A DNA stretch of 64,000 bases from Amphiscolops sp. MND2022. Taxonomy: Eukaryota. The translations under genes and the position numbers were made by a program. This document shows, piece after piece, positions 1-64,000 of the stretch. How positions within the stretch are numbered: the first letter of the stretch is position 1; the number at the start of each line of letters is the position of its first letter. Under the pieces are notes generated by a model. It ran no database searches. It was not told where the DNA came from and saw only the letters and a list, made by a program, of their open reading frames with translations. Where the stretch lies: the NCBI GenBank assembly GCA_964187785.1, contig OZ076409.1, forward strand, positions 29,638,001 through 29,702,000. The letters run 5' to 3'.

Positions 1-885
1 ACAGAAAGGTTTCCGTTATGTCGCTCGATTTATCTCCAAATGCTTGTTTCGCCACTTTTTTGAATTTGTTCGAAAAGTCGTTGAACGTCTCAGCTGTCGG
101 ATCGTAGCGCATTTGATCGAATTTGTATTTCGCTACTTCCTTCAGATCTTCTTTCGCGTATTCTTTCTTGAAGTAGCGGAGGACTTGGGCGAGTGTGGTC
201 TGGCTCGTCATCTTCAGTGATTGCCAGAACTCGATGGCGTCGTCTCGCAGTAAACTCTGGAAATATGTGAGTGTCTGCTCTTCAGACAGCTTTTGCTGGT
301 GCGGTCTGAGGTGATTAAGTAGCAAGTGTTCGAATTCGTTATATTTCTCCCGCTTACCTCTGAAGAGCGGGACTTGTGTGTGCAGGATTTTGGGATGCTG
401 CACTGTATCCGTCATTGTGTCTCGTAGATGGTGAATTTCACTGACAATGTCGTCGAACTGGCTGGCGGGTGGCTGAGGGTATCTGAAGGTTGATTGTTGT
501 GTTGGGTGTGGGTTCGCCAGGAGGTTGGTCTGAGGGACTCCTGTCACCATGTCGGAACGTGCACTAGTCTTATCGGTAACTGCATTTTGATCGTTCCCTT
601 CTCCGTGATTGGAGGATAACTTTTCCGTTAAAACTAATACCAGGCCAGTAAGTTCATTAATTTGTCTATTCATACTCGAGAAACGTTGGTCAATAGTCAT
701 TTGATTTGGTCGGGATGTTGTTCAGAATGAATGAGGTTTTCATTATCTAGTTCATCAATTTGATCTCTCGTGAGGAGGTCAGGAATGCTACATTCACTTT
801 CGGTATCACTAACACGGTCATTTCTACTTGCTTTACTCATGAATACTGGGATGGAACTTCTTGCCTGAGATCGTGTATTTACCAT
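1..885 (-). pseudogene. gag: gag of element A (frameshift near 697; starts inside the LTR)
   Basis: MVNTRSQ start at 885; continues in another frame through SDMVTGV into a capsid-like region homologous to 14557-15756. Confidence 0.85.
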
Positions 886-1740
886 TTTGTATAAAGAAAC
901 TGGAGTTGGTGAAAGAATTTGAATTGAGATTTTAAGGTTAAATTTAAGTTGAGAGGAAAGGTTAAATCTTTCGCAATGATGTGGTAAGCTACTGAGCGTC
1001 AATTTATACCATAGGTTAATGGCTGTCTTCTTGCACCTCTTATCAATTTCGCAATGTCGGTCACGTGACAACGTCACGTGACTGTATTGACCAATAGCAC
1101 TGCACTACTAATGAGGTGTTAATTGCGACATACTGGTGGTTGTACTATTTGAGGCTTTACGATGATGTTGCGTTGCCATCGCTACGCATAATGTTTGTTA
1201 ATTTTACTACACTAATTGAAATGAGTAATAATGCACTATAATGGTGGTATATTACCATCGTTACATGTAAATTTAGAAAGCACTGTGATGTGGTTATATT
1301 ACCAACATCACTTACATATGGAATGAAATATGTTTATGTCATTAACGCTATATGCTTGAGCAATGAAATGGAGTAGTTGAGTTACCAGCATAGCCTGGTT
1401 TAACTAATGAAGAAATGAATAAAATAATTACTATAAAAATAGCTTGACGATAGTATATCAACTACATTACGTGATGCACTTTAGGAATGGGTTGAGAAAA
1501 GTCATGTTAAGAGTGTATGATTATAATGAAAATGGGATTGGGTTGTTATGTGATGACATGTAAATAACGTAGAAATGATGTAATTGAAGAGTTTTAGTTT
1601 TTTTGGTTTTAGTGATGCCGTGTATATAACTACATTCTTTTCCCCATTTGCATTTCGGCGCGTTTTGTCGGTTCACCTTTTACTGATGTTGTTCAGTTGA
1701 GAGCATCGTTGTTCAGTATTATCATGCGTCAGGCATGACA
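1..1740 (-). mobile_element. Ty3/Gypsy element A, 5' part (5' LTR 550-1740, PBS 538-549, gag), continues off the window start
   Basis: On the minus strand the LTR begins TGTCATGCC (1740) and ends CCGACA (550), followed by PBS TGGTGACAGGAG. Gag homology to element C (FEHLLLNHL, FQSLLRDDAIEFWQ). Confidence 0.9.
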
Positions 1741-2072
1741 ATCCCGTTGAAAGAATTCCCCCAGAAGAATGCGGAAAAACCGAAAAGTAGACGCGCAACA
1801 TGTATACCGGTTAGGCCAAAACACGAAATTCGCTGATTTTGATCGACAGTGCTATATTTATGGGTATTTTATGTTGAGTGTGCAGATATTCAGAGGTGTG
1901 ATGGGTTTTGACCTAGTAGGTCTCAATGTTAGATCTTACCCCGCAAATACAATCTACTTTATCTGTTTTTGGACCTGGTTTATGTAAGAAGGGTGTGCAC
2001 ATACCGGTTGTATGTAGGAAGTCGCAGGAACCTTAGGGAACGTTTTTACGTGCTTGTGAGACGTGTCCGGAC
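1741..2072 (+). repeat. Direct repeat, copy 1 (about 93% identical to 7909-8242)
   Basis: Base-by-base match from atcccgttgaaagaattccccc to acgtgtccggac, about 23 differences by eye. Confidence 0.9.
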
Positions 2073-5000
2073 CTTTTCTTGAGTTCACCTAACATTTTTG
2101 AAGCTCCAGGGTGTCCCCGCATGGGGTCGCCATGCATCGTCCTGATTATGGCTTCGGTAGTTTCTGGAGGAACTACAATCTGTCGGTAAGCTAAGTTTCC
2201 TACGTTGACAAAAAAACTGTCTGTACAACACGTTGTTCACGATTTCGAGTCTATTACGGTTTTTGAAAAATTTCTGGAAAAGGTACTTGCAAATTTCATT
2301 TGGTTTGGAGGGTTTTCTTGCACAGTAAGGATCCTAACTTTACGTTGGACAACACTATTTTCGCCTTGAGCCCTAACAATTTCTGAAATCCTCGAAGGGC
2401 ATACCTGATTTACCGTGTGAACCTGAATCCGTTGGTAGAATCGGGTGAAGAAAAGGGGTTGAAGAAAGGGTTGGGTCAGAGGGCGTCACGAACGGTTGCA
2501 CCTGGGTCTTCATGTCTTCAATGCCTCTACGGTACTGCTCTTCGTCTTCGTGACACCATTGAGGAAACATCGCCAGGAGTGACTGCAATGTTGGGTTTGG
2601 TGATCTTGTTTCATCAGGCACGTTCGTCCCGTCGGGTTTGTATTCTTCTTCGTCATCATCCTGTTTAGGCGTTTTTGAAGCCAGATCAAATTCGACTTTG
2701 GAGACTGGTATTCCGTCATGGAGTTTGAGGTGGACCCTGTCCTTCGGGCTGAGGTCAATTCCTGACAGGTAGTCGGCTGCTGGATTCTAAACGCCAGGTA
2801 CATGGGCCAGGACGATGTCGAATTGGAGGGCCTGATCACAGTAATTCCACAGTTTTGGCGGTATTCGTTTGGACTGGAAAAATTTTGTGAGTGTTTTGTT
2901 ATCAATCATGACAATCGTTGGTTCCTTCACTCCCCACAAATTACGGGCGAATTCGTCAAATGCGAAGTGCATGGCCAGGAACTCCTTCGCGTACATCGTG
3001 GGTGACATTTGACCCTCATTAAAAACTTGTGAACCAAAGGCAACTGGTGCATATGACTTCGTTGGTCCATCATTTGTCTCAGTGTAGTCCTCTATCAAGA
3101 GAACGTAGCCGGCTGCAAGGCTCACTAGCATCGCACATTATCACCAACTGTTTGTCTCGAAGTGGTAATCTCAGCGATATCTTGGCAGCATTCGCTAAGT
3201 TCTCGTTGATGTCAAATATCACATCTTTGTTGACTTGGGTGAGTTCGTATTTGACATCTTTCTGTAACAACTTGTATAGAGGAACCAGTTTCTCAGCTAA
3301 TCTTGGGATTTACTGGCGGTAAAACTGCACAAATCCAATATACCGTTGTAGTGACTTCACGGACGTCGGTAGTTTGATGTTCTCCAGAAACTTGTTGATT
3401 TTTTCCTCCATTGGCGCGATGCCTTTGGTAGTAATGCTTCTTCCCAGAAATTCGATCTCAGGTTGACCCAACGCACACTTCGCCATTGACAGCTTCAGAC
3501 CGGCCTGTCTAATTTTGGTGAATACCGTCTCAATGTTGCTGACTAGTTCTTCGACAGTGTTGGCTGCAATGCTGATATCGTCAACAAATTGGGCGCAATT
3601 GTCTGCCTTGACCAAGGGTCCAAGTACTCTAGAACTGTAATATTGAAGGCTGACAGGGACCGGTTTAATCCTTGGGCTAATCTGAGGAAGCCGAAGGTCC
3701 TACTTCCAAAGTTGAATGCAAGTAATTGGACTGATTGTTCATCTGTCATCTGCAAGCCATGGTACGCTTGTGAACAGTCCAGTTTGCAAAAATAACGTTT
3801 TTCAGCCATGTGTTGTGCTACATCGGCCATCGTCGTCACTGGGTGGTTGTGTTGGTTGTAATCATTCTTCAGTAAATGATTAATTCTTCTGAGATCGACA
3901 AGGATTCTGAGCTTCCCATTTGGTTTACGTTCAGCGAAGATGGGTGAACAGTACTTGCTGTACGGTAAAGCGGTGATTGAATCGTACTCTGCATTAATGC
4001 CAATTCAACCAGTAAATCGTCTTTCAGGTTCCTTGGTGTGGGTAAGCTTTGAGCATAAACTGGTTCGTCGTGTCAAACTTTATCTTGAACTCGGTTTTGA
4101 TCCCTATGTCCAGTCTATGTCTGGCGAAGATGTCATTGTACTTGACCAATAGAGCCTCAGTTTTCTGCTTCTTGTGAGGGTTCAGTAATGATTGTTCCCA
4201 CTGAAAGTTCGCCAAAAATTCTTGCCGTTGTTTTTCACTTGATGTTGGATCCAGTTTCTCCTCTGCCCTGAGTTTAATGATCTCGTCGTAGATTCGTTTT
4301 TCAATATTGTTGAGTCTTGACGGGTCATCACGTGTCTCAGGCGTAGGGTACCATCGTCTGTTTCTCTTTACATTTGGATCCTGGAAGATTTGGTTCAAAA
4401 CTGCTTCAGCGTCGGCTGGATATTGTGAGATCAGGTTGAGTTGGTGACTGGTCATCGGCTGTAGGTTATTGTCTCCCTTTGGTGTCATAATCTTGAATGA
4501 CGCTAAAGCATTACCCACATTGATGGTAATCTGGTAGTCTAGTGAGTTTATGATTTGGACGTGAGTCCGACCCTCTTGGGTCTCGCTGAGAGCCGGGGAT
4601 ACCAGCAGATGTGAACGTCTCTCGAAAGCGGGTAGTCCTTCGACGGTACCAGTGATGTCGCCAGGTTGCGTTCAATTACCACTGGGACGAACACTTGTTG
4701 GTGGGGTTGGATCACCATCTTCTGAGTTGTTTGCAATTCGAGTAATTTATTTTTGAATTTTTCGTTGACTGATCGCAGTTGGAGGGTGATGTCCGGGAAT
4801 TTGACTATGTTGTTGGCTAAGTCTGGGGTAACAGAGTATTTCATGAAGTATGACATTCCGATGAGTACGTTCCCCATTGTCGGGAGAACCATGAATGTTT
4901 CTTTGAAGACTTTGCCCCCAATGAAGAATCGTAGTAGGGTTGCGCCAGTGTCAAGGAGGCCAAAGTTTTTGTTTTCCCGAAAATGAAGTGGCACGTACAA

Positions 5001-5370
5001 CATCTTGTCTTTCCTGTTGAGTTGTAAGGTGGCACTCAACTGGCGGTTTTCGTACTCTGGTTTCTTCGGCGGTTAGTTTGGTTTTGAAGATGTGGTTTGT
5101 TCATCATCATTTGGTAATTCAGTCATTGTGTTGTCTTGACCTAATGGTTCCATGTTGTTGACTGCAGGTCTTCGTTTCAGTTATTTCGGTTTGATGGTGT
5201 AGTTGTCAGTCGAATGTCTTGTGATGACAATGTTTGAGTTTCTTTAGTATAGGTTGAAGGAGGGGCCTGCCACCGTGTGTGGTTTACAGTTGTGAGTCGT
5301 TTTTGAGTATTAGTCGGTTTTCGGTGATTCTGATGCACACTTTTGTTTGATTGAGGGGGATGACGTGACT
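2073..5370 (-). pseudogene. pol: pol of element B (PR-RT-RH-partial IN), multiply frameshifted
   Basis: ORF fragments 4548-5039, 4024-4518, 3543-3839, 3310-3615, 3079-3270 and 2787-3131 are colinear with element C pol. Confidence 0.9.
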
Positions 5371-5371
5371 T

Positions 5372-6907
5372 TAGAAGTTTTTTTGGTCCTCTACGTCATC
5401 GTGTCGTTCCATTTCCTCAATATTGTTAATTTCGTCGTTGGTAGTGTGGGACAGCTCGTTGGTATTGTAGATAGCCCTGTATTGTAGACAGCCCTGTTGT
5501 TGGTCTGTCGAAAAGCCCTTCTGAACTGTTTGTTTTCTTCCGTTGACTGTTTAGGATACGGGACGTTTTGGTGGGCTGATGCGGTCGTATTTCTGTGATA
5601 ACAGTCTCGGGCTGAGTGTCCCACCTTGCCACAAAATTGACAAACGAGTTTTGAGATGTATTTAGAACTGTTTTCTTGGGCCTGGTTCGATTGGGTTGTC
5701 TGTTGTTGTTTCTGGTTTGTGGGTTTTGCCTGTGCTTCTTATCAGAGGCGTTTCTTACACTCCGCCTTTTTGTGCCCATGTATGACGCAGTGACGGCTTT
5801 GTCCATCCAACTTTCTCTTTGTTTCCCTGTTATGTTTGTGGATTGGGTATTTGACGTCTGAGGTGTGGCTGCATTTGGTTGGGGTGCACTCATTTGGTTG
5901 AATGGTTGCGCACCGACTGTGTTTGGGAGGAGTTGTGCATATTGACATCTACGTTGCACAAATGTCCGAATCTCTTCCATCGTGGTGTCATGTTTGCCCG
6001 ACATTGCCAGTTCGTTTTGCTTTTGAACGGGAAGTTTCGCGAAAAAAAATGTCTCTGTTATGTCGCTGGATTTGTCTCGAAATGCTTGTTTCGCTTCTTT
6101 TGAAAATTTGTTGAGGTAGTCGTTAAATGTCTCGGTCGAGGGATCATAGCGCATTTGGTCAATTTTGTATTTGGCCACTTCTTTCAGGTCCTCTTTGGCG
6201 CACTCTATTTTGAAGTAACGCAAGACTTGTGTTAGGGTCGTCTGATTCGTTATCTTCAATGACTGCAAAAATTCAATGGCAACATCGCGTAGCAGGCTTT
6301 GAAATTATGTCAGTTTCTGTTCTTCTGATAAGTTGTGTTGGTGTGGCCTGACATGGTTGAGCAGAAGGTGCTCAAATTCATTGTATTTTCCCCAATTTCC
6401 TCGGAAAAGTGGGACTTGCGTTTGTAGTATTTTCGGATGTTGTACTGTATCCGTCTTGGTATCCCTCAGGTGGTGGATTTCGGAGACGATGTTGTCAATT
6501 TGGTAGGCGGATGACTGAGGGTATTGCGATGTGGGTGGGCGCAATAGGTTCGTCTGCGGGCTGCTGGTTGATGCTCCTGTCACCATGTCGGAGCTGGTCT
6601 CATGTCCAATTGACACCTTGTTTAGTTCGTTCACTTCTCTATTGCTAGAGGAAATCTTTGCTGTTAGTACTAAAACTAAGTTCGTCAGTTCGGTAATTTG
6701 TTTGTTCATCTCGGAGAACCTTTGATTTACTGTACGTCGTTTAATCTCATTTCGATTATCTAGTAAGTCTCCATTATCAAATTCGTTCATCTGTTCTCTT
6801 GTTAGAACATCAGGCACACTGTCTTTGCTCTCTGCATAACTGTAACTATCTGTTCCGTTCATACTTGTTGGGTTATATTTAATTGCCTGAGATCTAGTAT
6901 TAACCAT
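5372..6907 (-). pseudogene. gag: gag of element B (premature stop and frameshifts)
   Basis: ORFs 6305-6907, 5426-6268 and 5391-5624 are homologous to element C gag, with zinc-knuckle remnants. Confidence 0.88.
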
Positions 6908-7908
6908 AAATTAAAACTACTGGAGTTTTATGAGGTTTTATTGGGTTATTGTAATAAATGGGTTCTGGTATTGGTATGATGAGGCTAGTTGTATACGAAT
7001 AAGATTGTGGTTAGCAACCGCACGTTATAACCGCAAATTCTACTGGTGGCACTCTCGTACCTGCTATTGAGTATGTCGATGTCGGACCACATCGGCGTGA
7101 CCACATCGACCAATCGCATTGCAGTATTATGGTGGTGTTAATTTGCACCTCGATTAGTAATTGCCCAATTTGAGTTTAAACTTGATACTGCACGGAAATA
7201 TAATGTGATGGTGTTACTATAGTTACATGACTCACTAATTGGTATATTCGTTTAGTATTGCAATGTGGCAATGTTGCCAACATCGTATGAGCAAATTATT
7301 AATATAGGCGTTGGTAACGAAGTTAACTGCATTAGAATGAAATCTGGTGATGGTTTGTCACCCACATTACGTGCTTAATCATATAATGTATCATATATAA
7401 TGTATCATGAAATTGATTTAAAAGGTACATGTAGAAAATGTATGATTATGGCTGAAAGAGAGAAAAGCTATTTGAAACCTAAATATAAATGATGCATCTG
7501 AAAGATTTGAGATTAAGTTTGATGATGTGGTTTGGTTAACTACAATCTTTTTCCTTCGTCTGTGCTCATGTACTGTTTGTTGATTTTATGTCTCGACTCT
7601 TGAATGTTGTGTAGTTAACCACTTCTCTGTTCAACATTCTCATGCATCAGGCATGACACAAGATAATATATTTCTCTTCTTTACTATCTATCAACTGATG
7701 TATATGTTTGTAACGTCAGGCAGTCGGTGAACGCAATTTTTGAAAATTTGGAACAAGTTATGCTCAACCTGGCAGGTACTTCCAATCAGTCTGGAAGACG
7801 TTAAAAAAGACAGACACCCCACCCCATCCCCGATAGCGAGAAAGAGTGCAGAAAAACCCCAAAAAAGGAACTCTAGACGTCGTCCGTGACAGAGTGCCGA
7901 AGAAGAAC

Positions 7909-8242
7909 ATCCCGTTGAAAGAATTCCCCCAGAAGAATGCGGAAAAACCGAAAAGTAGACGTCCAACATGTATACCGGTTATGCCCAAAACACGAAATTC
8001 GCTGAATTTTGATCCACAGTGCTATGTTTATAGTTATTTTATGTTGCGTGTGCAGATTTTCAGAGGTGAGATGGCTTTTGACCTAGTAGGTCTCAATTTT
8101 AGATCTTATTCCGCAAATACAATGTACTTTACCTGTTTTTGGACCTGATGTATGTAAGAAGGGTGTGCACATACCGATTGTATGTAGGAAGTCGCAGGAA
8201 TCTTAGGGAACGTTTTTACGTGCTTGTGGGACGTGTCCGGAC
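7909..8242 (+). repeat. Direct repeat, copy 2 (matches 1741-2072)
   Basis: Direct sequence comparison. Confidence 0.9.
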
Positions 8243-11158
8243 TTTGAGTGTGCCGGCATGTCGCCGCGGAGCTCTAAAATGAGTCTCATCGACACTAGAA
8301 AAGTCCCCCCAGGAGACTTTTAGGGATCAAAAACTAGTGTTTAGTGTTGTAGTAAGACAACGGTCTCCTGTTTAAGCAACCTGAGCGCTGTCCCAGTTCT
8401 AGGATGTACGCTACTAGCTTGACGTTACAGTTCATAGAACAAAAGAGGCTTTGTATTCAAACTAAAAATATCAGAAATTGAGTAGGTTTGCTGACAATTT
8501 TCAATTATTTTCCCGTGACTTGGAACATCCGCCATCAGTTTGGTTCCAAGTCGACTTTAACAAAACACCTAAACCTTGATGGTTTTGACATCATGTGCAT
8601 CAAGAAATTTACAGAAAAAAAATATACATAATCAATGACAGAATGCTCACAGAAATCGCTGAAAAATGGGGAAAATCACTGGAAAGTGCTTACTAAAATT
8701 GATAGAAATATGAGTTTTAGTCGAGACATTGACTCTTAACAATATAAAATGTGTCGTCTTGAAAATCTTTCATCTCATTATTGCCGTGATGACGTAAGCA
8801 ATTGCTTTTGGGGAGAGGGATATTTCTGGTCTATCCATACAGTTTCGAGGCATGCCTTGCCACTTAGGGGTATATTGAATTATAGATGACAACTGTTTCT
8901 GTGTTCCCTGAAAAATTGTCCCCGACTATTGCAATAAAGACTTGAGCAGAATTCAATATGATTTAGTGCCAAACGCCAGCATGGAAGAAAAGGAAGTATT
9001 ATATAGCAGACGCTTTTGATTGAGTTCTATAAAGACACATTGTGTGAGCGAAATTAAAAATTAATTGATACCTAAAACTCGAATAGGGAAATGAAAAAGC
9101 ACCGTCAGCCTTTAAAAATAGATCTCCATCAAATATCAAAGTTTAGCGTTTGTATTTTACTACAGCACCGTAGTAGCATAATGCCATTGAAACATCCCTG
9201 AACTTGGAAAGAAGAAAGCAGCCAAATGGAAAAGTCCATTCAAGACCATTGTGAGATGACTTCTGGAGCGGGGGATCTGCGGCCGCGATAATTTTGCATT
9301 CCTTTGTTTCTTCGACGAGTGCTCATTAAAGATTACGTAATGAAATCCTTTCTTATACCGAGTAATTGCAAATGCGTGTCGCTTGGTTGTTGTCTTGCTT
9401 CTGTCACACCTTCTGGCTTTGTGAAAACAATTTTCTCATTTCGCTCCCCGAGTTCCCACCGTTCGTATCAATCATCAGATGGAAATTTTAAAATTGGCTC
9501 CCCTCTCCCCATCTCATAATGTTTTGCGTAACGTTTTGGTAAAAATTTCATTTCCATTCTCTAACAATCTCATTAGACGAGTTTCTGCATTCTTTACTCC
9601 CCGTTAAGCTGTGCAATTCAAAATTGAAGTTAATCACTTTAAAAGAAATATTCCATTATACATATTGTGCTTTGAAATGAAAAGCGAAGAAAAGACTTTT
9701 TACTCTGATTTTCAATCCTATTGACGGTTAGTTTCTTTCAAATGTTTTAAAGATTTTAAATCTGTTCAAACAATTGTTTCTTTTGTGCTTGAGCCATTTT
9801 CTCATTTTTTGTACTTAAACTTATTTCCGCTTCCATTTACTCCCAATTTGGATGCATATATAAATCTATTCCCAACTTTTAAAGAAAGCTTTAAAAACCA
9901 TCTTCTTATGGGTAAATTTCAAGTCGGTTTTTCACGTAAGTTTTCAGTCATTTTTTTACTCATAGCAAAATGTCATATTTTTGCTTGTTTCTTTTGTTTC
10001 CGCACAAAACAGCTCAGTGTCTCATTCCACTAACTTGAGCAGTTCAAAACCGAAGTATAATTTCATGTTAGCCAAGTAATTCGACAATTTTCATCTGGAA
10101 GTTTTTCGGCATCGCGATATTTTATTGGCTTTCGCAGCCTATTATGATGATAATGCTTGTGCGGAACAGCATTGCGGAACAGCAATGGCTGCCTAAAGTG
10201 ATCTTACTGGCTGCTTCAGTCGATTCCACTTAAAATTCTTTTGAAAATTCGTTTTGACATGTATAACTGTTGAGACTTTTTGAGGTTGTTCTAATGTAAT
10301 TTATCACAGAGGTTCTTGCTGGGAACGTTTCTTTACATCCCTCGTTGAGACTGCTGGAACTTTTTCCATGCTGCAGGCCTGCATGCAGGGTAATTTTTTA
10401 TAAAACCTAGAAAATTCAGTAAGCTTCCGGTGGTAAATCTTGTAGAATTACACTGCATTTTCCACTACTGCAATTAAATTTGAAAATATCTCACACTTCT
10501 TTTACGGACACGATCACGTTGTATTCACACATTGATTTCTCAAATACTCATCTGATTTAACCACCGCGTCTCAAATAGGACGCTGAAGATGACGCTAGTT
10601 TGCTGTTTACATTGTGAATGAAGTTAATTTGCATTAAAATGGCGGCAAAATTGGTGACGTCTCAGCTGCATTCAAAATTAGAACTGATGCATATTGAAAC
10701 CTTCAAAACTTCAAGGCTTAAAATTCCCGCCAAAACTTTGATGATTCGTTAAAGCAGCTTAATAAAAGTTGGCGACAACAGGGAAATATCAACGCATTAA
10801 AGTTTCCGTAAGATATTTAGAAAATCATAATAAAAGTTGATGGCAACATTAAAGTACATGTAAAAAGTTCAAGCATGTTCAACAAGGGATGCTCATCATG
10901 TGTTAGTGGATTCCACCTTTTATTCTTTTTTGCACCCGAATAATGACTTAAGGCCTTATTCCACCAGAGCAATGATTTTAGATTTTAGGCGACCAAAAGG
11001 CAGTGATTCAATGCTTATTTTCCAGTATTTGTCAGCCAAAAAAACACGTTTCGACAATGACAAAATAATGAGGCCATTTTGAAGACGAAAAAAGCAATAA
11101 AGTGTGTCTAAAACGGTCAGCAAAGTGTATTGCTTGATTATGGTTCGTGGTATGTTGT

Positions 11159-11673
11159 AACAAGCCGGGAACGGCCCAAGTCGGCGCCATATCTAAGGCT
11201 CAAAAAGAGCATAAGGGCTTCAAAATGTCAAAGTATTCTCTTCTAAACCACCCGCACGAGATGAAAATTGAAAAAAAACTATTTTTTTTGAAGTCTCCGG
11301 TAAGTCGCATAGTGCCGAAAATCTAGAAGGGGGGACCATTTGGGATTTTTTGAAAGTCCATTCTGTTGCAAAATGTCAAAAAAGTTGAAGGCAGGACCCT
11401 TTGGAGACATTAAAAAAATTTGCGAAAAAAAGTGTCACAAAGCCGCACAAAAAAATTGGTCAATGATGAGACTCGAACCCACATCCTTCTGCTTGGCAGA
11501 CATCAAAAACTATCCTAAGTAACCTCTATGCTAAGTGGCAGTAGAAGTTACAAGTGTGGCAGTTAGTGGACGCAGCTTATAAAGCTTATGAAATCTGTCA
11601 CTTCGTTGGTCTTAAGAATAAGAAAAGTCACTACTATAGTCTGCGTTTTTCTACGTAAAGCGCCGACTAAAAA
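11159..11673. mobile_element. Putative non-autonomous interspersed element (DINE-1/HINE-like) with a tRNA-like segment
   Basis: Begins aacaag; subterminal inverted repeat agtcggcgc / gcgccgact; minus-strand B-box-like GGGTTCGAGTCTC near 11470. Confidence 0.4.
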
Positions 11674-12249
11674 TCCTATTTGGCCGAGCCCGATTAAAAA
11701 ATTCGAATTTTTCAACGAAATTTTTTAAAAGACAAAATCAGGACTGATAAGAACTTTCAATTTTTTTGCACGAAAAGTTCCCACAACTGCCAAGAACTGC
11801 CGATACTGTTCAGGATTTGAGAACTTGAAATCGTTTAGTTATCGTTCTCGGGATTTAGGTCAACTGAAGTGTCAGTCCCTGTGTAAACGCTAATAAGGAC
11901 AAACAAGATTGCGTTCAAGAAAAGCAGCACACAATACAACAAGGCTGGAACAGGAACGGAAAAATGATTTCCCCAAAAGTTTGCAGTTTTTAGTCGCCTC
12001 TTTCTTTGAAAAATGCCAAATATAGTAGTGGTTTTTTAAAGACCTGACAATTTTCTATAACTTCTATAAAACGCTCCAGTACGACTTTAGTACGAAAGAA
12101 ATGGCAAAAGTGTGCGGCTGTGAAGCAAGGGTTCGAATACTTCAATAAAATTAAGTCAACTGGAGTGTCAGTACGGGCGATCTATGTTGACGTTCGCAAT
12201 CAAACATACAGAAGTTTCTCAATATTCTCCCAAAAAAGTTGGCAGGACC

Positions 12250-12302
12250 TTTATTTTTTAATTAGACATTAAAACCGAAAGAGAGATGCAACGCTAGAGA
12301 AC
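12250..12302 (+). repeat. 53-bp target duplication, left copy (identical to 24634-24686)
   Basis: tttattttttaattagacattaaaaccgaaagagagatgcaacgctagagaac abuts both ends of element C. Confidence 0.95.
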
Positions 12303-14557
12303 AAATATTATGTCTTATGTACTTAGATATGGGCAATATGATGTCATATAATAAGGGCCATGGTTGTGAGCAACCCTACGTTACTTGTACCTTAATCCCC
12401 ATCCACCTTGAGTTTGAGCTATATATATATATATTTACTTAATACTGAGCGCTCTAGTTCCGGTGTCCGCATTCATGATCTTGCTATTAGCCTTAAATGT
12501 GTTACATTTCATAAATATTGGTTTGTCACGACAAGGGAGAGAAGTTTTCCGGTCAGACTGGACCGAGAGATGTAGAAACAATGAAAGCTGTAACTCCTAC
12601 TAGCTCCCCGCCTCAGGGCTTGTAGTCGTGACGAATTTCAGAAAAGTTCATCACTAATCCATCAGCGGACTTAGTGACCTTTCAGCTTGATTTACCAGTG
12701 AAATTACAGTGCTATTTTACCAAAGTTCATCGCAATCACATCGCCAAGATTGCGGGTGAACAAAAATTGGGACATTTATTTGATTTTATTTAATGATCCA
12801 TCAGCGGATCTCACGGGACTTTAAAATGCATGAAAACCATCCCATACTCATCGCCGTTTTGTGATTATTAACCTTCAATGTGCTTCTCATTTCCTAAAAG
12901 AGCATAACACATCTATATTTCATCGTCCTGACTAGTAACAATAAGAAATGAGAAAGTACATCCTTAATTCATCCTTAAAAAGAGTGAAGTAATGGATATC
13001 TGTTTTATTAGACTAATTCATCACTAGTTCATCGTAAAATTAGCTCGCACTACATTTGGCAGATTTATTACACAAGTTCATCACTAATTCATCGCTAGCT
13101 CAACTTGCGCTAGAATTAGTTGAATTTTCAGTTGAGTTCATCCTAAACTCATCATTGGAATTTGAACCATTAGATTTAGCTGTTTTATTGAATGTATTCA
13201 TCCTAAACTCATCGTACGTTTGTCTTCACTGTAGAATTAGCTGTTTCACCTGTTTTATCGACTGAATTCATCCTGAATTCATCGTCAATTTCACTAGTGC
13301 TGGAATTTAGCTATTTTCGAGGAGAGTTCATCCTTTTACCATCGTCGATTTAAATCGTGCTGGAAATCGTTCATTTTGAAGAGAGTTCATCCTTTTATCA
13401 TCGTCATTTTAAATAGTGTTGATTTTCGAGCGAGAAAGACTACGTTTCATCGCATATTCATCCCAGAGCTAAACAAGACTTGAAAATCAACAAATAAGGT
13501 CATGATTCATCACATATTCATCTTTGGTTTTATATGCATCGATTTACTGTCGTTTCTAGTTGGAAATCATCGTTTCTCCCATCCTGTGATATAATGTAAC
13601 TTGATCCAGTCTGAAATTAGTGTGATATCGATTACTTTTGATGCATTTTCGTTACTATAACAACCATTGTGTTATGTGCAGGCAATTGCGACATCTTGTA
13701 AACTAATGACTAATTATCATTTGCATATGTAGATTCATCATGGTGCTAGGCCATCTTGCGGCAGTTCACAACACCGGTCACGTGGCTTACCATCTTAGCA
13801 CCAACTACGGTAGCCAATGAGAAGAGGCTGGTAAGAGATTAGCGTCTTACCAGCCTGAAAAGACACGTGAACTGCTGTAATTAGGGCCGCCATTAGTAAT
13901 TACTCAGACCGAAATTGCGACAAGCTACCATCCAGTAGGATACCTCGCGTCGAATTTTACTCGAAAATACATCTCAGCTTCATCTTCAGAAACTATAATA
14001 CTGAAAACTGAGTAATTTCTTTTGATGCACTTACTGCTGCGATGAACATTGGATGAACTTTCCTATTCACCTTGCTAATTTCCTACTACCTTCCTTACGA
14101 CTTGCTTATTTATACTAATCATCGATAAAACATCTCTGTTCAAATTTAGTAAATTAGAGATTATAAAATCAAATAGAACAGCAAAAATACATCGCAATAA
14201 CATCTCAGATAATCCAGTCTTCACTCATAATCCTTTTCCCTCGTCTTTATGAATCCAGAACAAGGTACTGAACTCAGAAGTGGTAAAATTATTAGTTCCT
14301 CGTCTGAAACATCTATTCCAACTGATCCAGACATGGCCCAGTCGTCTGCCAATGACTCCGATAGCAACGAAACTTCAGATATCTCGTCTCAGTTGTCTGA
14401 AATAAGAGAAAGTTACGAAAGGAAAATAAACGAGTTACAAAATGAGTTTAGTCAACTGAAGGACTTAATGATGGCTGTTATAAGTAAGACAGACTGTGAA
14501 AATCGGCCATCAACTTCGAAAGGTCCTTCAAAGCCGGCCCACACAGTGGGTCCGACA
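12303..14557 (+). repeat. 5' LTR of element C (lacks the first 48 bp of the 3' LTR)
   Basis: Aligns to 22380-24633 with few differences; ends CCGACA. Confidence 0.96.
12647..13583 (+). repeat. Degenerate array of about 16 units (about 60 bp) with conserved core TTCATC-N5-TTCATC, in the 5' LTR
   Basis: Core starts at 12647, 12726, 12786, 12836, 12908, 12957, 13017, 13077, 13137, 13197, 13267, 13327, 13386, 13446, 13506 and 13566. Confidence 0.9.
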
Positions 14558-14570
14558 TGGTGACAGGAGT
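14558..14570 (+). promoter_or_regulatory. Primer binding site (probably tRNA-Leu)
   Basis: TGGTGACAGGAGT directly after the LTR-terminal CA; conserved in elements A, B and E; resembles the complement of tRNA-Leu 3' ends. Confidence 0.8.
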
Positions 14571-15746
14571 TACAGAAACCCGCTCCACCCGCCCGACAAC
14601 CAGCTTCACCAACTTCAGAAGATACCAAGAAGACGACTCAGACGAAGAGGGAGAATCAACCCCCAGAAGCAATGAGGAACGACTACTCAATGCAATCGAG
14701 ACGATCCCCCAACGGATCAAAAACACCACCACCAACACGAAGCTTCTGCAGACACACGTGCCAAATTTCAGAGGCCAAAAAGACAAATTCGTCGAATTTG
14801 AACACCTTCTCCTCAACCACCTCAGCCCGCTTGCCAACAAAATCACCGAGGAGAACAAACTACACTTCTTTCAAAGCCTTTTGAGAGATGACGCAATAGA
14901 ATACTGGCAATCCATCCAGATAACGCCAATGACAACACTAAAGGACGTACTCGACCTCTTCAGAAAAGAATTTGCAAAAGAGGATCTCAAGGAAGTGGCG
15001 CGTTACAAGTGGGACCAAGCACGTTATGATCCCACAACAGAAACATTCGGAGATTTCCTCAAAAATCTCAAGAAGACTGCCAAACAAGCCTTCGGCAATG
15101 AGGCCGACAAAGTAATCAAAATGTTCTTGTTTGGAAAACTACCAGTCGAGATTCAACAAGAGCTCACTATGGCAAACAAAGAAGAGAGCTCCCCAGAGGA
15201 AATCAAGACATACTTGATGAGAAAGTACCAGTACCAGCAGTACGTCGCGCCACCTACGGCAATCCAACCATTTAACGCGGTCACCTCCTCAGCCCCAGCA
15301 ACGATTACAACGACGAAGCCCACAACAACAACGACGACAACGCATCCCACGGAAAGAAAACGATTCGAAGGACAATGTTTCTACTGCGGAAAGACAGGCC
15401 ACCGCAAAACAGAATGTCGCGCCCGCCAACGTGACGAAGCAAACGGCATCAAAAAGGAAAATGCAATTCCGATGAAGAAAGTAACCGACCCAGACAAACC
15501 GAAGTACAATCCCAAGCTGGTTTGTCAAATTTGTGGATACACCGGCCACTCTGCAAGAGACTGCAGACGACGCATTCCCAAGGAAAGCAGCTCTGCATAT
15601 GGAAAGATTCCATACACAACGAATTCACAGGACGACAACAAGGCTAGACGACAAGATTCAAAACGACAACAAAAGCCGATGAATCCTATGCAAGCAGTTG
15701 CCGAAGAAGAAGACCAAGAAAGCTACTCTGATGAAGACATAAATCA

Positions 15747-15753
15747 GGGTTTT
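15747..15753 (+). promoter_or_regulatory. -1 ribosomal frameshift slippery heptamer G GGT TTT
   Basis: X XXY YYZ in the gag phase just before the gag stop; pol lies in the -1 frame. Confidence 0.85.
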
Positions 15754-18700
15754 TGATTCCGCCACGATTTCCGCCCGCTACCAACGACACGCGCGACAAA
15801 CGACTTACGACTCAACAACAGACTCACAACCGTCCAATGAAGAAATGGCAGCCTTCACTGGACAAACGACCAAAAGCTGACGACGTCTATCAGCGAAGAC
15901 TTTCCAATGATGAAAAAGCGATGGGAAATGCACGTCAACTCAACGGCAGCCGCTTTTCTCCACTCGCTGAAATCAACGATGAACAAACGATGAACTGGCA
16001 ACAAAACACCATGAGGCAGGTGGAAGATGCCAAAGAGATGGAAACCCACCATCTTGACGACGACTCGACTTCACACTCCACAATCGACAAACGGCTTAGT
16101 ATTAAAAAACATGCAAAACAGAGTAGTATTAACGTTTCAAAAACTAAAAAACATGCAACTAAAACAGAAATTCACGTTCTCAGTCCCACTTTACACTTAA
16201 ACAAGAAAGATAAAATGCTTTACGTCCCTCTTCAGTTTGACAAATATGAAAACAGCGCACTTTTAGATACAGGCGCAATTCAAAGCGCAATGTCTGAAGC
16301 GGAATTGCGAAAAATAACAACGGCTCATCCAGAAGCCATCCTTCATGAACTCCCCCCTCCGAATTTCAAAATTCAAATAGCAAACGGGAATTTAGTCCCA
16401 GTACGTAAGCAAGTCTTACTTAGATTTTACGTTGCTGGAAAAGTCTTTGAAGAAACGTTCCTAATCCTTCCAACAATGGGCACAATTTTAATTGGAATGT
16501 CATTCTTTGAAAAGTACTCAGTCAATTTAGACATAAAAAACCACCTTGTCCACTTCCCTAATCACATGATGTCCATGCAAGTTAGACAGCAAAAGAACAA
16601 CAGATTCAAAACTGGTTTAATTGATTTGTGTTCCAGCACCAGAACAGTGATCCCTCCTCTCCATCAAGTGATGATACAGGTCCACAGTGACGCGGACATC
16701 TCACTTACAACTGGTACAGTTGAGGGCTCACCTGGATTCATGCGAAAGACGTGTTTGCTTGTTTCTCCAGCTTTGGTTGACCTAGACGAGGGCAAGACGA
16801 CAATCCAGGTCACCAACCCGAACAACCACACGTTCACACTTGATGCCAACACCACTCTGGCACACTTTCGCATACCGACACCACATCAGGCGGCAAACAT
16901 CACCCCCATGCCAGTCGAACACTTGAACCTGATCACCAAGTACCCAGATGAGGCGGAAGCAGTGATCAACCAACTGTTCGTGAACCCTGAAATGAAGTCA
17001 ACTAAGTGGTACCCAACTCCCGAGACGTGCAGTGAGCCAGACAAACTCAACGCAATTGAGCGACGAATCTATGATGAGATTCTGGCACTACGAGAGCTCG
17101 AGAAGCTTGACCCGTCCCAATCTGATGAACAACGGATGAACTTCCTGAAGAACTTCAACTGGGACGACTCGCATCTTACTCCGTCTCAACGGTTACAGGT
17201 AGAGGAGTTGCTGGTAAAGTACAACTCCATTTTTGCTAGACACCGTTTTGATATTGGCATGAACACTGATTTTAAAGTTAAGTTAACACCTCAACATGAA
17301 GAACCTGTTTATTCACAAAGTCTCCCGACTCCGACAAATTTGAAGGACGATTTGCTCGTGGAGTTAGCTTTAATGCAAGAGTACGGGATCATAACTACTT
17401 TGCCTCATAGCAAATACTCTTCCCCGATATTTGCCCAACGTAAACCTAATGGTAAATTGAGGATTTTAGTTGACTTGAGAAGAATAAACCATCTGATCAA
17501 AAACGATTACGGTGAACACAACCATCCCGTAACAACAATTGCTGACGCTGCCCAACACATGACCGGGAAAAAGTATTTCTGTAAACTTGATTGTTCCCAG
17601 GCCTACCATTGCATTCCAATGGCCGATGAGCAGTCTGTCCAACTGTTATCATTTAATTTTGGTTCTAGAACTTTTGCCTTTTTACGCCTAGCCCAAAGTC
17701 TTAACCGTTCTTTGTCAGCATTCACAAGTGTAGTCCGTGAGTATTTGGACCCCTTGGTCAAAGCGGACCGATGTGCTCAATATGTTGATGACATTGGAAT
17801 TGCAGCACACACCCCTGACGAACTGATTAATAACCTTGAACTTGTTTTTCAGCAGTTGAACAAAGCTGGTCTCAAACTTAGCATGAGTAAATGTGAATTT
17901 GGACAAAAACAAATTGAGTACTTGGGAAAAACCATTTCTAGCACCGGTATTGCTCCCATTGAGAAACGAGTAACTGACTATCTAACCAAGTTGAAACCCC
18001 CCAATTCAGTGAAAGCGTTGCAACGTTATCTTGGTTTTGTAAACTTTTACAGGTCTTATATTCCCCGACTAGCTGATAAAACTTGTTGTTTACAGGAATT
18101 GATCAAGAAGGACGTCCCTTTCAAACTGAATCAACAACATAAAGACGCTATTTTTGAAATCAATGAAAGTTTGTTAAGAGCAACAAAAGTGTCTCTGAAA
18201 TTGCCATTACCTGATAAACAATTGGTAATCATGTGTGACGCCAGCGAACACGCTGCCGGCTATGTTTTGTTAATTGAGGATTATGCTGACCCGTCAGTCA
18301 AACAAACATACGCCCCTGTTGCATTTGGCTCTAAAAAATTTCAGGGCGGCCAGATGTCTCTAACAATGTATGCCAAAGAGTTTTTAGCTATGCACTTTGC
18401 CTTCGATGAATTTGGCCACATTTTGTGGGGTGCGAAAAAACCCATCATTGTTATGACTGACAATAAGGCCTTGACTAGATTTTTCCAGGCGAAGCATATC
18501 CCGCCTTCACTTTGGAATTTTTGCGATCAAACCCTTCAGTTCAATTTTTTATTAGCACATGTTCCAGGAGTTGAAAATCCCGCAGCTGACTACTTATCTC
18601 GGCTTGAGATTAGACCTGAAGACCGTGTACATTTAAAATTGACTGATACTATTCCAATTCACAGGATCGAGATCGACATCGCCTCCCGTACACCAAAACA

Positions 18701-19604
18701 GGAGGAAGACGAGCCTGATTACTTTCCCACGAGCGAACCACTCAGATGCAAACGCCAGAAGGATGTCAAAGAGATGAAATTGGCAAATGGCACTGACGTG
18801 GCTCATGACGATGGGAAAGGGATGAAGTTCACCAACTGTGAGAGAACAGCGACCTCAGATGACTTCGCGACTGACAACCATCTGACGTACCGCCTCACAG
18901 ACGTGGACGAGCCGATTCAACTCTCGCAATTCATCCGTAAAGTATCATTATCACACCCGGTAATGAGTCAGGTTAGCCCCGCCGAGGGGATCGATCTAAT
19001 TCAGGTCCAGAAAAATAACTGGGTTATTCAAAAAATGATTAGATTTTTAGAAGGTACTGAAATTTTGCAACACCCAGTTATAATGCAAGATCAGTTTTTT
19101 CAAAAGTTGTACAAAAATCGAAAACGCCTACAAGTTGTAAACGGTGTCTTGTACAGACAGTTTTTTGATCACACGGGACTAGAGTCTCACAAGCAGTTAG
19201 TCGTTCCTGAAGACTGTATTTTGAAAATAATTAGGACTCTACATAACAGCCCGGTACAAGGACACCCTGGTTTAAAGAAAATGTTGTACGAACTTCGTAA
19301 AAGATATTACTCTCCTAACTTAGCCTGTAAAGTTCAAAAAGTCCTTGACGGATGTGAAAACTGCATGAAATCTAAAAGTGTAAAAGAAACGCAACTACGT
19401 CCACCGTTACAAAAAATCTACGACCCGTGCGACGGACCAGAAGACCTGTTAGAAATAGACATCGTTGGTCCACTCCCGGCGTCGAACGGTTTTACACACA
19501 TTCTGATAGCTAGAATGAAAGACAAAAGAGAAAACGCCATATTTAGGACTTTTGACGATGAGAAAATGATGAAAAGAGAAAAACCGCAGAAAACTAAAAA
19601 ATGA
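15753..19604 (+). CDS. pol: Pol polyprotein (aspartic protease, RT, RNase H, integrase N-terminus; IN catalytic core lost after about 19510)
   Basis: LLDTGA, YVDD, MCDASE, HNSPVQGHPG...CENC, EIDIVGPLP, then an unrelated Lys-rich tail. Confidence 0.95.
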   Translation: MIPPRFPPATNDTRDKRLTTQQQTHNRPMKKWQPSLDKRPKADDVYQRRLSNDEKAMGNARQLNGSRFSPLAEINDEQTMNWQQNTMRQVEDAKEMETHHLDDDSTSHSTIDKRLSIKKHAKQSSINVSKTKKHATKTEIHVLSPTLHLNKKDKMLYVPLQFDKYENSALLDTGAIQSAMSEAELRKITTAHPEAILHELPPPNFKIQIANGNLVPVRKQVLLRFYVAGKVFEETFLILPTMGTILIGMSFFEKYSVNLDIKNHLVHFPNHMMSMQVRQQKNNRFKTGLIDLCSSTRTVIPPLHQVMIQVHSDADISLTTGTVEGSPGFMRKTCLLVSPALVDLDEGKTTIQVTNPNNHTFTLDANTTLAHFRIPTPHQAANITPMPVEHLNLITKYPDEAEAVINQLFVNPEMKSTKWYPTPETCSEPDKLNAIERRIYDEILALRELEKLDPSQSDEQRMNFLKNFNWDDSHLTPSQRLQVEELLVKYNSIFARHRFDIGMNTDFKVKLTPQHEEPVYSQSLPTPTNLKDDLLVELALMQEYGIITTLPHSKYSSPIFAQRKPNGKLRILVDLRRINHLIKNDYGEHNHPVTTIADAAQHMTGKKYFCKLDCSQAYHCIPMADEQSVQLLSFNFGSRTFAFLRLAQSLNRSLSAFTSVVREYLDPLVKADRCAQYVDDIGIAAHTPDELINNLELVFQQLNKAGLKLSMSKCEFGQKQIEYLGKTISSTGIAPIEKRVTDYLTKLKPPNSVKALQRYLGFVNFYRSYIPRLADKTCCLQELIKKDVPFKLNQQHKDAIFEINESLLRATKVSLKLPLPDKQLVIMCDASEHAAGYVLLIEDYADPSVKQTYAPVAFGSKKFQGGQMSLTMYAKEFLAMHFAFDEFGHILWGAKKPIIVMTDNKALTRFFQAKHIPPSLWNFCDQTLQFNFLLAHVPGVENPAADYLSRLEIRPEDRVHLKLTDTIPIHRIEIDIASRTPKQEEDEPDYFPTSEPLRCKRQKDVKEMKLANGTDVAHDDGKGMKFTNCERTATSDDFATDNHLTYRLTDVDEPIQLSQFIRKVSLSHPVMSQVSPAEGIDLIQVQKNNWVIQKMIRFLEGTEILQHPVIMQDQFFQKLYKNRKRLQVVNGVLYRQFFDHTGLESHKQLVVPEDCILKIIRTLHNSPVQGHPGLKKMLYELRKRYYSPNLACKVQKVLDGCENCMKSKSVKETQLRPPLQKIYDPCDGPEDLLEIDIVGPLPASNGFTHILIARMKDKRENAIFRTFDDEKMMKREKPQKTKK

Positions 19605-19692
19605 AAACAAAAAACGACGGCAAATAGATAAAAAAGGAGAAAAGCGCGAAAATGCTAGTGGAAGCGGAAATGAAAAAGGTAAAAACGGAAAG

Positions 19693-21188
19693 TTACTGAT
19701 CAAATACTTCACAGGTTTTAAAGCTGTTTAGGTAACCTGGTAGACGAGACGCGATTGGCTCATCATCGGAGTCAATGAGGCTGGGCCCCAACGGTGAGGT
19801 CTCTCCTAATCCAATGTCTGGTGCAGGAACAACGTCGCCAGGATCAGGACCAACAGACGGAAAACCACTGAAGGAGAAGTCCTCGGGAATCTCAACCCCT
19901 GTCATAGTGCCACTGGCCGAAGGAAGATCGGGCTGGTCAACGACTGGCTCCACCATCGAAAGGACGTCAGCGGTCAACGAGGAAGCAAAGGGAGGAGACT
20001 CGACAGGAGGATCGTGCACGGTGGAGGAATCAATGGTCTCCACAACAGCCTGCACTGCTACGTCAGCAGAATTGCACACTGTATTGATGGCCACATCCAC
20101 TTGCTGCACCTCATCCCTCGTTGAGGTACCATGGCACACAGTCACCCGAGGAGGAGGACTTCTGGCAGCGAATTCACCATCCAAGTATCTCTGTAAGTTG
20201 GGCGACAACACGGAGACTGGAGCCCTTGCGACCGGAGAACTGGCGGCATTCACTGCGAGATCCTGTAAGAAGGAAGACAGCTCAAGCTGAGGAGGCCCTC
20301 CTTGGGTACTGACGTCGACGCTGTCATTGCCGAAGTCACTGGTCCCAATCGCAATGGAGTAAGTGATGGGACGCGGTCTCGGTGCGTGAATTGGCGTTGG
20401 GCCTGAAAGAAGAAAACAGAAATCAGACGACGACGAACGGAGAAGAAAGAGCGCGTACGTCGCGCGAAGAAAGAAGTCTGGAGCAGAATTTACCCATGAC
20501 CCATCTTCAAAAAATGAAATTCGCAGCGAGTCAATCAGAAAAGGCTGCGAATGTTCATGACACATCCTAAATTCATCTTAAAAATGAATTACATGGGTAA
20601 TCGACCGCAAAGGACACTACATGCAGATGCGATGTTTACATCGGAATCACATCGGAGTGTTCGGACGATCGCCTAGAGGAATGAAAAAGGAAATTGACAA
20701 ACTCACTGAACTGCTGGATGCTGTCCCGCAGCATGTCCCACATGTGGCGGTCATACCACCCGAAGGTGATGCTGCCGAGAGAGGCATACCAAGGGTAGTG
20801 ATCTGAAACACCGTACGAAAAGGAGTCAGCTACTGGACGAAGTGAGGATGAGATATGAGGAATTCGAAGACTGAACTGAAGAGTGGAAGGATAGTACTTA
20901 CACTGCGGCAGATACGGGACATTGACAGGTTGACCGACCTGCAACTCAGGGTCAACCTGCGGCTCAGCGGCTACCGGCTGAACAACAGGAACTTCTTGGG
21001 GTGGCACAGTTTGCAGTGTCGTGAGTTCTGACACGATGCCGACAGAGTGGACTGAGTCAGCTAAAGCAAGGGTGCGTCCTAAGTAATTGATTGTCCCTAA
21101 CCCCTTTGTGAAGAAAAGAAAAAATAGTGCACTTACTTTCTGTGGCCTCGGTCTCAGGTAACGAATGAACTGAATGAATATCAGACAT
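19693..21188 (-). CDS. Predicted spliced antisense accessory protein, 448 aa; exons 21188-21137, 21060-20640, 20566-19693
   Basis: GT-AG introns 21136-21061 (GTAAGT...CTTTAG, 76 nt) and 20639-20567 (GTAAAC...ATTTAG, 73 nt) join an ATG exon and two track ORFs in frame (52+421+874=1347 nt). Confidence 0.75.
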
Positions 21189-21689
21189 CTCGCACTCGAA
21201 GAAGAAATTGCAGCAACAATCTGAAAAGAATGGAAGAAGGTGAAAGAAGGAAAGAAATCGAAGAATCCAGGAACAGAGAATTTGATCAGTAATTAAATGG
21301 CCTGATCAACCATGATTACGGAAGAACAAATTCAATAGAAGATTTCAAAGAGCGCGACGCAGCTTGAATGCCATGGTAATCAAATACTTGAATTCAGAAG
21401 ATGAAAAATCGATGAAAAACTCTCCGATTTCAAATACTGACACCACTCTTCTTCCCAGTACAGCCAACTCAAGCTTTCTCTGAAAATGGATCGTCCTCTC
21501 CTAGGACTTGACAAAAAACTTCAAGTATTTGATTTGTTGACAGCTGCCAGTCTCAGATCAATACCGACGAAGTTGAGCGGAAACGCGCAAAGGAAATCGT
21601 GGCGATTTTCAAACCGACTTGAATGGAGGATGATTTATGGATGAGAATGCTGCTGACAACCGGTTGTAACTTCCTTCAGTTATAAATTC

Positions 21690-21830
21690 AGTCTCAGCCA
21701 ATCAGATCGAGCAACAGTTGCTATGACGACGAATTCATCTCTTTCTCATCGCTCAGAAGTCGAGCAGCGGAAGTAGCTTCGACGGTTACTATGGCAACGA
21801 CTCATTCCTTTCTCATCACGGAAGCTGATA
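21690..21830 (-). promoter_or_regulatory. Candidate promoter/enhancer of the antisense gene: CCAAT, two RFX X-box-like sites, CGGAAG
   Basis: CCAAT at 21698; GTTGCTATGACGAC 21717-21730; GTTACTATGGCAAC 21785-21798; the two sites lie in a diverged duplication of about 68 bp. Confidence 0.45.
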
Positions 21831-22331
21831 GCAAAGCAACGGCACCAGTCGTCTGCTAAATCAACATCGATGTCTCGCTGTGTAAACAATTCATCGTTCA
21901 TTCATCCCCGACTCGTTGCCAATTTGTCCATAAAGCTAATCGAATTGTTTATTCAGTGTAGGCGTTTTGGAGAGAAACTTTTCTCCGAGAAATCAGTTTC
22001 TACCGAAAATACCCAGCCGAAACTCCCATCAAAAGCATGACAACCAATAAAATGCAGATCAGCGGACATTCGATGGACCAAGAATTAGAGTTGCCGCGTC
22101 GAAAATTTTAACCGAAATCACCCAGGATGATGCCAGAAAAGACGATTACCGAAGGTCCTCTTCTCAGAGAAGCTCTCACAGGACAGAACAAACGAAGGAC
22201 ATGCCAATTCAGAACTAACGAAGGACATTTTCTCCCCAACCAAACGAAGGACCAGTCGAAGCCAACGCCGAGACAACCATCCTCTGCACATTTGGCCCCT
22301 GCACTCTCAGTCCAAATCCCGCCCCGGGGAG

Positions 22332-24633
22332 TGTCATGCCAGCATGATGGAAATATAATCTACTAAATATCTGTAATGTAAATATTATGTCTTATGTACT
22401 TAGATATGGGCAATATGATGTCATATAACAAGGGCCATGGTTGTGAGCAACCCTACGTTACTTGTACCTTAATCCCCATCCCCCTTGAGTTTGAGCTATA
22501 TATATATATTTACTTAATATTGAGCGCTCTAGTTCCGGTGTCCGCATTCATGATCTTGCTATTAGCCTTAAATGTGTTACATTTCATAAATATTGGTTTG
22601 TCACGACAAGGGAGAGAAGTTTTCCGGTCAGACTGGACCGAGAGATGTAGAAACAATGAAAGCTGTAACTCCTACTAGCTCCCCGCCTCAGGGCTTGTAG
22701 TCGTGACGAATTTCAGAAAAGTTCATCACTAATCCATCAGCGGACTTAGTGACCTTTCAGCTTGATTTACCAGTGAAATTACAGTGCTATTTTACCAAAG
22801 TTCATCGCAATCACATCGCCAAGATTGCGGGTGAACAAAAATTGGGACATTTATTTGATTTTATTTAATGATCCATCAGCGGATCTCACGGGACTTTAAA
22901 ATGCATGAAAACCATCCCATACTCTTCGCCGTTTTGTGATTATTAACCTTCAATGTGCTTCTCATTTCCTAAAAGAGCATAACACATCTATATTTCATCG
23001 TCCTGACTAGTAACAATAAGAAATGAGAAAGTACATCCTTAATTCATCCTAAAAAAGAGTGAAGTGCTGGATATCTGTTTTATTAGACTAATTCATCACT
23101 AGTTCATCGTAAAATTAGCTCGCACTACATTTGGCAGATTTATTACACAAGTTCATCACTAATTCATCGCTAGCTCAACTTGCGCTAGAATTAGTTGAAT
23201 TTTCAGTTGAGTTCATCCTAAACTCATCATTGGAATTTGAACCATTAGATTTAGCTGTTTTATTGAATGTATTCATCCTAAACTCATCGTACGTTTGTCT
23301 TCACTGTAGAATTAGCTGTTTCACCTGTTTTATCGACTGAATTCATCCTGAATTCATCGTCAATTTCACTAGTGCTGGAATTTAGCTATTTTCGAGGAGA
23401 GTTCATCCTTTTACCATCGTCGATTTAAATCGTGCTGGAAATCGTTCATTTTGAAGAGAGTTCATCCTTTTATCATCGTCATTTTAAATAGTGTTGATTT
23501 TCGAGCGAGAAAGACTACATTTCATCGCAAATTCATCCCACAGCTAAACAAGACTTGAAAATCAACAAATAAGGTCATGATTCATCACATATTCATCTTT
23601 GGTTTTATATGCATCGATTTACTGTCGTTTCTAGTTGGAAATCATCGTTTCTCCCATCCTGTGATATAATATAACTTGATCCAGTCTGAAATTAGTGTGA
23701 TATCGATTACTTTTGATGCATTTTCGTTACTATAACAACCATTGTGTTATGTGCAGGCAATTGCGACATCTTGTAAACTAATGACTAATTATCATTTGCA
23801 TATGTAGATTCATCATGGTGCTAGGCCATCTTGCGGCAGTTCACAACACCGGTCACGTGGCTTACCATCTTAGCACCAACTACGGTAGCCAATGAGAAGA
23901 GGCTGGTAAGAGATTAGCGTCTTACCAGCCTGAAAAGACACGTGAACTGCTGTAATTAGGGCCGCCATTAGTAATTACTCAGACCGAAATTGCGACAAGC
24001 TACCATCCAGTAGGATACCTCGCGTCGAATTTTACTCGAAAATACATCTCAGCTTCATCTTCAGAAACTATAATACTGAAAACTGAGTAATTTCTTTTGA
24101 TGCACTTACTGCTGCGATGAACATTGGATGAACTTTCCTATTCACCTTGCTAATTTCCTACTACCTTCCTTACGACTTGCTTATTTATACTAATCATCGA
24201 TAAAACATCTCTGTTCAAATTTAGTAAATTAGAGATTATAAAATCAAATAGAACAGCAAAAATACATCGCAATAACATCTCAGATAATCCAGTCTTCACT
24301 CATAATCCTTTTCCCTCGTCTATATGAATCCAGAACAAGGTACTGAACTCAGAAGTGGTAAATTTATTAGTTCCTCGTCTGAAACATCTATTCCAACTGA
24401 TCCAGACATGGCCCAGTCGTCTGCCAATGACTCCGATAGCAACGAAACTTCAGATATCTCGTCTCAGTTGTCTGAAATAAGAGAAAGTTACGAAAGGAAA
24501 ATAAACGAGTTACAAAATGAGTTTAGTCAACTGAAGGACTTAATGATGGCTGTTATAAGTAAGACAGACAGTGAAAATCGGCCATCAACTTCGAAAGGTC
24601 CTTCAAAGCCGGCCCACACAGTAGGGTCCGACA
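22332..24633 (+). repeat. 3' LTR of element C (2302 bp, TGTC...GACA)
   Basis: Starts TGTCATGCC like the LTRs of A, B and E; contains a copy of the motif array and the Gag N-terminal ORF 24324-24656. Confidence 0.96.
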
Positions 24634-24686
24634 TTTATTTTTTAATTAGACATTAAAACCGAAAGAGAGATGCAACGCTAGAGAAC
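24634..24686 (+). repeat. 53-bp target duplication, right copy
   Basis: Identical to 12250-12302. Confidence 0.95.
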
Positions 24687-25799
24687 GGTATTCTGTGCAG
24701 TGAGCGTTGTTTCAATTTACTTATTCTTGAAAAATGGTAAATTTCAAAATTCAAAGCGCTACAGAAGCACTAGGAAAAGCCGATTTGTGACAATTTCCTA
24801 CCGAAATTGTTACAAATCAAACCATGGAAGACGCGTAAATCAGGTATGAAACTTTTTGAAAATCGTCGTCATTTATGTGACTCAACATAGCAATTTCATA
24901 GCTTATCATCCTCTGGGTCCGTGGAAATATTAAAAGTAACTGCCGGCAAGTTTTGCCAAGCTCGTGTCTTTTGGTGCAAAAAAATGAACTATTATGGTTG
25001 TCAAACACTGTTAATGGTATTCCAATGTGCCTCGAAGAGGGGTTCCCACAAAAACAGCAAGAAATCAAAAGCAAAGTTGAAGCTGAAGGGTTAACAACAA
25101 CTACATAAAACCAGATGAAAGAGTTTACCAAAAGTTTTGGTGGAAGATACAAAAACGTTAATTTAGTTCTGTTAAAGCTGTGAATGATATCGAAGGTACT
25201 GCAGTTTAAAAAACAAGTTCTCAGAAGTACATGATGAAATTGTTGCCATGACGTTGGAACCAAGTAAACTGTGCAAAATCACAAAAAAACTGTTTTGACA
25301 CAAATAGTGCTGTCGCCAGATGAGGAAGGCATACAATCACTGAAAACCCTCTTCCGGAAAAATGACCACTATGGACGAGGAACTGTACATTGGAACCTAG
25401 ACATTGTTTAATTGAATTTATGCTCGCTTAAGTGACATCAGGTTAATTAAATACTACTTCTGATAATTTTGAAGTAAACTCGGTGCTGGTATGTATTTGT
25501 GAGACTTGGTTGACAGCTAACGACCCCACGGACAATTATTGGCTCAACTATTATTCTGCAATTGCGACATCGAAAAAACAGAGCAATCCTGCTGGTAGTT
25601 TTGTGTTCCACGCCCGAGAAGTTGTGCAATACACTGAAACCCAATATATCTAATAGTCACGTAATTGTCCATCGGAGCGCTTTTGGTCAGCTGGTTATCT
25701 GCCTGGGTTGAAGATCACAAAAGTCTAGTGTTATCTTATTTGGTTGAAAGGATTGTCTTCAAACTGATTTGTTTGGAATGAAACGAGATTATATTTTAT

Positions 25800-26830
25800 T
25801 AGCGTGCTTCAATGGGGTGCCTGATAATTTAGATGTGGAGATTGAAGAGCCAACACGAGTGATTCTGTCGACATCGAAGTCCATTGACTTTTGTATTTCA
25901 AAAAGGATTGAAATTCTGAAATAAAAAATGTGATCACTCGCTTTCAGATTTCCATCCTATAAGAAACACAGCATTGTAACGAGGATAAAGATGATAAGGT
26001 TTCCGGCTTTTCTAACGAAGACCTTTTTCCAAAGTTTCAGTCTCACATTGATCAAGCAATCCGTTTGTCAGCGTGCCACGGTTGAATGCAAATTGGAATA
26101 TAATCTATGTCCTGAATTTGGCTACCGAAAGGTTTACACCATATAAAACGTTTCATGCTGCGAATAAACGAGCAACATGGATAATAAACCATATCCAATA
26201 ATTGAAAAAAAAACGTGACAAAGCAAAGGCCAGTCTAAGAAGCTAGCAAAAATGACATAATTCAAAATGAACACTGCACTTCTGTCACCAGTGAAAGTCG
26301 GAAATCAACACGTCTTTATTATGACATGAAAAATCATAAATTTCTACCTTTCAAAGGACTTGTACAACGTATGCCCACTTTCGTGGAAACAAGGCAAAAA
26401 ACGAGATAAAAGTTAAGAAACTTTTTGATGCTCGAAAATTTAAAAAATTAGGTATTGGAAAAATCTAGATAATTATTGTAGTGCATCCCTATCCAAAATT
26501 GATTTTGTCGCGGACATTCCTGTTCAAAACTTGGCCCTTTTCGATACAAATGCAGCTAAAGATTATAGTATAACCTGGCACTGGAAGAACAACATTTCGT
26601 GTGGTCATGATGGCATCTCTGATAGTTTTTTAAGGATTGCGGCATCACCAACTACTCAATTTTTGAGCGATGTCTTGAATGAGTGTGTAGGTACTTCACA
26701 GTTTTCCAAATCTATTGAAAAAGTGAAACTTCTACCGCTTTTGAAATAAGGTGACTCTTCACTACCGGATAATTCTCTCCTCATCAGTCATTTGTCTTCG
26801 CTGAGGAAACATTATGAAACATTATTTCAG
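25800..26830 (+). pseudogene. Decayed non-LTR retrotransposon (LINE) ORF2 fragment
   Basis: EEPTRV...SID (AP-endonuclease C-terminus) near 25845; SCGHDGIS...LNEC...KVKLLPLLK (RT domain 0/1) at 26531-26800. Confidence 0.7.
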
Positions 26831-28014
26831 AAAGGATTTTCATTCCAGAAACTTCTAATTAAAGAAGTTTGGAGCAATTTACTGTACCCAATTTTCATTG
26901 AACTTCAAAGACTGCAGCTGACCCTCTTGAAAGACACTTTTAAACGCGTCAGTGATATTCAATGACCAGTGGTAACAATTCAAAGGCTTCCGTATTCAGA
27001 AATACTGAAAAGCTAACTCCACGAAACTTGAGTCGCAGCGAATAAGACTGTTCTGTTAAAAACCAAGTTCTGCTGAAAAGTGTATAATGAAAATTCCATG
27101 GAAAACTTTAACTAAGTCATACTGCAAAAGGGCGCCGCGATGGAAATATATTTGTCAGACTGTCAAAAATATTATAAGAGTTAGGAATTCTACATTGGAA
27201 CAAATAAATATTTATACACATTTCATTTTGCGCTGTAAGCTCTTTGGATTGCAGTGGGAAAACCATTAACCCGAATATTCACTCAAGTATGTCAGAAAAA
27301 GCAGCAACGTTGAATGTTTACAGAGCGTAGTGGAAAGAAAAAACTGTTTCTACGATTGTTTCGAATTGCTTCACGCTTAGTTTACTCGCAAATGAATGGA
27401 TATAGTAGAACTAGCCGATTTTAACATAGCATAACACATAATACAAGGACGCAGTTCCCAGAAAACAACAATTGCGCGAAGTCCAGTCTTAATATTATGT
27501 CGCAACTGGAAAGTGGCGATAGTGAAAATCTTGACAGAAGCTTATTCAATATCTCATGCACTGAGAAATTCACGCTTGATGTGTCATGCTCATTTATATA
27601 TCCCTCTTCAACCGATAAAAACCGGAGTTTTTCCTACTATTACAGTGCGACCCGTTTTTGAGATTTCAATTTCCTGTTATCGTGTCTCATGATGGTTTCT
27701 TACTTTTCACTTTCAATGTTGTACGCTTTTTCAATTTGTAATTTTGAGAAAACCGCGTCAGCTATCATTTTCAAATTGACAGTTGTAATTACCGTCAAAA
27801 CCAGTTAATAATATTGGATGTCGGACTATCTTTAGACTTATTACCATTTTCCTGAGATTGCATTGATCGTATTTACCAATTTTTAACCAAAGCCAAATTG
27901 GTTGAAATGTCAGCTGCATTTATTCTCAGAAATACAATTCCCAACATGATTACATGCACCTTTAGCCTGTTATTAGCATTTCTACAATTTACAGAGATTA
28001 ACTAGCGTAACTTC

Positions 28015-30446
28015 AAAATTTCTTTGAGTATTTTAACATCTGACTGACAGTACGACACAGGTTCTTGTTGAAAGTCGTAAACGAACTTATTAACTTTATA
28101 AAGCTGGGTCTGTGCTGAGTGCCATTCCAAAAACGTGCTCACCGTTTGCTGTCCTCTCATCGAATTCAAAGCAAAAAGGCACGCGGGTGGAAATTGGCCT
28201 TCTTTGAGAGCAAACTCTTGGCATTCTTCTCTTGGTCATTTCCTGCATTGAAGCAGCTAACATTGCTTTGTGTAGCTACACAGTGATTGCAGTCGTTGGA
28301 AACAATCTTGCGCGGATTGCAGTTTTCCCCTTTCTCGCATGTTTGTAAACTATGCAGCTTTGAAGTAGCGGCGGGATAGAGGGCCTCTTTAGATGTCAAA
28401 AAATGAGGAAAGTATCCTTTTTTCAATTCTTTGAGATTGAACGTTGTGGGAAATTTTGATAAAGGTTTCGGCATGAAAAGATAAGAGTCAATGAATCGTT
28501 TATTCCCCACACGCATTGACACAACCTTGTTACCTCTGAGCAAAATTTTGGGAACATATTTGTGTTGTTTGTAGAGCCATTCCAGGATTGGTAGGAAATC
28601 GAACCCACTGCCAAAATGGGCAATAAACCATTCAGTTTGACGAACCTTTTCAACACTAGCAAAAACATCCTCACAAAAATCGTTTATACAATCGTAGCCA
28701 CAGTAAATAACTTCATCACCTGTCCAAGACTCTGCTGCCAGTAGAATTGGTTTATGTAGCCCTTCATTGCCACAACTCTGGTCAGTTTCTAAGTCAAAAA
28801 CCCAAATTTTGTCATCCGAGGGAGCTCGTGCAAAGTTGTTTGCTGGCTGGTCACGGGATGTAACAGTACCATCGTCATTGACTGGAGCGTTGCTCATTTT
28901 CCTGCGTTTGATTTGCGTCATCGGATCTTCTTTCTCAACTTCTTCACGATAATTCTCTCCGCCCAATAATTCACAGTCAGGAAATTCGTTACTGGTATCA
29001 CCATCCGGTTTTTCTCGCTCTATACATCTCTTCGGTTTTCGTACAAAACATTGATGTTCCGATGAAGGCGAAGAGGTGTTTTTACGGTGTGACAATGAGT
29101 AATGAACGGAGCATGTAGAACAGCGTTTTTTTGAGCAAATTTGATTGGAGAATGCTCGCTTAGGTACAGCATTGTCGCATGTAGGGCACAAAGTGTACAA
29201 ATGACACACCCCAGAGGTAACATGGCAATCCAGACACTTTTGGCTTCGTACCTTTAGCCTGCATCTATCACACTGGAAAACCGGTGACTGGCGAGGGGTC
29301 TTTGACAAGTCATTGGACGAAGTAGTTCAATTGAGCAGCGAAAGGTTGATGAAACCGGTCCTATTGAGACAGCCAGGCTGCCGACACAGCAAACAACCAC
29401 TGACAGAGCATAAATGCTTCACTGTGGAAAAGGCCTTGTGACAACTGTAACAGTAGTGGCAAGCATCGAATAGTCCTTTCATTGAGGTAACTAAATCTAC
29501 ATGTCTGTTTTGAGCATCATACAAAAGGTCGATATTCTGCTGTGCTTACTGATTATAACATTTAAGGAAAGTGCCCATAAAGTTGCTATCGTAAACAGAT
29601 AAACAAAAGTCTTTCAACACTTGCGACTGAGACAAAAATGCTAAATCTTGTAGAGCAAGAGGTTTACCAGCAGCAGGAGAGGTTTGAGCTGTCTGATAGT
29701 GATGCAACCCAGTAGAGGAGTCGTCAAAGGCAGAGGTGGGAAGTCTTTTCGAGGAAGCACCACAAGCCAAAATTGTCTGCAATTCGTCTTGGGGGATGCT
29801 TGGATCAGATTTCAGAAGGGTTATCAAATGCTGCATTTCACGCGTTTGCACGGAAGCCCGATCCAGGTGCAAGTTTTTTTTGTCGTTTTTCTTTTATTAG
29901 GCGGCCGGGGAGATCGCTCCTTAACTTTGATGCCAATTGCTATGGCCCGCAAAAGACAATCGTTCTGGTCACTTTTGATTACAATTATTGACTTCTTTTG
30001 TTTCGTGAAGAGCTTGATATCGGGAACAGTCCTGCTCTGTATGCCTCCAAGCCGGTTCCCGCCCATTGTTGGTAGAGAAACACTCAAAACGTTGACTTTG
30101 ATATTGTTGCTAATATCAAATGACTCGTTGGAATTAACGACCCTGTCAATTTCATCGAGAATCAGTTCGGCGTTGAAATCCGCTACGGACGAGAATGGGA
30201 TATGAATAGGATAGTTGAGGGTAGGCGCATTCAGTACCAATCGAATTCTGTGTGAATGACCAGGAAGATCTTGCTGTATCTCAGATATCAATTTGTTGAT
30301 GAGGTGGTTGAAAATCTCTTTAATTCGATCCAGCACACTTTCAATGTCCGTGAAGTACACTTCATAGTCTCTGCTGGCCGCTCGCAACAGACTCTGCTTT
30401 GTGACATTCGATTTACCCTATAGTACTGCTCAGGATTAAACCCCAT
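28015..30446 (-). pseudogene. Protein-primed family B DNA polymerase, N-terminal and exonuclease part; frameshifted and truncated
   Basis: VFDLET (ExoI), FIAHFGSGFD (ExoII), RFIDSYLFMP..LSKFP.TF.L..KGYFPHF, YCQSDVKIL (ExoIII, near 28040); upstream KKSIIVI...CLLRAI and Cys-rich segments. Confidence 0.88.
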
Positions 30447-30811
30447 GGCATAATCTGCAACAAACGCAATGCAACAAGAATTAAACATGTCACAGAAGCA
30501 ATTAAAACTACTGTAAGATTGATGAAGATTCCAAATAGTAAAAAAAAACAAAATCAACAACATAAATTATATAAAGAAGGTATTTATATAAATGGTCCGG
30601 AAATCAACTTGTATACGCAACACGTCACAGAGGGGTTAGTCTGATGAGTATAAATGAGAACCGAAGTATTGTATGAAAAAATGCCTATTTAGAAGCCAAT
30701 AAGTGAAACGTATTGAGAAGTTGGCCAAAATTTAAAAAAAATGTCAAACTTAACACACGCGCAAGAAAAAACAAACACATGTACAACAAAACATCGAGCT
30801 TTAAGAGACGT

Positions 30812-31528
30812 TTAGTTCATGAAAACTTCATCCTCATCATCCTCAGTGGTGGCTATGTTCGTACCAGTCTCACCGTTGAACATAACAAAATCTCGTTTCT
30901 CAAACAATTTCTGGTTTTCAACGTCGGCCTCGATTGTTATGTTCTCATTGTCGCCATTGGTCAAACAGTCGTCCGTGACATTTTGGGCCCGCTTCTTCGA
31001 TGTGGTTGTGGTTGACCCGACTTTCGCGCCATTAACCTTGGAAAAACCTTTCTTGCCAGTAGGCTTCTTTCCAAAAGTTGAGATTGACGTAGGTTCTCGG
31101 AACCCACCCGTCAGAGCTTCCTCCATCGCTCTCTTGAACTCCTGCGTCGTCGCAGATTTCACCCCTGATGATTCCAATGCCGCCTTGTCACCTAGACCAA
31201 GCAAAGCAACAAACGCAGTCAGCTCTTCAACAGTGAACGAAAAGTGACACTGCCGCTGCAACTGGCCGCTTTGAAAATCGGGTTTGAATAGTCGCAGCCC
31301 GATGTAAGTCGCGGTTGACATCTCCGAAGAGAGGTTGTTTGGGTAGCACTTCACTCCGATTCTAACCCAGCGATTATGCGACTTGGCAATGTCCCACCAT
31401 TTGTCGTGGCTGGACTCGTCTTGCTCCCGTGAGATTCGCCAGGGGGACACAACAGATTTTGCATCGTTTCCAACAATACCCAGAGTCTTCTGGGAGCGCT
31501 TACGTACAACACTGTTCAACCAATTCAT
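30812..31528 (-). CDS. Hypothetical 238-aa protein, possibly PC4/Whirly-like ssDNA binder with acidic tail
   Basis: Intact ORF; beta-rich WDIAK..RWVRIGV...YIGLRLF...FSFTVEEL pattern; C-terminus EDDEDEVF; upstream splice-acceptor and TATA-like signals. Confidence 0.55.
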   Translation of the reverse strand: MNWLNSVVRKRSQKTLGIVGNDAKSVVSPWRISREQDESSHDKWWDIAKSHNRWVRIGVKCYPNNLSSEMSTATYIGLRLFKPDFQSGQLQRQCHFSFTVEELTAFVALLGLGDKAALESSGVKSATTQEFKRAMEEALTGGFREPTSISTFGKKPTGKKGFSKVNGAKVGSTTTTSKKRAQNVTDDCLTNGDNENITIEADVENQKLFEKRDFVMFNGETGTNIATTEDDEDEVFMN

Positions 31529-31953
31529 CTTTTTTCGTCAAAACAACGAGACTCTGAAACGGAAAGAGTACTGTGAATCTGAACTCTCAAGAATGTAGTA
31601 AAACATGTAATCAGCGACTTTAACAAAAAAAACTGAACTGTGATTTGAAGGGAGAAAACGTTTTGAGACGCAACGAATACATATATAGTTTGCTGCGTTT
31701 CAGACAGGATGGGAGAATCAATTTCAAGACTCCAACTGTTTTATGTCTTCTGCCAAAAAACTTCTAGACTGTATAGGTGGCAAAATCCAAAAAAACAGTA
31801 CCGATTACAAACATTTTATTGATGAAGACTGATTCTTTCTCACTCCTTGAAAACAATACATTGAATTTTAAGCACTTTTAGGACAATTCAACGCTTCAAA
31901 AAACATGTTACAACAAGAAAGAACTGCTATCCAGCGCAACGTTTAATTACAAT

Positions 31954-33060
31954 TTACAGAGCTTGCGATTGCTTTCTGGTAATTCTATGGGCTTCCAAGA
32001 GAGACTTCCGGGAAACCATCAGGGGATGATGTTCATCAGTGACCGTTGAACCTTTTGAACAATTCTGAAAAAAGAACTTTTTCACCAGATGTTCAACATA
32101 TTCGTTGGGCCATTGACAGCTAAACAAATCGTCGGCCTGCTCTTGATACATATTCAACAGACACTCTGGCACAAGACTTGACAAGGTTTTTGGCTGATTA
32201 AAAACCTCTAATATCATCAATGATTCCGTGGTTTTGGTGAAGTAAATTCTAATCTCATCAGCGAGGTCACTTTGGAAACAGATTGTCTGCAAAAGTAATT
32301 GGTCGTTGAGGCCAAATCGCAGCACACCCTGCTCAAAATCGACAAGGAGAAGAAATTCGAATATATTCTCTTCGTTATTGCTATTGAGCCAAATGGTCTC
32401 CAGTTTCTCTAGGCAGTCGTATGGCAAGAAAATGAGAGTATCGTTTTCAACCAACTGCATTTCTCCAAGATCCCAGTAAAATTTAATAGGGAACCCGTCG
32501 TTGACGGATTCTACCGGCAGGCTGCTCAGACCAATAATGAAGCGTGTTTCCCCGACCAGCAAAGATGGGAAATCATTGATCTTCGCGAATACCTTGAAGA
32601 CCCTGACGGCTACATTGCCATTGAGGTTGTTGAAAATTATATCAGGAACTGCGACATCATGATTGAAGATCCCATCGTCACTCCAATCATCGTCCGAATC
32701 CGAATCGCCGGCGGGGAATTTTTTTTCAATTGCATCGTAGTCAATACCAAGGACCAGATTGTCGAATGGTCGCTTGTAGTGATAGTCCATTACCTCGTAT
32801 TTTTTCCATTTTATTAGCTTCACGTCCGTGTTCGATCCGAGAAATCCTCGGTAAACGTGATTGACGTCCATGTCAATTGATTGACCGGGAGAAAAAACTT
32901 TGCTGTAGTCTTTCACTATAGCGCTGTAACCAAGGAAAATATTTGTGAACTGCTCGACGTACGGCGTGAGGACCACAACGTTGAGACTTGACCGTCGACC
33001 TTTCCGAAAATAGTCGTATAGAAGTTGAAAAGCGTCCCGCTGCTTTCGGAACTGCATCTC
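31954..33060 (-). CDS. Hypothetical protein of at least 367 aa, probably the last exon of a spliced gene
   Basis: Long intact ORF preceded by tttctgtttgtttag|GAG ATG; AATAAA downstream near 31815. Confidence 0.6.
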   Translation of the reverse strand, partial: EMQFRKQRDAFQLLYDYFRKGRRSSLNVVVLTPYVEQFTNIFLGYSAIVKDYSKVFSPGQSIDMDVNHVYRGFLGSNTDVKLIKWKKYEVMDYHYKRPFDNLVLGIDYDAIEKKFPAGDSDSDDDWSDDGIFNHDVAVPDIIFNNLNGNVAVRVFKVFAKINDFPSLLVGETRFIIGLSSLPVESVNDGFPIKFYWDLGEMQLVENDTLIFLPYDCLEKLETIWLNSNNEENIFEFLLLVDFEQGVLRFGLNDQLLLQTICFQSDLADEIRIYFTKTTESLMILEVFNQPKTLSSLVPECLLNMYQEQADDLFSCQWPNEYVEHLVKKFFFQNCSKGSTVTDEHHPLMVSRKSLLEAHRITRKQSQAL

Positions 33061-33115
33061 CTAAACAAACAGAAAGATCACGTCGTTTTACAATATCTAC
33101 AATCATAGTCTGTAA

Positions 33116-33315
33116 NNNNNNNNNNNNNNNNNNNNNNNNNNNNNNNNNNNNNNNNNNNNNNNNNNNNNNNNNNNNNNNNNNNNNNNNNNNNNNNNNNNNN
33201 NNNNNNNNNNNNNNNNNNNNNNNNNNNNNNNNNNNNNNNNNNNNNNNNNNNNNNNNNNNNNNNNNNNNNNNNNNNNNNNNNNNNNNNNNNNNNNNNNNNN
33301 NNNNNNNNNNNNNNN
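33116..33315. other. Assembly gap (200 N)
   Basis: Run of N. Confidence 1.
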
Positions 33316-33544
33316 GTAATAGCCGAATATGAATTTGAAAACCCTTGAAAACTCTAACTGCAATAGGGAACAAGAATTGAACATTGAACACAAACATTTT
33401 TTTCTCAAATATTTTTCGGGCTCCCCGAGGATATCCCGGCCAAACCCAGGATACCCCGCCAAAAAGGTTGGTTTTCCTGGGTTTTGAGGGACATACCGAA
33501 CTTTTTGGCCCCCACCCTTTCACATGGAAGACCCCTACCCCACC

Positions 33545-33776
33545 TTGGAAGAAGGGAAAAGACCCCCACCCCCAAGACAAGATTCAGCATCTGGACTTTA
33601 CTAAGGACCCCCGGCCGCTTTACTACAAGACCCTTCCCTGTGTAGTTTACCACAAAAATGTCCGTAGTAAGGCCGTTTTCGGTCCTTAGTAAGGACGAAA
33701 TTGGCCCTTAGTAAAACGGGCCGTTTTCTTAGTAAGGCTGAAATCTTGGGGGTGGGGGTCTTTTCCCCCCTTTCAA
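33545..33776. mobile_element. MITE with about 33-bp TIRs and 5-bp TSD CCACC
   Basis: gggaaaagacccccacccccaaga / tcttgggggtgggggtcttttccc; ccacc at 33540-33544 and 33777-33781. Confidence 0.8.
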
Positions 33777-33911
33777 CCACCGGAAGATATCCGGACTCAA
33801 AGCTTGGCTTTGTGCTCCTTTTTTTTCTTGCCTGATGTAACCCCCTAAATACTGTCCGCGCCGAAATGAGTACTGAATTAATTCTGGAAAGGGCGGGTCC
33901 AGTAAATTATT

Positions 33912-34078
33912 TCAGGGTGCCGCAAAAGGAGTGCGGCAAAAGGAGCTTGATCACTTTTTTCGTTTTCGGGACGCTTTCGGTCACTTTTTTCGGTCACTTT
34001 TTCTGAGACGCTTTTGTCACTTTTTTCGTCACTCTTTTGCCAGACTCCTTTTGCCGGACTCCTTTTGCGGCAGGGTGA
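33912..34078. mobile_element. MITE-like element with TIRs
   Basis: tgccgcaaaaggagtgcggcaaaaggag / ctccttttgccggactccttttgcggca. Confidence 0.7.
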
Positions 34079-34195
34079 GTAATCTTTAAAAGAAACACTT
34101 CACTGGAATTCATAGCTTTCAGACCGGTTGCAGTACTTTGTCCTGCAAGAAGAACAACACGTGAAAATTTCTGGAAACGATAATTATTGGGCACC

Positions 34196-34358
34196 CCCAT
34201 GTATCTGGTAAAGTCCCTCCCTCAGGACAAGGGGTCTGGCAGATACACAATGTATCTGCCCCTTTCGCCCTACAGATTCCTTGGGGTGAAAAGGGCAGAT
34301 ACATTGTGTATCTGCCAGACCCCTTGTCCCGAGGGAGGGTCTTTACCAGATACATGGG
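34196..34358. repeat. Near-perfect palindrome (foldback element)
   Basis: cccatgtatctggtaaag...ctttaccagatacatggg, arms of about 75 bp. Confidence 0.9.
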
Positions 34359-34938
34359 CAATCCCTAAACACACATCGGGGTAAACACAGGTCTGGGGGT
34401 GCCCAAAAGTTAATTCCAGAGAAGGCCTATCCTGAAATAGAATCAGTAAGTTTTCAGAAATTAACTCCTGGAAACATTTTTCTGGATCCGCTATAGTTTC
34501 GTGCCGACAATACCATGGGAGCGGGAATGATTACACGATTAACTCCCCAACAATTATTGCGTGTAACTGGTGTGTTACTTGGATATTGAATTCACTGAGC
34601 ATTATTGTTGTGTAATTGCTTTTCTGCGAATCACTGATTCAAGAGAGGAAAGACAAAAAGACACCAGAGGTACACACGCACTACACAAATGAATTCATCA
34701 ACAATTCAAGTTGTGCAACTGATGTGTGTGTAATGGCGAAATTAATTCTCCAATACGCAGAGTAGCTCTTTGCGCTCTTTTGCGCCATTTTGCGATCTTT
34801 TGCACTTTTTTGTGGACTTGCGTTTGCGCTCTTTTGCGTGTTTCTGCGAACGACCGCGTTTAGAACGACTGCGTTTGGGAACTCCAGCGTGTAATGGTTT
34901 TGCTCCCATGGTAATTCGAAAATAATAATTTGGGGGCG

Positions 34939-35200
34939 AAAAAAACCAATAAACAGAAAACACATAAACAATTTTCTGACGGCCCTTGCGGGACAATCGT
35001 CCCGGGGACGAACCCCCACCCGTCCCAAGGACAAACGGGACAAAATGGCGATTTTACTGTGGAATTAAACAAAGAAAGGCCAGTTTGTCCCAGGGACGGG
35101 TCCCATTTTGTCCCGGAAAGGGGTCCCGTTTGTCCCAGGGACGGCTCCTGTTTGTCCCGGACACCGTCCGGCCCAAAATGTTTATGTTTATTGGTTTTTT
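34939..35200. mobile_element. MITE-like element with TIRs and internal gggac/gtccc repeats
   Basis: aaaaaaccaataaaca / tgtttattggtttttt. Confidence 0.7.
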
Positions 35201-35730
35201 GGGCTGACCCCGGAGTACTGTGGAAAAAGGCCCCCAGAGCAATGAGAGCTATGAGAGGGAAAACCCTTGAAACCGTACCATTTCAACCGTACTTTGGGTG
35301 CACAAAAAGCTTCCTCAAAGTACTGTCAAACTAGTACTGCCAAGCAACGAGAGCTATGAGAGCAAAACGGCTTGTAACCGTACCCTTGCAAGCGTACTTT
35401 GGGTTCCACTGATTTACTTTTCTCCCAAATAATTGCATGCGCGTAATTTTGAAGTCAATTTTGGGCCCACCAACTCCCAGAGTATCGCTGTGAAAGAATT
35501 TTGGTTCAGCCGTGTGGAATTTGAGGTCCTGATGTGTGGAGGAATTTGTGTGAAATTTCTTGTGGCCAATTTCCCTGGAAATTGAAGGACGAAAATCAAC
35601 GGAAAATTTCGCCAAAATTTCGCCGCGTTTTTCATCAGTCTCCTTGAAAATTTCCTCCAAAAATTTCACCTGAATTTCGCTCTGGGGGACTATAGGCATC
35701 ATCAATTGGTGGTACGGTCACTTGACGCAC

Positions 35731-35879
35731 TCAAGGTGGGCTGCCTCTAAGGCCTTCAAGAACTGCTCTTGCTGAGCTGGAGATGCCGCTGGTGGCTCCT
35801 GTTGTTGCTGCTGCTGCTGCTGCGACGGCGGCTGCTGCTGAGGCTGCTGCTGCTGAGGCTGCTGCTGCAACTGCTGCTG

Positions 35880-35913
<34 letters not shown>

Positions 35914-35959
35914 CTCCAAGACGAGTTCGAGGGTCGTGGAGCTTGGTATAGATGCGGCC
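35731..35959 (-). CDS. Possible isolated poly-Gln exon
   Basis: An open frame absent from the track reads PHLYQAPRPSNSSWRQQQ...EPPAASPAQQEQFLKALEAAHL, between AG and GTGCGT. Confidence 0.4.
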
Positions 35960-36131
35960 CTTAACTTGGGCTGCTCTTAAGGGGACGAACCTAAGGGGGA
36001 CAGACTCCAATCTGCGTTTTCTGCGGGTTCGGGCGGTTTTCCGCGAAAATCTGTGGCTTTCTGCGAAAATCTGCGTTTCCCACATGCTTTGTACTCTACC
36101 CTTGGAATCCCAGCGACCTGCTACAGGACTG

Positions 36132-36348
36132 AGAACGCCCAAATCCCCAAAAGTGCCGGGGAGAGTGCTGGGAAGAGTGCCGGGAAAAAGGGGACTGCTG
36201 GGGGGACTGCTGGGAGCAGTGCTGGGAGGCCGGTTTCTTTGGAAAAGCAGAGAAACGGCACTGCTCCCAGCAGTCCCCCAGCAGTCCCCTTTTTCCCGGG
36301 CACTCTTCCCAGCACTCTCCCCGGCACTTTTGGGGATTTGGGCGTTCT
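36132..36348. repeat. Near-perfect palindrome (foldback/MITE)
   Basis: agaacgcccaaatccccaaaagtgccgggg...ccccggcacttttggggatttgggcgttct. Confidence 0.9.
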
Positions 36349-38398
36349 GTAGTGTTTTTAGTATCACAGGGTCCTTTGTACTCTAGGAAAAGGCGAGCAT
36401 CGGCAAGAATTCAGCGAACATCTGCGAAAGTAGTACCATAAATGGAAACTGGGGTGAAACATTACGTCATTTGCCCGTTAATCTTTTAATAGCAGCAAAC
36501 AATAACCTAATTCTAATAATTACATGTCAACAGCAACACTACATGCGTCTAAAAATGATATTAAGCTGAATTGACCAATGGTCAATTTGGCGGCAGCATA
36601 ATACTAGTTACTGCGATCTGATTGGTCAATAGCAATTTGGACAACGCGTCAACTTGACAACGCTGTACCAGTTGAACGCGTTTCCTTTACTTTTGACAGT
36701 TTACAGCATCAATTGATCAAACATTAATCCAAATTTACTAACAGCAACAATCAATTAGCTACATATCTGTGTAAGTTTGCTAGTTCACAAAAGGTGAAAT
36801 TTATTACAAATAGGATTGCATGTCACTATATGATAGTATATTCACAAGTAACTGTTTGCCGTCGTGTTGACCTTAGGTCATAAATTATTAACTAAAAGTG
36901 CAAAATGACTAAATTAAGCAACAAATCAGTGTTACATTAATATGCATAACAAAATAATGATGTTTCTGAGTATTTTAAGTAGGTCTCAAGTCCTGTTTAT
37001 ATCGGGAGGACGCCCGGTCTGGGGGCATCTAGACCATCTTCAGGGGTAACCTGATACAGTAGGCCATCACAGGCGGCAGCCTGCGACAGCTCCTATCCTT
37101 AAATTGATTGGTTTACGAAATGTTTACATGAAATTTTTCGCGGCAGCTACAACACTCGACTTTGAATTCTCGTCCACGTCCCTTCTGTCGTTAACCTTTG
37201 ACTGTGCAACGTGAACAGGTCGGTATTTTTTTTAAAAAAAACCACGCAGAATTAAGAGTAAAAAAGTAGCGATGTAATTTGTTGACCATTCTCCAACCAA
37301 ATGCTTGAATTGAATCAACTCCTGATATGCAAAACTTTCCCTCTGCGAAACTTGTCTCTTCATCAGTGGTATCACTCTCATACCCTGCAAGTTCTACGTA
37401 TAGTTGCTAATCGAAATTATTCAGTCTTTTGTGCCAAAGCGCTGAAGTAACGAAGAAAAACTGAATGTGGAAATTTCCAAGATTAGAACCTAAGAAAGCA
37501 GCGTTTTGAAATCTTTGGGATGATAAACTCGATACTGAAGTGCAAGTAACAATGTGTGCAACAGGTTGGGAAGGTTGTTAAACACCAATGTGTCCGTTTT
37601 GTCTCGTGGGGTGAAAGTGTTGTAGTTTTGAGCATTTACACTGGTAGTTTCATGTACGATAAGTGTCAGTCAATATAGCTAGCAATTGTTGGGAAATGTG
37701 GAACACAATTGGAGTTGTGTTCTTTTTTACAAGTTCAAGTTGGCCTTCCTGGTTTGTTTCAAAGTCATAGTGTGGAAAGGAGGTTTCTGAAATTAGTAGT
37801 GGAATTGGAACTTTCAATATTAGCAGTAAAATTTGCGGCTGCAGTAGTCTTTTGTTGTTTTCGTTTGTACAACATGTTAGGACGTTTTCAATCATGATCA
37901 GTGAAATAAAAAGTGCAGAAAACAATTTTGAATCAAACACTCAATTCTTGTAAAATCAAGAGTGTAAAAGCATTTTTTTTGGAAAAAAAAATAAAAAATG
38001 CAATAGCTGATGCCTACCAAGTATGGAAAAACATCACAAATATTGGTATGAATCAGCTATCACAACCTGGAGTACGTACACCAAATGCTTCATCGTTCTG
38101 CTTTAAAATCAGAAACAATTCAGTATTAAAATCCGAAAATTTTTCATGTGAACTTTTTCAGTTGAGCTCTAAAACATGAGGCAAGATTAGGTGGAAAATG
38201 AGAGTCTAAATCAGAAATGTTCGAAGCACTAACAGTACGGATTGTTCTCCAAGTTTTAATGTCAATCATTCACTTGCATTTGTAGGAACTCTGTAGACAA
38301 CTGCTTGCTCCCCTCTGATTCACCTTTCCGAGACACTGCTTCTCAGACGAATATAGCGTCTGGCCTCAGTTGGCGTTCATTCAATATAAATGAAAATT

Positions 38399-38848
38399 TA
38401 GGGACCATGTCATCTATTTTCCCCCAGGTACACCTTGTTGAGAATTCCCCCCAACACGAAAGCACATTTTGTTCTTGAATAAAAACATTTCACTAATAAG
38501 AGAATATTATATGAACGTAAATACTTAAAGGATTGTCTCTACAACTGTTTGGACACTTCAAGTAAAACAATACCATAATTGTTTGATACTATTGTCCACA
38601 ATAGCAGAAATTCACATTTGGAACAAGCTAAAATTGTATAAAAAGGCCTCTATTGCAGCGCAAATTTTGTCCGCTATGAAATCTAATGAGTAATTTTTAA
38701 CTGATAGTCAATGTAGCGGATAGGATTATGTCGATATCAATTATCATGTTGGACCAATATTTCAGAGCAAACGATGTCTACATAATGGTATTTGAACCTG
38801 TCTTATTCCCCCCCGGCGCAGTTTGGAGGGGGAAATGACATGGTCCAA
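38399..38848. mobile_element. MITE-like element
   Basis: Terminal inverted ggaccatgtcat / atgacatggtcc with adjacent ttccccc / gggggaa. Confidence 0.55.
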
Positions 38849-39214
38849 ATTTAGTTTCAATTAAATTAGCTTCAAGCGTTTGCACTTGCATCTGAGCTTA
38901 GCTCTCAACAACAAATTTCCAACTACGCGGGACGATGTTAACAAGTCTCATGGTTTAGAATTAATTTCTTAGCACAACATGATCTCGAAATAAGGTGGTG
39001 CCACTTGTGCCTGTGATTTCCTCACTTTGTGCACACAATGACTCATTATTGAACGTTGCCACTTTTGTTTACAGCTTCTGTTTGTCCGTATTGGTATTAT
39101 GTGGAAATGTAACTAGTCGAAACGCGCTCCATTCATTTGAACGCTAAAAAGTCTACCCTTTTTCAATACGCGATGACTTGTGTTCAATCGTCCAGAACAA
39201 TCAACAATACCCGA

Positions 39215-40912
39215 AATTGGAGGGGTACGTACAGCATTCTGCCCTTTTTATCCAATTGAACTGTCGCAGTCAAGAGTTGGATTGCCACGTCTTTTTCCGT
39301 GTTGGAGTCTTCTTCTTCTGGTGGTTCGTCATGAGAGTCTCATTTGGAGGTTGTGAGTCTTCTGACGTTTGAAGTGGAGTTTTAGTTGGCATATGGAGAG
39401 GATCGGAATGATGCTCTCTGTTGGTAGTCATTTTGTTAATAATCACAAATGTAGGTTCCTGATCCTGCTGATGATCAGTAACTTGAGTTTTGAAGTTTTT
39501 AGTGTAGTAATGGGTGTTTATGTCGCGCACATTGTTTTTGTAGTAGTCGTTTGGATGATGTGGCTTCAGAAGCTTTTTGGTTGGTTGGAAGAGTTATCGA
39601 TGTATTTCTGTTGGTAGTAGTTATTATTCATCTCTGCTTGTTGGTCCGTTGGTGTTTGATCGGTCAATTCATTGGTTAGGTAATGACCATTTTGGGCTAT
39701 CCTGAAGTCGCGTCGAAAGTCTCTATTCTCTGATGTGGACTGTCTCTTGTAGGGCACACTTCCGTATGCTGACGTCTGTGGAATTCGGTAGCGGCAGTCT
39801 TTTGCGGAATGGCCTGTGTATCCACAAATTTGGCACACTAATTTAGCGTTGAATTTTGGTTGTGATTCTGATTGGGCATTAGTTTGTGGTTCAGATGTCT
39901 TGTGGGCTTGGGAATTGTTGCCTGCAGCAGCGTCTCGCTGTCGTTTTCGACACTCAGCCCATTTGTGACCATAAATTGCGCAATATCGGCAGGTTCCATC
40001 GAACTTCTTCTTGGCCTGAGGTCTGTCGGCTTCAATTCGTTTCTGGATGACTGGTTTGCTCGGGGCTTCTTGTGTTTGGACAGCCTGGTTGAATGGTTGG
40101 AGGAGTTGTTGATTTGGTAATAGTTGAGCGTATTGGCATCTTCTCTGTACAAATGTTTTTAACTCTTCGATACTGGCCTCATGTTTACCAGCAATTGCCA
40201 ACTCGTTCTGAAGCTGAATGCGTAATTTGGCAAAGGTAGTAAAAATACAAGGTAGGAAAAATCTTAATGGCTGTTTTCGGATTAGACGCTTTTCACCTTC
40301 TAGCGTCTCCGCACTTTGCAGGTGTTAATTGAGTACTACTTTCAACTTCAACTGAAGAGACGACCGCGAGTACCGGTCGTTGTAGCAACCAATTATATGC
40401 ACTAACTATTTCAATACTATTTTACGCTTTAATGGCTTTAGCTTTAACATTTTCTACTGTGGGATTAAACTGATGACTGTATATTTCGGTATTCATGGTA
40501 ACTACTCTGTTACTACACTTGATGTCAAGAATTATGATTGAATATGTAGATAATGGTGCGATTGTATACATATTGAAACTTGATAAACTACACAGCTATG
40601 TCAAACAGAATAAAGCGATGACTGAGTACTCCAGTCTTACATGTGGGACTTTATGTATAAATACTAGGTTTAGGACAACAAACTGATGAAGAATGACATT
40701 GACGACTGATGATCCCAGTCATAATTGCAAGTATATTTAAACAATACTGAATAATAACTATTGGTATCAGTATATGTACCCGTTTGACTAGGCCAGTAGT
40801 CACTTGATTAGGATCACTGCTAGCATTCTATTCAATATAGTAACGTTATATGACGCTTTGTGCTTTTAGGAGTTTGTATAAGATAAGCTGTTTTCGGAGT
40901 TTCTGTATTTCT
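39215..40912 (-). mobile_element. Gypsy fragment D (family of E): partial LTR fused to gag C-terminus and pol start
   Basis: 40250-40912 matches the E LTR; ORF 39566-40201 has two zinc knuckles; KGRMLYVPLQF near 39230. Confidence 0.85.
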
Positions 40913-41760
40913 AGTTGTAGTCGGACATTTGGTGCAGCGAAAACTTTTGCTATCGTAGACAGTGATTCGACGAGTGAAATTCCATACGCGAACGTGCGTG
41001 ATTCTGGATCATCGGAGGAGTATTAACGCGATATGTGTCGTGCAGAGACTTCGACTGTTTTGAATTTATTAGCTCCTGACTTTGCAGTTTTGTTTGAGTT
41101 TTTGATTTGCGTAACCGTGAATGTTTTGGTTTTCGTATATTTGAGGTGTATTTTAGTACTTACTTTTGTATTTATTTCATTTACGACTGTATTAGTCACT
41201 TGGCATCTGCGTTAGTTAATTGAAACTGTTTGCACTTGCCGTCATATGACGTTTTTTTTCTTTAGTTACATGAGTTTTAAGACTGTGCATGTGAGGCACT
41301 ACGATTAGGATGTTAATGTTGCATGTATGAAGTGTTGTACGTTACCGCTAACTACTGTGTGTATCAGTTGTCGATTCGATCTTCTTAAGTTGGTTTAACT
41401 TAGTCAGGTGATAGTTTCAACTTGAACTTCTGGTTCTGATACAAGCGAGTCATGGTGACTGTATGTGGTGGTCTTCTCAGTTGTGTTGGGTGCAACGACG
41501 ATAACGTTGTGCTAACTTTGTGAAAGGTGATACATGGGGTGACCCATGTATTATTGAAAATGCATGCCGTTTAACTCATCGTTTTGTTGTGACTTCAGTA
41601 AGAGCTGCTAATGGGTTTCTTGGTTAAGCATGGAGGCTGCCGTGGCAACCCCCAATTTGAAAAATTGTTCACTCACAGAGCCTTGCTGTGCATGGTCTGC
41701 TAGAGGCGAGTCCTACCCATGTCTTCGTTGTTACTGAATGCTCGAGAATGGTATCAGGAC
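40913..41760 (+). mobile_element. Possible LTR end, PBS and leader of an unrelated LTR element
   Basis: ...gtcggaca tt TGGTGCAGCG; no coding homology seen. Confidence 0.3.
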
Positions 41761-41789
41761 GTTATGGTAATTTTCGGTTGTCGTTTTGC

Positions 41790-44700
41790 ATTCGTAGGGA
41801 CCCGAATGATACTGGAGCGTACGAATTCATTGGGCCGTCGTTTGTTTCGGTATAATCTTCTATCAAGAGGACATAACCGGCTGCGTGTTCACTGGCATCG
41901 CACATTATAACGAGTTGTTTATCAGGTGATGGCAGTCGTAGTGAAAGCTTTGCGGCTTTTGCGAGGGTTTCATTGATTTCGAAGATCAGGTCCTTGTGTT
42001 GTTGGGTCAATTGGAACTTGATGTCTTTCTGGAGCAGCTTGTACAACGTTTTGAGTTTTTCCGCCAGGCGTGGTATGTACTGCTTGTAGACTTGAACAAA
42101 TCTGATGTATCGCTGTAATGAATTGACGGATGTTGGAGTCTTCGTTGTCTTCAGGAACTTGTCGATTTTGTCTTCAATTGGTGCAACGCCCTTTGAGGTA
42201 ATGCTCCTTCCGAGGAAGTCGATTTGCGGGTGTCCGAACGCACACTTGGACATCGACAGTTTGAGACCTGCTTTCTGGATTTGTTGGAAGACAGCTTCGA
42301 TGTTTGATAGTAACTCTTCGACGTTGTGTGCAGCAATGCCAATGTCATCTACGTACTGCGCACATTTGTCGGCCTTTACAAGGGCATCTACATATTCTCG
42401 AACTGTGCTGTTGAATGCCGAGAGGGATCGGTTGAGTCCATGTGCCAGCCGTAGATAGGCGAAGGTTCGGCTTCCGAAGTTGAATGCCAGTTGTTGTACC
42501 GATTGTTCGTTTGCCGTCTGTAGACAATGGTACGCCTGCGAGCAATCCATCTTGCAAAGTACTTCTTTCCTGCCATGTGTTGAGCGGCGTCGGCGATGGT
42601 TGTGACTGGATGATTTTGTTGGTTGTAATCTTTTTTCAGTAGGTGGTTGATTCGGCGCAGGTCTACCAGGATGCGAAGTTCCCATTGGGTTTGCGCTGGG
42701 CAAAAATGGGTGAAGACTACTTGCTGTACGGTAACGTCGTGATGATACCGTATTCTTGCATCAAGGCCAGTTCGATGAGAAAGTCGTATTTAAGGTTTGT
42801 GGGTGTTGGAAGGCTCTGAGCATAAACTGGGTCATCATGCTTCGGCGTGAGTTTGATCTTGAAATCAGTATTGACGCCTATGTCAAGGCGGTGTCGGGCG
42901 AACACAATGTTGTACTTCACTAGGAGGTTCTCTATTTGTTGTTGCTCTTGTTCAGTCAAAATTGAGTTTTCACATTGGAAGTTGTCAAGGAAGGCCTTGC
43001 GTTGTTGGTCGTCTGCTGTTGGGTCTAATTTTTCTTCCTCACGAAGTTTGGTGATTTCGTCGTATATCCGTTTTCAATACGGTTCAGCTTCGACGGGTCA
43101 TCACTTGTCTCCGGTGTGGGGTACCAACGACGATCAGTGTTTGTGTCTGGTTCTTGGAACAGTTGGTTCAGGACATTAGTGGCTTCATCTGGATATTTAG
43201 TTATGAGCGTGAGTTGCTCATTGGACATTGGTTGCAACTTTTTTGCCTGATTGGGAGTCATTTTCCTGAATGTAGCCACTGTCGTGTTCGGGTTGAGCAT
43301 AATTGTGTGACTAGTTAGGTTGGTAATTTGGACGTGATTCTTCATTTCGGCTATTTGCGCCAGGGCTGGGGACACCAGTAGTTGTGTCTTTCTTTCGAAC
43401 GCAGGAAAGGTCTCCACTGTGCCCTGGATTGTGCCGAGGTCCCTTTCCGATAGGACAGGGACGATGAGTTGGTGGTCTGGTTGTATCACTGTCATCTGGG
43501 TAGTCCGCAGTTCGATCATTTGGATTTTGTATCGCCCTCGTTCTGGTTTGAGTTGTAATGTAATGTTCGGAAATTTGACTACATTGTTGGTGAGGTCAAG
43601 TGTCACTGAGTACTTCTCTAAAAAGAACATGCCAATCAAGATGTTACCCATGGTGGGGAGGATCATGAAGGTCTCTTCGAATACGTTGCCCCCAATGAAG
43701 ACGCGAAGAAGTACCTGTTTCGGACCGGGACAATGCTCCCGTTTGCAATTTGGACTTTGAAATCCGGGGCTGGGTATTCTTCCAGAAGTGCTGCAGGGTG
43801 GGCTGAGAGGATTCGTCTGAACTGGTTCGCTCGGCGCTTCTTTTGTTTGGACAGCCTGGTTGAATGGTTGGAGGAGTTGTTGATTTGGTAATAGTTGAGC
43901 GTATTGCCATCTTCTCTGTACAAATGTTTTTATTTCTTCGATACTGGCGTCATGTTTACCAGCAATTGCCAACTCGTTCTGGAGCTGAATGGGTAATTTG
44001 GCAAAAAGGAATGTTTTGACAGTTTCCTGTGCCTTGTCTCCGTAAGCTTGTTCAGCTACTTTCTTGTTATTTGCGAGAAAAGTGCTGAATGACTCTGTGG
44101 TTGGGTCGTATCGGAGTTGATCAAATTTGAATTTTGAGACTTCTGTGAGCTCCTCTTTTGCGTACTCTTTCTTGAAGGCCGCAAGTATATCTTTCAGAGT
44201 GGTTTCCGTTGTGACGGTCAGAATTTGCCAGAATTCAATGGCGTCGTCTCTCAGAAGACTCTGGAAATAATTAAGTTTCTGCTCTTCTGTCAGTTTGTGG
44301 GCATGCGGCCGCAGATGATTGAGTAGTAGATGCTCAAACTCGTTGTACTTTTCTCTGACCCCTATGAACAACGGGACTTGAGTTTGAAAAAATTTTGGTT
44401 GTGTCGCCCATGGAGTTGCGTTGGTGATGGATTACTGTCATCACATCGGTCAATTGTGGGGCGCAAGCGTCATCATTTCTGGGTGTCCCGTTCGGTGGAG
44501 TTGTTCGTGAACCCGTTGGTTGTGAGTTCGGGACTCCTGTCACCATGTCGGAACGACTGTTAGCATTGGTAGTTACAGTGTTAAGTACGTTCCCTTCTCT
44601 AGGATTAGAGGGTATCTGTTTGATAAGGGCTAAGACTAGGTCAGTAAGTTCTCCGATTTGTCTATTCATCTCATTAAATCGGCGGTCAATCACATTCGTT

Positions 44701-45755
44701 TCAGTGTTGTTTTGTCGATTCAGAATATCATGACTGTCAAACTCTATCATTTGTTCCCTAGTAAGGACATCAGCGAAACTGGTCTCACTTTCGTTATCAC
44801 TCATCTTTGTGCTCTCTAACGTATGTTTGTCTCGAATCTTTGATCTTGTATTGACCATAGAAGATGAAGGTATAAAGAGTTTTAAGACCTTATTGGAGTA
44901 TTGAAGTCAAAATACAAGCAAAATTGTATGTTAAAGCGTAAGTAGATTGTTAAAATTTTGGCAACTGTGTGGTAAAGCAGGAAAAATCTTAATGGCTGTT
45001 GTCGGATTAGACGCTTTTCACCTTCTAGCGTCTTCGCGATTTGCGGGTGTTAATTGAATACCACTTTCAGTTTCAACTGAAGAGACAACCGCGAGTACCG
45101 GTCGTTGTAGCAACCAATTATTGCACTAACTATCTAAATACTATTTCACGCTTTAATGGCTTTAGCACCTGCTTTTACAATTTCTACGGTGGGATTAAAC
45201 TAATGACTGTATATTTCGGTATTCGTGGTAGCTACTCTGATACTACACTTGATGTCATGAATTATGATTGAATATGTAGATAATGGTGCGATTGTATACA
45301 TATTGAAACTTGATAAACTACACAGCTATGTCAAACAGAATAAAGCGATGACTGAGTACTCCAGTCTTACATGTGGGACTTTATGTATAAATACTAGGTT
45401 TAGGACAACAAAATGATGAAGAATGACATTGACGACTGATGATCCCAGTCATAACTGCATGTATATTTAAACAATACAGAATAATAACTATTGGTATCAG
45501 TATATGTACCCGTTTGACGACTGTTAGTTCCAGTCGTTTTTGTGTTGCTATTTAGACGTAGCATCGAAAAGGTAATTGATTAATATATAAACTGCGTTCG
45601 ACTACTGGATAGGCCAGTAGTCACTTGTTTGGGATCACTGCTAGCATTCTATTCAATATAGTATTATTATTTGACGCTTTGTGCTCTTAGGAGTTTGTAT
45701 AAGATAAGCTGTTTTCGGAGTTTCTGTATTTCTCTCATGTTTTTTGGGCATGACA
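41790..45755 (-). mobile_element. Gypsy element E, decayed and internally deleted; 5' LTR 44546-45755; inserted into a LINE
   Basis: LTR TGTCATGCC...CCGACA, PBS TGGTGACAGGAG, gag (SRSDMVTGV), RT YVDD, RNase H MCDASE. Confidence 0.92.
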
Positions 45756-47950
45756 CCAATAGACTTGATGTTTTGTACAGAAGATATTCTAGTGAAATCA
45801 AGGTTACATGTATTGAACTTTGATTTGACGAAAAATTGTCCAATTGAACTATCCATACCTCAATCAGCTAAAGCCTTCAACAACAGAACGCAATCCTTGA
45901 GAAAATGTGATGTAACCATTCTCAAGAAACTGCTCTCAGAAACAGCTCTGAGCGGTATCTGCTGTAACCCAACCCCAATTATGGAGAAGCTTATGTTTTG
46001 TCTATATGGAGCAAAAAGTGAAAGTGTCTTTCGGCAACGTAAATCTAAACCGTGGTTCAATAAACTACTATATCAAGCATAACAATGCTTTAAAATTATG
46101 CGCAATAACTCTGACCCTGAATATTTTTGTCAGAAAAAAAAACTATTTAAATCATTACTACAACCAACTAGAAAAAATCATTACAGTAACCAAGAACTTC
46201 GGATTATCGAGGAAGCTGAAACAGAGAGATCTAATTTCTGGAAAATTATAGGAAGCCGACCACAAACGATAAACCAATGTGACGTCCCGATCTCATTGTG
46301 GTATGAGCATTCCAGCTGGTTATTGGGTACGAGCGCATGCGATGAATTCATACATCCTGTGACCAGTCTTGACGATTACAATAGAGCATAATTTGAAAGT
46401 CTGTTCACTGAATCCGACGTCTGTTATTTGATAAATGCGCAACCATCTGGAAAACGGACTGGACCGGATGGCATCTCCTATGAAAGAAACAAAAAGCAAG
46501 TAGAATTACTTGCTCCACTGTTGACTCAACTATTTAATGCTTGTTGGATTTCAGGAACGATTCCTGATCAGTGTAAAATTAGTTCTTTGTTGCCACTATA
46601 CAAAGGGTAAAGATCCAAAAGTGACCCAAATAATTACCGGGGTATTGCGCTGAACTCATGCGTGAAGAAACTTGTACTGGGTTAATAAATCAACAATTAT
46701 ATTCATAGGTTCATTGTAACAGACTGCTGCCGGACTCTCAGTATGGCCTCAGACGTGGGTATTTGACTATCAGTGTCGCCACCAACTTGAAAACGACAAT
46801 TGAAAACGGAATTAGTAGTATTGGTAGATATTATGTTTGCTTCATCGATTTTGCGAAAGCTTTTGATACGATAGATAGAACAAAACTGATGTCTAAACTG
46901 TGTGAGTTTGGCATCGATGGAAATTCTCTACGATCAAATAAGTGCTGTGTTACTAAGAACCTCTTCTGTATTCTGGACTCTGGTGTATTATCAGATACAC
47001 TTCAAACCTATACAGCATTAGAGTGCGCAGGCAAGCCTTATTTGCTCAAAGCGCAACATCTCGGATTCCACGACCATACCTTTAACCGTGCAAAATTGGC
47101 AAATTACGTCATTGGTCCCGGATTCCACAAACAAGCATTCCACAGACAAGCAGCAAAATTTTCGTGTCCCGGATTCCACGAAAAGCAGCAAAAAGCTTGC
47201 CTGTGCACTGTAATGAGGAGTGCCACAAGGTGATAAGCTGTCGCCACTTTTATTCTCTCTCTTCGTGGCGACCTATCTTCAGTCTTGAAAACAGCTATTT
47301 GTACAGACTTTTTCTATGCTGACGAATTAGCTCTCGGATCTACCGTTATTGACGACATACAACTTACCCTGAACTTTTTATCACGATATTGTGAGAAAAA
47401 CGATCTATGTGTGAATGTGTCCAAAACAAAAGTTGTCAAACTTCGACTGGGGGAGTTTTTCACCCGCAGACCTGCTATCATACAGATCTGATCAGACTGA
47501 CATCACGCCCCACTTCCTTTACCTGGGAATATTTTTCTCAACAAAGCTTTCTGCAATTTCACATCTGAATCATGTTAATAAGAAATCTAGAAATTGTACT
47601 ACCATAGAAACTTATAGAAACAGTGTTTTTGAGTTGAGGTTTGACAAGGAAACTGAACATAACTTGTCAATTTTCGGTATGTTTTGGAAACAATGGTGCA
47701 ATATTTCACAACACTTTCCACAACACTCATTAATCATAGTTTTATCGATGACGCCCACGGAATAAAGTTTTGTAAACCGAGCAAGAGACGCCCATTTGCA
47801 ATATTCTACCGTAATGGCCTCGACAATCTGCTATGTGACACCCGAAGCTGTTATTTTGTGTCAAAAGTCTGTGTGTGTAAGCTCTGTGGGTCAATATTGA
47901 GCTGCAATAATCATCTGGTCATTTGTAGTACCTCACTTTTTTATGCCTTG
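45756..47950 (+). pseudogene. Decayed LINE ORF2 (RT), copy 1
   Basis: GPDGIS, LPLYKG, NYRGIAL, FIDFAKAFDT, GVPQG, FYADE, YLGI motifs in shifting frames. Confidence 0.9.
47016..47215. mobile_element. CACTA/EnSpm-like MITE inside LINE RT (second copy 50765-50978)
   Basis: 21-bp TIR CATTA(G/C)AGTGC(G/A)CAGGCAAGC, 2-bp TSD AG splitting TYT-GVPQG; internal cggattccac repeats. Confidence 0.8.
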
Positions 47951-47951
47951 T

Positions 47952-49504
47952 TTTCCGTTGTGACGGTCAGAATTTGCCAGAATTCAATAGCGTCGTCTCT
48001 CAGAAGACTCTGGAAATAATTAAGTTTCTGCTCTTCTGTCAGTTTGTGGGCATGCGGCCGCAGATGATTGAGTAGTAGATGCTCAAACTCGTTGTACTTT
48101 TCTCTGACCCCTATGAACAACGGGACTTGAGTTTGAAAAAATTTTGGTTGTGTCGCCCATGGAGTTGCGTTGGTGATGGATTACTATCATCACATCGGTC
48201 AATTGTGGGGCGCAAGCGTCATCACTTCTGGGTGTCCCGTTCGGTGGAGTTGTTCGTGAACCCGTTGGTTGTGAGTTCGGGACTCCTGTCACCATATCGG
48301 AACGACTGTTAGCATTGGTAGTTACAGTGTTAAGTACGTTCCCTTCTCTAGGATTAGAGGGTATCTGTTTGATAAGGGCTAAGACTAGGTCAGTAAGTTC
48401 TCCGATTTGTCTATTCATTTCATTAAATCGGCGGTCAATCACATTCGTTTCAGTGTTGTTTTGTCGATTCAGAATATCATGACTGTCAAACTCTATCATT
48501 TGTTCCCTAGTAAGGACATCAGCGAAACTGGTCTCTTTTTCGTTATCACTCATCTTTGTGCTCTCTAACGTATGTTTGTCTCGAATCTTTGATCTTGTAT
48601 TGACCATAGAAGATGAAGGTATAAAGAGTTTTGAGACCTTATTGGAGTATTGAAGTCAAAATACAAGCAAAATTGTATGTTAGAGCGTAAGTAGATTGTT
48701 AATATTTTGGCGACTGTGTGGTTAAGCAGGAAAAATCTTAATGGCTGTTGTCGGATTAGACGCTTTTCACCTTCTAGCGTCTTCGCACTTTGCGGGTGTT
48801 AATTGAATACCACTTTCAGTTTCAACTGAAGAGACGACCGCGAGTACCGGTCGTTGTAGCAACCAATTATTGCACTAACTATCTAAATACTATTTCACGC
48901 TTTAATGGCTTTAGCACCTGCTTTTACAATTTCTACGGTGGGATTAAACTAATGACTGTATATTTCGGTATTCGTGGTAACTACTCTGATACTACACTTG
49001 ATGTCATGAATTATGATTGAATATGTAGATAATGGTGCGATTGTATACATATTGAAACTTGATAAACTACACAGCTATGTCAAACAGAATAAAGCGATGA
49101 CTGAGTACTCCAGTCTTACATGTGGGACTTTATGTATAAATACTAGGTTTAGGACAACAAAATGATGAAGAATGACATTGACGACTGATGATCCCAGTCA
49201 TAATTGCATGTATATTTAAACAATACAGAATATTAACTATTGGTATCAGTATATGTACCCGTTTGACGACTGTTAGTTCCAGTCGTTTTTGTGTTGCTAT
49301 TTAGACGTAGCATCGAAAAGGTAATTGATTAAAATATAAACTGCGTTCGACTACTGGATAGGCCAGTAGTCACTTGTTTGGGATCACTGCTAGCATTCTA
49401 TTCAATATAGTATTATTATTTGACGCTTTGTGCTCTTAGGAGTTTGTATAAGATAAGCTGTTTTCGGAGTTTCTGTATTTCTCTCATGCTTTTTGGGCAT
49501 GACA
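47952..49504 (-). mobile_element. Duplicated gag 5' part and 5' LTR (48295-49504) of element E
   Basis: Near-identical to 44203-45755; LTR-terminal CA mutated to TA. Confidence 0.92.
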
Positions 49505-51745
49505 CCAATAGACTTAGTGTTTTGTACAGAAGATATTCTAGTGAAATCAAGGTTACATGTATTGAACTTTGATTTGACGAAAAATTGTCCAATTGAACTA
49601 TCCATACCTCAATCAGCTAAAGCCTTCAACAACAGAACGCAATCCTTGAGAAAATGTGATGTAACCATTCTCAAGAAACTGCTCTCAGAAACAGCTCTGA
49701 GCGGTATCTGCTGTAACTCAACCCCAATTGTGGAGAAGCTTATGTTTTGTCTATATGGAGCAAAAAGTGAAAGTGTCTTTCGGCAACGTAAATCTAAACC
49801 GTGGTTCAATAAACTACTATATCAAGCATAACAATGCTTTAAAATTATGCGCAATAACTCTGACCCTGAATATTTTTGTCAAAAAAAAAAACTATTTAAA
49901 TCATTACTACAACCAACTAGAAAAAATCATTACAGTAACCAAGAACTTCGGATTATCGAGGAAGCTGAAACAGAGAGATCTAACTTCTGGAAAATTATAG
50001 GAAGCCGACCACAAACGATAAACCAAAGTGACGTCCCGATCTCATTGTGGTATGAGCATTCCAGCTGGTTATTGGGTACGAGCGCATGCGATGAATTCAT
50101 ACATCCTGTGACCAGTATTGACGATTACAATAGAGCATAATTTGAAAGTCTGTTCACTGAATCCGACGTCTGTTATTTGATAAACGCGCAACCATCTGGA
50201 AAACGGACTGGACCGGATGGCATCTCCTATGAAAGAAACAAAAAGCAAGTAGAATTACTTGCTCCACTGTTGACTCAACTATTTAATGCTTGTTGGATTT
50301 CAGGAACGATTCCTGATCAGTGTAAAATTAGTTCTTTGTTGCCACTATACAAAGGGTAAAGATCCAAAAGTGACCCAAATAAATACCGGGGTATTGCGCT
50401 GAACTCATGCGTGAAGAAACTTGTACTGGGTTAATAAATCAACAATTATATTCATGGGTTCATTGTAACAGACTGCTGCCGGACTCTCAGTATGGCCTCA
50501 GACGTGGGTATTTGACTATCAGTGTCGCCACCAACTTGAAAACGACAATTGAAAACGGAATTAGTAGTATTGGTAGATATTTTGTTTGCTTCATCGATTT
50601 TGCGAAAGCTTTTGATACGGTAGATAGAACAAAACTGATGTCTAAACTGTGTGAGTTTGGCATCGATGGAAATTCTCTACGATCAAATAAGTGCTGTGTT
50701 ACTAAGAACCTCTTCTGTATTCTGGACTCTGGTGTAATATCAGATACACTTCAAACCTATACAGCATTAGGGTGCACAGGCAAGCCTTATTTGCTCAAAG
50801 CGCAACATAGTGCTTTCAATATCTCGGATTCCACGACCATACCTTTAACCGTGCAAAATTGGCAAATTACGTCATTGGTCCCGGATTCCACAAACAAGCA
50901 TTCCACAGACAAGCAGCAAAATTTTCGTGTCCCGGATTCCACGAAAAGCAGCAAAAAGCTTGCCTGTGCACTGTAATGAGGAGTGCCACAAGGTGATAAG
51001 CTGTCGCCACTTTTATTCTCTCTCTTCGTGGCGACCTATCTTCAGTCTTGAAAACAGCTATTTGTACAGACTTTTTCTATGCTGACGAATTAGCTCTCGG
51101 ATCTACCGTTATTGACGACATACAACTTACCCTGAACTTTTTATCACGATATTGTGAGAAAAACGATCTATGTGTGAATGTGTCCAAAACAAAAGTTGTC
51201 AAACTTCGACTGGGGGAGTTTTTCACCCGCAGACCTGCTATCATACAGGTCTGATCAGACTGACATCACGCCCCACTTCCTTTACCTGGGAATATTTTTC
51301 TCAACAAAGCTTTCTGCAATTTCACATCTGAATCATGTTAATAAGAAATCTAGAAATTGTACTACCATAGAAACTTATAGAAACAGTGTTTTTGAGTTGA
51401 GGTTTGACAAGGAAACTGAACATAACTTGTCAATTTTCGGTATGTTTTGGAAACAATGGTGCAATATTTCACAACACTTTCCACAACACTCATTAATCAT
51501 AGTTTTATCGATGGCGCCCACGGAATAAAGTTTTGTAAACCGAGCAAGAGACGCCCATTTGCAATATTCTACCGTAATGGCCTCGACAATCTGCTATGTG
51601 ACACCCGAAGCTGTTATTTTGTGTCAAAAGTCTGTGTGTGTAAGCTCTGTGGGTCAATATTGAGCTGCAATAATCATCTGGTCATTTGTAGTACCTCACT
51701 TTTTTATGCCTTTGCATTACGTGAAAGAATAATAAAATTAAACTA
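49505..51745 (+). pseudogene. Decayed LINE ORF2, copy 2, with its 3' end
   Basis: Same motifs as copy 1; Cys-rich C-terminus followed by AATAAA. Confidence 0.88.
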
Positions 51746-54700
51746 TCTGACGGATGCAGCTTAGAATGCAAGGACCACCAATGCAATTCTAACATTATTT
51801 CATTTTATCTCGTTTTTGGTGCGATCTTTATATTTTACTTTCATTTATTTTAATTATTAGGCGTTTTAGTTTCTCTTTAAATTGGCACGTGCGCTGGTTT
51901 TTCATATATTACACAACGCTCTCTGAAAACTGCTCGTTCCATTTACATAACACTGTTGTTTCTTTTATGTAGAAACGTGAATTCAATTATTCATTCATTC
52001 GTTTTCGCCATTTCCAATGCAAAACCAGGTCCGAGCAAGACCGAGCGAGAACGCAGAGAACGTAAAAGCTTGAGGGCTTAGAAAAGCTCTAGAAAAAGTT
52101 TCGATTTCAGGTGCTAACCCTGGTTTTCATTAGATTTGGCATTACGCTATCTTAAGTAGCGGAAACTAGCTAATTGAGTCTTGTAATTTAATTATCTTTG
52201 TTTGGTGCTTGGAGTTCCTGCGGCCCAGCTTTTAGCTGTGTGGCTTGCCATATTCGTGCCTGTTCTGATGTATTTTCACTGGTTTTAGCTAGCTCGAGCG
52301 CTAGTTTTTGCAGTTTATACCCATTACCCATTTTAGAACTTATTCGCCATGTCACCCTGGAATTGGAAGTTTACCTTACACTAGGCATTGCTTTTATATG
52401 CTAGTTAGGCCGTGGTCTTCAGAGAGTCAGGAAGATGCCCGTTACTATTAGCAATCAAAAACCGTTTATCCAGAGTTTTTGCATGTTTTTTAGATGATAT
52501 GATTTTAGTTGCTGGTGTTTTGCCTGTATTTCGGGGGATTTTCGCGAATACCTGTGGTATGATTTTAAAGGTATTTGTTGACAGATATGGTCTAAATTGC
52601 ACGTTCCCATTAGCGGGTATCTTTGTAATGGCTTAGCGAATCGCTAGGAAGCCGTTACGCATGTCGTAACAGGTGTTTTGCAGCTTTTTTCAATGTTTTT
52701 GGCCATGTACGAGGTATTCAGTTGATGGATGCGCCATGTTACATTCGCCTAATAGATGAGCAGAAACGAGTGTTCCCGACTCTCCATTGCTATTTCCCGT
52801 GGAGACGTGGTAAAAGCATGGTTTTTGGCGGAAAGCTAGACTGACGTTGTCGACGGTCCAAACCGTTGCTCTCTAGCTGGTCTGGGTGTTGAGAAGGACG
52901 ATGGCGAAGGTACAACCCCTCATTCCGAAAGAATCAGTTTTTTAAACTATGGTATGAAAAAATTTTTGATTGTGTATTTTTTGACAGGGAATTGTTTGTT
53001 CATGCTAGTTTTTCCCTTTTGCAACTTAATGTGTGCTTTTGCACCTGTTTTCAATGGAAAAAGTTCGATTTTGAGTGTTTTTTGATACGAGCTCGAGCGC
53101 TCTAGGTATCAGTCACAGCACTTGCAAAAATGGATTGAAAGCAGCTCTAACATATAGCTGCTACATATAGTATTGTCCACCAGAAAAGCTGTTGGAGTCC
53201 TTTTTTTGGACGCCTTTTGCATGAAAAAACAGGGTTTTTGGCGAAATTGGTAAAGAACCAGCAAGAATTGCTACTGGGAGAGTGCCAGATAGTGATGTAA
53301 TTGCCTCTTTCATGCTGCTGTTAGTTTGGGGCACACTCCACAGTACCAAAAAGACGATTTAAAAGAGTTTGTAACGATATCTTAGCGATCACAGGTCTAA
53401 AAACCAGATATTTGACCAGTTCCAGGAGTGCCAGAGTGCATAATTAAAACCTCTAAGGCACTTAGTGTTTTCGTGACCTGGGAGCCTGAGCGCACTCATT
53501 TTATGTTTTTATAGTAAAAATAACGTGTGGTGGTGAAAACTGAATGTTTAAATTCCCATTCAGTGCTGAGAAAATTGGAAAAAACGAACTGAATTTGATC
53601 AATTTTCCACAAAACCGGACTTTCTCCACTTGTTAGGGTCAGGTCATTGATTCCCAAACCCTAGCTAAAAAGTGGTGGCATTTTCGTAACCACCACCAAA
53701 ACAATTGCTAATGGTGCTTAACGCTAACCAAAGTCGATAAAAGTTCTCTGACGTTTTGACATCAGAAATCGTACACGTTTGTTGAAAAATTGGCAAAAAC
53801 GTACTGTACAAAAAAGGTGATGAAACGCAAAGGACTTTTGGAAGTTCCTGAACACTTTAACCGGGAAGTGGGACAAACTGCAGCCCACTGACGTAATTTG
53901 TGCTAGTCGGTGCATTGTTAGCAAGAAAACCAAGCCGCTAACTCACACCGGTGTTTGGAAGTTGTACAATAAGTGTGCATTTTGACTCCTACTGATACAC
54001 AGGAGTGCCGCACGTCTATACCGCGGTGAAACAGTGTATAAGATTCGGGGCCCAAATCAAAGCTCAGTTCCGTGTACCTACGTGTGCGTAGGATCCTCTG
54101 GTCAGTTTTGAGCTGGATCCGACCCTCGAGTAACGAATACAAGCCACTTGTGTTTTTTTGTACTCTCCGAGAAAGTTCAAAATATGTTTTAAACGTCTCA
54201 TGCTTGTCTCAGCGAGTGTGTAGCTCCGATATAAGTTGTGGGTTGATAACAACTGCTTGAATGAGTTTGAACTCGCTACAACCTATAGAAGTGATTTCGA
54301 CTAGCTTAGACGTGCATATCGTGATTTTGACTTAAGGTTTCACCGAGACGAAAACTTGGACAGTGGGAAAAACCCACTTTACGTGTTGGGAACCTGTCAA
54401 AAACCTCCTAGTGTGAATTCCTATTCGTCAATTCAATGCTGTCCGTGTGAATTTTGATCAGTATCGAGTGTGCTGCATTGCTGGAACATAGCATTTTGTT
54501 ACTTGCTGTTGTGATATCCTGTGTATTGTAACGAATTGACCATTTTGGGAATTATCGGCGCACCTTATCGAAAATTGGAACTACATTGCCTTGGAGTTTT
54601 GTTACCAGTGTCATTTGGTACACCGATGCAGGAAAAGAGAGCTTGCGAGCTCAACACTGTGGACGAGAGTTTTCGGTTGCACGTGAAAAATCGTGTCAAA

Positions 54701-55563
54701 TGAAGACACAGTGATACGGAACACCTGTATCGTATCTGGAACTTATTCAATAGTCTGAGCCCTTATTGCTTCTTGGAGTGTACCTGGCTACACGAGGGAT
54801 CCCGTAGCTAATTTTGAGCCCGATGCTACGACTCTAGACTTGGTACGAGCCATTTGAGTAAATTTATAAAAAATTTGAAATATCCAAAAATTGGTGAAAA
54901 AGTCTCTAACTTGTAGCAGGAGGTAGTTTTCAGCTTCGTGAGGTCATTTTTCTAACTTTGGTGACTGAGCAACTGTGCTGTGCAGTTTTCTACCTAGTAC
55001 TTCTGATAGAATTGAGTTTAGTACCCAGGGTGTATTAAGTCTGGACCTTATCAGTCCCTGCAAGGTGAACAAATGACGGCTGCGTCGGTGCACACAACGC
55101 CCGCTTGTAGACAGGCCACAAACTCATATCAGTGCGCGCGCTGCTTGGAGAATACTTGCTCAGGACGACGCAAGCTGGTGGTGCATTCTGCGGAAGGACG
55201 TCATATTCATGACCCAGATAGTAAACCTCAGCAAGCTGCTGCAGCAAGATTTTTCCAACCTCGTCTATTCAATCGAAATTTTCAGCTCGAAGGCTGAAGT
55301 AGAAGAGAAAGCGGACGCAGCGCAAACTGCACCCACTGCTTATGACAGTTATCTGTGGCACAAAGCAGGTGCAGAAAAGCTTGGAATCCACAACATTCTA
55401 CCCTTATAGCCGAACTTTACTGTCTGTACTTCTAATTCTAGCTTCGGAGCAAGAAATACGCCCGGATTTGACTTTAAAAAATTGAAGCTAACAATCCGGC
55501 TGTCAAAAGGATCTCCTTACAATGCCAAAAGAGTGGTAAACCGAAGGTGAAGCTAGTACGTGC

Positions 55564-58500
55564 ATGACGTACACCCCAGTTCCTGTGCATGCCAACATAG
55601 ATGGTGTGGACTTGAAATTCGATGCAAGCGTGGTAGTAGATGTGTTTCGTCAAGGAGGTTTTCTAGGGCCACATGAACTAGGCTGCTACAGCATCAGCAA
55701 GCAGGAGCCCACAGGTGAGGCCCGTATTGATCAGCGTGCGTCGCTCGTGGTATCGTTCGCAGTGCCAGATGCTAACCCTATTCCACTGAGAGGATAGGCC
55801 GATACGGGGTCAGGCGTTTCCATCATGACTTTTTCAACTGTGTAGACTTGCAGACAGGTGTGGCGACACAACCTCACCGAATCCACTTGTTTGCTGTTCA
55901 CGAAAAGAAACAATAAAAACGTTTGGGAAAGCGGTGCGTGTACGCTTCCAACTAGGTGGATACGATTTCGAAACCAATGTCGTGGTCGTGGATGATGCCA
56001 ATGGGTTGGAAGACTTCTTGCTGGGCAGGAATTTCCTGCGAGCATATAACGTGCTCGTAGTTCTGACCTCTATAAAAACAGTGGTGCGAGCCCCGGCTAA
56101 GCCCGTGTGGCATCACGCACAGGCTCAAACGGGTGATGAAACTTTATCCAATACAGTAGTTTTGGATCAGGACGTGGTGCTCCAGCTATTTGAACGTGAT
56201 GTTCTACGTGGCAAGGTGGTCACTTTGGACTTCGAAGCTTTGGCGTTCAGAAAAGTGGTGATAAACTTTGCAACACCGAACAGAATGCTGAAGAACACTA
56301 TATTCGTGGAAGACACACATGTCTCTGTTGGCAATCTGACGAGCAATGCCCAGAAAGTAAAGCGCGGCACCATGCTTGCGGCACCTCGAGCCAACAACGA
56401 GGAAGGTGACGAAAAGTCGAAATCGCCAAACAATTTTGTCTACAGGATCTATTCTGAAATTGATCTGAGCTCCCAATCAATTTTTTTTGTCGTCCTCGGA
56501 GTTCGAGTTTCTTTCCTCTAAAGATCCGTCGGAGGAGGAACTGTTAGAGCGCGAGGGGAGGAAACGCACTGACCCTGATCTATTGGCCCCTATTTCAGGA
56601 CCCGAGTCTCATTTGAAGGACGTACAAAAGTTGTGGAGACAAACTGCCCGCGACTCTCTGAATAACATCTAACTGAGTTTGACGAAATTCTCATGAAACA
56701 CAAAGCGAACATTGGCCGCTGTAAAATTGCCAAACATACGGTCGAGATTGAACCTTGAGCTACACCTCATCGAGGGGGAGACAGACGGATGTCACGCGAG
56801 AAAGCAGAGCGCGTCAACCAGGAGGTCCCAACCTCTTACCTTTGATCATGATCCAACCCTCGCTGTCACCTTGGGCGAGTGGGAGCGTGATGGTCAAGAA
56901 GAAAAATGGGAAGTTGCGTTTCAGCTGCGACTTTCGCCCCCTCAACGCAGTGACCATAAGAGACGCGTATCCACTTCCGCTCATTGACGAAAGTCTCTCT
57001 CGCTTGGGTAAGGCCAAGATTTACACCAGTATTGATTTGGTCTGGGCTTTCTGGCAAATACCAGTACGCAAAGCAGAAAGACAGATGACGGCTTTTACTT
57101 GCGAGCTGGGTTAGTTTGAATGGCGCCGGATGCCCTTGGGGATGTGTAACGCTTCAGCTACGTTTCAACGAGCCATAGCGCGAGCGCTACGGAAAGTCGA
57201 GAACCGGGAAGGGAGCATAGTAATGGCGTACATTGACGACAATGTCATTGCTACCGAGACAGTTGAGGACCACAAGGTGCGCTTACGCGTGGTGTTTGAA
57301 TGTCTGCGCGAAGCTGGCTTCAAGATGAGAGTCGCTAAGTGAGACTTTATGAAGTTGGAAATCAAGTACCTGGGACGTGTGGTCTCTGCCGAAGGTATCA
57401 AACCGGATCCTAAAGCAGTGTCTAAACTGCGCGATTGGGAGGTACCCAGGAACAAGACAGAGCTGCAAAGCTTTCTGGTCTTCGCCAATTATTATCGCCA
57501 GTTTTTTCCTTTGCATGCCACACTTGTGGCCCCCTTGCATGCTATTACAGGGCTTGGTGCAAATTTCGCCTGGAGGGATGAGCAGCAACAGGCATTTAAC
57601 AACACTAAGTTGGCTTTGATCGGACAACTGCCTTGGCACAACCGAACTTGGAGGGCGAATTTTTGCTGGACACTGATGCCAGTGCTGTTGCACTTTCTGG
57701 CATTTCACATCAATGGGAAGGTCCTCCGGGCAAAAAGCAAAAAATTGAATGCCACTATTGCGAAGTTCGGTGCTCCCAAGCTGCCGCCAGAAGGGTCATC
57801 CTGAGGGTCAAGGCTGGCAAAATAACAACATGTTGTTAATAACAACCTTTTATTTAACATGTTAATAACTGTTTGATAGTAACATTGTGTTATTAACACA
57901 TTTGAAAGTCAGACTACCTCCAATGCAGTCGTGAGTTGTTTACTAACTTTTCTAACTTTTCAGATTGTTTTATGCATGGCGCCCCCCAAAAAAGCTATTT
58001 GGCAAAACTTTTCTGAGGTTATTGTCGATGGTGTGAAAAGGGCAAAGTGCAGGAAGTGTGAAGAAAGTGTTGTGAACAACCCTTCGAGAATGGAAAGAAA
58101 AGTTCTCACTGTTATTAAGTTTGTGCGTAATACGCATGATTGCTCAACAGCTTTGAAAGAAAATGTTTGGAGAGGCCATATTGCCGGAGCTGACAAAGTA
58201 CATGGGTCAAGTTGCCCCATATTCAAGTTATTTGTTTCTGGACTCCTATAAAGCGGTTAACCCTTGTGCTTGGTGGAGAAGTGGGAAAAAACTTGGTTTT
58301 GACGAAGCGCTGACAAATGCAGCTCTTACTCTTGTTGACGCAGTTGCATCTGCTGGGCTGGAGCGCAGTTTCTCGACCCTCTCATTTACGTATGGCAAGT
58401 TGCGTAGCAGCTTAGGTGTGGAAAAAGCTGGTAAAATGGCTTTCTTGTGGAAGCAATTGAACAAACCTTGATTTGTTTGATTATAACCAAAAATGTGTTA

Positions 58501-60680
58501 ATTAACATGTTTTTATTGAAATTAACATGTTTTGTTGTTAACAAGCTGTTCAAACTAACATTTGGCCAGCCCTGCTGAGGGTTGACAACCAAGCCCTTTC
58601 TTGGCTGAAAACGTACTCCACTGATCAGGCCTCAATTGGTCGATGGATAATGGCGCTCGAGAATACCATTTTAAAGTGGAGCATCGTCCTAGACTTCAGC
58701 ATTGCAATGCCGATTGACTCAATAAACGAACCAACGTTTATCAATGGCGAGAAAAGCAGCTCGAAAAGCTGCCACTTGTTGAGGACAAATGGAATTTCCT
58801 CTCACAAGAGGAATTTGACCAGCTGCCCGTTACACCTTGGTTCGACTTGTACGGTCCATAGATACCCAATCACCCCCAGCAGCCTGCTCACTTTGGGAAC
58901 ACTAAACCAGACCGCAAAAACGCAGTTTGTCGTGTTGCACGACGGCGTAAGTGCCGTCAGGCAGCTGAGAGAAGGGAGGGGGCACAGCGCGCTCCTCTAC
59001 CTGAAGCACCAATGCCTACATTAAAAACACATGATGACTTCTTGCGAGACCATCCCGAGGACTAGATTGACGTCACTGAGGAGGCTAGGCAAGATTTCTC
59101 CCTCACGTGTGACCTATGCTCTCGATGAAACAGTAAAGCAAGGCATGGCTACCGCTCCAACGGTGGTTAAGCAAGCTGCCCTAGCCATCAAAAACATAGA
59201 CACGGAGCTTCGCGAACATGCCAACACGATGCATGTTATGAAGGATCTGCATTTGGCACAGAACCGTGATGTGCATGTGTTAGCCATTACAAAATTGCTG
59301 GCAAAAAACCCAACGATCACGATGTTTTTCCTGAGGACGTGCGCTCGTTCACGAACTATCACGAACAGAACAAAGATCACCTGTTCATCAACAAAAATGT
59401 GGTCCTTTGCGTGAAGTATCCCCTTCAGCGACGTCTTTTGCACGAACGTTCGTGCATGATCGTTATGCCGCAATTGTACCAGCATGAAATTTTATTTCGT
59501 GCTCACGATGCCATGGGCCAGCAAGGCTTGCTAAGGTGCTGGCGCGAATACAGGCACGCCATACCTGGCCAGGCATTCGTCGTAGCGTTGGTCAGTACGT
59601 GAGTCAGTGCCTCGCGTGTCAGCAAGTACGTGACAAACAGGGTGACATTCGATTTTACCTGAAAAATATCCAAAGTGAGTATTTCAATGAGTTGGTCAGT
59701 ACAACCATCTTAAAACTTGCCCCTCAGATGGCAACAACACGGGCATTTTGGTGATGATTGATCACTTCTCCCAGTTTGTGGAGGCTGAAACGGTTCCCCA
59801 GACACGGCACGTCTTCGCACATGCAATCAGACAACGCCCCCAATTTGACTGCAGAGTTGTCCAACTAGTTCATGAGGGCATCTCAGGTCACAAAAGTCAC
59901 CCCGATAGCGGGTCACCTGCGCACCCAAGGCCTGGTTGAACGACAAAACCGGACCTTGCTGACGCTCCTACGGGTATTCTGCTCGCGTCGCATGAAAGAA
60001 TGGGACCAGCATTTTGACGAAGTCATGGGAGCGTATAACTCGACACGCCACGCCCGACAGGGTTTTCACCCTACATGCTGACCCGAGGGACCGAAAAGGC
60101 GATTCCTCTCACTTATCTGTATCCTGAGTTCGCAGCTAGATCATTTGAATCACATGGGGCCTATGTGCAGCATATTCTTGCTCGACAACAAGAGATTCAT
60201 GACTTGGTACAAAGAAACACGCATCAGGCCCAACTACGTCAGAAGTTGAAGTATGATCGCGTCATTTGTGCGAACGCATACAACGTAGGAGACCCTGTTT
60301 GGGTGTTCTGCCGCCATGTACCCCGAAAGAGATCACCGGAATTGTTGAAAGCTTGGCATGGACCGCACAAGGTTTTCCATATACTACAGGATGGCCGGGT
60401 TTATATCATAGACTCAGGACGAAAAGTGCACTTCGAGCGGCTGAAACCTCATCATGGTGGACCTACAGAGTTTGTTGCGCCTCCCGCGGGGAGTGGCGAA
60501 GTGGTCGTTGTAATGGATCCTGAGCCCGAGCGCTCTGCTGACAGAGATCCTTGTTGACTGCTCGCAACACTTGAATCGCGAAGAGGAACCGCTATCTGAA
60601 GCATCAAATGTTTCTCTTCTATCAAGGAGACGCCACTAGATGGACACGAGGCTGCGCACTAGAATGCGAACTGGAGGCCG
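55564..60680 (+). mobile_element. pol: Gypsy element F, decayed pol (PR-RT-RH-IN), different lineage
   Basis: DTGSG, LLGRNFL, SPWASG..VKKKNGKLRF, MPLGMCNA, YIDD, LDTDAS, IDHFS, GLVERQNRT, VHFERLK. Confidence 0.9.
57809..58574 (+). mobile_element. Internally deleted hAT DNA transposon (766 bp) inserted in RNase H of element F
   Basis: TIR CA(A/G)GGCTGGC, 8-bp TSD CTGAGGGT; BED-finger start (IWQNF...AKCRKC) and dimerization domain (AWW...ERSFS...LRSSL). Confidence 0.92.
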
Positions 60681-63600
60681 TCTTAACTTGCACTTTGAAC
60701 TGGAAGATAATACGAAATTTAATCCATCAATTCCATATACATACTTCTTACAAAAATTGAAAAATATTTTTCACTTCTTAGACATGATAGTCAACGACAA
60801 AAACAAAGACTCCTGCTCAACAGTAATTCAAAATTTTACATCCTACCCAGCTACATTACCACGAGGAATTATTGGATGTATAGAGATCCCTATTACTCAA
60901 ACAACACCTCCTCATTATAGAGTTCATGATGTAAACTCGCCTTTTCATTCAGTAATACATGCCTAGCATCCTGATACTACAATTCCATTCAGACAAAAGG
61001 ACTACACAGATATGAATTTATGTACTCGAGTAATCCCACAGTCCTTACTAGAAATCAACAAAATTGAAATAAATGATAAAACACTTCAATTACCCATTCC
61101 TTCTGTCACAGGAAATCTTCGACCTTCAGATAAAATTAGAAAAGATTTTCCTTCACTGGCATATACTCTAGAAAATCAACAATTTATAAAAAAAAGTTCA
61201 ACTTTGAATATTCAGAATTGACTGATATTGAATATGTAAACCTCTGCAATATTCTTATTAAAAATCAACATTGCTACGCCAAACATCGAAATGATGTAGG
61301 AAAGATTTCAACTCCATTCAATTTTAGAATTAAAGAAAATTGTAAACTTCAAACACAAAGACCCTCTGAAGTACCAATTCATTACAGAGATAGACTAAAT
61401 AAACTCTTAGTAGAACTTATAAAATATAACATAATAAAACAAATTGGCTCCACGCCAAATGAAAAACACACTATTGAAACAACATTTTTAAACCCTTTAA
61501 TCATTATTCCCAAAGGAGACGCAATAAATGTTGTTTTAGATGCTAGACATTTAAACTCAAACACTGATCAAGAACTTGAATCTTGGCCCATTGAACCTTT
61601 AGCCTCTCAAATAGCTAGAGCTAACAAAAAATAAAAATCAACTATTGATTTAATGTATGCATACGCCCATACTCCATTAGACGAAGAAACAATCAAACTT
61701 ACAGGATTTTCATCCGGAGATAAATAATATACCTTTATCCGTGGATTCTATGGATTAAAAATACTCCCAACTTTTTTCACAAAACAAATGTCAACTTTCT
61801 TATGACCACTTATAGACAAACGTTTTGCGTTAGTATATATTGATGATATATTACTACCAGCAGACGAAAAACAAGTAATCTTTGAACTTATCAAAGAACT
61901 CCATAAAATAGCAACAAAAGAAAGTCTCAAACTTGCACCTGAAAAATCATTTTATATGTTACTAAAAGTAAAATTCCTTGGACATGAAATAGGGAACAAC
62001 ACAATTAAACCAAAAAATGAAGCCATTAAAAGAATCCCATCACCAAAAGAAAAGAAAGATGTTATGCAATTTTAGGCAGTGTAAACTTTTATTCAAAATT
62101 CATTGAAAAACTGCATTATTCAAAACCCTCAAACCATTATATACCTTATTACATGGTGGTGTTAAATTTCAATGGACACCCGAATCAGAGAAAATATTTC
62201 AAGACCTTAAAAACAAAATGACAGCAGAAACTGAATTAACCATACCCATTACAAAACATCCATTTTTCATAACAGTTGATGCTTCCTTAGTTGGTTGAGG
62301 CGCAGTTCTATTCCAAATGAATGAAGAAAATAAAATGAGAGTTGTTTCTTACAATTCACGGATCCTTGATACACAAGAACAAAAACTTTCAACACTAAAC
62401 AGAGAACTCCTCGCAATAATTTATGCATTACAAAAATACGAATTTCTCATTATTGGATCCCCTCATCCCATATACATCTTCACAGATCACAAACCTTTTT
62501 TACACTGTTTTGCAAAAAAGGGAAACCTTAGCCCAAGATTTTATAGAGCACAAATGCAACTAACAAAATTTTTCAAATTAAAAATCATTCATACTCCTGG
62601 AAAAAATTTAACTGTAGCAGACATGCTTTCTAGAACCTTCACAAAGGAACAACTTCAAATACATCAATTACGACACAAACAATTGCCACCTCAAAAAGAT
62701 TTCTCTATCATGAAAGATAACCAATTCAAACCTGTACACTATTTAGTAAAACATGAATAAATCAAATATAATCAAAAAAATGATTGCCATCCAATTCTCG
62801 CTGATTATGGCGACGACCAATTTTCCATTCGTATAAATAACAAAAGAGAAGACATTCATATAAAACCCTTATATTCTTTTTCTTTTCAATCCATTGTTCC
62901 ATTTGAAACTAAGTACAAGAGGCCTACAAAGAATCAAACAGAATCACTCTTACAACAATCAACTGTCCTCAATGACACTGAAATTCTTAGTGATGAAGAT
63001 GAACCAAATCAATCCCAAAATATGAAAAATCAAAACACAAACATATTGAAAGAACAAACCCTAGCAATACAGTACCCCACTAAATCTGATTACTGTAATC
63101 AACAAGTTCCATTTTTTGATCCATCTTTCTTCAAATACACAAGATACTTTCATTATTTCTTCCTAACAGAAGATACTCAATTAACAATTGAAACTATAAA
63201 ATCTCAACAAAAACAAGACCCTGTATTACAAAAGGTTTATCATTGGTTAAAGACTAATGAAAGACCTTTACAAATAGATCCAACAATAGCAAGTAATTCC
63301 TTCCTATCAGTTTACTACAAACTCTTCAATCAACTGTACATCAACCATGATACAAAAATCATTCATATAGATTACCCTAACATTCATGATTCACACCCAA
63401 ATCAACAAGACAAAATATGTTTACCATTTAAACTCTTTCATGCAGTTTTCAATAAATTTCATGCACATGGACACTCTGGAATTATAATATCCAGAAGAGC
63501 TTTCAATCAATTTTTATTTCTACCATTTTTAAATAAATGGATGTCAATATTCATTGATGATTAAATTGAATGTCAACAGAACAAACACATTAATCAAAAA

Positions 63601-64000
63601 ATTCAAACAGCAACAAAACAAACATTTTCAGAAAATGCTTCATTTTTCGATTACCGAATATCAATGGATACAAAAGGACCTATAAATCCACCATCAAAAC
63701 AAAACTTATGCATTCATGTGATAGTAGACGCCTCCAGTCATTTTGTTGTAACAATACCTGTTAAACAAAACAAGGCTCAAAACGCTGTCAATTTGTCAAT
63801 TCCATACTACATCATTGGATTACTAAATTTGGACCTCCCATATATCTAGTTACAGACCGTGGTTCGGAATACATTAATTCTGAATTTGCAAACCTTTGTA
63901 CCACAATGGGAATCAGACATTCACCAAGAACTCCTTATGCACCATGGACAAATGGTTTAGTAGGAAATCAAAACAAAACCCTTGGAACCCATCTCAGACT
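60681..64000 (+). mobile_element. pol: Gypsy-type element G, decayed A/C-rich pol (RT-RH-IN), runs off the window
   Basis: VLDARHLN, IDLMYAY, RGFYGL, YIDD, VDAS, TDHKP, ADMLSR, HAHGHSG, MDTKGP, TDRGSEY. Confidence 0.9.

Follow-up and report, generated by a model that had tools for sequence, protein, structure and literature searches.

Does a Gypsy retrotransposon of Amphiscolops sp. MND2022 encode a protein that reads a short motif scattered over its own length? The question is raised by one element in a window of 64,000 nucleotides (the whole stretch of DNA analyzed), where CATC is repeated at a fixed spacing and a spliced gene lies on the opposite strand. An earlier note had proposed that the antisense protein binds the motif. 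A BED-like finger, selection on the motif cores, and co-variation of finger and motif speak for this proposal; the 448-aa protein that it named was wrong.

Architecture of the Element

The window copy is a deleted member of a ~19.4-kb Gypsy family, here family 1 (Table 1). The element has the LTRs, the gag CCHC knuckle, and the pol order PR-RT-RH-INT of Ty3/Gypsy elements. Its 5' and 3' LTRs are 99.2% identical, and a TATA-like run is located ~120 bp into the LTR. In this copy, the gag frame is broken near the LTR end. The 7.08-kb deletion removes the integrase core and antisense exons 4-7, including the zinc finger, and also takes out two complete motif arrays and the larger part of another. 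No env was found in the element, and an Rfam search of four loci returned no match.

Table 1. Features of the window copy and of its relatives in the window.
Feature	Position	Strand	Details
Relative A (family 3 type)	1054..7283		Four AYG-N15-CRT palindromic sites: 1054, 1288, 1615, 7263
53-bp flank	12250..12302	+	Repeated 3' of the 3' LTR (24634-24686); replaces the 5-bp target duplication
5' LTR	12303..14557	+	~48 bp shorter at start than 3' LTR; ends CCGACA
Motif sites, 5' LTR	12649..14204		18 CATC-N7-CATC sites, most at 49/60/70-bp intervals, downstream of the TATA-like run
gag	14231..15756	+	Starts within LTR; two zinc knuckles (CCHC)
Primer-binding-site position	14558..14569	+	TGG start; identical word in families 3 and 4
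pol	15735..19604	+	Protease, RT, RNase H, integrase zinc finger; integrase core lost at deletion
Motif sites, pol	15909..18824		Seven: linkers 15909, 15978, 16026, 18762, 18810; conserved domains 16326, 17124
Internal-deletion junction	19506		7.08 kb gone; positions 4830 and 11906 of locus L031 both map to 19506
Motif site, intron 3	19557..19571	-	Final remaining site of the intron-3 array
Antisense exon 3	19737..20402	-	221 codons; 30 D/E, 8 K/R, 72 P/S/T; phase 1-1
Antisense intron 2	20403..20706	-	GTGAGT donor, pyrimidine-AG acceptor; motif sites 20563 and 20639 inside
Antisense exon 2	20707..21060	-	117 codons; phase 1-1; disrupted in numerous other copies
Antisense exon 1, coding part	21137..21188	-	ATG at 21188; GTAAGT donor
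Motif sites, upstream of antisense gene	21400..21906		Four sites
3' LTR	22332..24633	+	TGTCATG...CCGACA; 17 motif sites; short purine-rich tract just before
Relatives B/E (family 4 type)	40360..49286		11 AYGAC..GTC-type palindromic sites

Distribution and Conservation of the Motif

Perfect CATC-N7-CATC/GATG-N7-GATG sites number 49 in 12303-24633 vs. 1 in the remaining 51.7 kb of the window. With one LTR counted there are 32, compared to 0.4 in shuffles, so the element-wide enrichment first described by the earlier note holds. The spacer is specific, as spacers of 0-6 and 8-24 bases give 0-4 sites each within the element. Also confirmed were the presence of the motif on both strands, the 18 LTR sites, and every other site then listed; one more, at 16326, had been missed. 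Sites 20563 and 20639, formerly placed on the splice junctions of antisense intron 2, are intronic rather than junctional because the conserved intron spans 20706-20403.

Of 332 distances between neighboring sites, 256 are 48-49, 59-61, 69-71, or 80-82 bp. The LTR and spacer arrays have clearly expanded as tandem units, and the ~11-bp steps in spacing could also come from slippage between two half-sites. An activator acting simply on the promoter would have no need of sites in pol or in introns.

Over 672 site alignments, divergence is 4.9% in the motif cores, 17.0% in the spacer, and 22.5% in the flanks; lone CATC words also diverge by 22.5%, the same as the flanks. By this measure, the motif cores are under purifying selection. 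The five pol-linker sites are found at homologous places in family 2 at 74% DNA identity, and the two sites within conserved pol domains are not retained there. Two weak controls were negative: 65 kb of unrelated hAT loci contains 0 CATC-N7-CATC sites (site counts 0/0/1), and the Gypsy fragments at 54-64 kb of the window, which are degenerate, contain no enriched spaced word.

No footprint of CpG methylation was found in observed/expected ratios or in LTR-pair transition rates. CpG o/e is 0.87-0.92, and transitions between paired LTRs occur at equal rates at CpG (21/1508) and at other sites (73/5862). Thus, there appears to be no methylation to undo, and a VANC-type demethylation mechanism gains no support from CpG decay.

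The Antisense Gene

In fuller copies, the antisense gene, which is ancient in the clade, has seven exons and encodes ~1,080 aa, with an acidic N-terminus and a CxxC..H..H finger. Across 30 copies with identities as low as 40%, 151 of the 157 exon calls with a single hit have canonical splice sites in the same phase; outside these calls are 12 split and 2 absent cases for exons 3-7 and 10 split cases for exon 2. Exon phases of family 3 match by eye. For exons 4-7, dN/dS is 0.09-0.34, with dS saturated between alleles. In 16 of the 30 copies, a break lies in exon 2, which belongs to the proposed activation region; exons 4-7 are open more often. As judged from these alignments, the antisense gene is conserved as a protein. 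Searches with exon 4 gave no named homologs, and the sole matches are unnamed ENA proteins of the same gene.

The length of the 448-aa protein is reproducible (donor 20640, acceptor 20566), but its frame is not conserved. Of 29 copies, only 7 keep the stretch that this model adds to exon 2 open and in frame; in the other 22 it is one base shorter. The model was rejected as a mis-spliced N-terminal fragment without the finger. Exon skipping is likewise not conserved across subfamilies, nor is an alternative acceptor located 18 nt 5' of exon 2.

Zinc Finger and Protein Relatives

C33, C36, H53, and H59, together with F9, are invariant in all 11 exon-4 sequences from four families. This finger has the BED ligand pattern, CxxC-x(15-20)-H-x(3-5)-H/C with an upstream aromatic residue. 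Pfam zf-BED matches it at E 0.19 and 0.016 (12.2 and 15.6 bits, under the curated cut-off of 20.6). The only match in a PDB search is the ZBED2 finger 2DJR (E 0.37), and the top four Atlas clusters are BED-type (0.79-0.84, a lead only). These matches are weak but concordant, all under curated cut-offs, and suggest a BED-like finger.

Past the finger, the protein continues as a helical body, which is probably a catalytically dead hAT-type transposase. The exon-5 model (pLDDT 47.7) is arranged as helix-three strands-helix, with a best Z of 3.0 in the fold search; fold searches with the exon-5 and exon-7 models gave nothing clear. The hAT dimerization domain PF05699 has no Pfam match, and that part of the exon-7 model has a pLDDT <50. 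A local HMM and hhalign comparison with 11 hAT fragments from the same genome, a set without the hAT branch presumed closest, was negative (hhalign probability 0.1%). No invariant Asp of a catalytic D, D, E is observed in the cross-family exon-5 alignment. Exon 7 has only weak, unrelated matches in a PDB profile search and no usable match in Atlas. Pfam scans of the antisense protein detected neither TRP28 (PF04195; E up to 1) nor a VANC-related domain.

Finger and Motif in Four Families

The antisense gene is common to four Gypsy families. In the LTRs of relatives A, B, and E, no CATC-N7-CATC array had been seen by eye. Such an array is indeed absent, but the relatives are not without the accessory gene, which they have alongside spaced motifs of their own. 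Families 1 and 2 combine the CATC direct repeat with the finger segment SRG[IL][TS]TF. Family 3 has GRGLSSL and palindromes of the ATGTGG-N9-CCACAT type, and family 4 has GRGLHNL and AYGACTG-N7-CAGTCRT. All three motifs have one CAT/ATG core in common with family-specific neighbors, and the palindromes of families 3 and 4 are dispersed rather than tandem. Counting back from the first histidine, the segment appears to align with the base-reading positions of the Hermes BED finger, as described in the available text of PMC10368747.

CATC-N7-CATC occurs 32-58 times per element in family 1, 39-43 times in family 2, and 0-1 times in families 3 and 4. In family 3, ATG-N15-CAT is observed 31 times vs. 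4.3 expected, and in family 4 the GACTG-N7-CAGTC type is observed 13-14 times vs. 0.4-0.7; the strict patterns for both families were derived from those same families. SRGITTF is present in 25 of 27 matched family-1 cassettes, and GRGLSSL in 15 of 19 matched family-3-type loci. The families are abundant and have young copies (at least 150 matches, LTR pairs ~99%).

Co-variation of motif and antisense protein, suggested earlier as a check, is therefore present across the four families but is based on no more than two changes of motif. The four-family tree is congruent between RT and exon 4. With two changes and this congruence, shared descent alone could link finger and motif.

Proposed Function and Alternatives

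The reading that we favor, by a modest degree of belief, is that the antisense protein is a self-encoded, sequence-specific regulator, probably transposase-derived, resembling VANC and TnpA yet neither of them. As a dimer or multimer, it would read two 4-6 bp half-sites through the BED-like finger and coat its own provirus. The acidic, disordered N-terminus, or the exclusion of repressive chromatin, may then turn on or keep on the family in trans. Deleted copies, such as the window copy, would also be acted upon.

Less likely, the protein binds its cognate motif and instead represses its own family, as copy-number control, or scaffolds the cDNA or provirus. A scaffold could serve looping, nuclear entry, end pairing, or integration tethering (compare transposases multimerizing on subterminal repeats). 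Sites run in helix phase through pol linkers, spacer, and introns, the LTR array is downstream of the TATA-like run, a methylation footprint is missing, and exon 2 is interrupted more often than exons 4-7, all as expected of a repressor or scaffold. Against this, the acidic, P/S/T-rich exons 2-3 are under purifying selection and resemble an activation region, and the families are numerous and include young copies. Among element-encoded regulators known to have sites scattered in this way, the effect is activation, as far as the available texts describe (PMC5735166; 10.64898/2026.08.24.746577).

LTRs commonly gather sites for host factors. Host transcription factors, a different one per family, could bind the motifs while the antisense protein is otherwise employed and co-varies by descent; we consider this improbable. 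Just two independent motif changes and weak BED matches leave room for it, but the putative reading segment is near-fixed where the motif is fixed, against a divergence of as much as 45% elsewhere in exon 4, and it changes where the motif changes. One core shared by three motifs with family-specific neighbors, and the empty 65 kb of unrelated loci, also argue against host factors. Far less credible is a neutral motif left over from tandem duplication, or one that signals at the RNA level. Tandem growth of the LTR and spacer arrays agrees with it, but it is largely refuted by core conservation, which exceeds that of spacer and flanks by a factor of 3.5 to 4.6. Five pol sites retained between families, both motif orientations, and the dispersed palindromes of families 3 and 4 stand against it as well.

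Beyond a self-encoded regulator, a bolder reading, quite possible but somewhat less likely than not, is that a DNA transposase was taken up and disabled by a Gypsy clade, which has since employed it as a private lock-and-key regulator. Each family would rewrite the finger and re-seed the whole element, including pol, with the matching site. Cassettes of ancient gene alleles would be swapped between near-identical backbones, and self-activation would act against chromatin silencing independent of CpG methylation. If true, the VANC/TnpA principle would have been transferred from class II to class I elements, probably in an animal.

Significance

Little is settled about how retrotransposons evade silencing by the host, and experimental proof of self-encoded, sequence-specific regulators comes mainly from plant DNA transposons. 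In the literature searched, a BED-finger antisense gene was not listed for any LTR retrotransposon, with most subscription papers and repeat databases outside its coverage. One genome holds three natural finger-motif pairs, which makes the idea directly testable, and a natural recognition code for BED fingers could be drawn from these pairs. The same comparison may allow orphan antisense ORFs of other LTR elements, e.g., Retand, to be paired with targets. What looks like an orphan gene in one copy can also turn out to be the remnant of a far larger gene.

Comparison with Known Systems

Complex retroviruses encode proteins that regulate their own LTR, e.g., foamy virus Tas and HTLV-1 Tax/HBZ, where HBZ is antisense. 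Here, the protein is unrelated, there is no env, and dozens of sites are element-wide, compared to a few response elements.

The hAT/ZBED proteins, represented by Hermes in the available text of PMC10368747, have a CxxC..H..H finger near the start of a ~700-aa, mostly helical module, as observed here. Hermes reads 4-bp sites cooperatively at fixed spacing (PMC10368747), which is only predicted for the antisense protein. Unlike hAT elements, no DDE triad is recognized, no hAT catalytic or dimerization match in sequence or fold is significant, and the sites are element-wide rather than subterminal, without terminal inverted repeats.

Retand (Tat) elements are Gypsy elements with a long pol-to-3'LTR region, an antisense TRP28 ORF predicted to bind DNA, and family-specific tandem repeats; a regulatory role was proposed (PMC11963269, in the text available). 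Retand is found only in flowering plants, according to the same source. The gene described here matches the Retand ORF in its place between pol and the 3' LTR and in strand. It differs in being spliced and in having a zinc finger and no TRP28, with a short spaced motif over the whole element and finger-motif co-variation.

VANC proteins are from Arabidopsis VANDAL (Mutator-like) transposons (PMC5735166, as far as its available text goes). Like the antisense protein, they are element-encoded accessory proteins associated with a short, element-specific, tandemly amplified motif. VANDAL motifs are located in introns, intergenic DNA, and terminal non-coding DNA and differ between related families (PMC5735166). 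The present case differs in its host element, an LTR retrotransposon (Gypsy), and in its antisense seven-exon gene, BED-like finger, and bipartite sites; it has no VANC-related Pfam domain or CpG-methylation footprint and is known from sequence alone.

TnpA of En/Spm and other transposase-derived regulators are likewise sequence-specific and are proposed to have come from a transposase by loss of catalysis and to act on dense motif clusters of their own family (10.64898/2026.08.24.746577; PMC13547354; both as partly available). The words 'retrotransposon', 'LTR', and 'Gypsy' are absent from the available main text of 10.64898/2026.08.24.746577. In the TnpA-type cases, such a regulator either remains part of the DNA transposon it came from or has been domesticated by the host, whereas here a class I element has apparently captured one.

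Structure of the element

The element is a Gypsy retrotransposon with gag and pol, and its LTRs of 2.3 kb are 99.2% alike. The window copy (element C, family 1) is defective: the start of its 5' LTR is short, the gag frame is broken, and pol ends shortly after entering the integrase core. The copy lies between two repeats of a 53-bp flank; this duplication, together with the 48 bp missing from the front of the 5' LTR, would reflect aberrant integration, later conversion, or an assembly artefact. Exon 2 of the antisense gene has at least 150 matches in the genome (1,148 candidates). Among ten copies fetched at length, nine run on past window position 19506 into ~7.08 kb absent from the window, and the tenth is without the pol side. 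The complete element is ~19.4 kb.

The bipartite motif

By pattern count, the window holds 50 perfect CATC-N7-CATC / GATG-N7-GATG sites, 49 of which lie inside the element, and other spacers (range 0-24) give 0-4 sites each. With one LTR counted, there are 32 sites versus 0.4 in dinucleotide shuffles. As background, the remaining 51.7 kb of the window contain a single site, and unrelated hAT loci totalling 65 kb contain none. The earlier note had claimed that the motif is concentrated in this element, and both the shuffles and the background count bear this out. In the nine copies carrying the ~7.08-kb segment, the 18 kb retrieved contain 51-60 sites. The extended site is approximately (A/G)TTCATC-N5-(T/C)(T/A)CATCG. 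Of 332 distances between neighboring sites in 12 related copies, 256 are 48-49, 59-61, 69-71, or 80-82 bp. A second, palindromic word, GATGG-N6-CCATC, occurs 3 times amid the direct-repeat sites in the first array after pol of the copy pair L039/L040.

The antisense gene and its product

Four further exons lie in the segment lost from the window copy. The earlier 448-aa model is reproducible in the window copy, yet its frame is kept in just 7 of 29 copies and it does not hold for the family. Of the 157 single-hit exon calls made in 30 copies, 151 keep both the position and the phase of AG/GT (or AG/stop), while the introns are wholly dissimilar and exons can be as little as 40% identical. Exons 2-7 are all open in 8 of the 30; openness of exons 4 and 7 is inflated because 20 copies were chosen from match lists with a stop-free exon 7 or exon 4 preferred. 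Among stop-free exons, pairwise dN/dS spans 0.09-0.34 in exons 4-7; exon 2 gives 0.19-0.31 and exon 3 gives 0.27-0.57, all from non-independent pairs whose dS between alleles is mostly saturated.

The product is ~1,080 aa, with ~360 acidic P/S/T-rich residues (exon 3 has 30 D/E and 8 K/R), a finger encoded by exon 4, and ~540 mostly helical residues. The four zinc ligands of the finger are invariant in four families. Pfam, PDB, and Atlas alike weakly indicate a BED finger, none above threshold. The module order is finger, helical region, three-strand sheet, and long helical region, which fits a catalytically dead hAT transposase. The sequence appears to resemble one hAT branch; profile and fold tests did not establish this relationship. 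No invariant aspartate is left in the cross-family alignment of exon 5. Relatives in protein collections are all unnamed. One, P0026, is encoded in this genome; another, P0019, has a best identity of 30% here and therefore probably comes from another genome. A basic low-complexity tail on the last exon occurs in families 3 and 4 and is missing from families 1 and 2.

Exons 4-7 travel as a cassette: one copy pair is 99.2% identical in RT, 97% in exon 2, 57% in exon 4, and 51% in exon 7. Many old exon 4-7 alleles (exon 7 36-60% identical) sit on RT backbones 94-99% alike (copies L037, L039, L047, and others), suggesting cassette exchange between subfamilies. The L089/L090 locus is rearranged: exons of family-1 and family-2 type occur together there, the exon 4-5 block is duplicated, and a tandem array of 77 bp is present.

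Motif and finger across families

The comparison spans four families, all carrying the antisense gene. Family 2 (RT 77-79% identical to the window in DNA) has an exon 7 ~25% identical and 40-55 CATC-N7-CATC sites in nine of ten loci, with 19 in the rearranged tenth. It favors opposed site pairs 24 bp apart (44 cases). In families 3 and 4 (RT 67%), kin of window elements A and B/E, the gene is present at all 11 loci, with 0-1 such sites. Their own motifs came from a blind spaced-word search. Family 3 has ATG-N15-CAT (31 vs 4.3 expected; core ATGTGG-N9-CCACAT), with sites in LTR, pol, spacer, and introns alike; family 4 has AYGACTG-N7-CAGTCRT. In 20 further loci, the loose family-3 pattern, set in advance, gave 306 vs 84.5, and the strict pattern, tuned after viewing those loci, 71 vs 1.3. 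Window A has 4 family-3 sites; B/E, which had no part in deriving the pattern, have 11 family-4 sites. The cross-table of family and motif is clean.

The finger segment is SRGITTF in 25 of 27 matched family-1 cassettes, SRG[LI]STF in family 2, GRGLSSL in 15 of 19 matched family-3-type loci, and GRGLHNL in family 4. In the Hermes structure, the residues that read the bases are found in the loop and at the beginning of the helix, immediately ahead of the first histidine (PMC10368747); by counting, the finger residues that differ between families would fall at these positions. The co-variation that the earlier note wanted checked is present as a joint difference of finger segment and motif. Since the RT and exon-4 trees are congruent, ((1,2),(3,4)), it amounts to two motif changes rather than a statistical test.

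Proposed function

The protein would bind the bipartite sites distributed through proviruses of its own family and, once bound, would promote expression of that family in trans. This is the most likely reading, at somewhat better than even confidence. Repression of its own family, or a scaffold role, is a distinctly less probable outcome. Taken together, these two readings make binding of the motif by the accessory protein, one of two options in the earlier note, a prediction of good confidence. Removal of CpG methylation, as by VANC, is not supported: the CpG o/e ratio is 0.87-0.92, and changes between paired LTRs show no CpG excess.

Reading of the motifs by host factors is improbable, and neutrality is nearly excluded. 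Sites were set in one copy and compared with the corresponding positions in 16 others. Over the resulting 672 site alignments, motif cores diverge by 4.9%, spacers by 17.0%, and flanks by 22.5%; lone CATC words diverge by 22.5%. Of the seven pol sites that can be aligned, five, all in linkers, are retained in place in family 2 at 74% DNA identity.

Conserved non-coding stretch and neighboring features

Families 1-4 share a non-coding stretch of ~70-110 bases that has a GATGAAGC core and is predicted to form hairpins. It is 71-80% identical across families whose LTRs are mostly unalignable, has no Rfam match, and is possibly an RNA element. The exact reverse complement of a 14-base LTR word adjoins it (E 0.06), in the pol-gene spacer of fuller copies; this may reflect long-range pairing in genomic RNA, or chance.

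Coordinates of features in the window and in fetched copies
Feature	Position	Remarks
53-bp flank duplication	window 12250-12302 and 24634-24686	
14-base LTR word	window 12603-12616	
DNA polymerase B (PF03175) ORF	window 28166-29326	unknown ORFs nearby; region 24817-33060 probably a Maverick/Polinton-like element
Gap of 200 N	window 33116-33315	
Tandem duplication, ~3.76 kb	window 44200-51712	98.6% identity; takes in LTR and LINE-like RT fragment
Conserved non-coding stretch	between pol and antisense gene, ~1,160-1,270 bases past pol end	family-1 copies of G000 (this genome), L039/L040 pair
Conserved non-coding stretch		also copies L071, L111, L121
Last exon, ending in an extra basic low-complexity tail	L111 5411-6778; L121 6250-7617	tail of 100-130 residues; families 3, 4

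Relation to known systems

Literature searches over part of the published papers listed no LTR element with such an antisense gene. VANC is the sole anti-silencing case mentioned in the portion of a meeting report consulted (PMC12859917). Judged from parts of the respective papers, the Gypsy system is proposed to work like VANC (PMC5735166) and TnpA (10.64898/2026.08.24.746577; PMC13547354), and its layout is like that of plant Retand elements (PMC11963269), but it is a member of none of the three.

Follow-up and report, generated by a model that had tools for sequence, protein, structure and literature searches.

A Ty3/Gypsy element of 12.3 kb (~12303 to 24634), located in the 64,000-nucleotide stretch of Amphiscolops sp. 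MND2022 DNA analysed here (the window), bears a short spaced motif, CATC-N7-CATC. The motif is very probably a selected DNA site for a protein (probability about 0.8), which is predicted to bind it as double-stranded DNA. In the LTR, the site has been preserved while its surroundings drifted; over the element as a whole, it is enriched on both strands, and it is written into the codons of pol. Exact sites number 18 in the 5' LTR, 14 in the internal region and 17 in the 3' LTR. They represent 49 of the 50 exact sites in the window, the other 51.6 kb holding a single one.

The element and its surroundings

The window is eukaryotic, repeat-rich DNA and consists mostly of Gypsy-type elements. The element hosting the array in its 5' LTR (Table 1) has two LTRs, a primer-binding site and a purine tract. 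Its gag is followed by pol with the domain order protease, RT, RNase H, integrase, the latter present only as the zinc finger and the start of the core. The two LTRs are 99.2% identical over 2257 nt (12303-14558 aligned with 22380-24634). Pol is broken off in the integrase core near 19510, and the contig of another copy diverges from 19506 on. Instead of the intact ends and the target duplication of 4-6 bp of Ty3/Gypsy elements, a 53-bp flanking repeat and a shortened 5' LTR were found, which are properties of this copy. The repeat is possibly an unusually long target duplication resulting from one-ended or repair-assisted integration, or the product of later rearrangement or an assembly artefact. 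CpG is barely depleted (o/e 0.87), and no tRNA gene was found.

Should the TATA-like run ahead of the array serve as promoter, the array would sit in the transcribed R/U5 leader. A pyrimidine tract and an AG near 14257 (region 14250-14558) hint that it may lie within a leader intron. The apparent start of gag inside the LTR and the junction sequence are common to neighbouring Gypsy elements. A weak dUTPase-like match (16620-16870; E 0.07, below the family cut-off) is located between protease and RT.

Elsewhere in the window, pieces of a protein-primed-type DNA polymerase B (28166-30417, minus strand; PF03175, E 1e-7) probably represent a decayed Polinton/Maverick. They are followed by two unannotated ORFs at 30812-33060. 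An N gap (33116-33315) adjoins a low-complexity zone (33900-36400), in which short tandem repeats and a GCT run occur together with two long inverted repeats (34196-34358 and 36132-36348). A 3.75 kb tandem duplication with 98.6% identity lies within a Gypsy element at 44200-51712. The LTRs 551-2076 and 6587-8245 (-) have ~340 nt in common at 93% identity and are patchily alike beyond, which suggests a recombinant LTR.

Table 1. Features of the element and of its predicted antisense gene (positions in the window)
Feature	Position	Strand	Remarks
Direct repeat flanking the element, 53 bp	12250..12302	+	Second copy at 24634-24686
5' LTR	12303..14558	+	18 exact CATC-N7-CATC sites (17 on +, 1 on -); lacks ~48 nt of the 3'-LTR start
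TATA-like run	12420..12435	+	Upstream of the array; candidate promoter
Main array	12647..13582	+	16 units, 14 exact cores, 60-bp basic unit
Four further cores	13970 (+), 14041 (-), 14120 (+), 14190 (+)		Within 13970..14204; 71, 79 and 70 nt apart
gag	14500..15756	+	Two zinc knuckles; first part inside the LTR, frame broken near the LTR end; zero motif sites
Primer-binding-site-like junction	14559..14570	+	Identical at three neighbouring Gypsy LTR ends
pol	15735..19510	+	Protease, RT, RNase H, integrase zinc finger; 7 motif sites
Motif sites in pol	15909, 15978, 16026, 17124, 18762, 18810	-	
Motif site in pol	16326	+	
Surviving site of the putative second array, in intron 4	19557..19571	-	
Predicted exon 4, 666 nt	19737..20402	-	Disordered, S/P/V/D-rich; conservation bounded by splice sites
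Predicted intron 3	20403..20706	-	Motif sites at 20563 and 20639 (both CATC on +)
Predicted exon 3, 126 or 123 nt	20707..20832	-	Start 20832 or 20829; W/Y-rich, best conserved
Predicted exon 2, 159 nt	20902..21060	-	
Predicted first coding exon, 52 coding nt from ATG	21137..21188	-	Sequence model
Putative antisense promoter	21400..21906		CCAAT-like 21702, TATA-like 21685; presumed role
Motif sites bracketing the putative antisense promoter	21400, 21629 (-); 21736, 21892 (+)		Two on each side
3' LTR	22332..24634	+	2303 bp, preceded by purine tract; 17 exact sites

The motif and its array in the LTR

The first-pass annotation had described a row of conserved 17-bp cores. All 15 core-to-core distances given there (79, 60, 50, 72, 49, 60, 60, 60, 60, 70, 60, 59, 60, 60 and 60) were reproduced, as were the four sites further downstream. 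The conservation of the core held up as well, whereas its length did not, only the eight letters of CATC-N7-CATC being invariant. Two of the 16 array cores are inexact: the one at 12788 retains its second half only, and the one at 13568 has a gap of 8 nt. One core of the 3' LTR has lost its exactness through an LTR-LTR difference. A leading TT is present in 12 of the 18 exact sites of the 5' LTR. More generally, a T is preferred before each half, the gap is A/T-rich, and a T is preferred two positions after. Hence, the unit can be described as a direct repeat of (T)TCATC with a period of 11 bp.

Against the 18 sites of the 5' LTR, 300 order-3 Markov simulations gave 1.0 site on average and 6 at most, and with any gap from 0 to 19 other than 7, this LTR has no more than one site. 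Lone CATC/GATG words show no enrichment (7.5 per kb inside the element and 8.0 outside), which indicates that the selected thing is the pair at gap 7. Autocorrelation of the LTR, proposed earlier as a check, gave peaks at lags 60, 11, 120 and 49. The spacers have diverged with some residual kinship, as had been stated (mean z 1.5 at distance 1 and 0.5 at distance 3; best pair z 6.1). They are closest between neighbours and unrelated at the two ends of the row. This pattern points to a row that arose by tandem duplication and then drifted while the core was held. In 39 contigs from two sequencing runs (depth ~2-3; the runs contained 0.08 of the words), none of the 40 listed substitutions (136 in total) falls in a fixed core letter, and they are too few to count.

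The array makes up 936 bp of the 2303-bp LTR. This LTR had been called twice as long as its relatives; it is indeed longer, but by a factor of 1.4 to 1.9, the neighbouring Gypsy LTRs measuring ~1.2, 1.5 and 1.65 kb (approximate lengths, their starts not being sharply fixed).

Spacing and helical phase

Selection on both the core and its rotational phase had also been proposed. The core is kept while the spacers drift, and the interval lengths are non-random; support for the phase itself is modest. The ten 60-nt intervals are copies of one ancestral unit. The eight LTR intervals other than 60 and 59 have a period of 10.05 (R 0.82, p 0.008) against uniform lengths of 45-85 nt, a generous null, with a period scan of 9.5-11. 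With the 60-nt unit counted once, the ten distinct LTR intervals give a period of 10.1 (R 0.84), matched by 0 of 3000 uniform draws. The six values from the array only give p 0.023. The intervals of 49 and 71, i.e., 60 minus and plus 11, may have arisen by slippage at the 11-bp direct repeat.

The sites lie on one helix face, as first suggested, only if a turn comprises ~10.0-10.1 bp. A turn of 10.5 bp gives a similarly good fit (R 0.79-0.82) with a constant offset of -3.4 bp, and successive sites on free B-DNA would therefore be rotated by a constant angle. The distances between internal neighbours (69, 48, 48, 76 and 107) were discarded as support for phasing, their best period being 7.35 and not 10. 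Overall, the 10-bp phasing is real but modest.

Motif sites within pol

The 14 internal sites, five on the plus and nine on the minus strand, had been missed in the first-pass annotation. They show the same flank preferences as the LTR sites and compare with a mean of 0.5 and a maximum of 4 in 300 Markov simulations. For the seven sites in pol, 20,000 synonymous-codon shuffles gave a mean of 0.66 and a maximum of 4. Six of the pol sites read D-[VADEG]-x-x-M in the protein. All six such peptides use the codons of the motif, at a chance of ~0.075 per peptide under the overall codon use of pol. The peptides themselves are also in excess: six are present against a mean of 0.55, and none of 5,000 residue shuffles reached 6. 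Five of the six lie in linkers outside the Pfam-matched domains (positions 59, 82, 98, 1010 and 1026).

At the aligned position 464, the site is missing from two related neighbouring Gypsy elements, the RT and RNase H segments of which are 58-75% identical in protein. No such D..M peptide and one exact motif were found in 15 ORFs of other elements, and the dyad array is absent from the LTRs of the two neighbours. By these counts, the DNA site has shaped the pol protein, and this is the strongest evidence of selection in this analysis. The enhancer, insulator or nucleosome-positioning row originally put forward is too narrow a description, as it leaves the 14 internal sites (7 in pol) and the clustering around the antisense gene unexplained.

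A predicted antisense gene and its relatives

The region between pol and the 3' LTR holds two minus-strand ORFs with unnamed relatives in public assemblies, namely 12 clusters at 49-97% identity and, for exon 4, 159 clusters, of which the best 120 are listed at 43-93%. Conservation starts and stops at splice-site-like sequences. The predicted exon junctions are all in phase 1, and the three internal exons (159, 126 or 123, and 666 nt) are divisible by three. The kept exons would encode a product of ~334 residues. A short extra exon is possible within intron 3, and the deletion near 19510 would have removed one or more further exons. Exon 3 was modelled as one helix. The model of exon 4 has a mean pLDDT of 45 and is disordered; its end is acidic and conserved, and its repeated short stretches are candidate dynein-light-chain (LC8) binding motifs by resemblance. 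Seven motif sites surround or interrupt the predicted gene, four at the putative promoter, two in intron 3 and one in intron 4, and the predicted coding exons contain none.

The kept exons gave no Pfam domain, no usable atlas match and no remote relatives. A profile search returned 18 proteins, all aligned across these exons, and no remote family with an annotation. No relatives of exon 4 were found in the JGI metagenome and viral collections or, which is weak evidence, among proteins of 514-2000 residues. Within the window, tblastn with the antisense ORFs gave no match elsewhere.

In many relatives, the protein called by gene prediction runs on past the exon into intron 4, so that the motif can be tested indirectly in translations. 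Of the 159 exon-4 clusters, 120 were examined; 20 were without the anchor peptide, and 62 with tails of fewer than 60 residues were dropped, leaving 38 tails. Peptides compatible with CATC-N7-CATC occur in 37 of the 38, a compatibility read at the level of peptide and not of DNA, and at positions that are homologous and not independent. For the other gaps between 1 and 19, the count ranges from 1 to 17 of 38, and for residue shuffles of the tails, the mean is 8.4 and the maximum 15. Counts of this kind can be raised by one conserved peptide, as in the coding-exon control (20/38 at gap 8 and 3/38 at gap 7). With one representative for each of eight subfamilies (exon identity down to 40%), 24 matches stand against a null mean of 2.7 and a maximum of 11 of 2000.

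The matches in the relatives fall in all three frames, ~103, 162, 233 and 303 nt past the exon. Their spacing is 59-60 and then 67-71 nt, with exceptions of 28, 55, 57, 58 and 82. A second array of like steps (~60 then 70 nt) thus seems to be present in the relatives, and one exact site of it is left here. Indel lengths across family copies were followed via proteins only, and hence indirectly. The same motif fits eight subfamilies at one intron, and neighbours of other families are without the array.

Comparison with known systems

VANDAL elements are DNA transposons, and the Su(Hw) sites of the Drosophila gypsy insulator are found in the leader, in about twelve copies. In Arabidopsis, VANC21 binds a short motif amassed by tandem repeats, and VANC motifs differ between related VANDAL families (PMC5735166). 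In the excerpts of that report, binding is demonstrated, the targets are non-coding, two tested coding-region probes were without the motif, and the output is a loss of DNA methylation (PMC5735166). The present element is similar in its element-specific short motif, amassed in tandem at several places, and in its extra element-encoded gene. As far as these excerpts describe VANDAL/VANC, the differences are that the element is an LTR retrotransposon with a spaced direct-repeat motif, sites in pol, helical-step spacing and little CpG depletion, and that its binder is a candidate. Pfam, atlas and remote searches gave no homology of the kept antisense exons to VANC or to a known family. If the best reading holds, the element would work like VANDAL/VANC without being a member.

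Antisense ORFs of the plant elements Retand, Grande and RIRE2 and of the fungal Boty (brtn) are described in the consulted sections as having an unknown function, and a regulatory role is proposed (PMC11963269; PMC7264820). As in those Gypsy elements, a conserved antisense gene lies between pol and the 3' LTR with tandem arrays nearby, and, as in Grande, it would have its own upstream promoter (PMC11963269; PMC7264820, in the same sections). Here too, a family-conserved antisense coding region was found between pol and the 3' LTR. In contrast, the gene predicted here is multi-exon and lacks TRP28 (PF04195) or any other Pfam domain. Furthermore, the motif of its arrays recurs in the LTR and in pol, a feature that the consulted sections do not report for the Retand type (PMC11963269; PMC7264820).

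In Sireviruses, the repeated motifs are palindromic (CGG-CCG); they lie in CpG islands ahead of the TATA box and are ascribed to host stress factors in the part of the report considered here (PMC2829016). The likeness lies in the number of motif copies (8 to 32) and in their clusters, one in the LTR and one next to an accessory gene, within otherwise divergent sequence. Sireviruses are plant Copia elements, whereas the element described here has the Gypsy domain order, and its motif is an A/T-rich direct repeat that lies downstream of the TATA-like run and also in pol (comparison with the same part of PMC2829016). The gypsy insulator likewise has a row of protein-binding sites in the leader region of a Gypsy element; according to the excerpt, it differs in its reader, the host zinc-finger protein Su(Hw), in its consensus (central GCATACTTT) and in forming one cluster only (PMC5416891). 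CERV of C. elegans Cer1 is also a novel regulatory protein made from a spliced mRNA of an animal LTR retrotransposon. It acts, however, in genomic RNA export, and the abstract mentions no DNA motif array (PMC10309623). No description of this motif or family was found in searches of open-access papers.

Who reads the motif

The occurrence of the motif in both orientations, the exact 11-bp period of its half-sites, the helical-step spacing and the lack of RNA structure argue for a protein reading double-stranded DNA. The two head-to-tail (T)TCATC half-sites, 11 bp apart, would be read by a dimer or a two-domain protein. In the rows with steps of 60 and 70 bp, bound proteins may cooperate and so keep the LTR and the antisense promoter open, and the scattered sites may extend a protein coat over gag-pol. 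In its least certain part, the model holds that the binder is the mostly disordered product of the element's own spliced antisense gene. Its DNA-binding part would lie in the downstream exon or exons deleted here and would be supplied in trans by other copies. Such a binder would act like VANC, as a self-made, sequence-specific anti-silencing or activating factor.

This full statement, a selected site with a VANC-like binder encoded by the element itself, falls slightly short of even odds in our judgement, and a self-encoded binder is favoured over a host factor. It is favoured because the sites are confined to the element with the antisense gene, crowd around that gene and extend into pol, as a coat spanning the entire element would require. 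On the other hand, the kept exons show no DNA-binding domain. Moreover, the neighbours are truncated where the antisense gene would lie, and the link between motif and antisense gene hence rests on one element. The CpG o/e makes a VANC-type demethylation unlikely as the output. It suggests little CpG methylation in the host, and the silencing opposed would more likely be based on histones or small RNAs than on DNA methylation.

A host transcription or chromatin factor (e.g., a multi-zinc-finger or homodimeric one of the germ line or stem cells) could read the motif instead. The element would then have amassed enhancer or insulator sites in the manner of the gypsy insulator with Su(Hw) or of the Sirevirus motifs, and the antisense protein would be employed elsewhere, e.g., in RNA export as is CERV. 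All DNA-level evidence fits such a factor equally, and Sirevirus motifs, in the part of the report cited above, likewise cluster in the LTR and beside an accessory gene (PMC2829016). The motif also seems to be the same in subfamilies with as little as 40% identity in exon 4, whereas VANC motifs vary, so that a stable host factor fits at least as well; the missing DNA-binding fold in the kept exons agrees with it too. Enhancer or insulator rows, however, have no need of sites inside pol that cost residue changes, related neighbours in this host lack the sites, and the host consensus words compared do not fit. The nuclear-receptor DR5 consensus is RGKTCA-N5-RGKTCA; none of 32 sites matches it in full, and 10 of 64 half-sites match its half. 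Of the same 64 half-sites, two are CARE-like and 13 POU-like, and all three readings were rejected. We regard a host factor as a tentative second choice.

The remaining explanations dispense with a DNA-binding protein. A motif acting on RNA, as a dispersed packaging, export or splicing signal or through unit RNAs cut from the array, would agree with a probable position of the array in the transcribed leader and with the reading of most sites as CAUC along the nearest predicted transcript. Cer1, too, has an accessory protein for RNA export according to the abstract (PMC10309623). Both orientations are found in every context, however (LTR 17+/1-, internal 5+/9-), the spacing tracks the helical period, the array folds no better than shuffles (z -0.93), and Rfam gave no match at E up to 1 in 12.5 kb. 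An action on RNA is therefore very improbable, and the processing into unit RNAs raised in the first-pass annotation finds no support in the fold or in Rfam. A CRISPR-like or unit-RNA reading was likewise rejected, the spacers being related duplicates without structure. The period of nucleosomal DNA is close to the best period of 10.05-10.1 bp, and a row that positions or excludes nucleosomes through its sequence, independently of any specific protein, would account for this. Bendability signals are far less specific than eight invariant letters with an exact 7-nt gap and isolated occurrences in pol, and we consider this reading very improbable. The least likely is a neutral tandem expansion of a 60-bp unit holding an 11-bp duplication, with slippage producing the lengths near multiples of ten. 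The related neighbouring spacers, the intervals of 49 and 71 and a local duplication seen in the 70-bp unit of the array all agree with it. Neutral expansion cannot, however, fix eight letters while the spacers drift to unrelatedness, nor can it account for the biased codons of pol or for the 14 sites that the internal region bears on its two strands, and it is already contradicted.

Implications

Tentatively, and with the odds leaning against the picture as a whole, the element may belong to a high-copy LTR retrotransposon family with its own antisense-encoded DNA-binding regulator. The site of this regulator, present in the LTR, in introns and in pol codons, would serve to coat every copy and shield it from chromatin silencing, and the system would be VANC-like but of independent origin.

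The means by which LTR retrotransposons evade silencing is an open question, and so is the role of their conserved antisense ORFs, the function of which is called unknown in the sections consulted (PMC7264820; PMC11963269). As this family combines a candidate target sequence with a candidate factor, the question is reduced to a simple test of binding. Were a host protein the binder, selection on the DNA site would still be strong enough to change residues of pol, and the motif would be a ready-made one for finding that factor.

Follow-up and report, generated by a model that had tools for sequence, protein, structure and literature searches.

The window analysed here, by which we mean the whole stretch of 64,000 nucleotides, contains a Ty3/Gypsy LTR retrotransposon whose minus strand carries a gene that, judging from comparison of its copies, is real, coding and predicted to be spliced; and we propose, with a probability of about 0.45, that this gene goes back to a DNA transposase which a clade of LTR retrotransposons domesticated, the product serving the clade as a sequence-specific factor for transcription or against silencing; a lineage-specific operator would have co-evolved with it, even within pol, in a VANC-like lock-and-key relation served by exchangeable effector cassettes. 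We know of no function and no target described so far for the antisense accessory genes of LTR elements; the present one combines a readable DNA-binding domain with a candidate operator that changes along with the recognition helix, and is thus directly testable. If the proposal is true, the enzyme of another transposon class now serves a retrotransposon as regulator, and anti-silencing by sequence-specific proteins is not confined to plant DNA transposons.

The host element and the exons of its antisense gene

The element lies on the plus strand between LTRs at 12303–14557 and 22332–24633 (the latter with TGT...ACA ends), which are 99.2% identical to each other, and encodes gag (14333–15756, with two CCHC knuckles) and pol (15735–19506), the pol domains of the family being ordered protease, RT, RNase H and integrase. 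The gag frame starts about 75 codons inside the LTR (14333–14557; equivalent 24408–24633) and reads through the primer-binding site, in the window copy with a frameshift near the end of the 5' LTR; the same gag-in-LTR layout recurs in other Gypsy relics of the window (6305–6910 and 44334–44906). The 5' LTR lacks the first 48 bp present in the 3' LTR, and a 53-bp duplication of host sequence flanks the element (12250–12302 and 24634–24686), a combination that suggests an aberrant, one-ended insertion as opposed to a normal short target duplication.

The first-pass annotation had placed a three-exon antisense gene between pol and the 3' LTR, and that location was borne out. Its minus-strand segments (21188–21137, 21060–20640 and 20566–19693; 52 + 421 + 874 nt, from the ATG at 21188) do join into an open frame of 448 amino acids, the arithmetic being correct, and the 76- and 73-nt gaps between them do have GT-AG ends. 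A DNA search of the 1.07-Gb genome gave 760 candidates, of which 40 were scored and 30 loci fetched, and in this comparison the two halves of the model fared differently. Coding exon 1 (21137–21188, 52 nt from the ATG), intron 1 (21061–21136; 76 nt, GTAAGT...CTTTAG) and an acceptor upstream at 21221 are kept across copies, whereas the 20640/20566 join is open in just 6 of the 30 loci—the window copy plus five others, near-identical or recombinant—and closed in the other 24, the majority having 1-nt indels within the proposed second and third exons. Those indels are absorbed by a single intron 2 from 20706 (GTGAGT) to 20403 (TTTTCTTCTTTCAG; 304 nt, GTGAGT...TTTCAG), whose GT and whose AG are each present in 30 of 30 loci at a length of 301–304 nt, and with which exons 1–3 stay open in 26 of the 30; in the remaining four, the frame is shifted or stopped or the ATG is lost. 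Position 20403 is also the exact limit beyond which third-position substitutions and protein homology set in, and the homology to database proteins—unnamed ORF calls that most probably come from a conspecific assembly—runs from GPTPIHAPRPRP to ASRLPG, which are the borders of the revised exon 3. The weak splice sites formerly assigned to intron 2 both coincide with copies of the repeat CATC-N7-CATC discussed below (20563–20577 and 20639–20653), which accounts for their apparent conservation; about 77 residues of the supposed aromatic globular core of some 170 amino acids are in fact intron 2, and the supposed stop at 19693 lies inside intron 3. That the 448-residue protein is the true product is therefore scarcely credible.

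In the revised structure exon 2 (20707–21060, 354 nt) is followed across intron 2 by exon 3 (19737–20402, 666 nt), which is acidic and rich in Ser and Pro, and then by the 5' part of intron 3 (19507–19736), which opens at the phase-1 donor CAG/GTTACC at 19736. Upstream of the ATG, the minus-strand region 21189–22331 includes the conserved acceptor at 21221, possibly the end of a 5' UTR intron, together with a polypurine tract beside the LTR; the 3' LTR likely holds the antisense promoter. The Nei–Gojobori estimates of dN/dS, from which pairs with pS under 0.03 were left out, were 0.16–0.30 for exon 2 and 0.17–0.27 for exon 3, so that these exons are under purifying selection; and, since the junctions are also in phase across divergent copies, the suggestion of a maintained, intron-bearing antisense accessory gene stands. 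Reverse transcription copies the sense RNA, and introns on the minus strand therefore persist, as the first reading had correctly argued. It was equally right that the product is not an env: the gene is antisense, and its acidic N-terminus, on direct reading, shows no env-like features such as a signal peptide or a transmembrane segment.

The copy in the window, which had been taken as intact, is a 3'-truncated deletion derivative in which, of the seven exons, only exons 1–3 survive. All 29 other loci diverge from it at 19506–19556, and in the five read out in full the sequence goes on into further exons. Comparison with two intact copies puts the loss at about 7.1 kb, with a 1-nt overlap at the junction (19506/19507); the missing segment comprises antisense exons 4–7 and the integrase core, so that pol in the window ends after the integrase zinc domain, whereas an intact copy has both rve and p58-C matches. 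In intact copies intron 3 measures about 640–690 nt and is followed by four more exons, for a total of seven GT-AG exons and about 1,083 amino acids. All six junctions were GT-AG and in phase in each of the four copies that we spliced in silico, three of which gave products of 1,083–1,085 amino acids; the fourth has a frameshift in exon 7. At another locus, L078, an internal tandem duplication covers most of pol.

A BED-finger, hAT-like protein on an exchangeable cassette

The missing half gives content to a function formerly listed as unknown: the predicted protein of the intact copies has an acidic, disordered N-terminal third (13% D+E, 4% K+R), then a BED-like zinc finger and then a hAT-transposase-like body. 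The CxxC...H...H pattern of the finger is conserved, its matches being weak but consistent and below the Pfam cut-off. From the finger onwards, about 720 amino acids with a helical, a beta-sheet and a second helical region recall hAT transposases such as Hermes (PMC10368747); the antisense protein differs in its extra acidic N-terminus of 357 residues. Alignments A6 and A8 contained no conserved DDE triad, there being no invariant Asp at the predicted strand ends (positions placed by the hAT pattern), and no CxxH; and among the five longest pairs of inverted repeats shown per locus, at 4 loci, there were no shared terminal inverted repeats. On support that is convergent, though each piece of it is weak, we consider it likely that the protein descends from a hAT DNA transposase without the cutting residues. 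The ZBED family, DREF and DAYSLEEPER are host-domesticated BED proteins that share this likely loss of catalysis; they are kept by the host, whereas the present protein is kept by a retrotransposon. An unnamed protein of 564 amino acids, P0249, has three tandem fingers of the exon-4 type.

With at least 150 hAT matches in the genome, one might suppose that the gene is merely a nested, decaying hAT transposon carried passively, or else an active transposase. This alternative is already largely refuted, and we give it very little credence, in view of the absence of conserved Asp and of shared terminal repeats within the scope just given, of the purifying selection, and of a position and orientation constant across distant lineages. 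Exons 2–7 were antisense to pol in 10 of 10 further elements. Searched with a profile, 1.84 billion proteins gave 92 matches, two remote ones among them leading to 6,419 and 3,779 first-look candidates in the same genome; of ten such loci fetched, nine were antisense to a pol only 35–67% identical and one was antisense to gag alone, the exon 4/5 intron having constant position and phase where both of its ends could be read (6 of the 10). Three remote matches sit on short contigs of other assemblies, for which reason relatives may exist in other species. At L201:5530–9851 two antisense homologues lie side by side, one of them very different and bearing an acidic N-terminal stretch of 520 residues; the pair are probably nested elements of two lineages.

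Exons 4–7 move as one block, of which at least 10 types occur among 20 elements (half of them picked for a divergent exon 7), independently of the LTR and 5' exon types. Between copies these exons have pN of 0.14–0.44 and pS of 0.64–0.88, mostly saturated, against an RT dS of 0.03–0.27 among six elements, some shared with the exon 4–7 comparison. Exons 4–7 are thus a cassette exchanged between near-identical pol backbones.

The nearest known layout is that of the plant Gypsy elements with extra antisense ORFs between pol and the 3' LTR—Retand (TRP28, PF04195), maize Grande (gene23) and rice RIRE2—which, according to PMC11963269 and PMC7264820, have in common with the present gene the position, the orientation, the family-wide retention and a proposed nuclear, DNA-binding regulatory role. 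The antisense protein here gave no match to PF04195; it has instead a BED/hAT-like ancestry, a candidate target motif and six introns, a word absent from the main text of either paper. Our literature search brought up no LTR element with a spliced antisense gene of transposase origin. Arthropod Copia elements with an MBD and rotifer elements with ORF3s reportedly exemplify animal LTR elements keeping extra captured domains, as here, the domains being different.

The CATC repeat, the finger helix and the proposed function

The window has 50 CATC-N7-CATC sites versus 2.1 expected, no shuffle (n = 100) exceeding 6, and 49 of the 50 sites are inside the element. Pairs of CATC within the element with spacers of 4, 5, 6 or 9 number zero, and spacer 8 occurs twice. 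The sites, on both strands, are distributed over the 5' LTR (18), the 3' LTR (17, mostly at intervals of about 60 bp), the coding sequence of pol (7), the region upstream of the antisense gene (four) and intron 2 (two). Twelve loci gave 215 distinct contexts, control loci a single site in 185,782 bp, and each of 20 family members, irrespective of cassette type, had 25–49 sites in a 10-kb stretch. Six minus-strand sites in pol (15909–18824) fall in linker regions, where they take the form of Asp-x-x-x-Met-like codons.

In Hermes the helix ahead of the first zinc histidine enters the major groove (PMC10368747); the corresponding helix here is SRGITTF.EH in 17 of the 18 copies that could be read. 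Six of six members of a sister lineage have instead SRG(A/P)AEF.RH, no CATC pair, and 8–13 CGTY-N7-CGTC sites. An unbiased scan of 4-mer direct repeats, from which distances divisible by 3 were left out, put distance 11 at the top in both lineages (CATC, 329 versus 10.3; CGTC, 43 versus 4.9); CATG and ACGT, which as palindromes are counted twice, were weaker, and repeats at 5 and 11 bp also appeared in the control set, where a tandem array is their probable source. This joint change of helix and motif makes CATC-N7-CATC a candidate operator.

Our best reading, for which we judge the odds about even, is that the protein may be a self-targeting DNA-binding activator or anti-silencer. A minus-strand transcript from the 3' LTR would be spliced, while the genomic RNA, from the other strand, would retain the introns; two BED fingers would each read one CATC half-site, the half-sites being spaced by one helical turn (that the 11-bp repeat is bound by a dimer seems reasonably probable), and the acidic N-terminal third would recruit activating or anti-silencing machinery, so that the protein bound to its repeats would keep its own family transcribed. 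Such a protein would act in trans, and deleted copies that keep the motif, like the one in the window, would remain targets. BED fingers bind short repeats, and both VANC of the VANDAL elements and Spm's TnpA control the elements that encode them by way of motif arrays (PMC10368747; PMC5735166; bioRxiv 10.64898/2026.08.24.746577). With those two the antisense gene shares an element-encoded protein apart from the mobility enzyme and a short own-family motif, differing between families, at a high density; TnpA, moreover, is a transposase descendant, as proposed here (bioRxiv 10.64898/2026.08.24.746577). The differences are that VANC and TnpA serve plant DNA transposons regulating themselves, with binding and anti-silencing shown, whereas for the antisense protein both are proposed, and that here a gene of a DNA transposon would have passed to an LTR retrotransposon.

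The persistence of at least 10 old cassette types while helix and motif stay constant is a puzzle. Alternatively, a host transcription factor may bind the motif and the antisense protein may have another job, for example as a decoy or antagonist of host silencing, its divergent cassettes being kept by an arms race: the saturated synonymous sites of those cassettes lie on backbones of far lower RT divergence, and the sister-lineage motif contains TGACGT, a common host-factor core. We nonetheless hold this to be unlikely, since nothing else in the cassette is as constant as the zinc ligands and the recognition helix, and these vary together with the motif.

Were the same protein and site to constitute a self-limiting repressor or insulator, its coating of the element would damp genomic transcription or separate sense from antisense transcription. 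The retroviral antisense protein HBZ has a repressive role. Retroviral antisense proteins of its kind are regulatory (PMC11963269), and sites throughout the element in both orientations, those in pol included, fit coating better than a promoter switch. Against this, the motif density peaks in the LTR array, the N-terminal third is acidic, as in activators, and the gene is retained in young, expanding copies, all of which makes repression quite unlikely in our estimation. More doubtful still is an action on cDNA or integration, whereby the protein would bind the motif on new double-stranded cDNA and protect it, import it, pair its ends or steer target choice. A transposase ancestry fits end binding and oligomerisation (PMC10368747), the motif would work only as double-stranded DNA and in both orientations, and nuclear import is discussed for plant antisense ORFs (PMC7264820); the sites, however, are not concentrated at the tips of the element, and it is not evident how an antisense product spliced on its own would enter particles.

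The window holds other features besides this element. On the minus strand, 28166–33060 is probably a decayed Polinton-like element, with a fragment of type B DNA polymerase (PF03175, E = 1.2e-7) and several unassigned ORFs; locus L080 has similar ATPase, integrase and capsid-like ORFs, as judged by eye. A 3.75-kb tandem duplication (98.6%) at 44200–51712 takes in the LTR-gag start of a Gypsy element along with a piece of a non-LTR RT, and long imperfect palindromes lie at 36132–36348 (88% over 220 nt) and 34196–34358 (91% over 163 nt).
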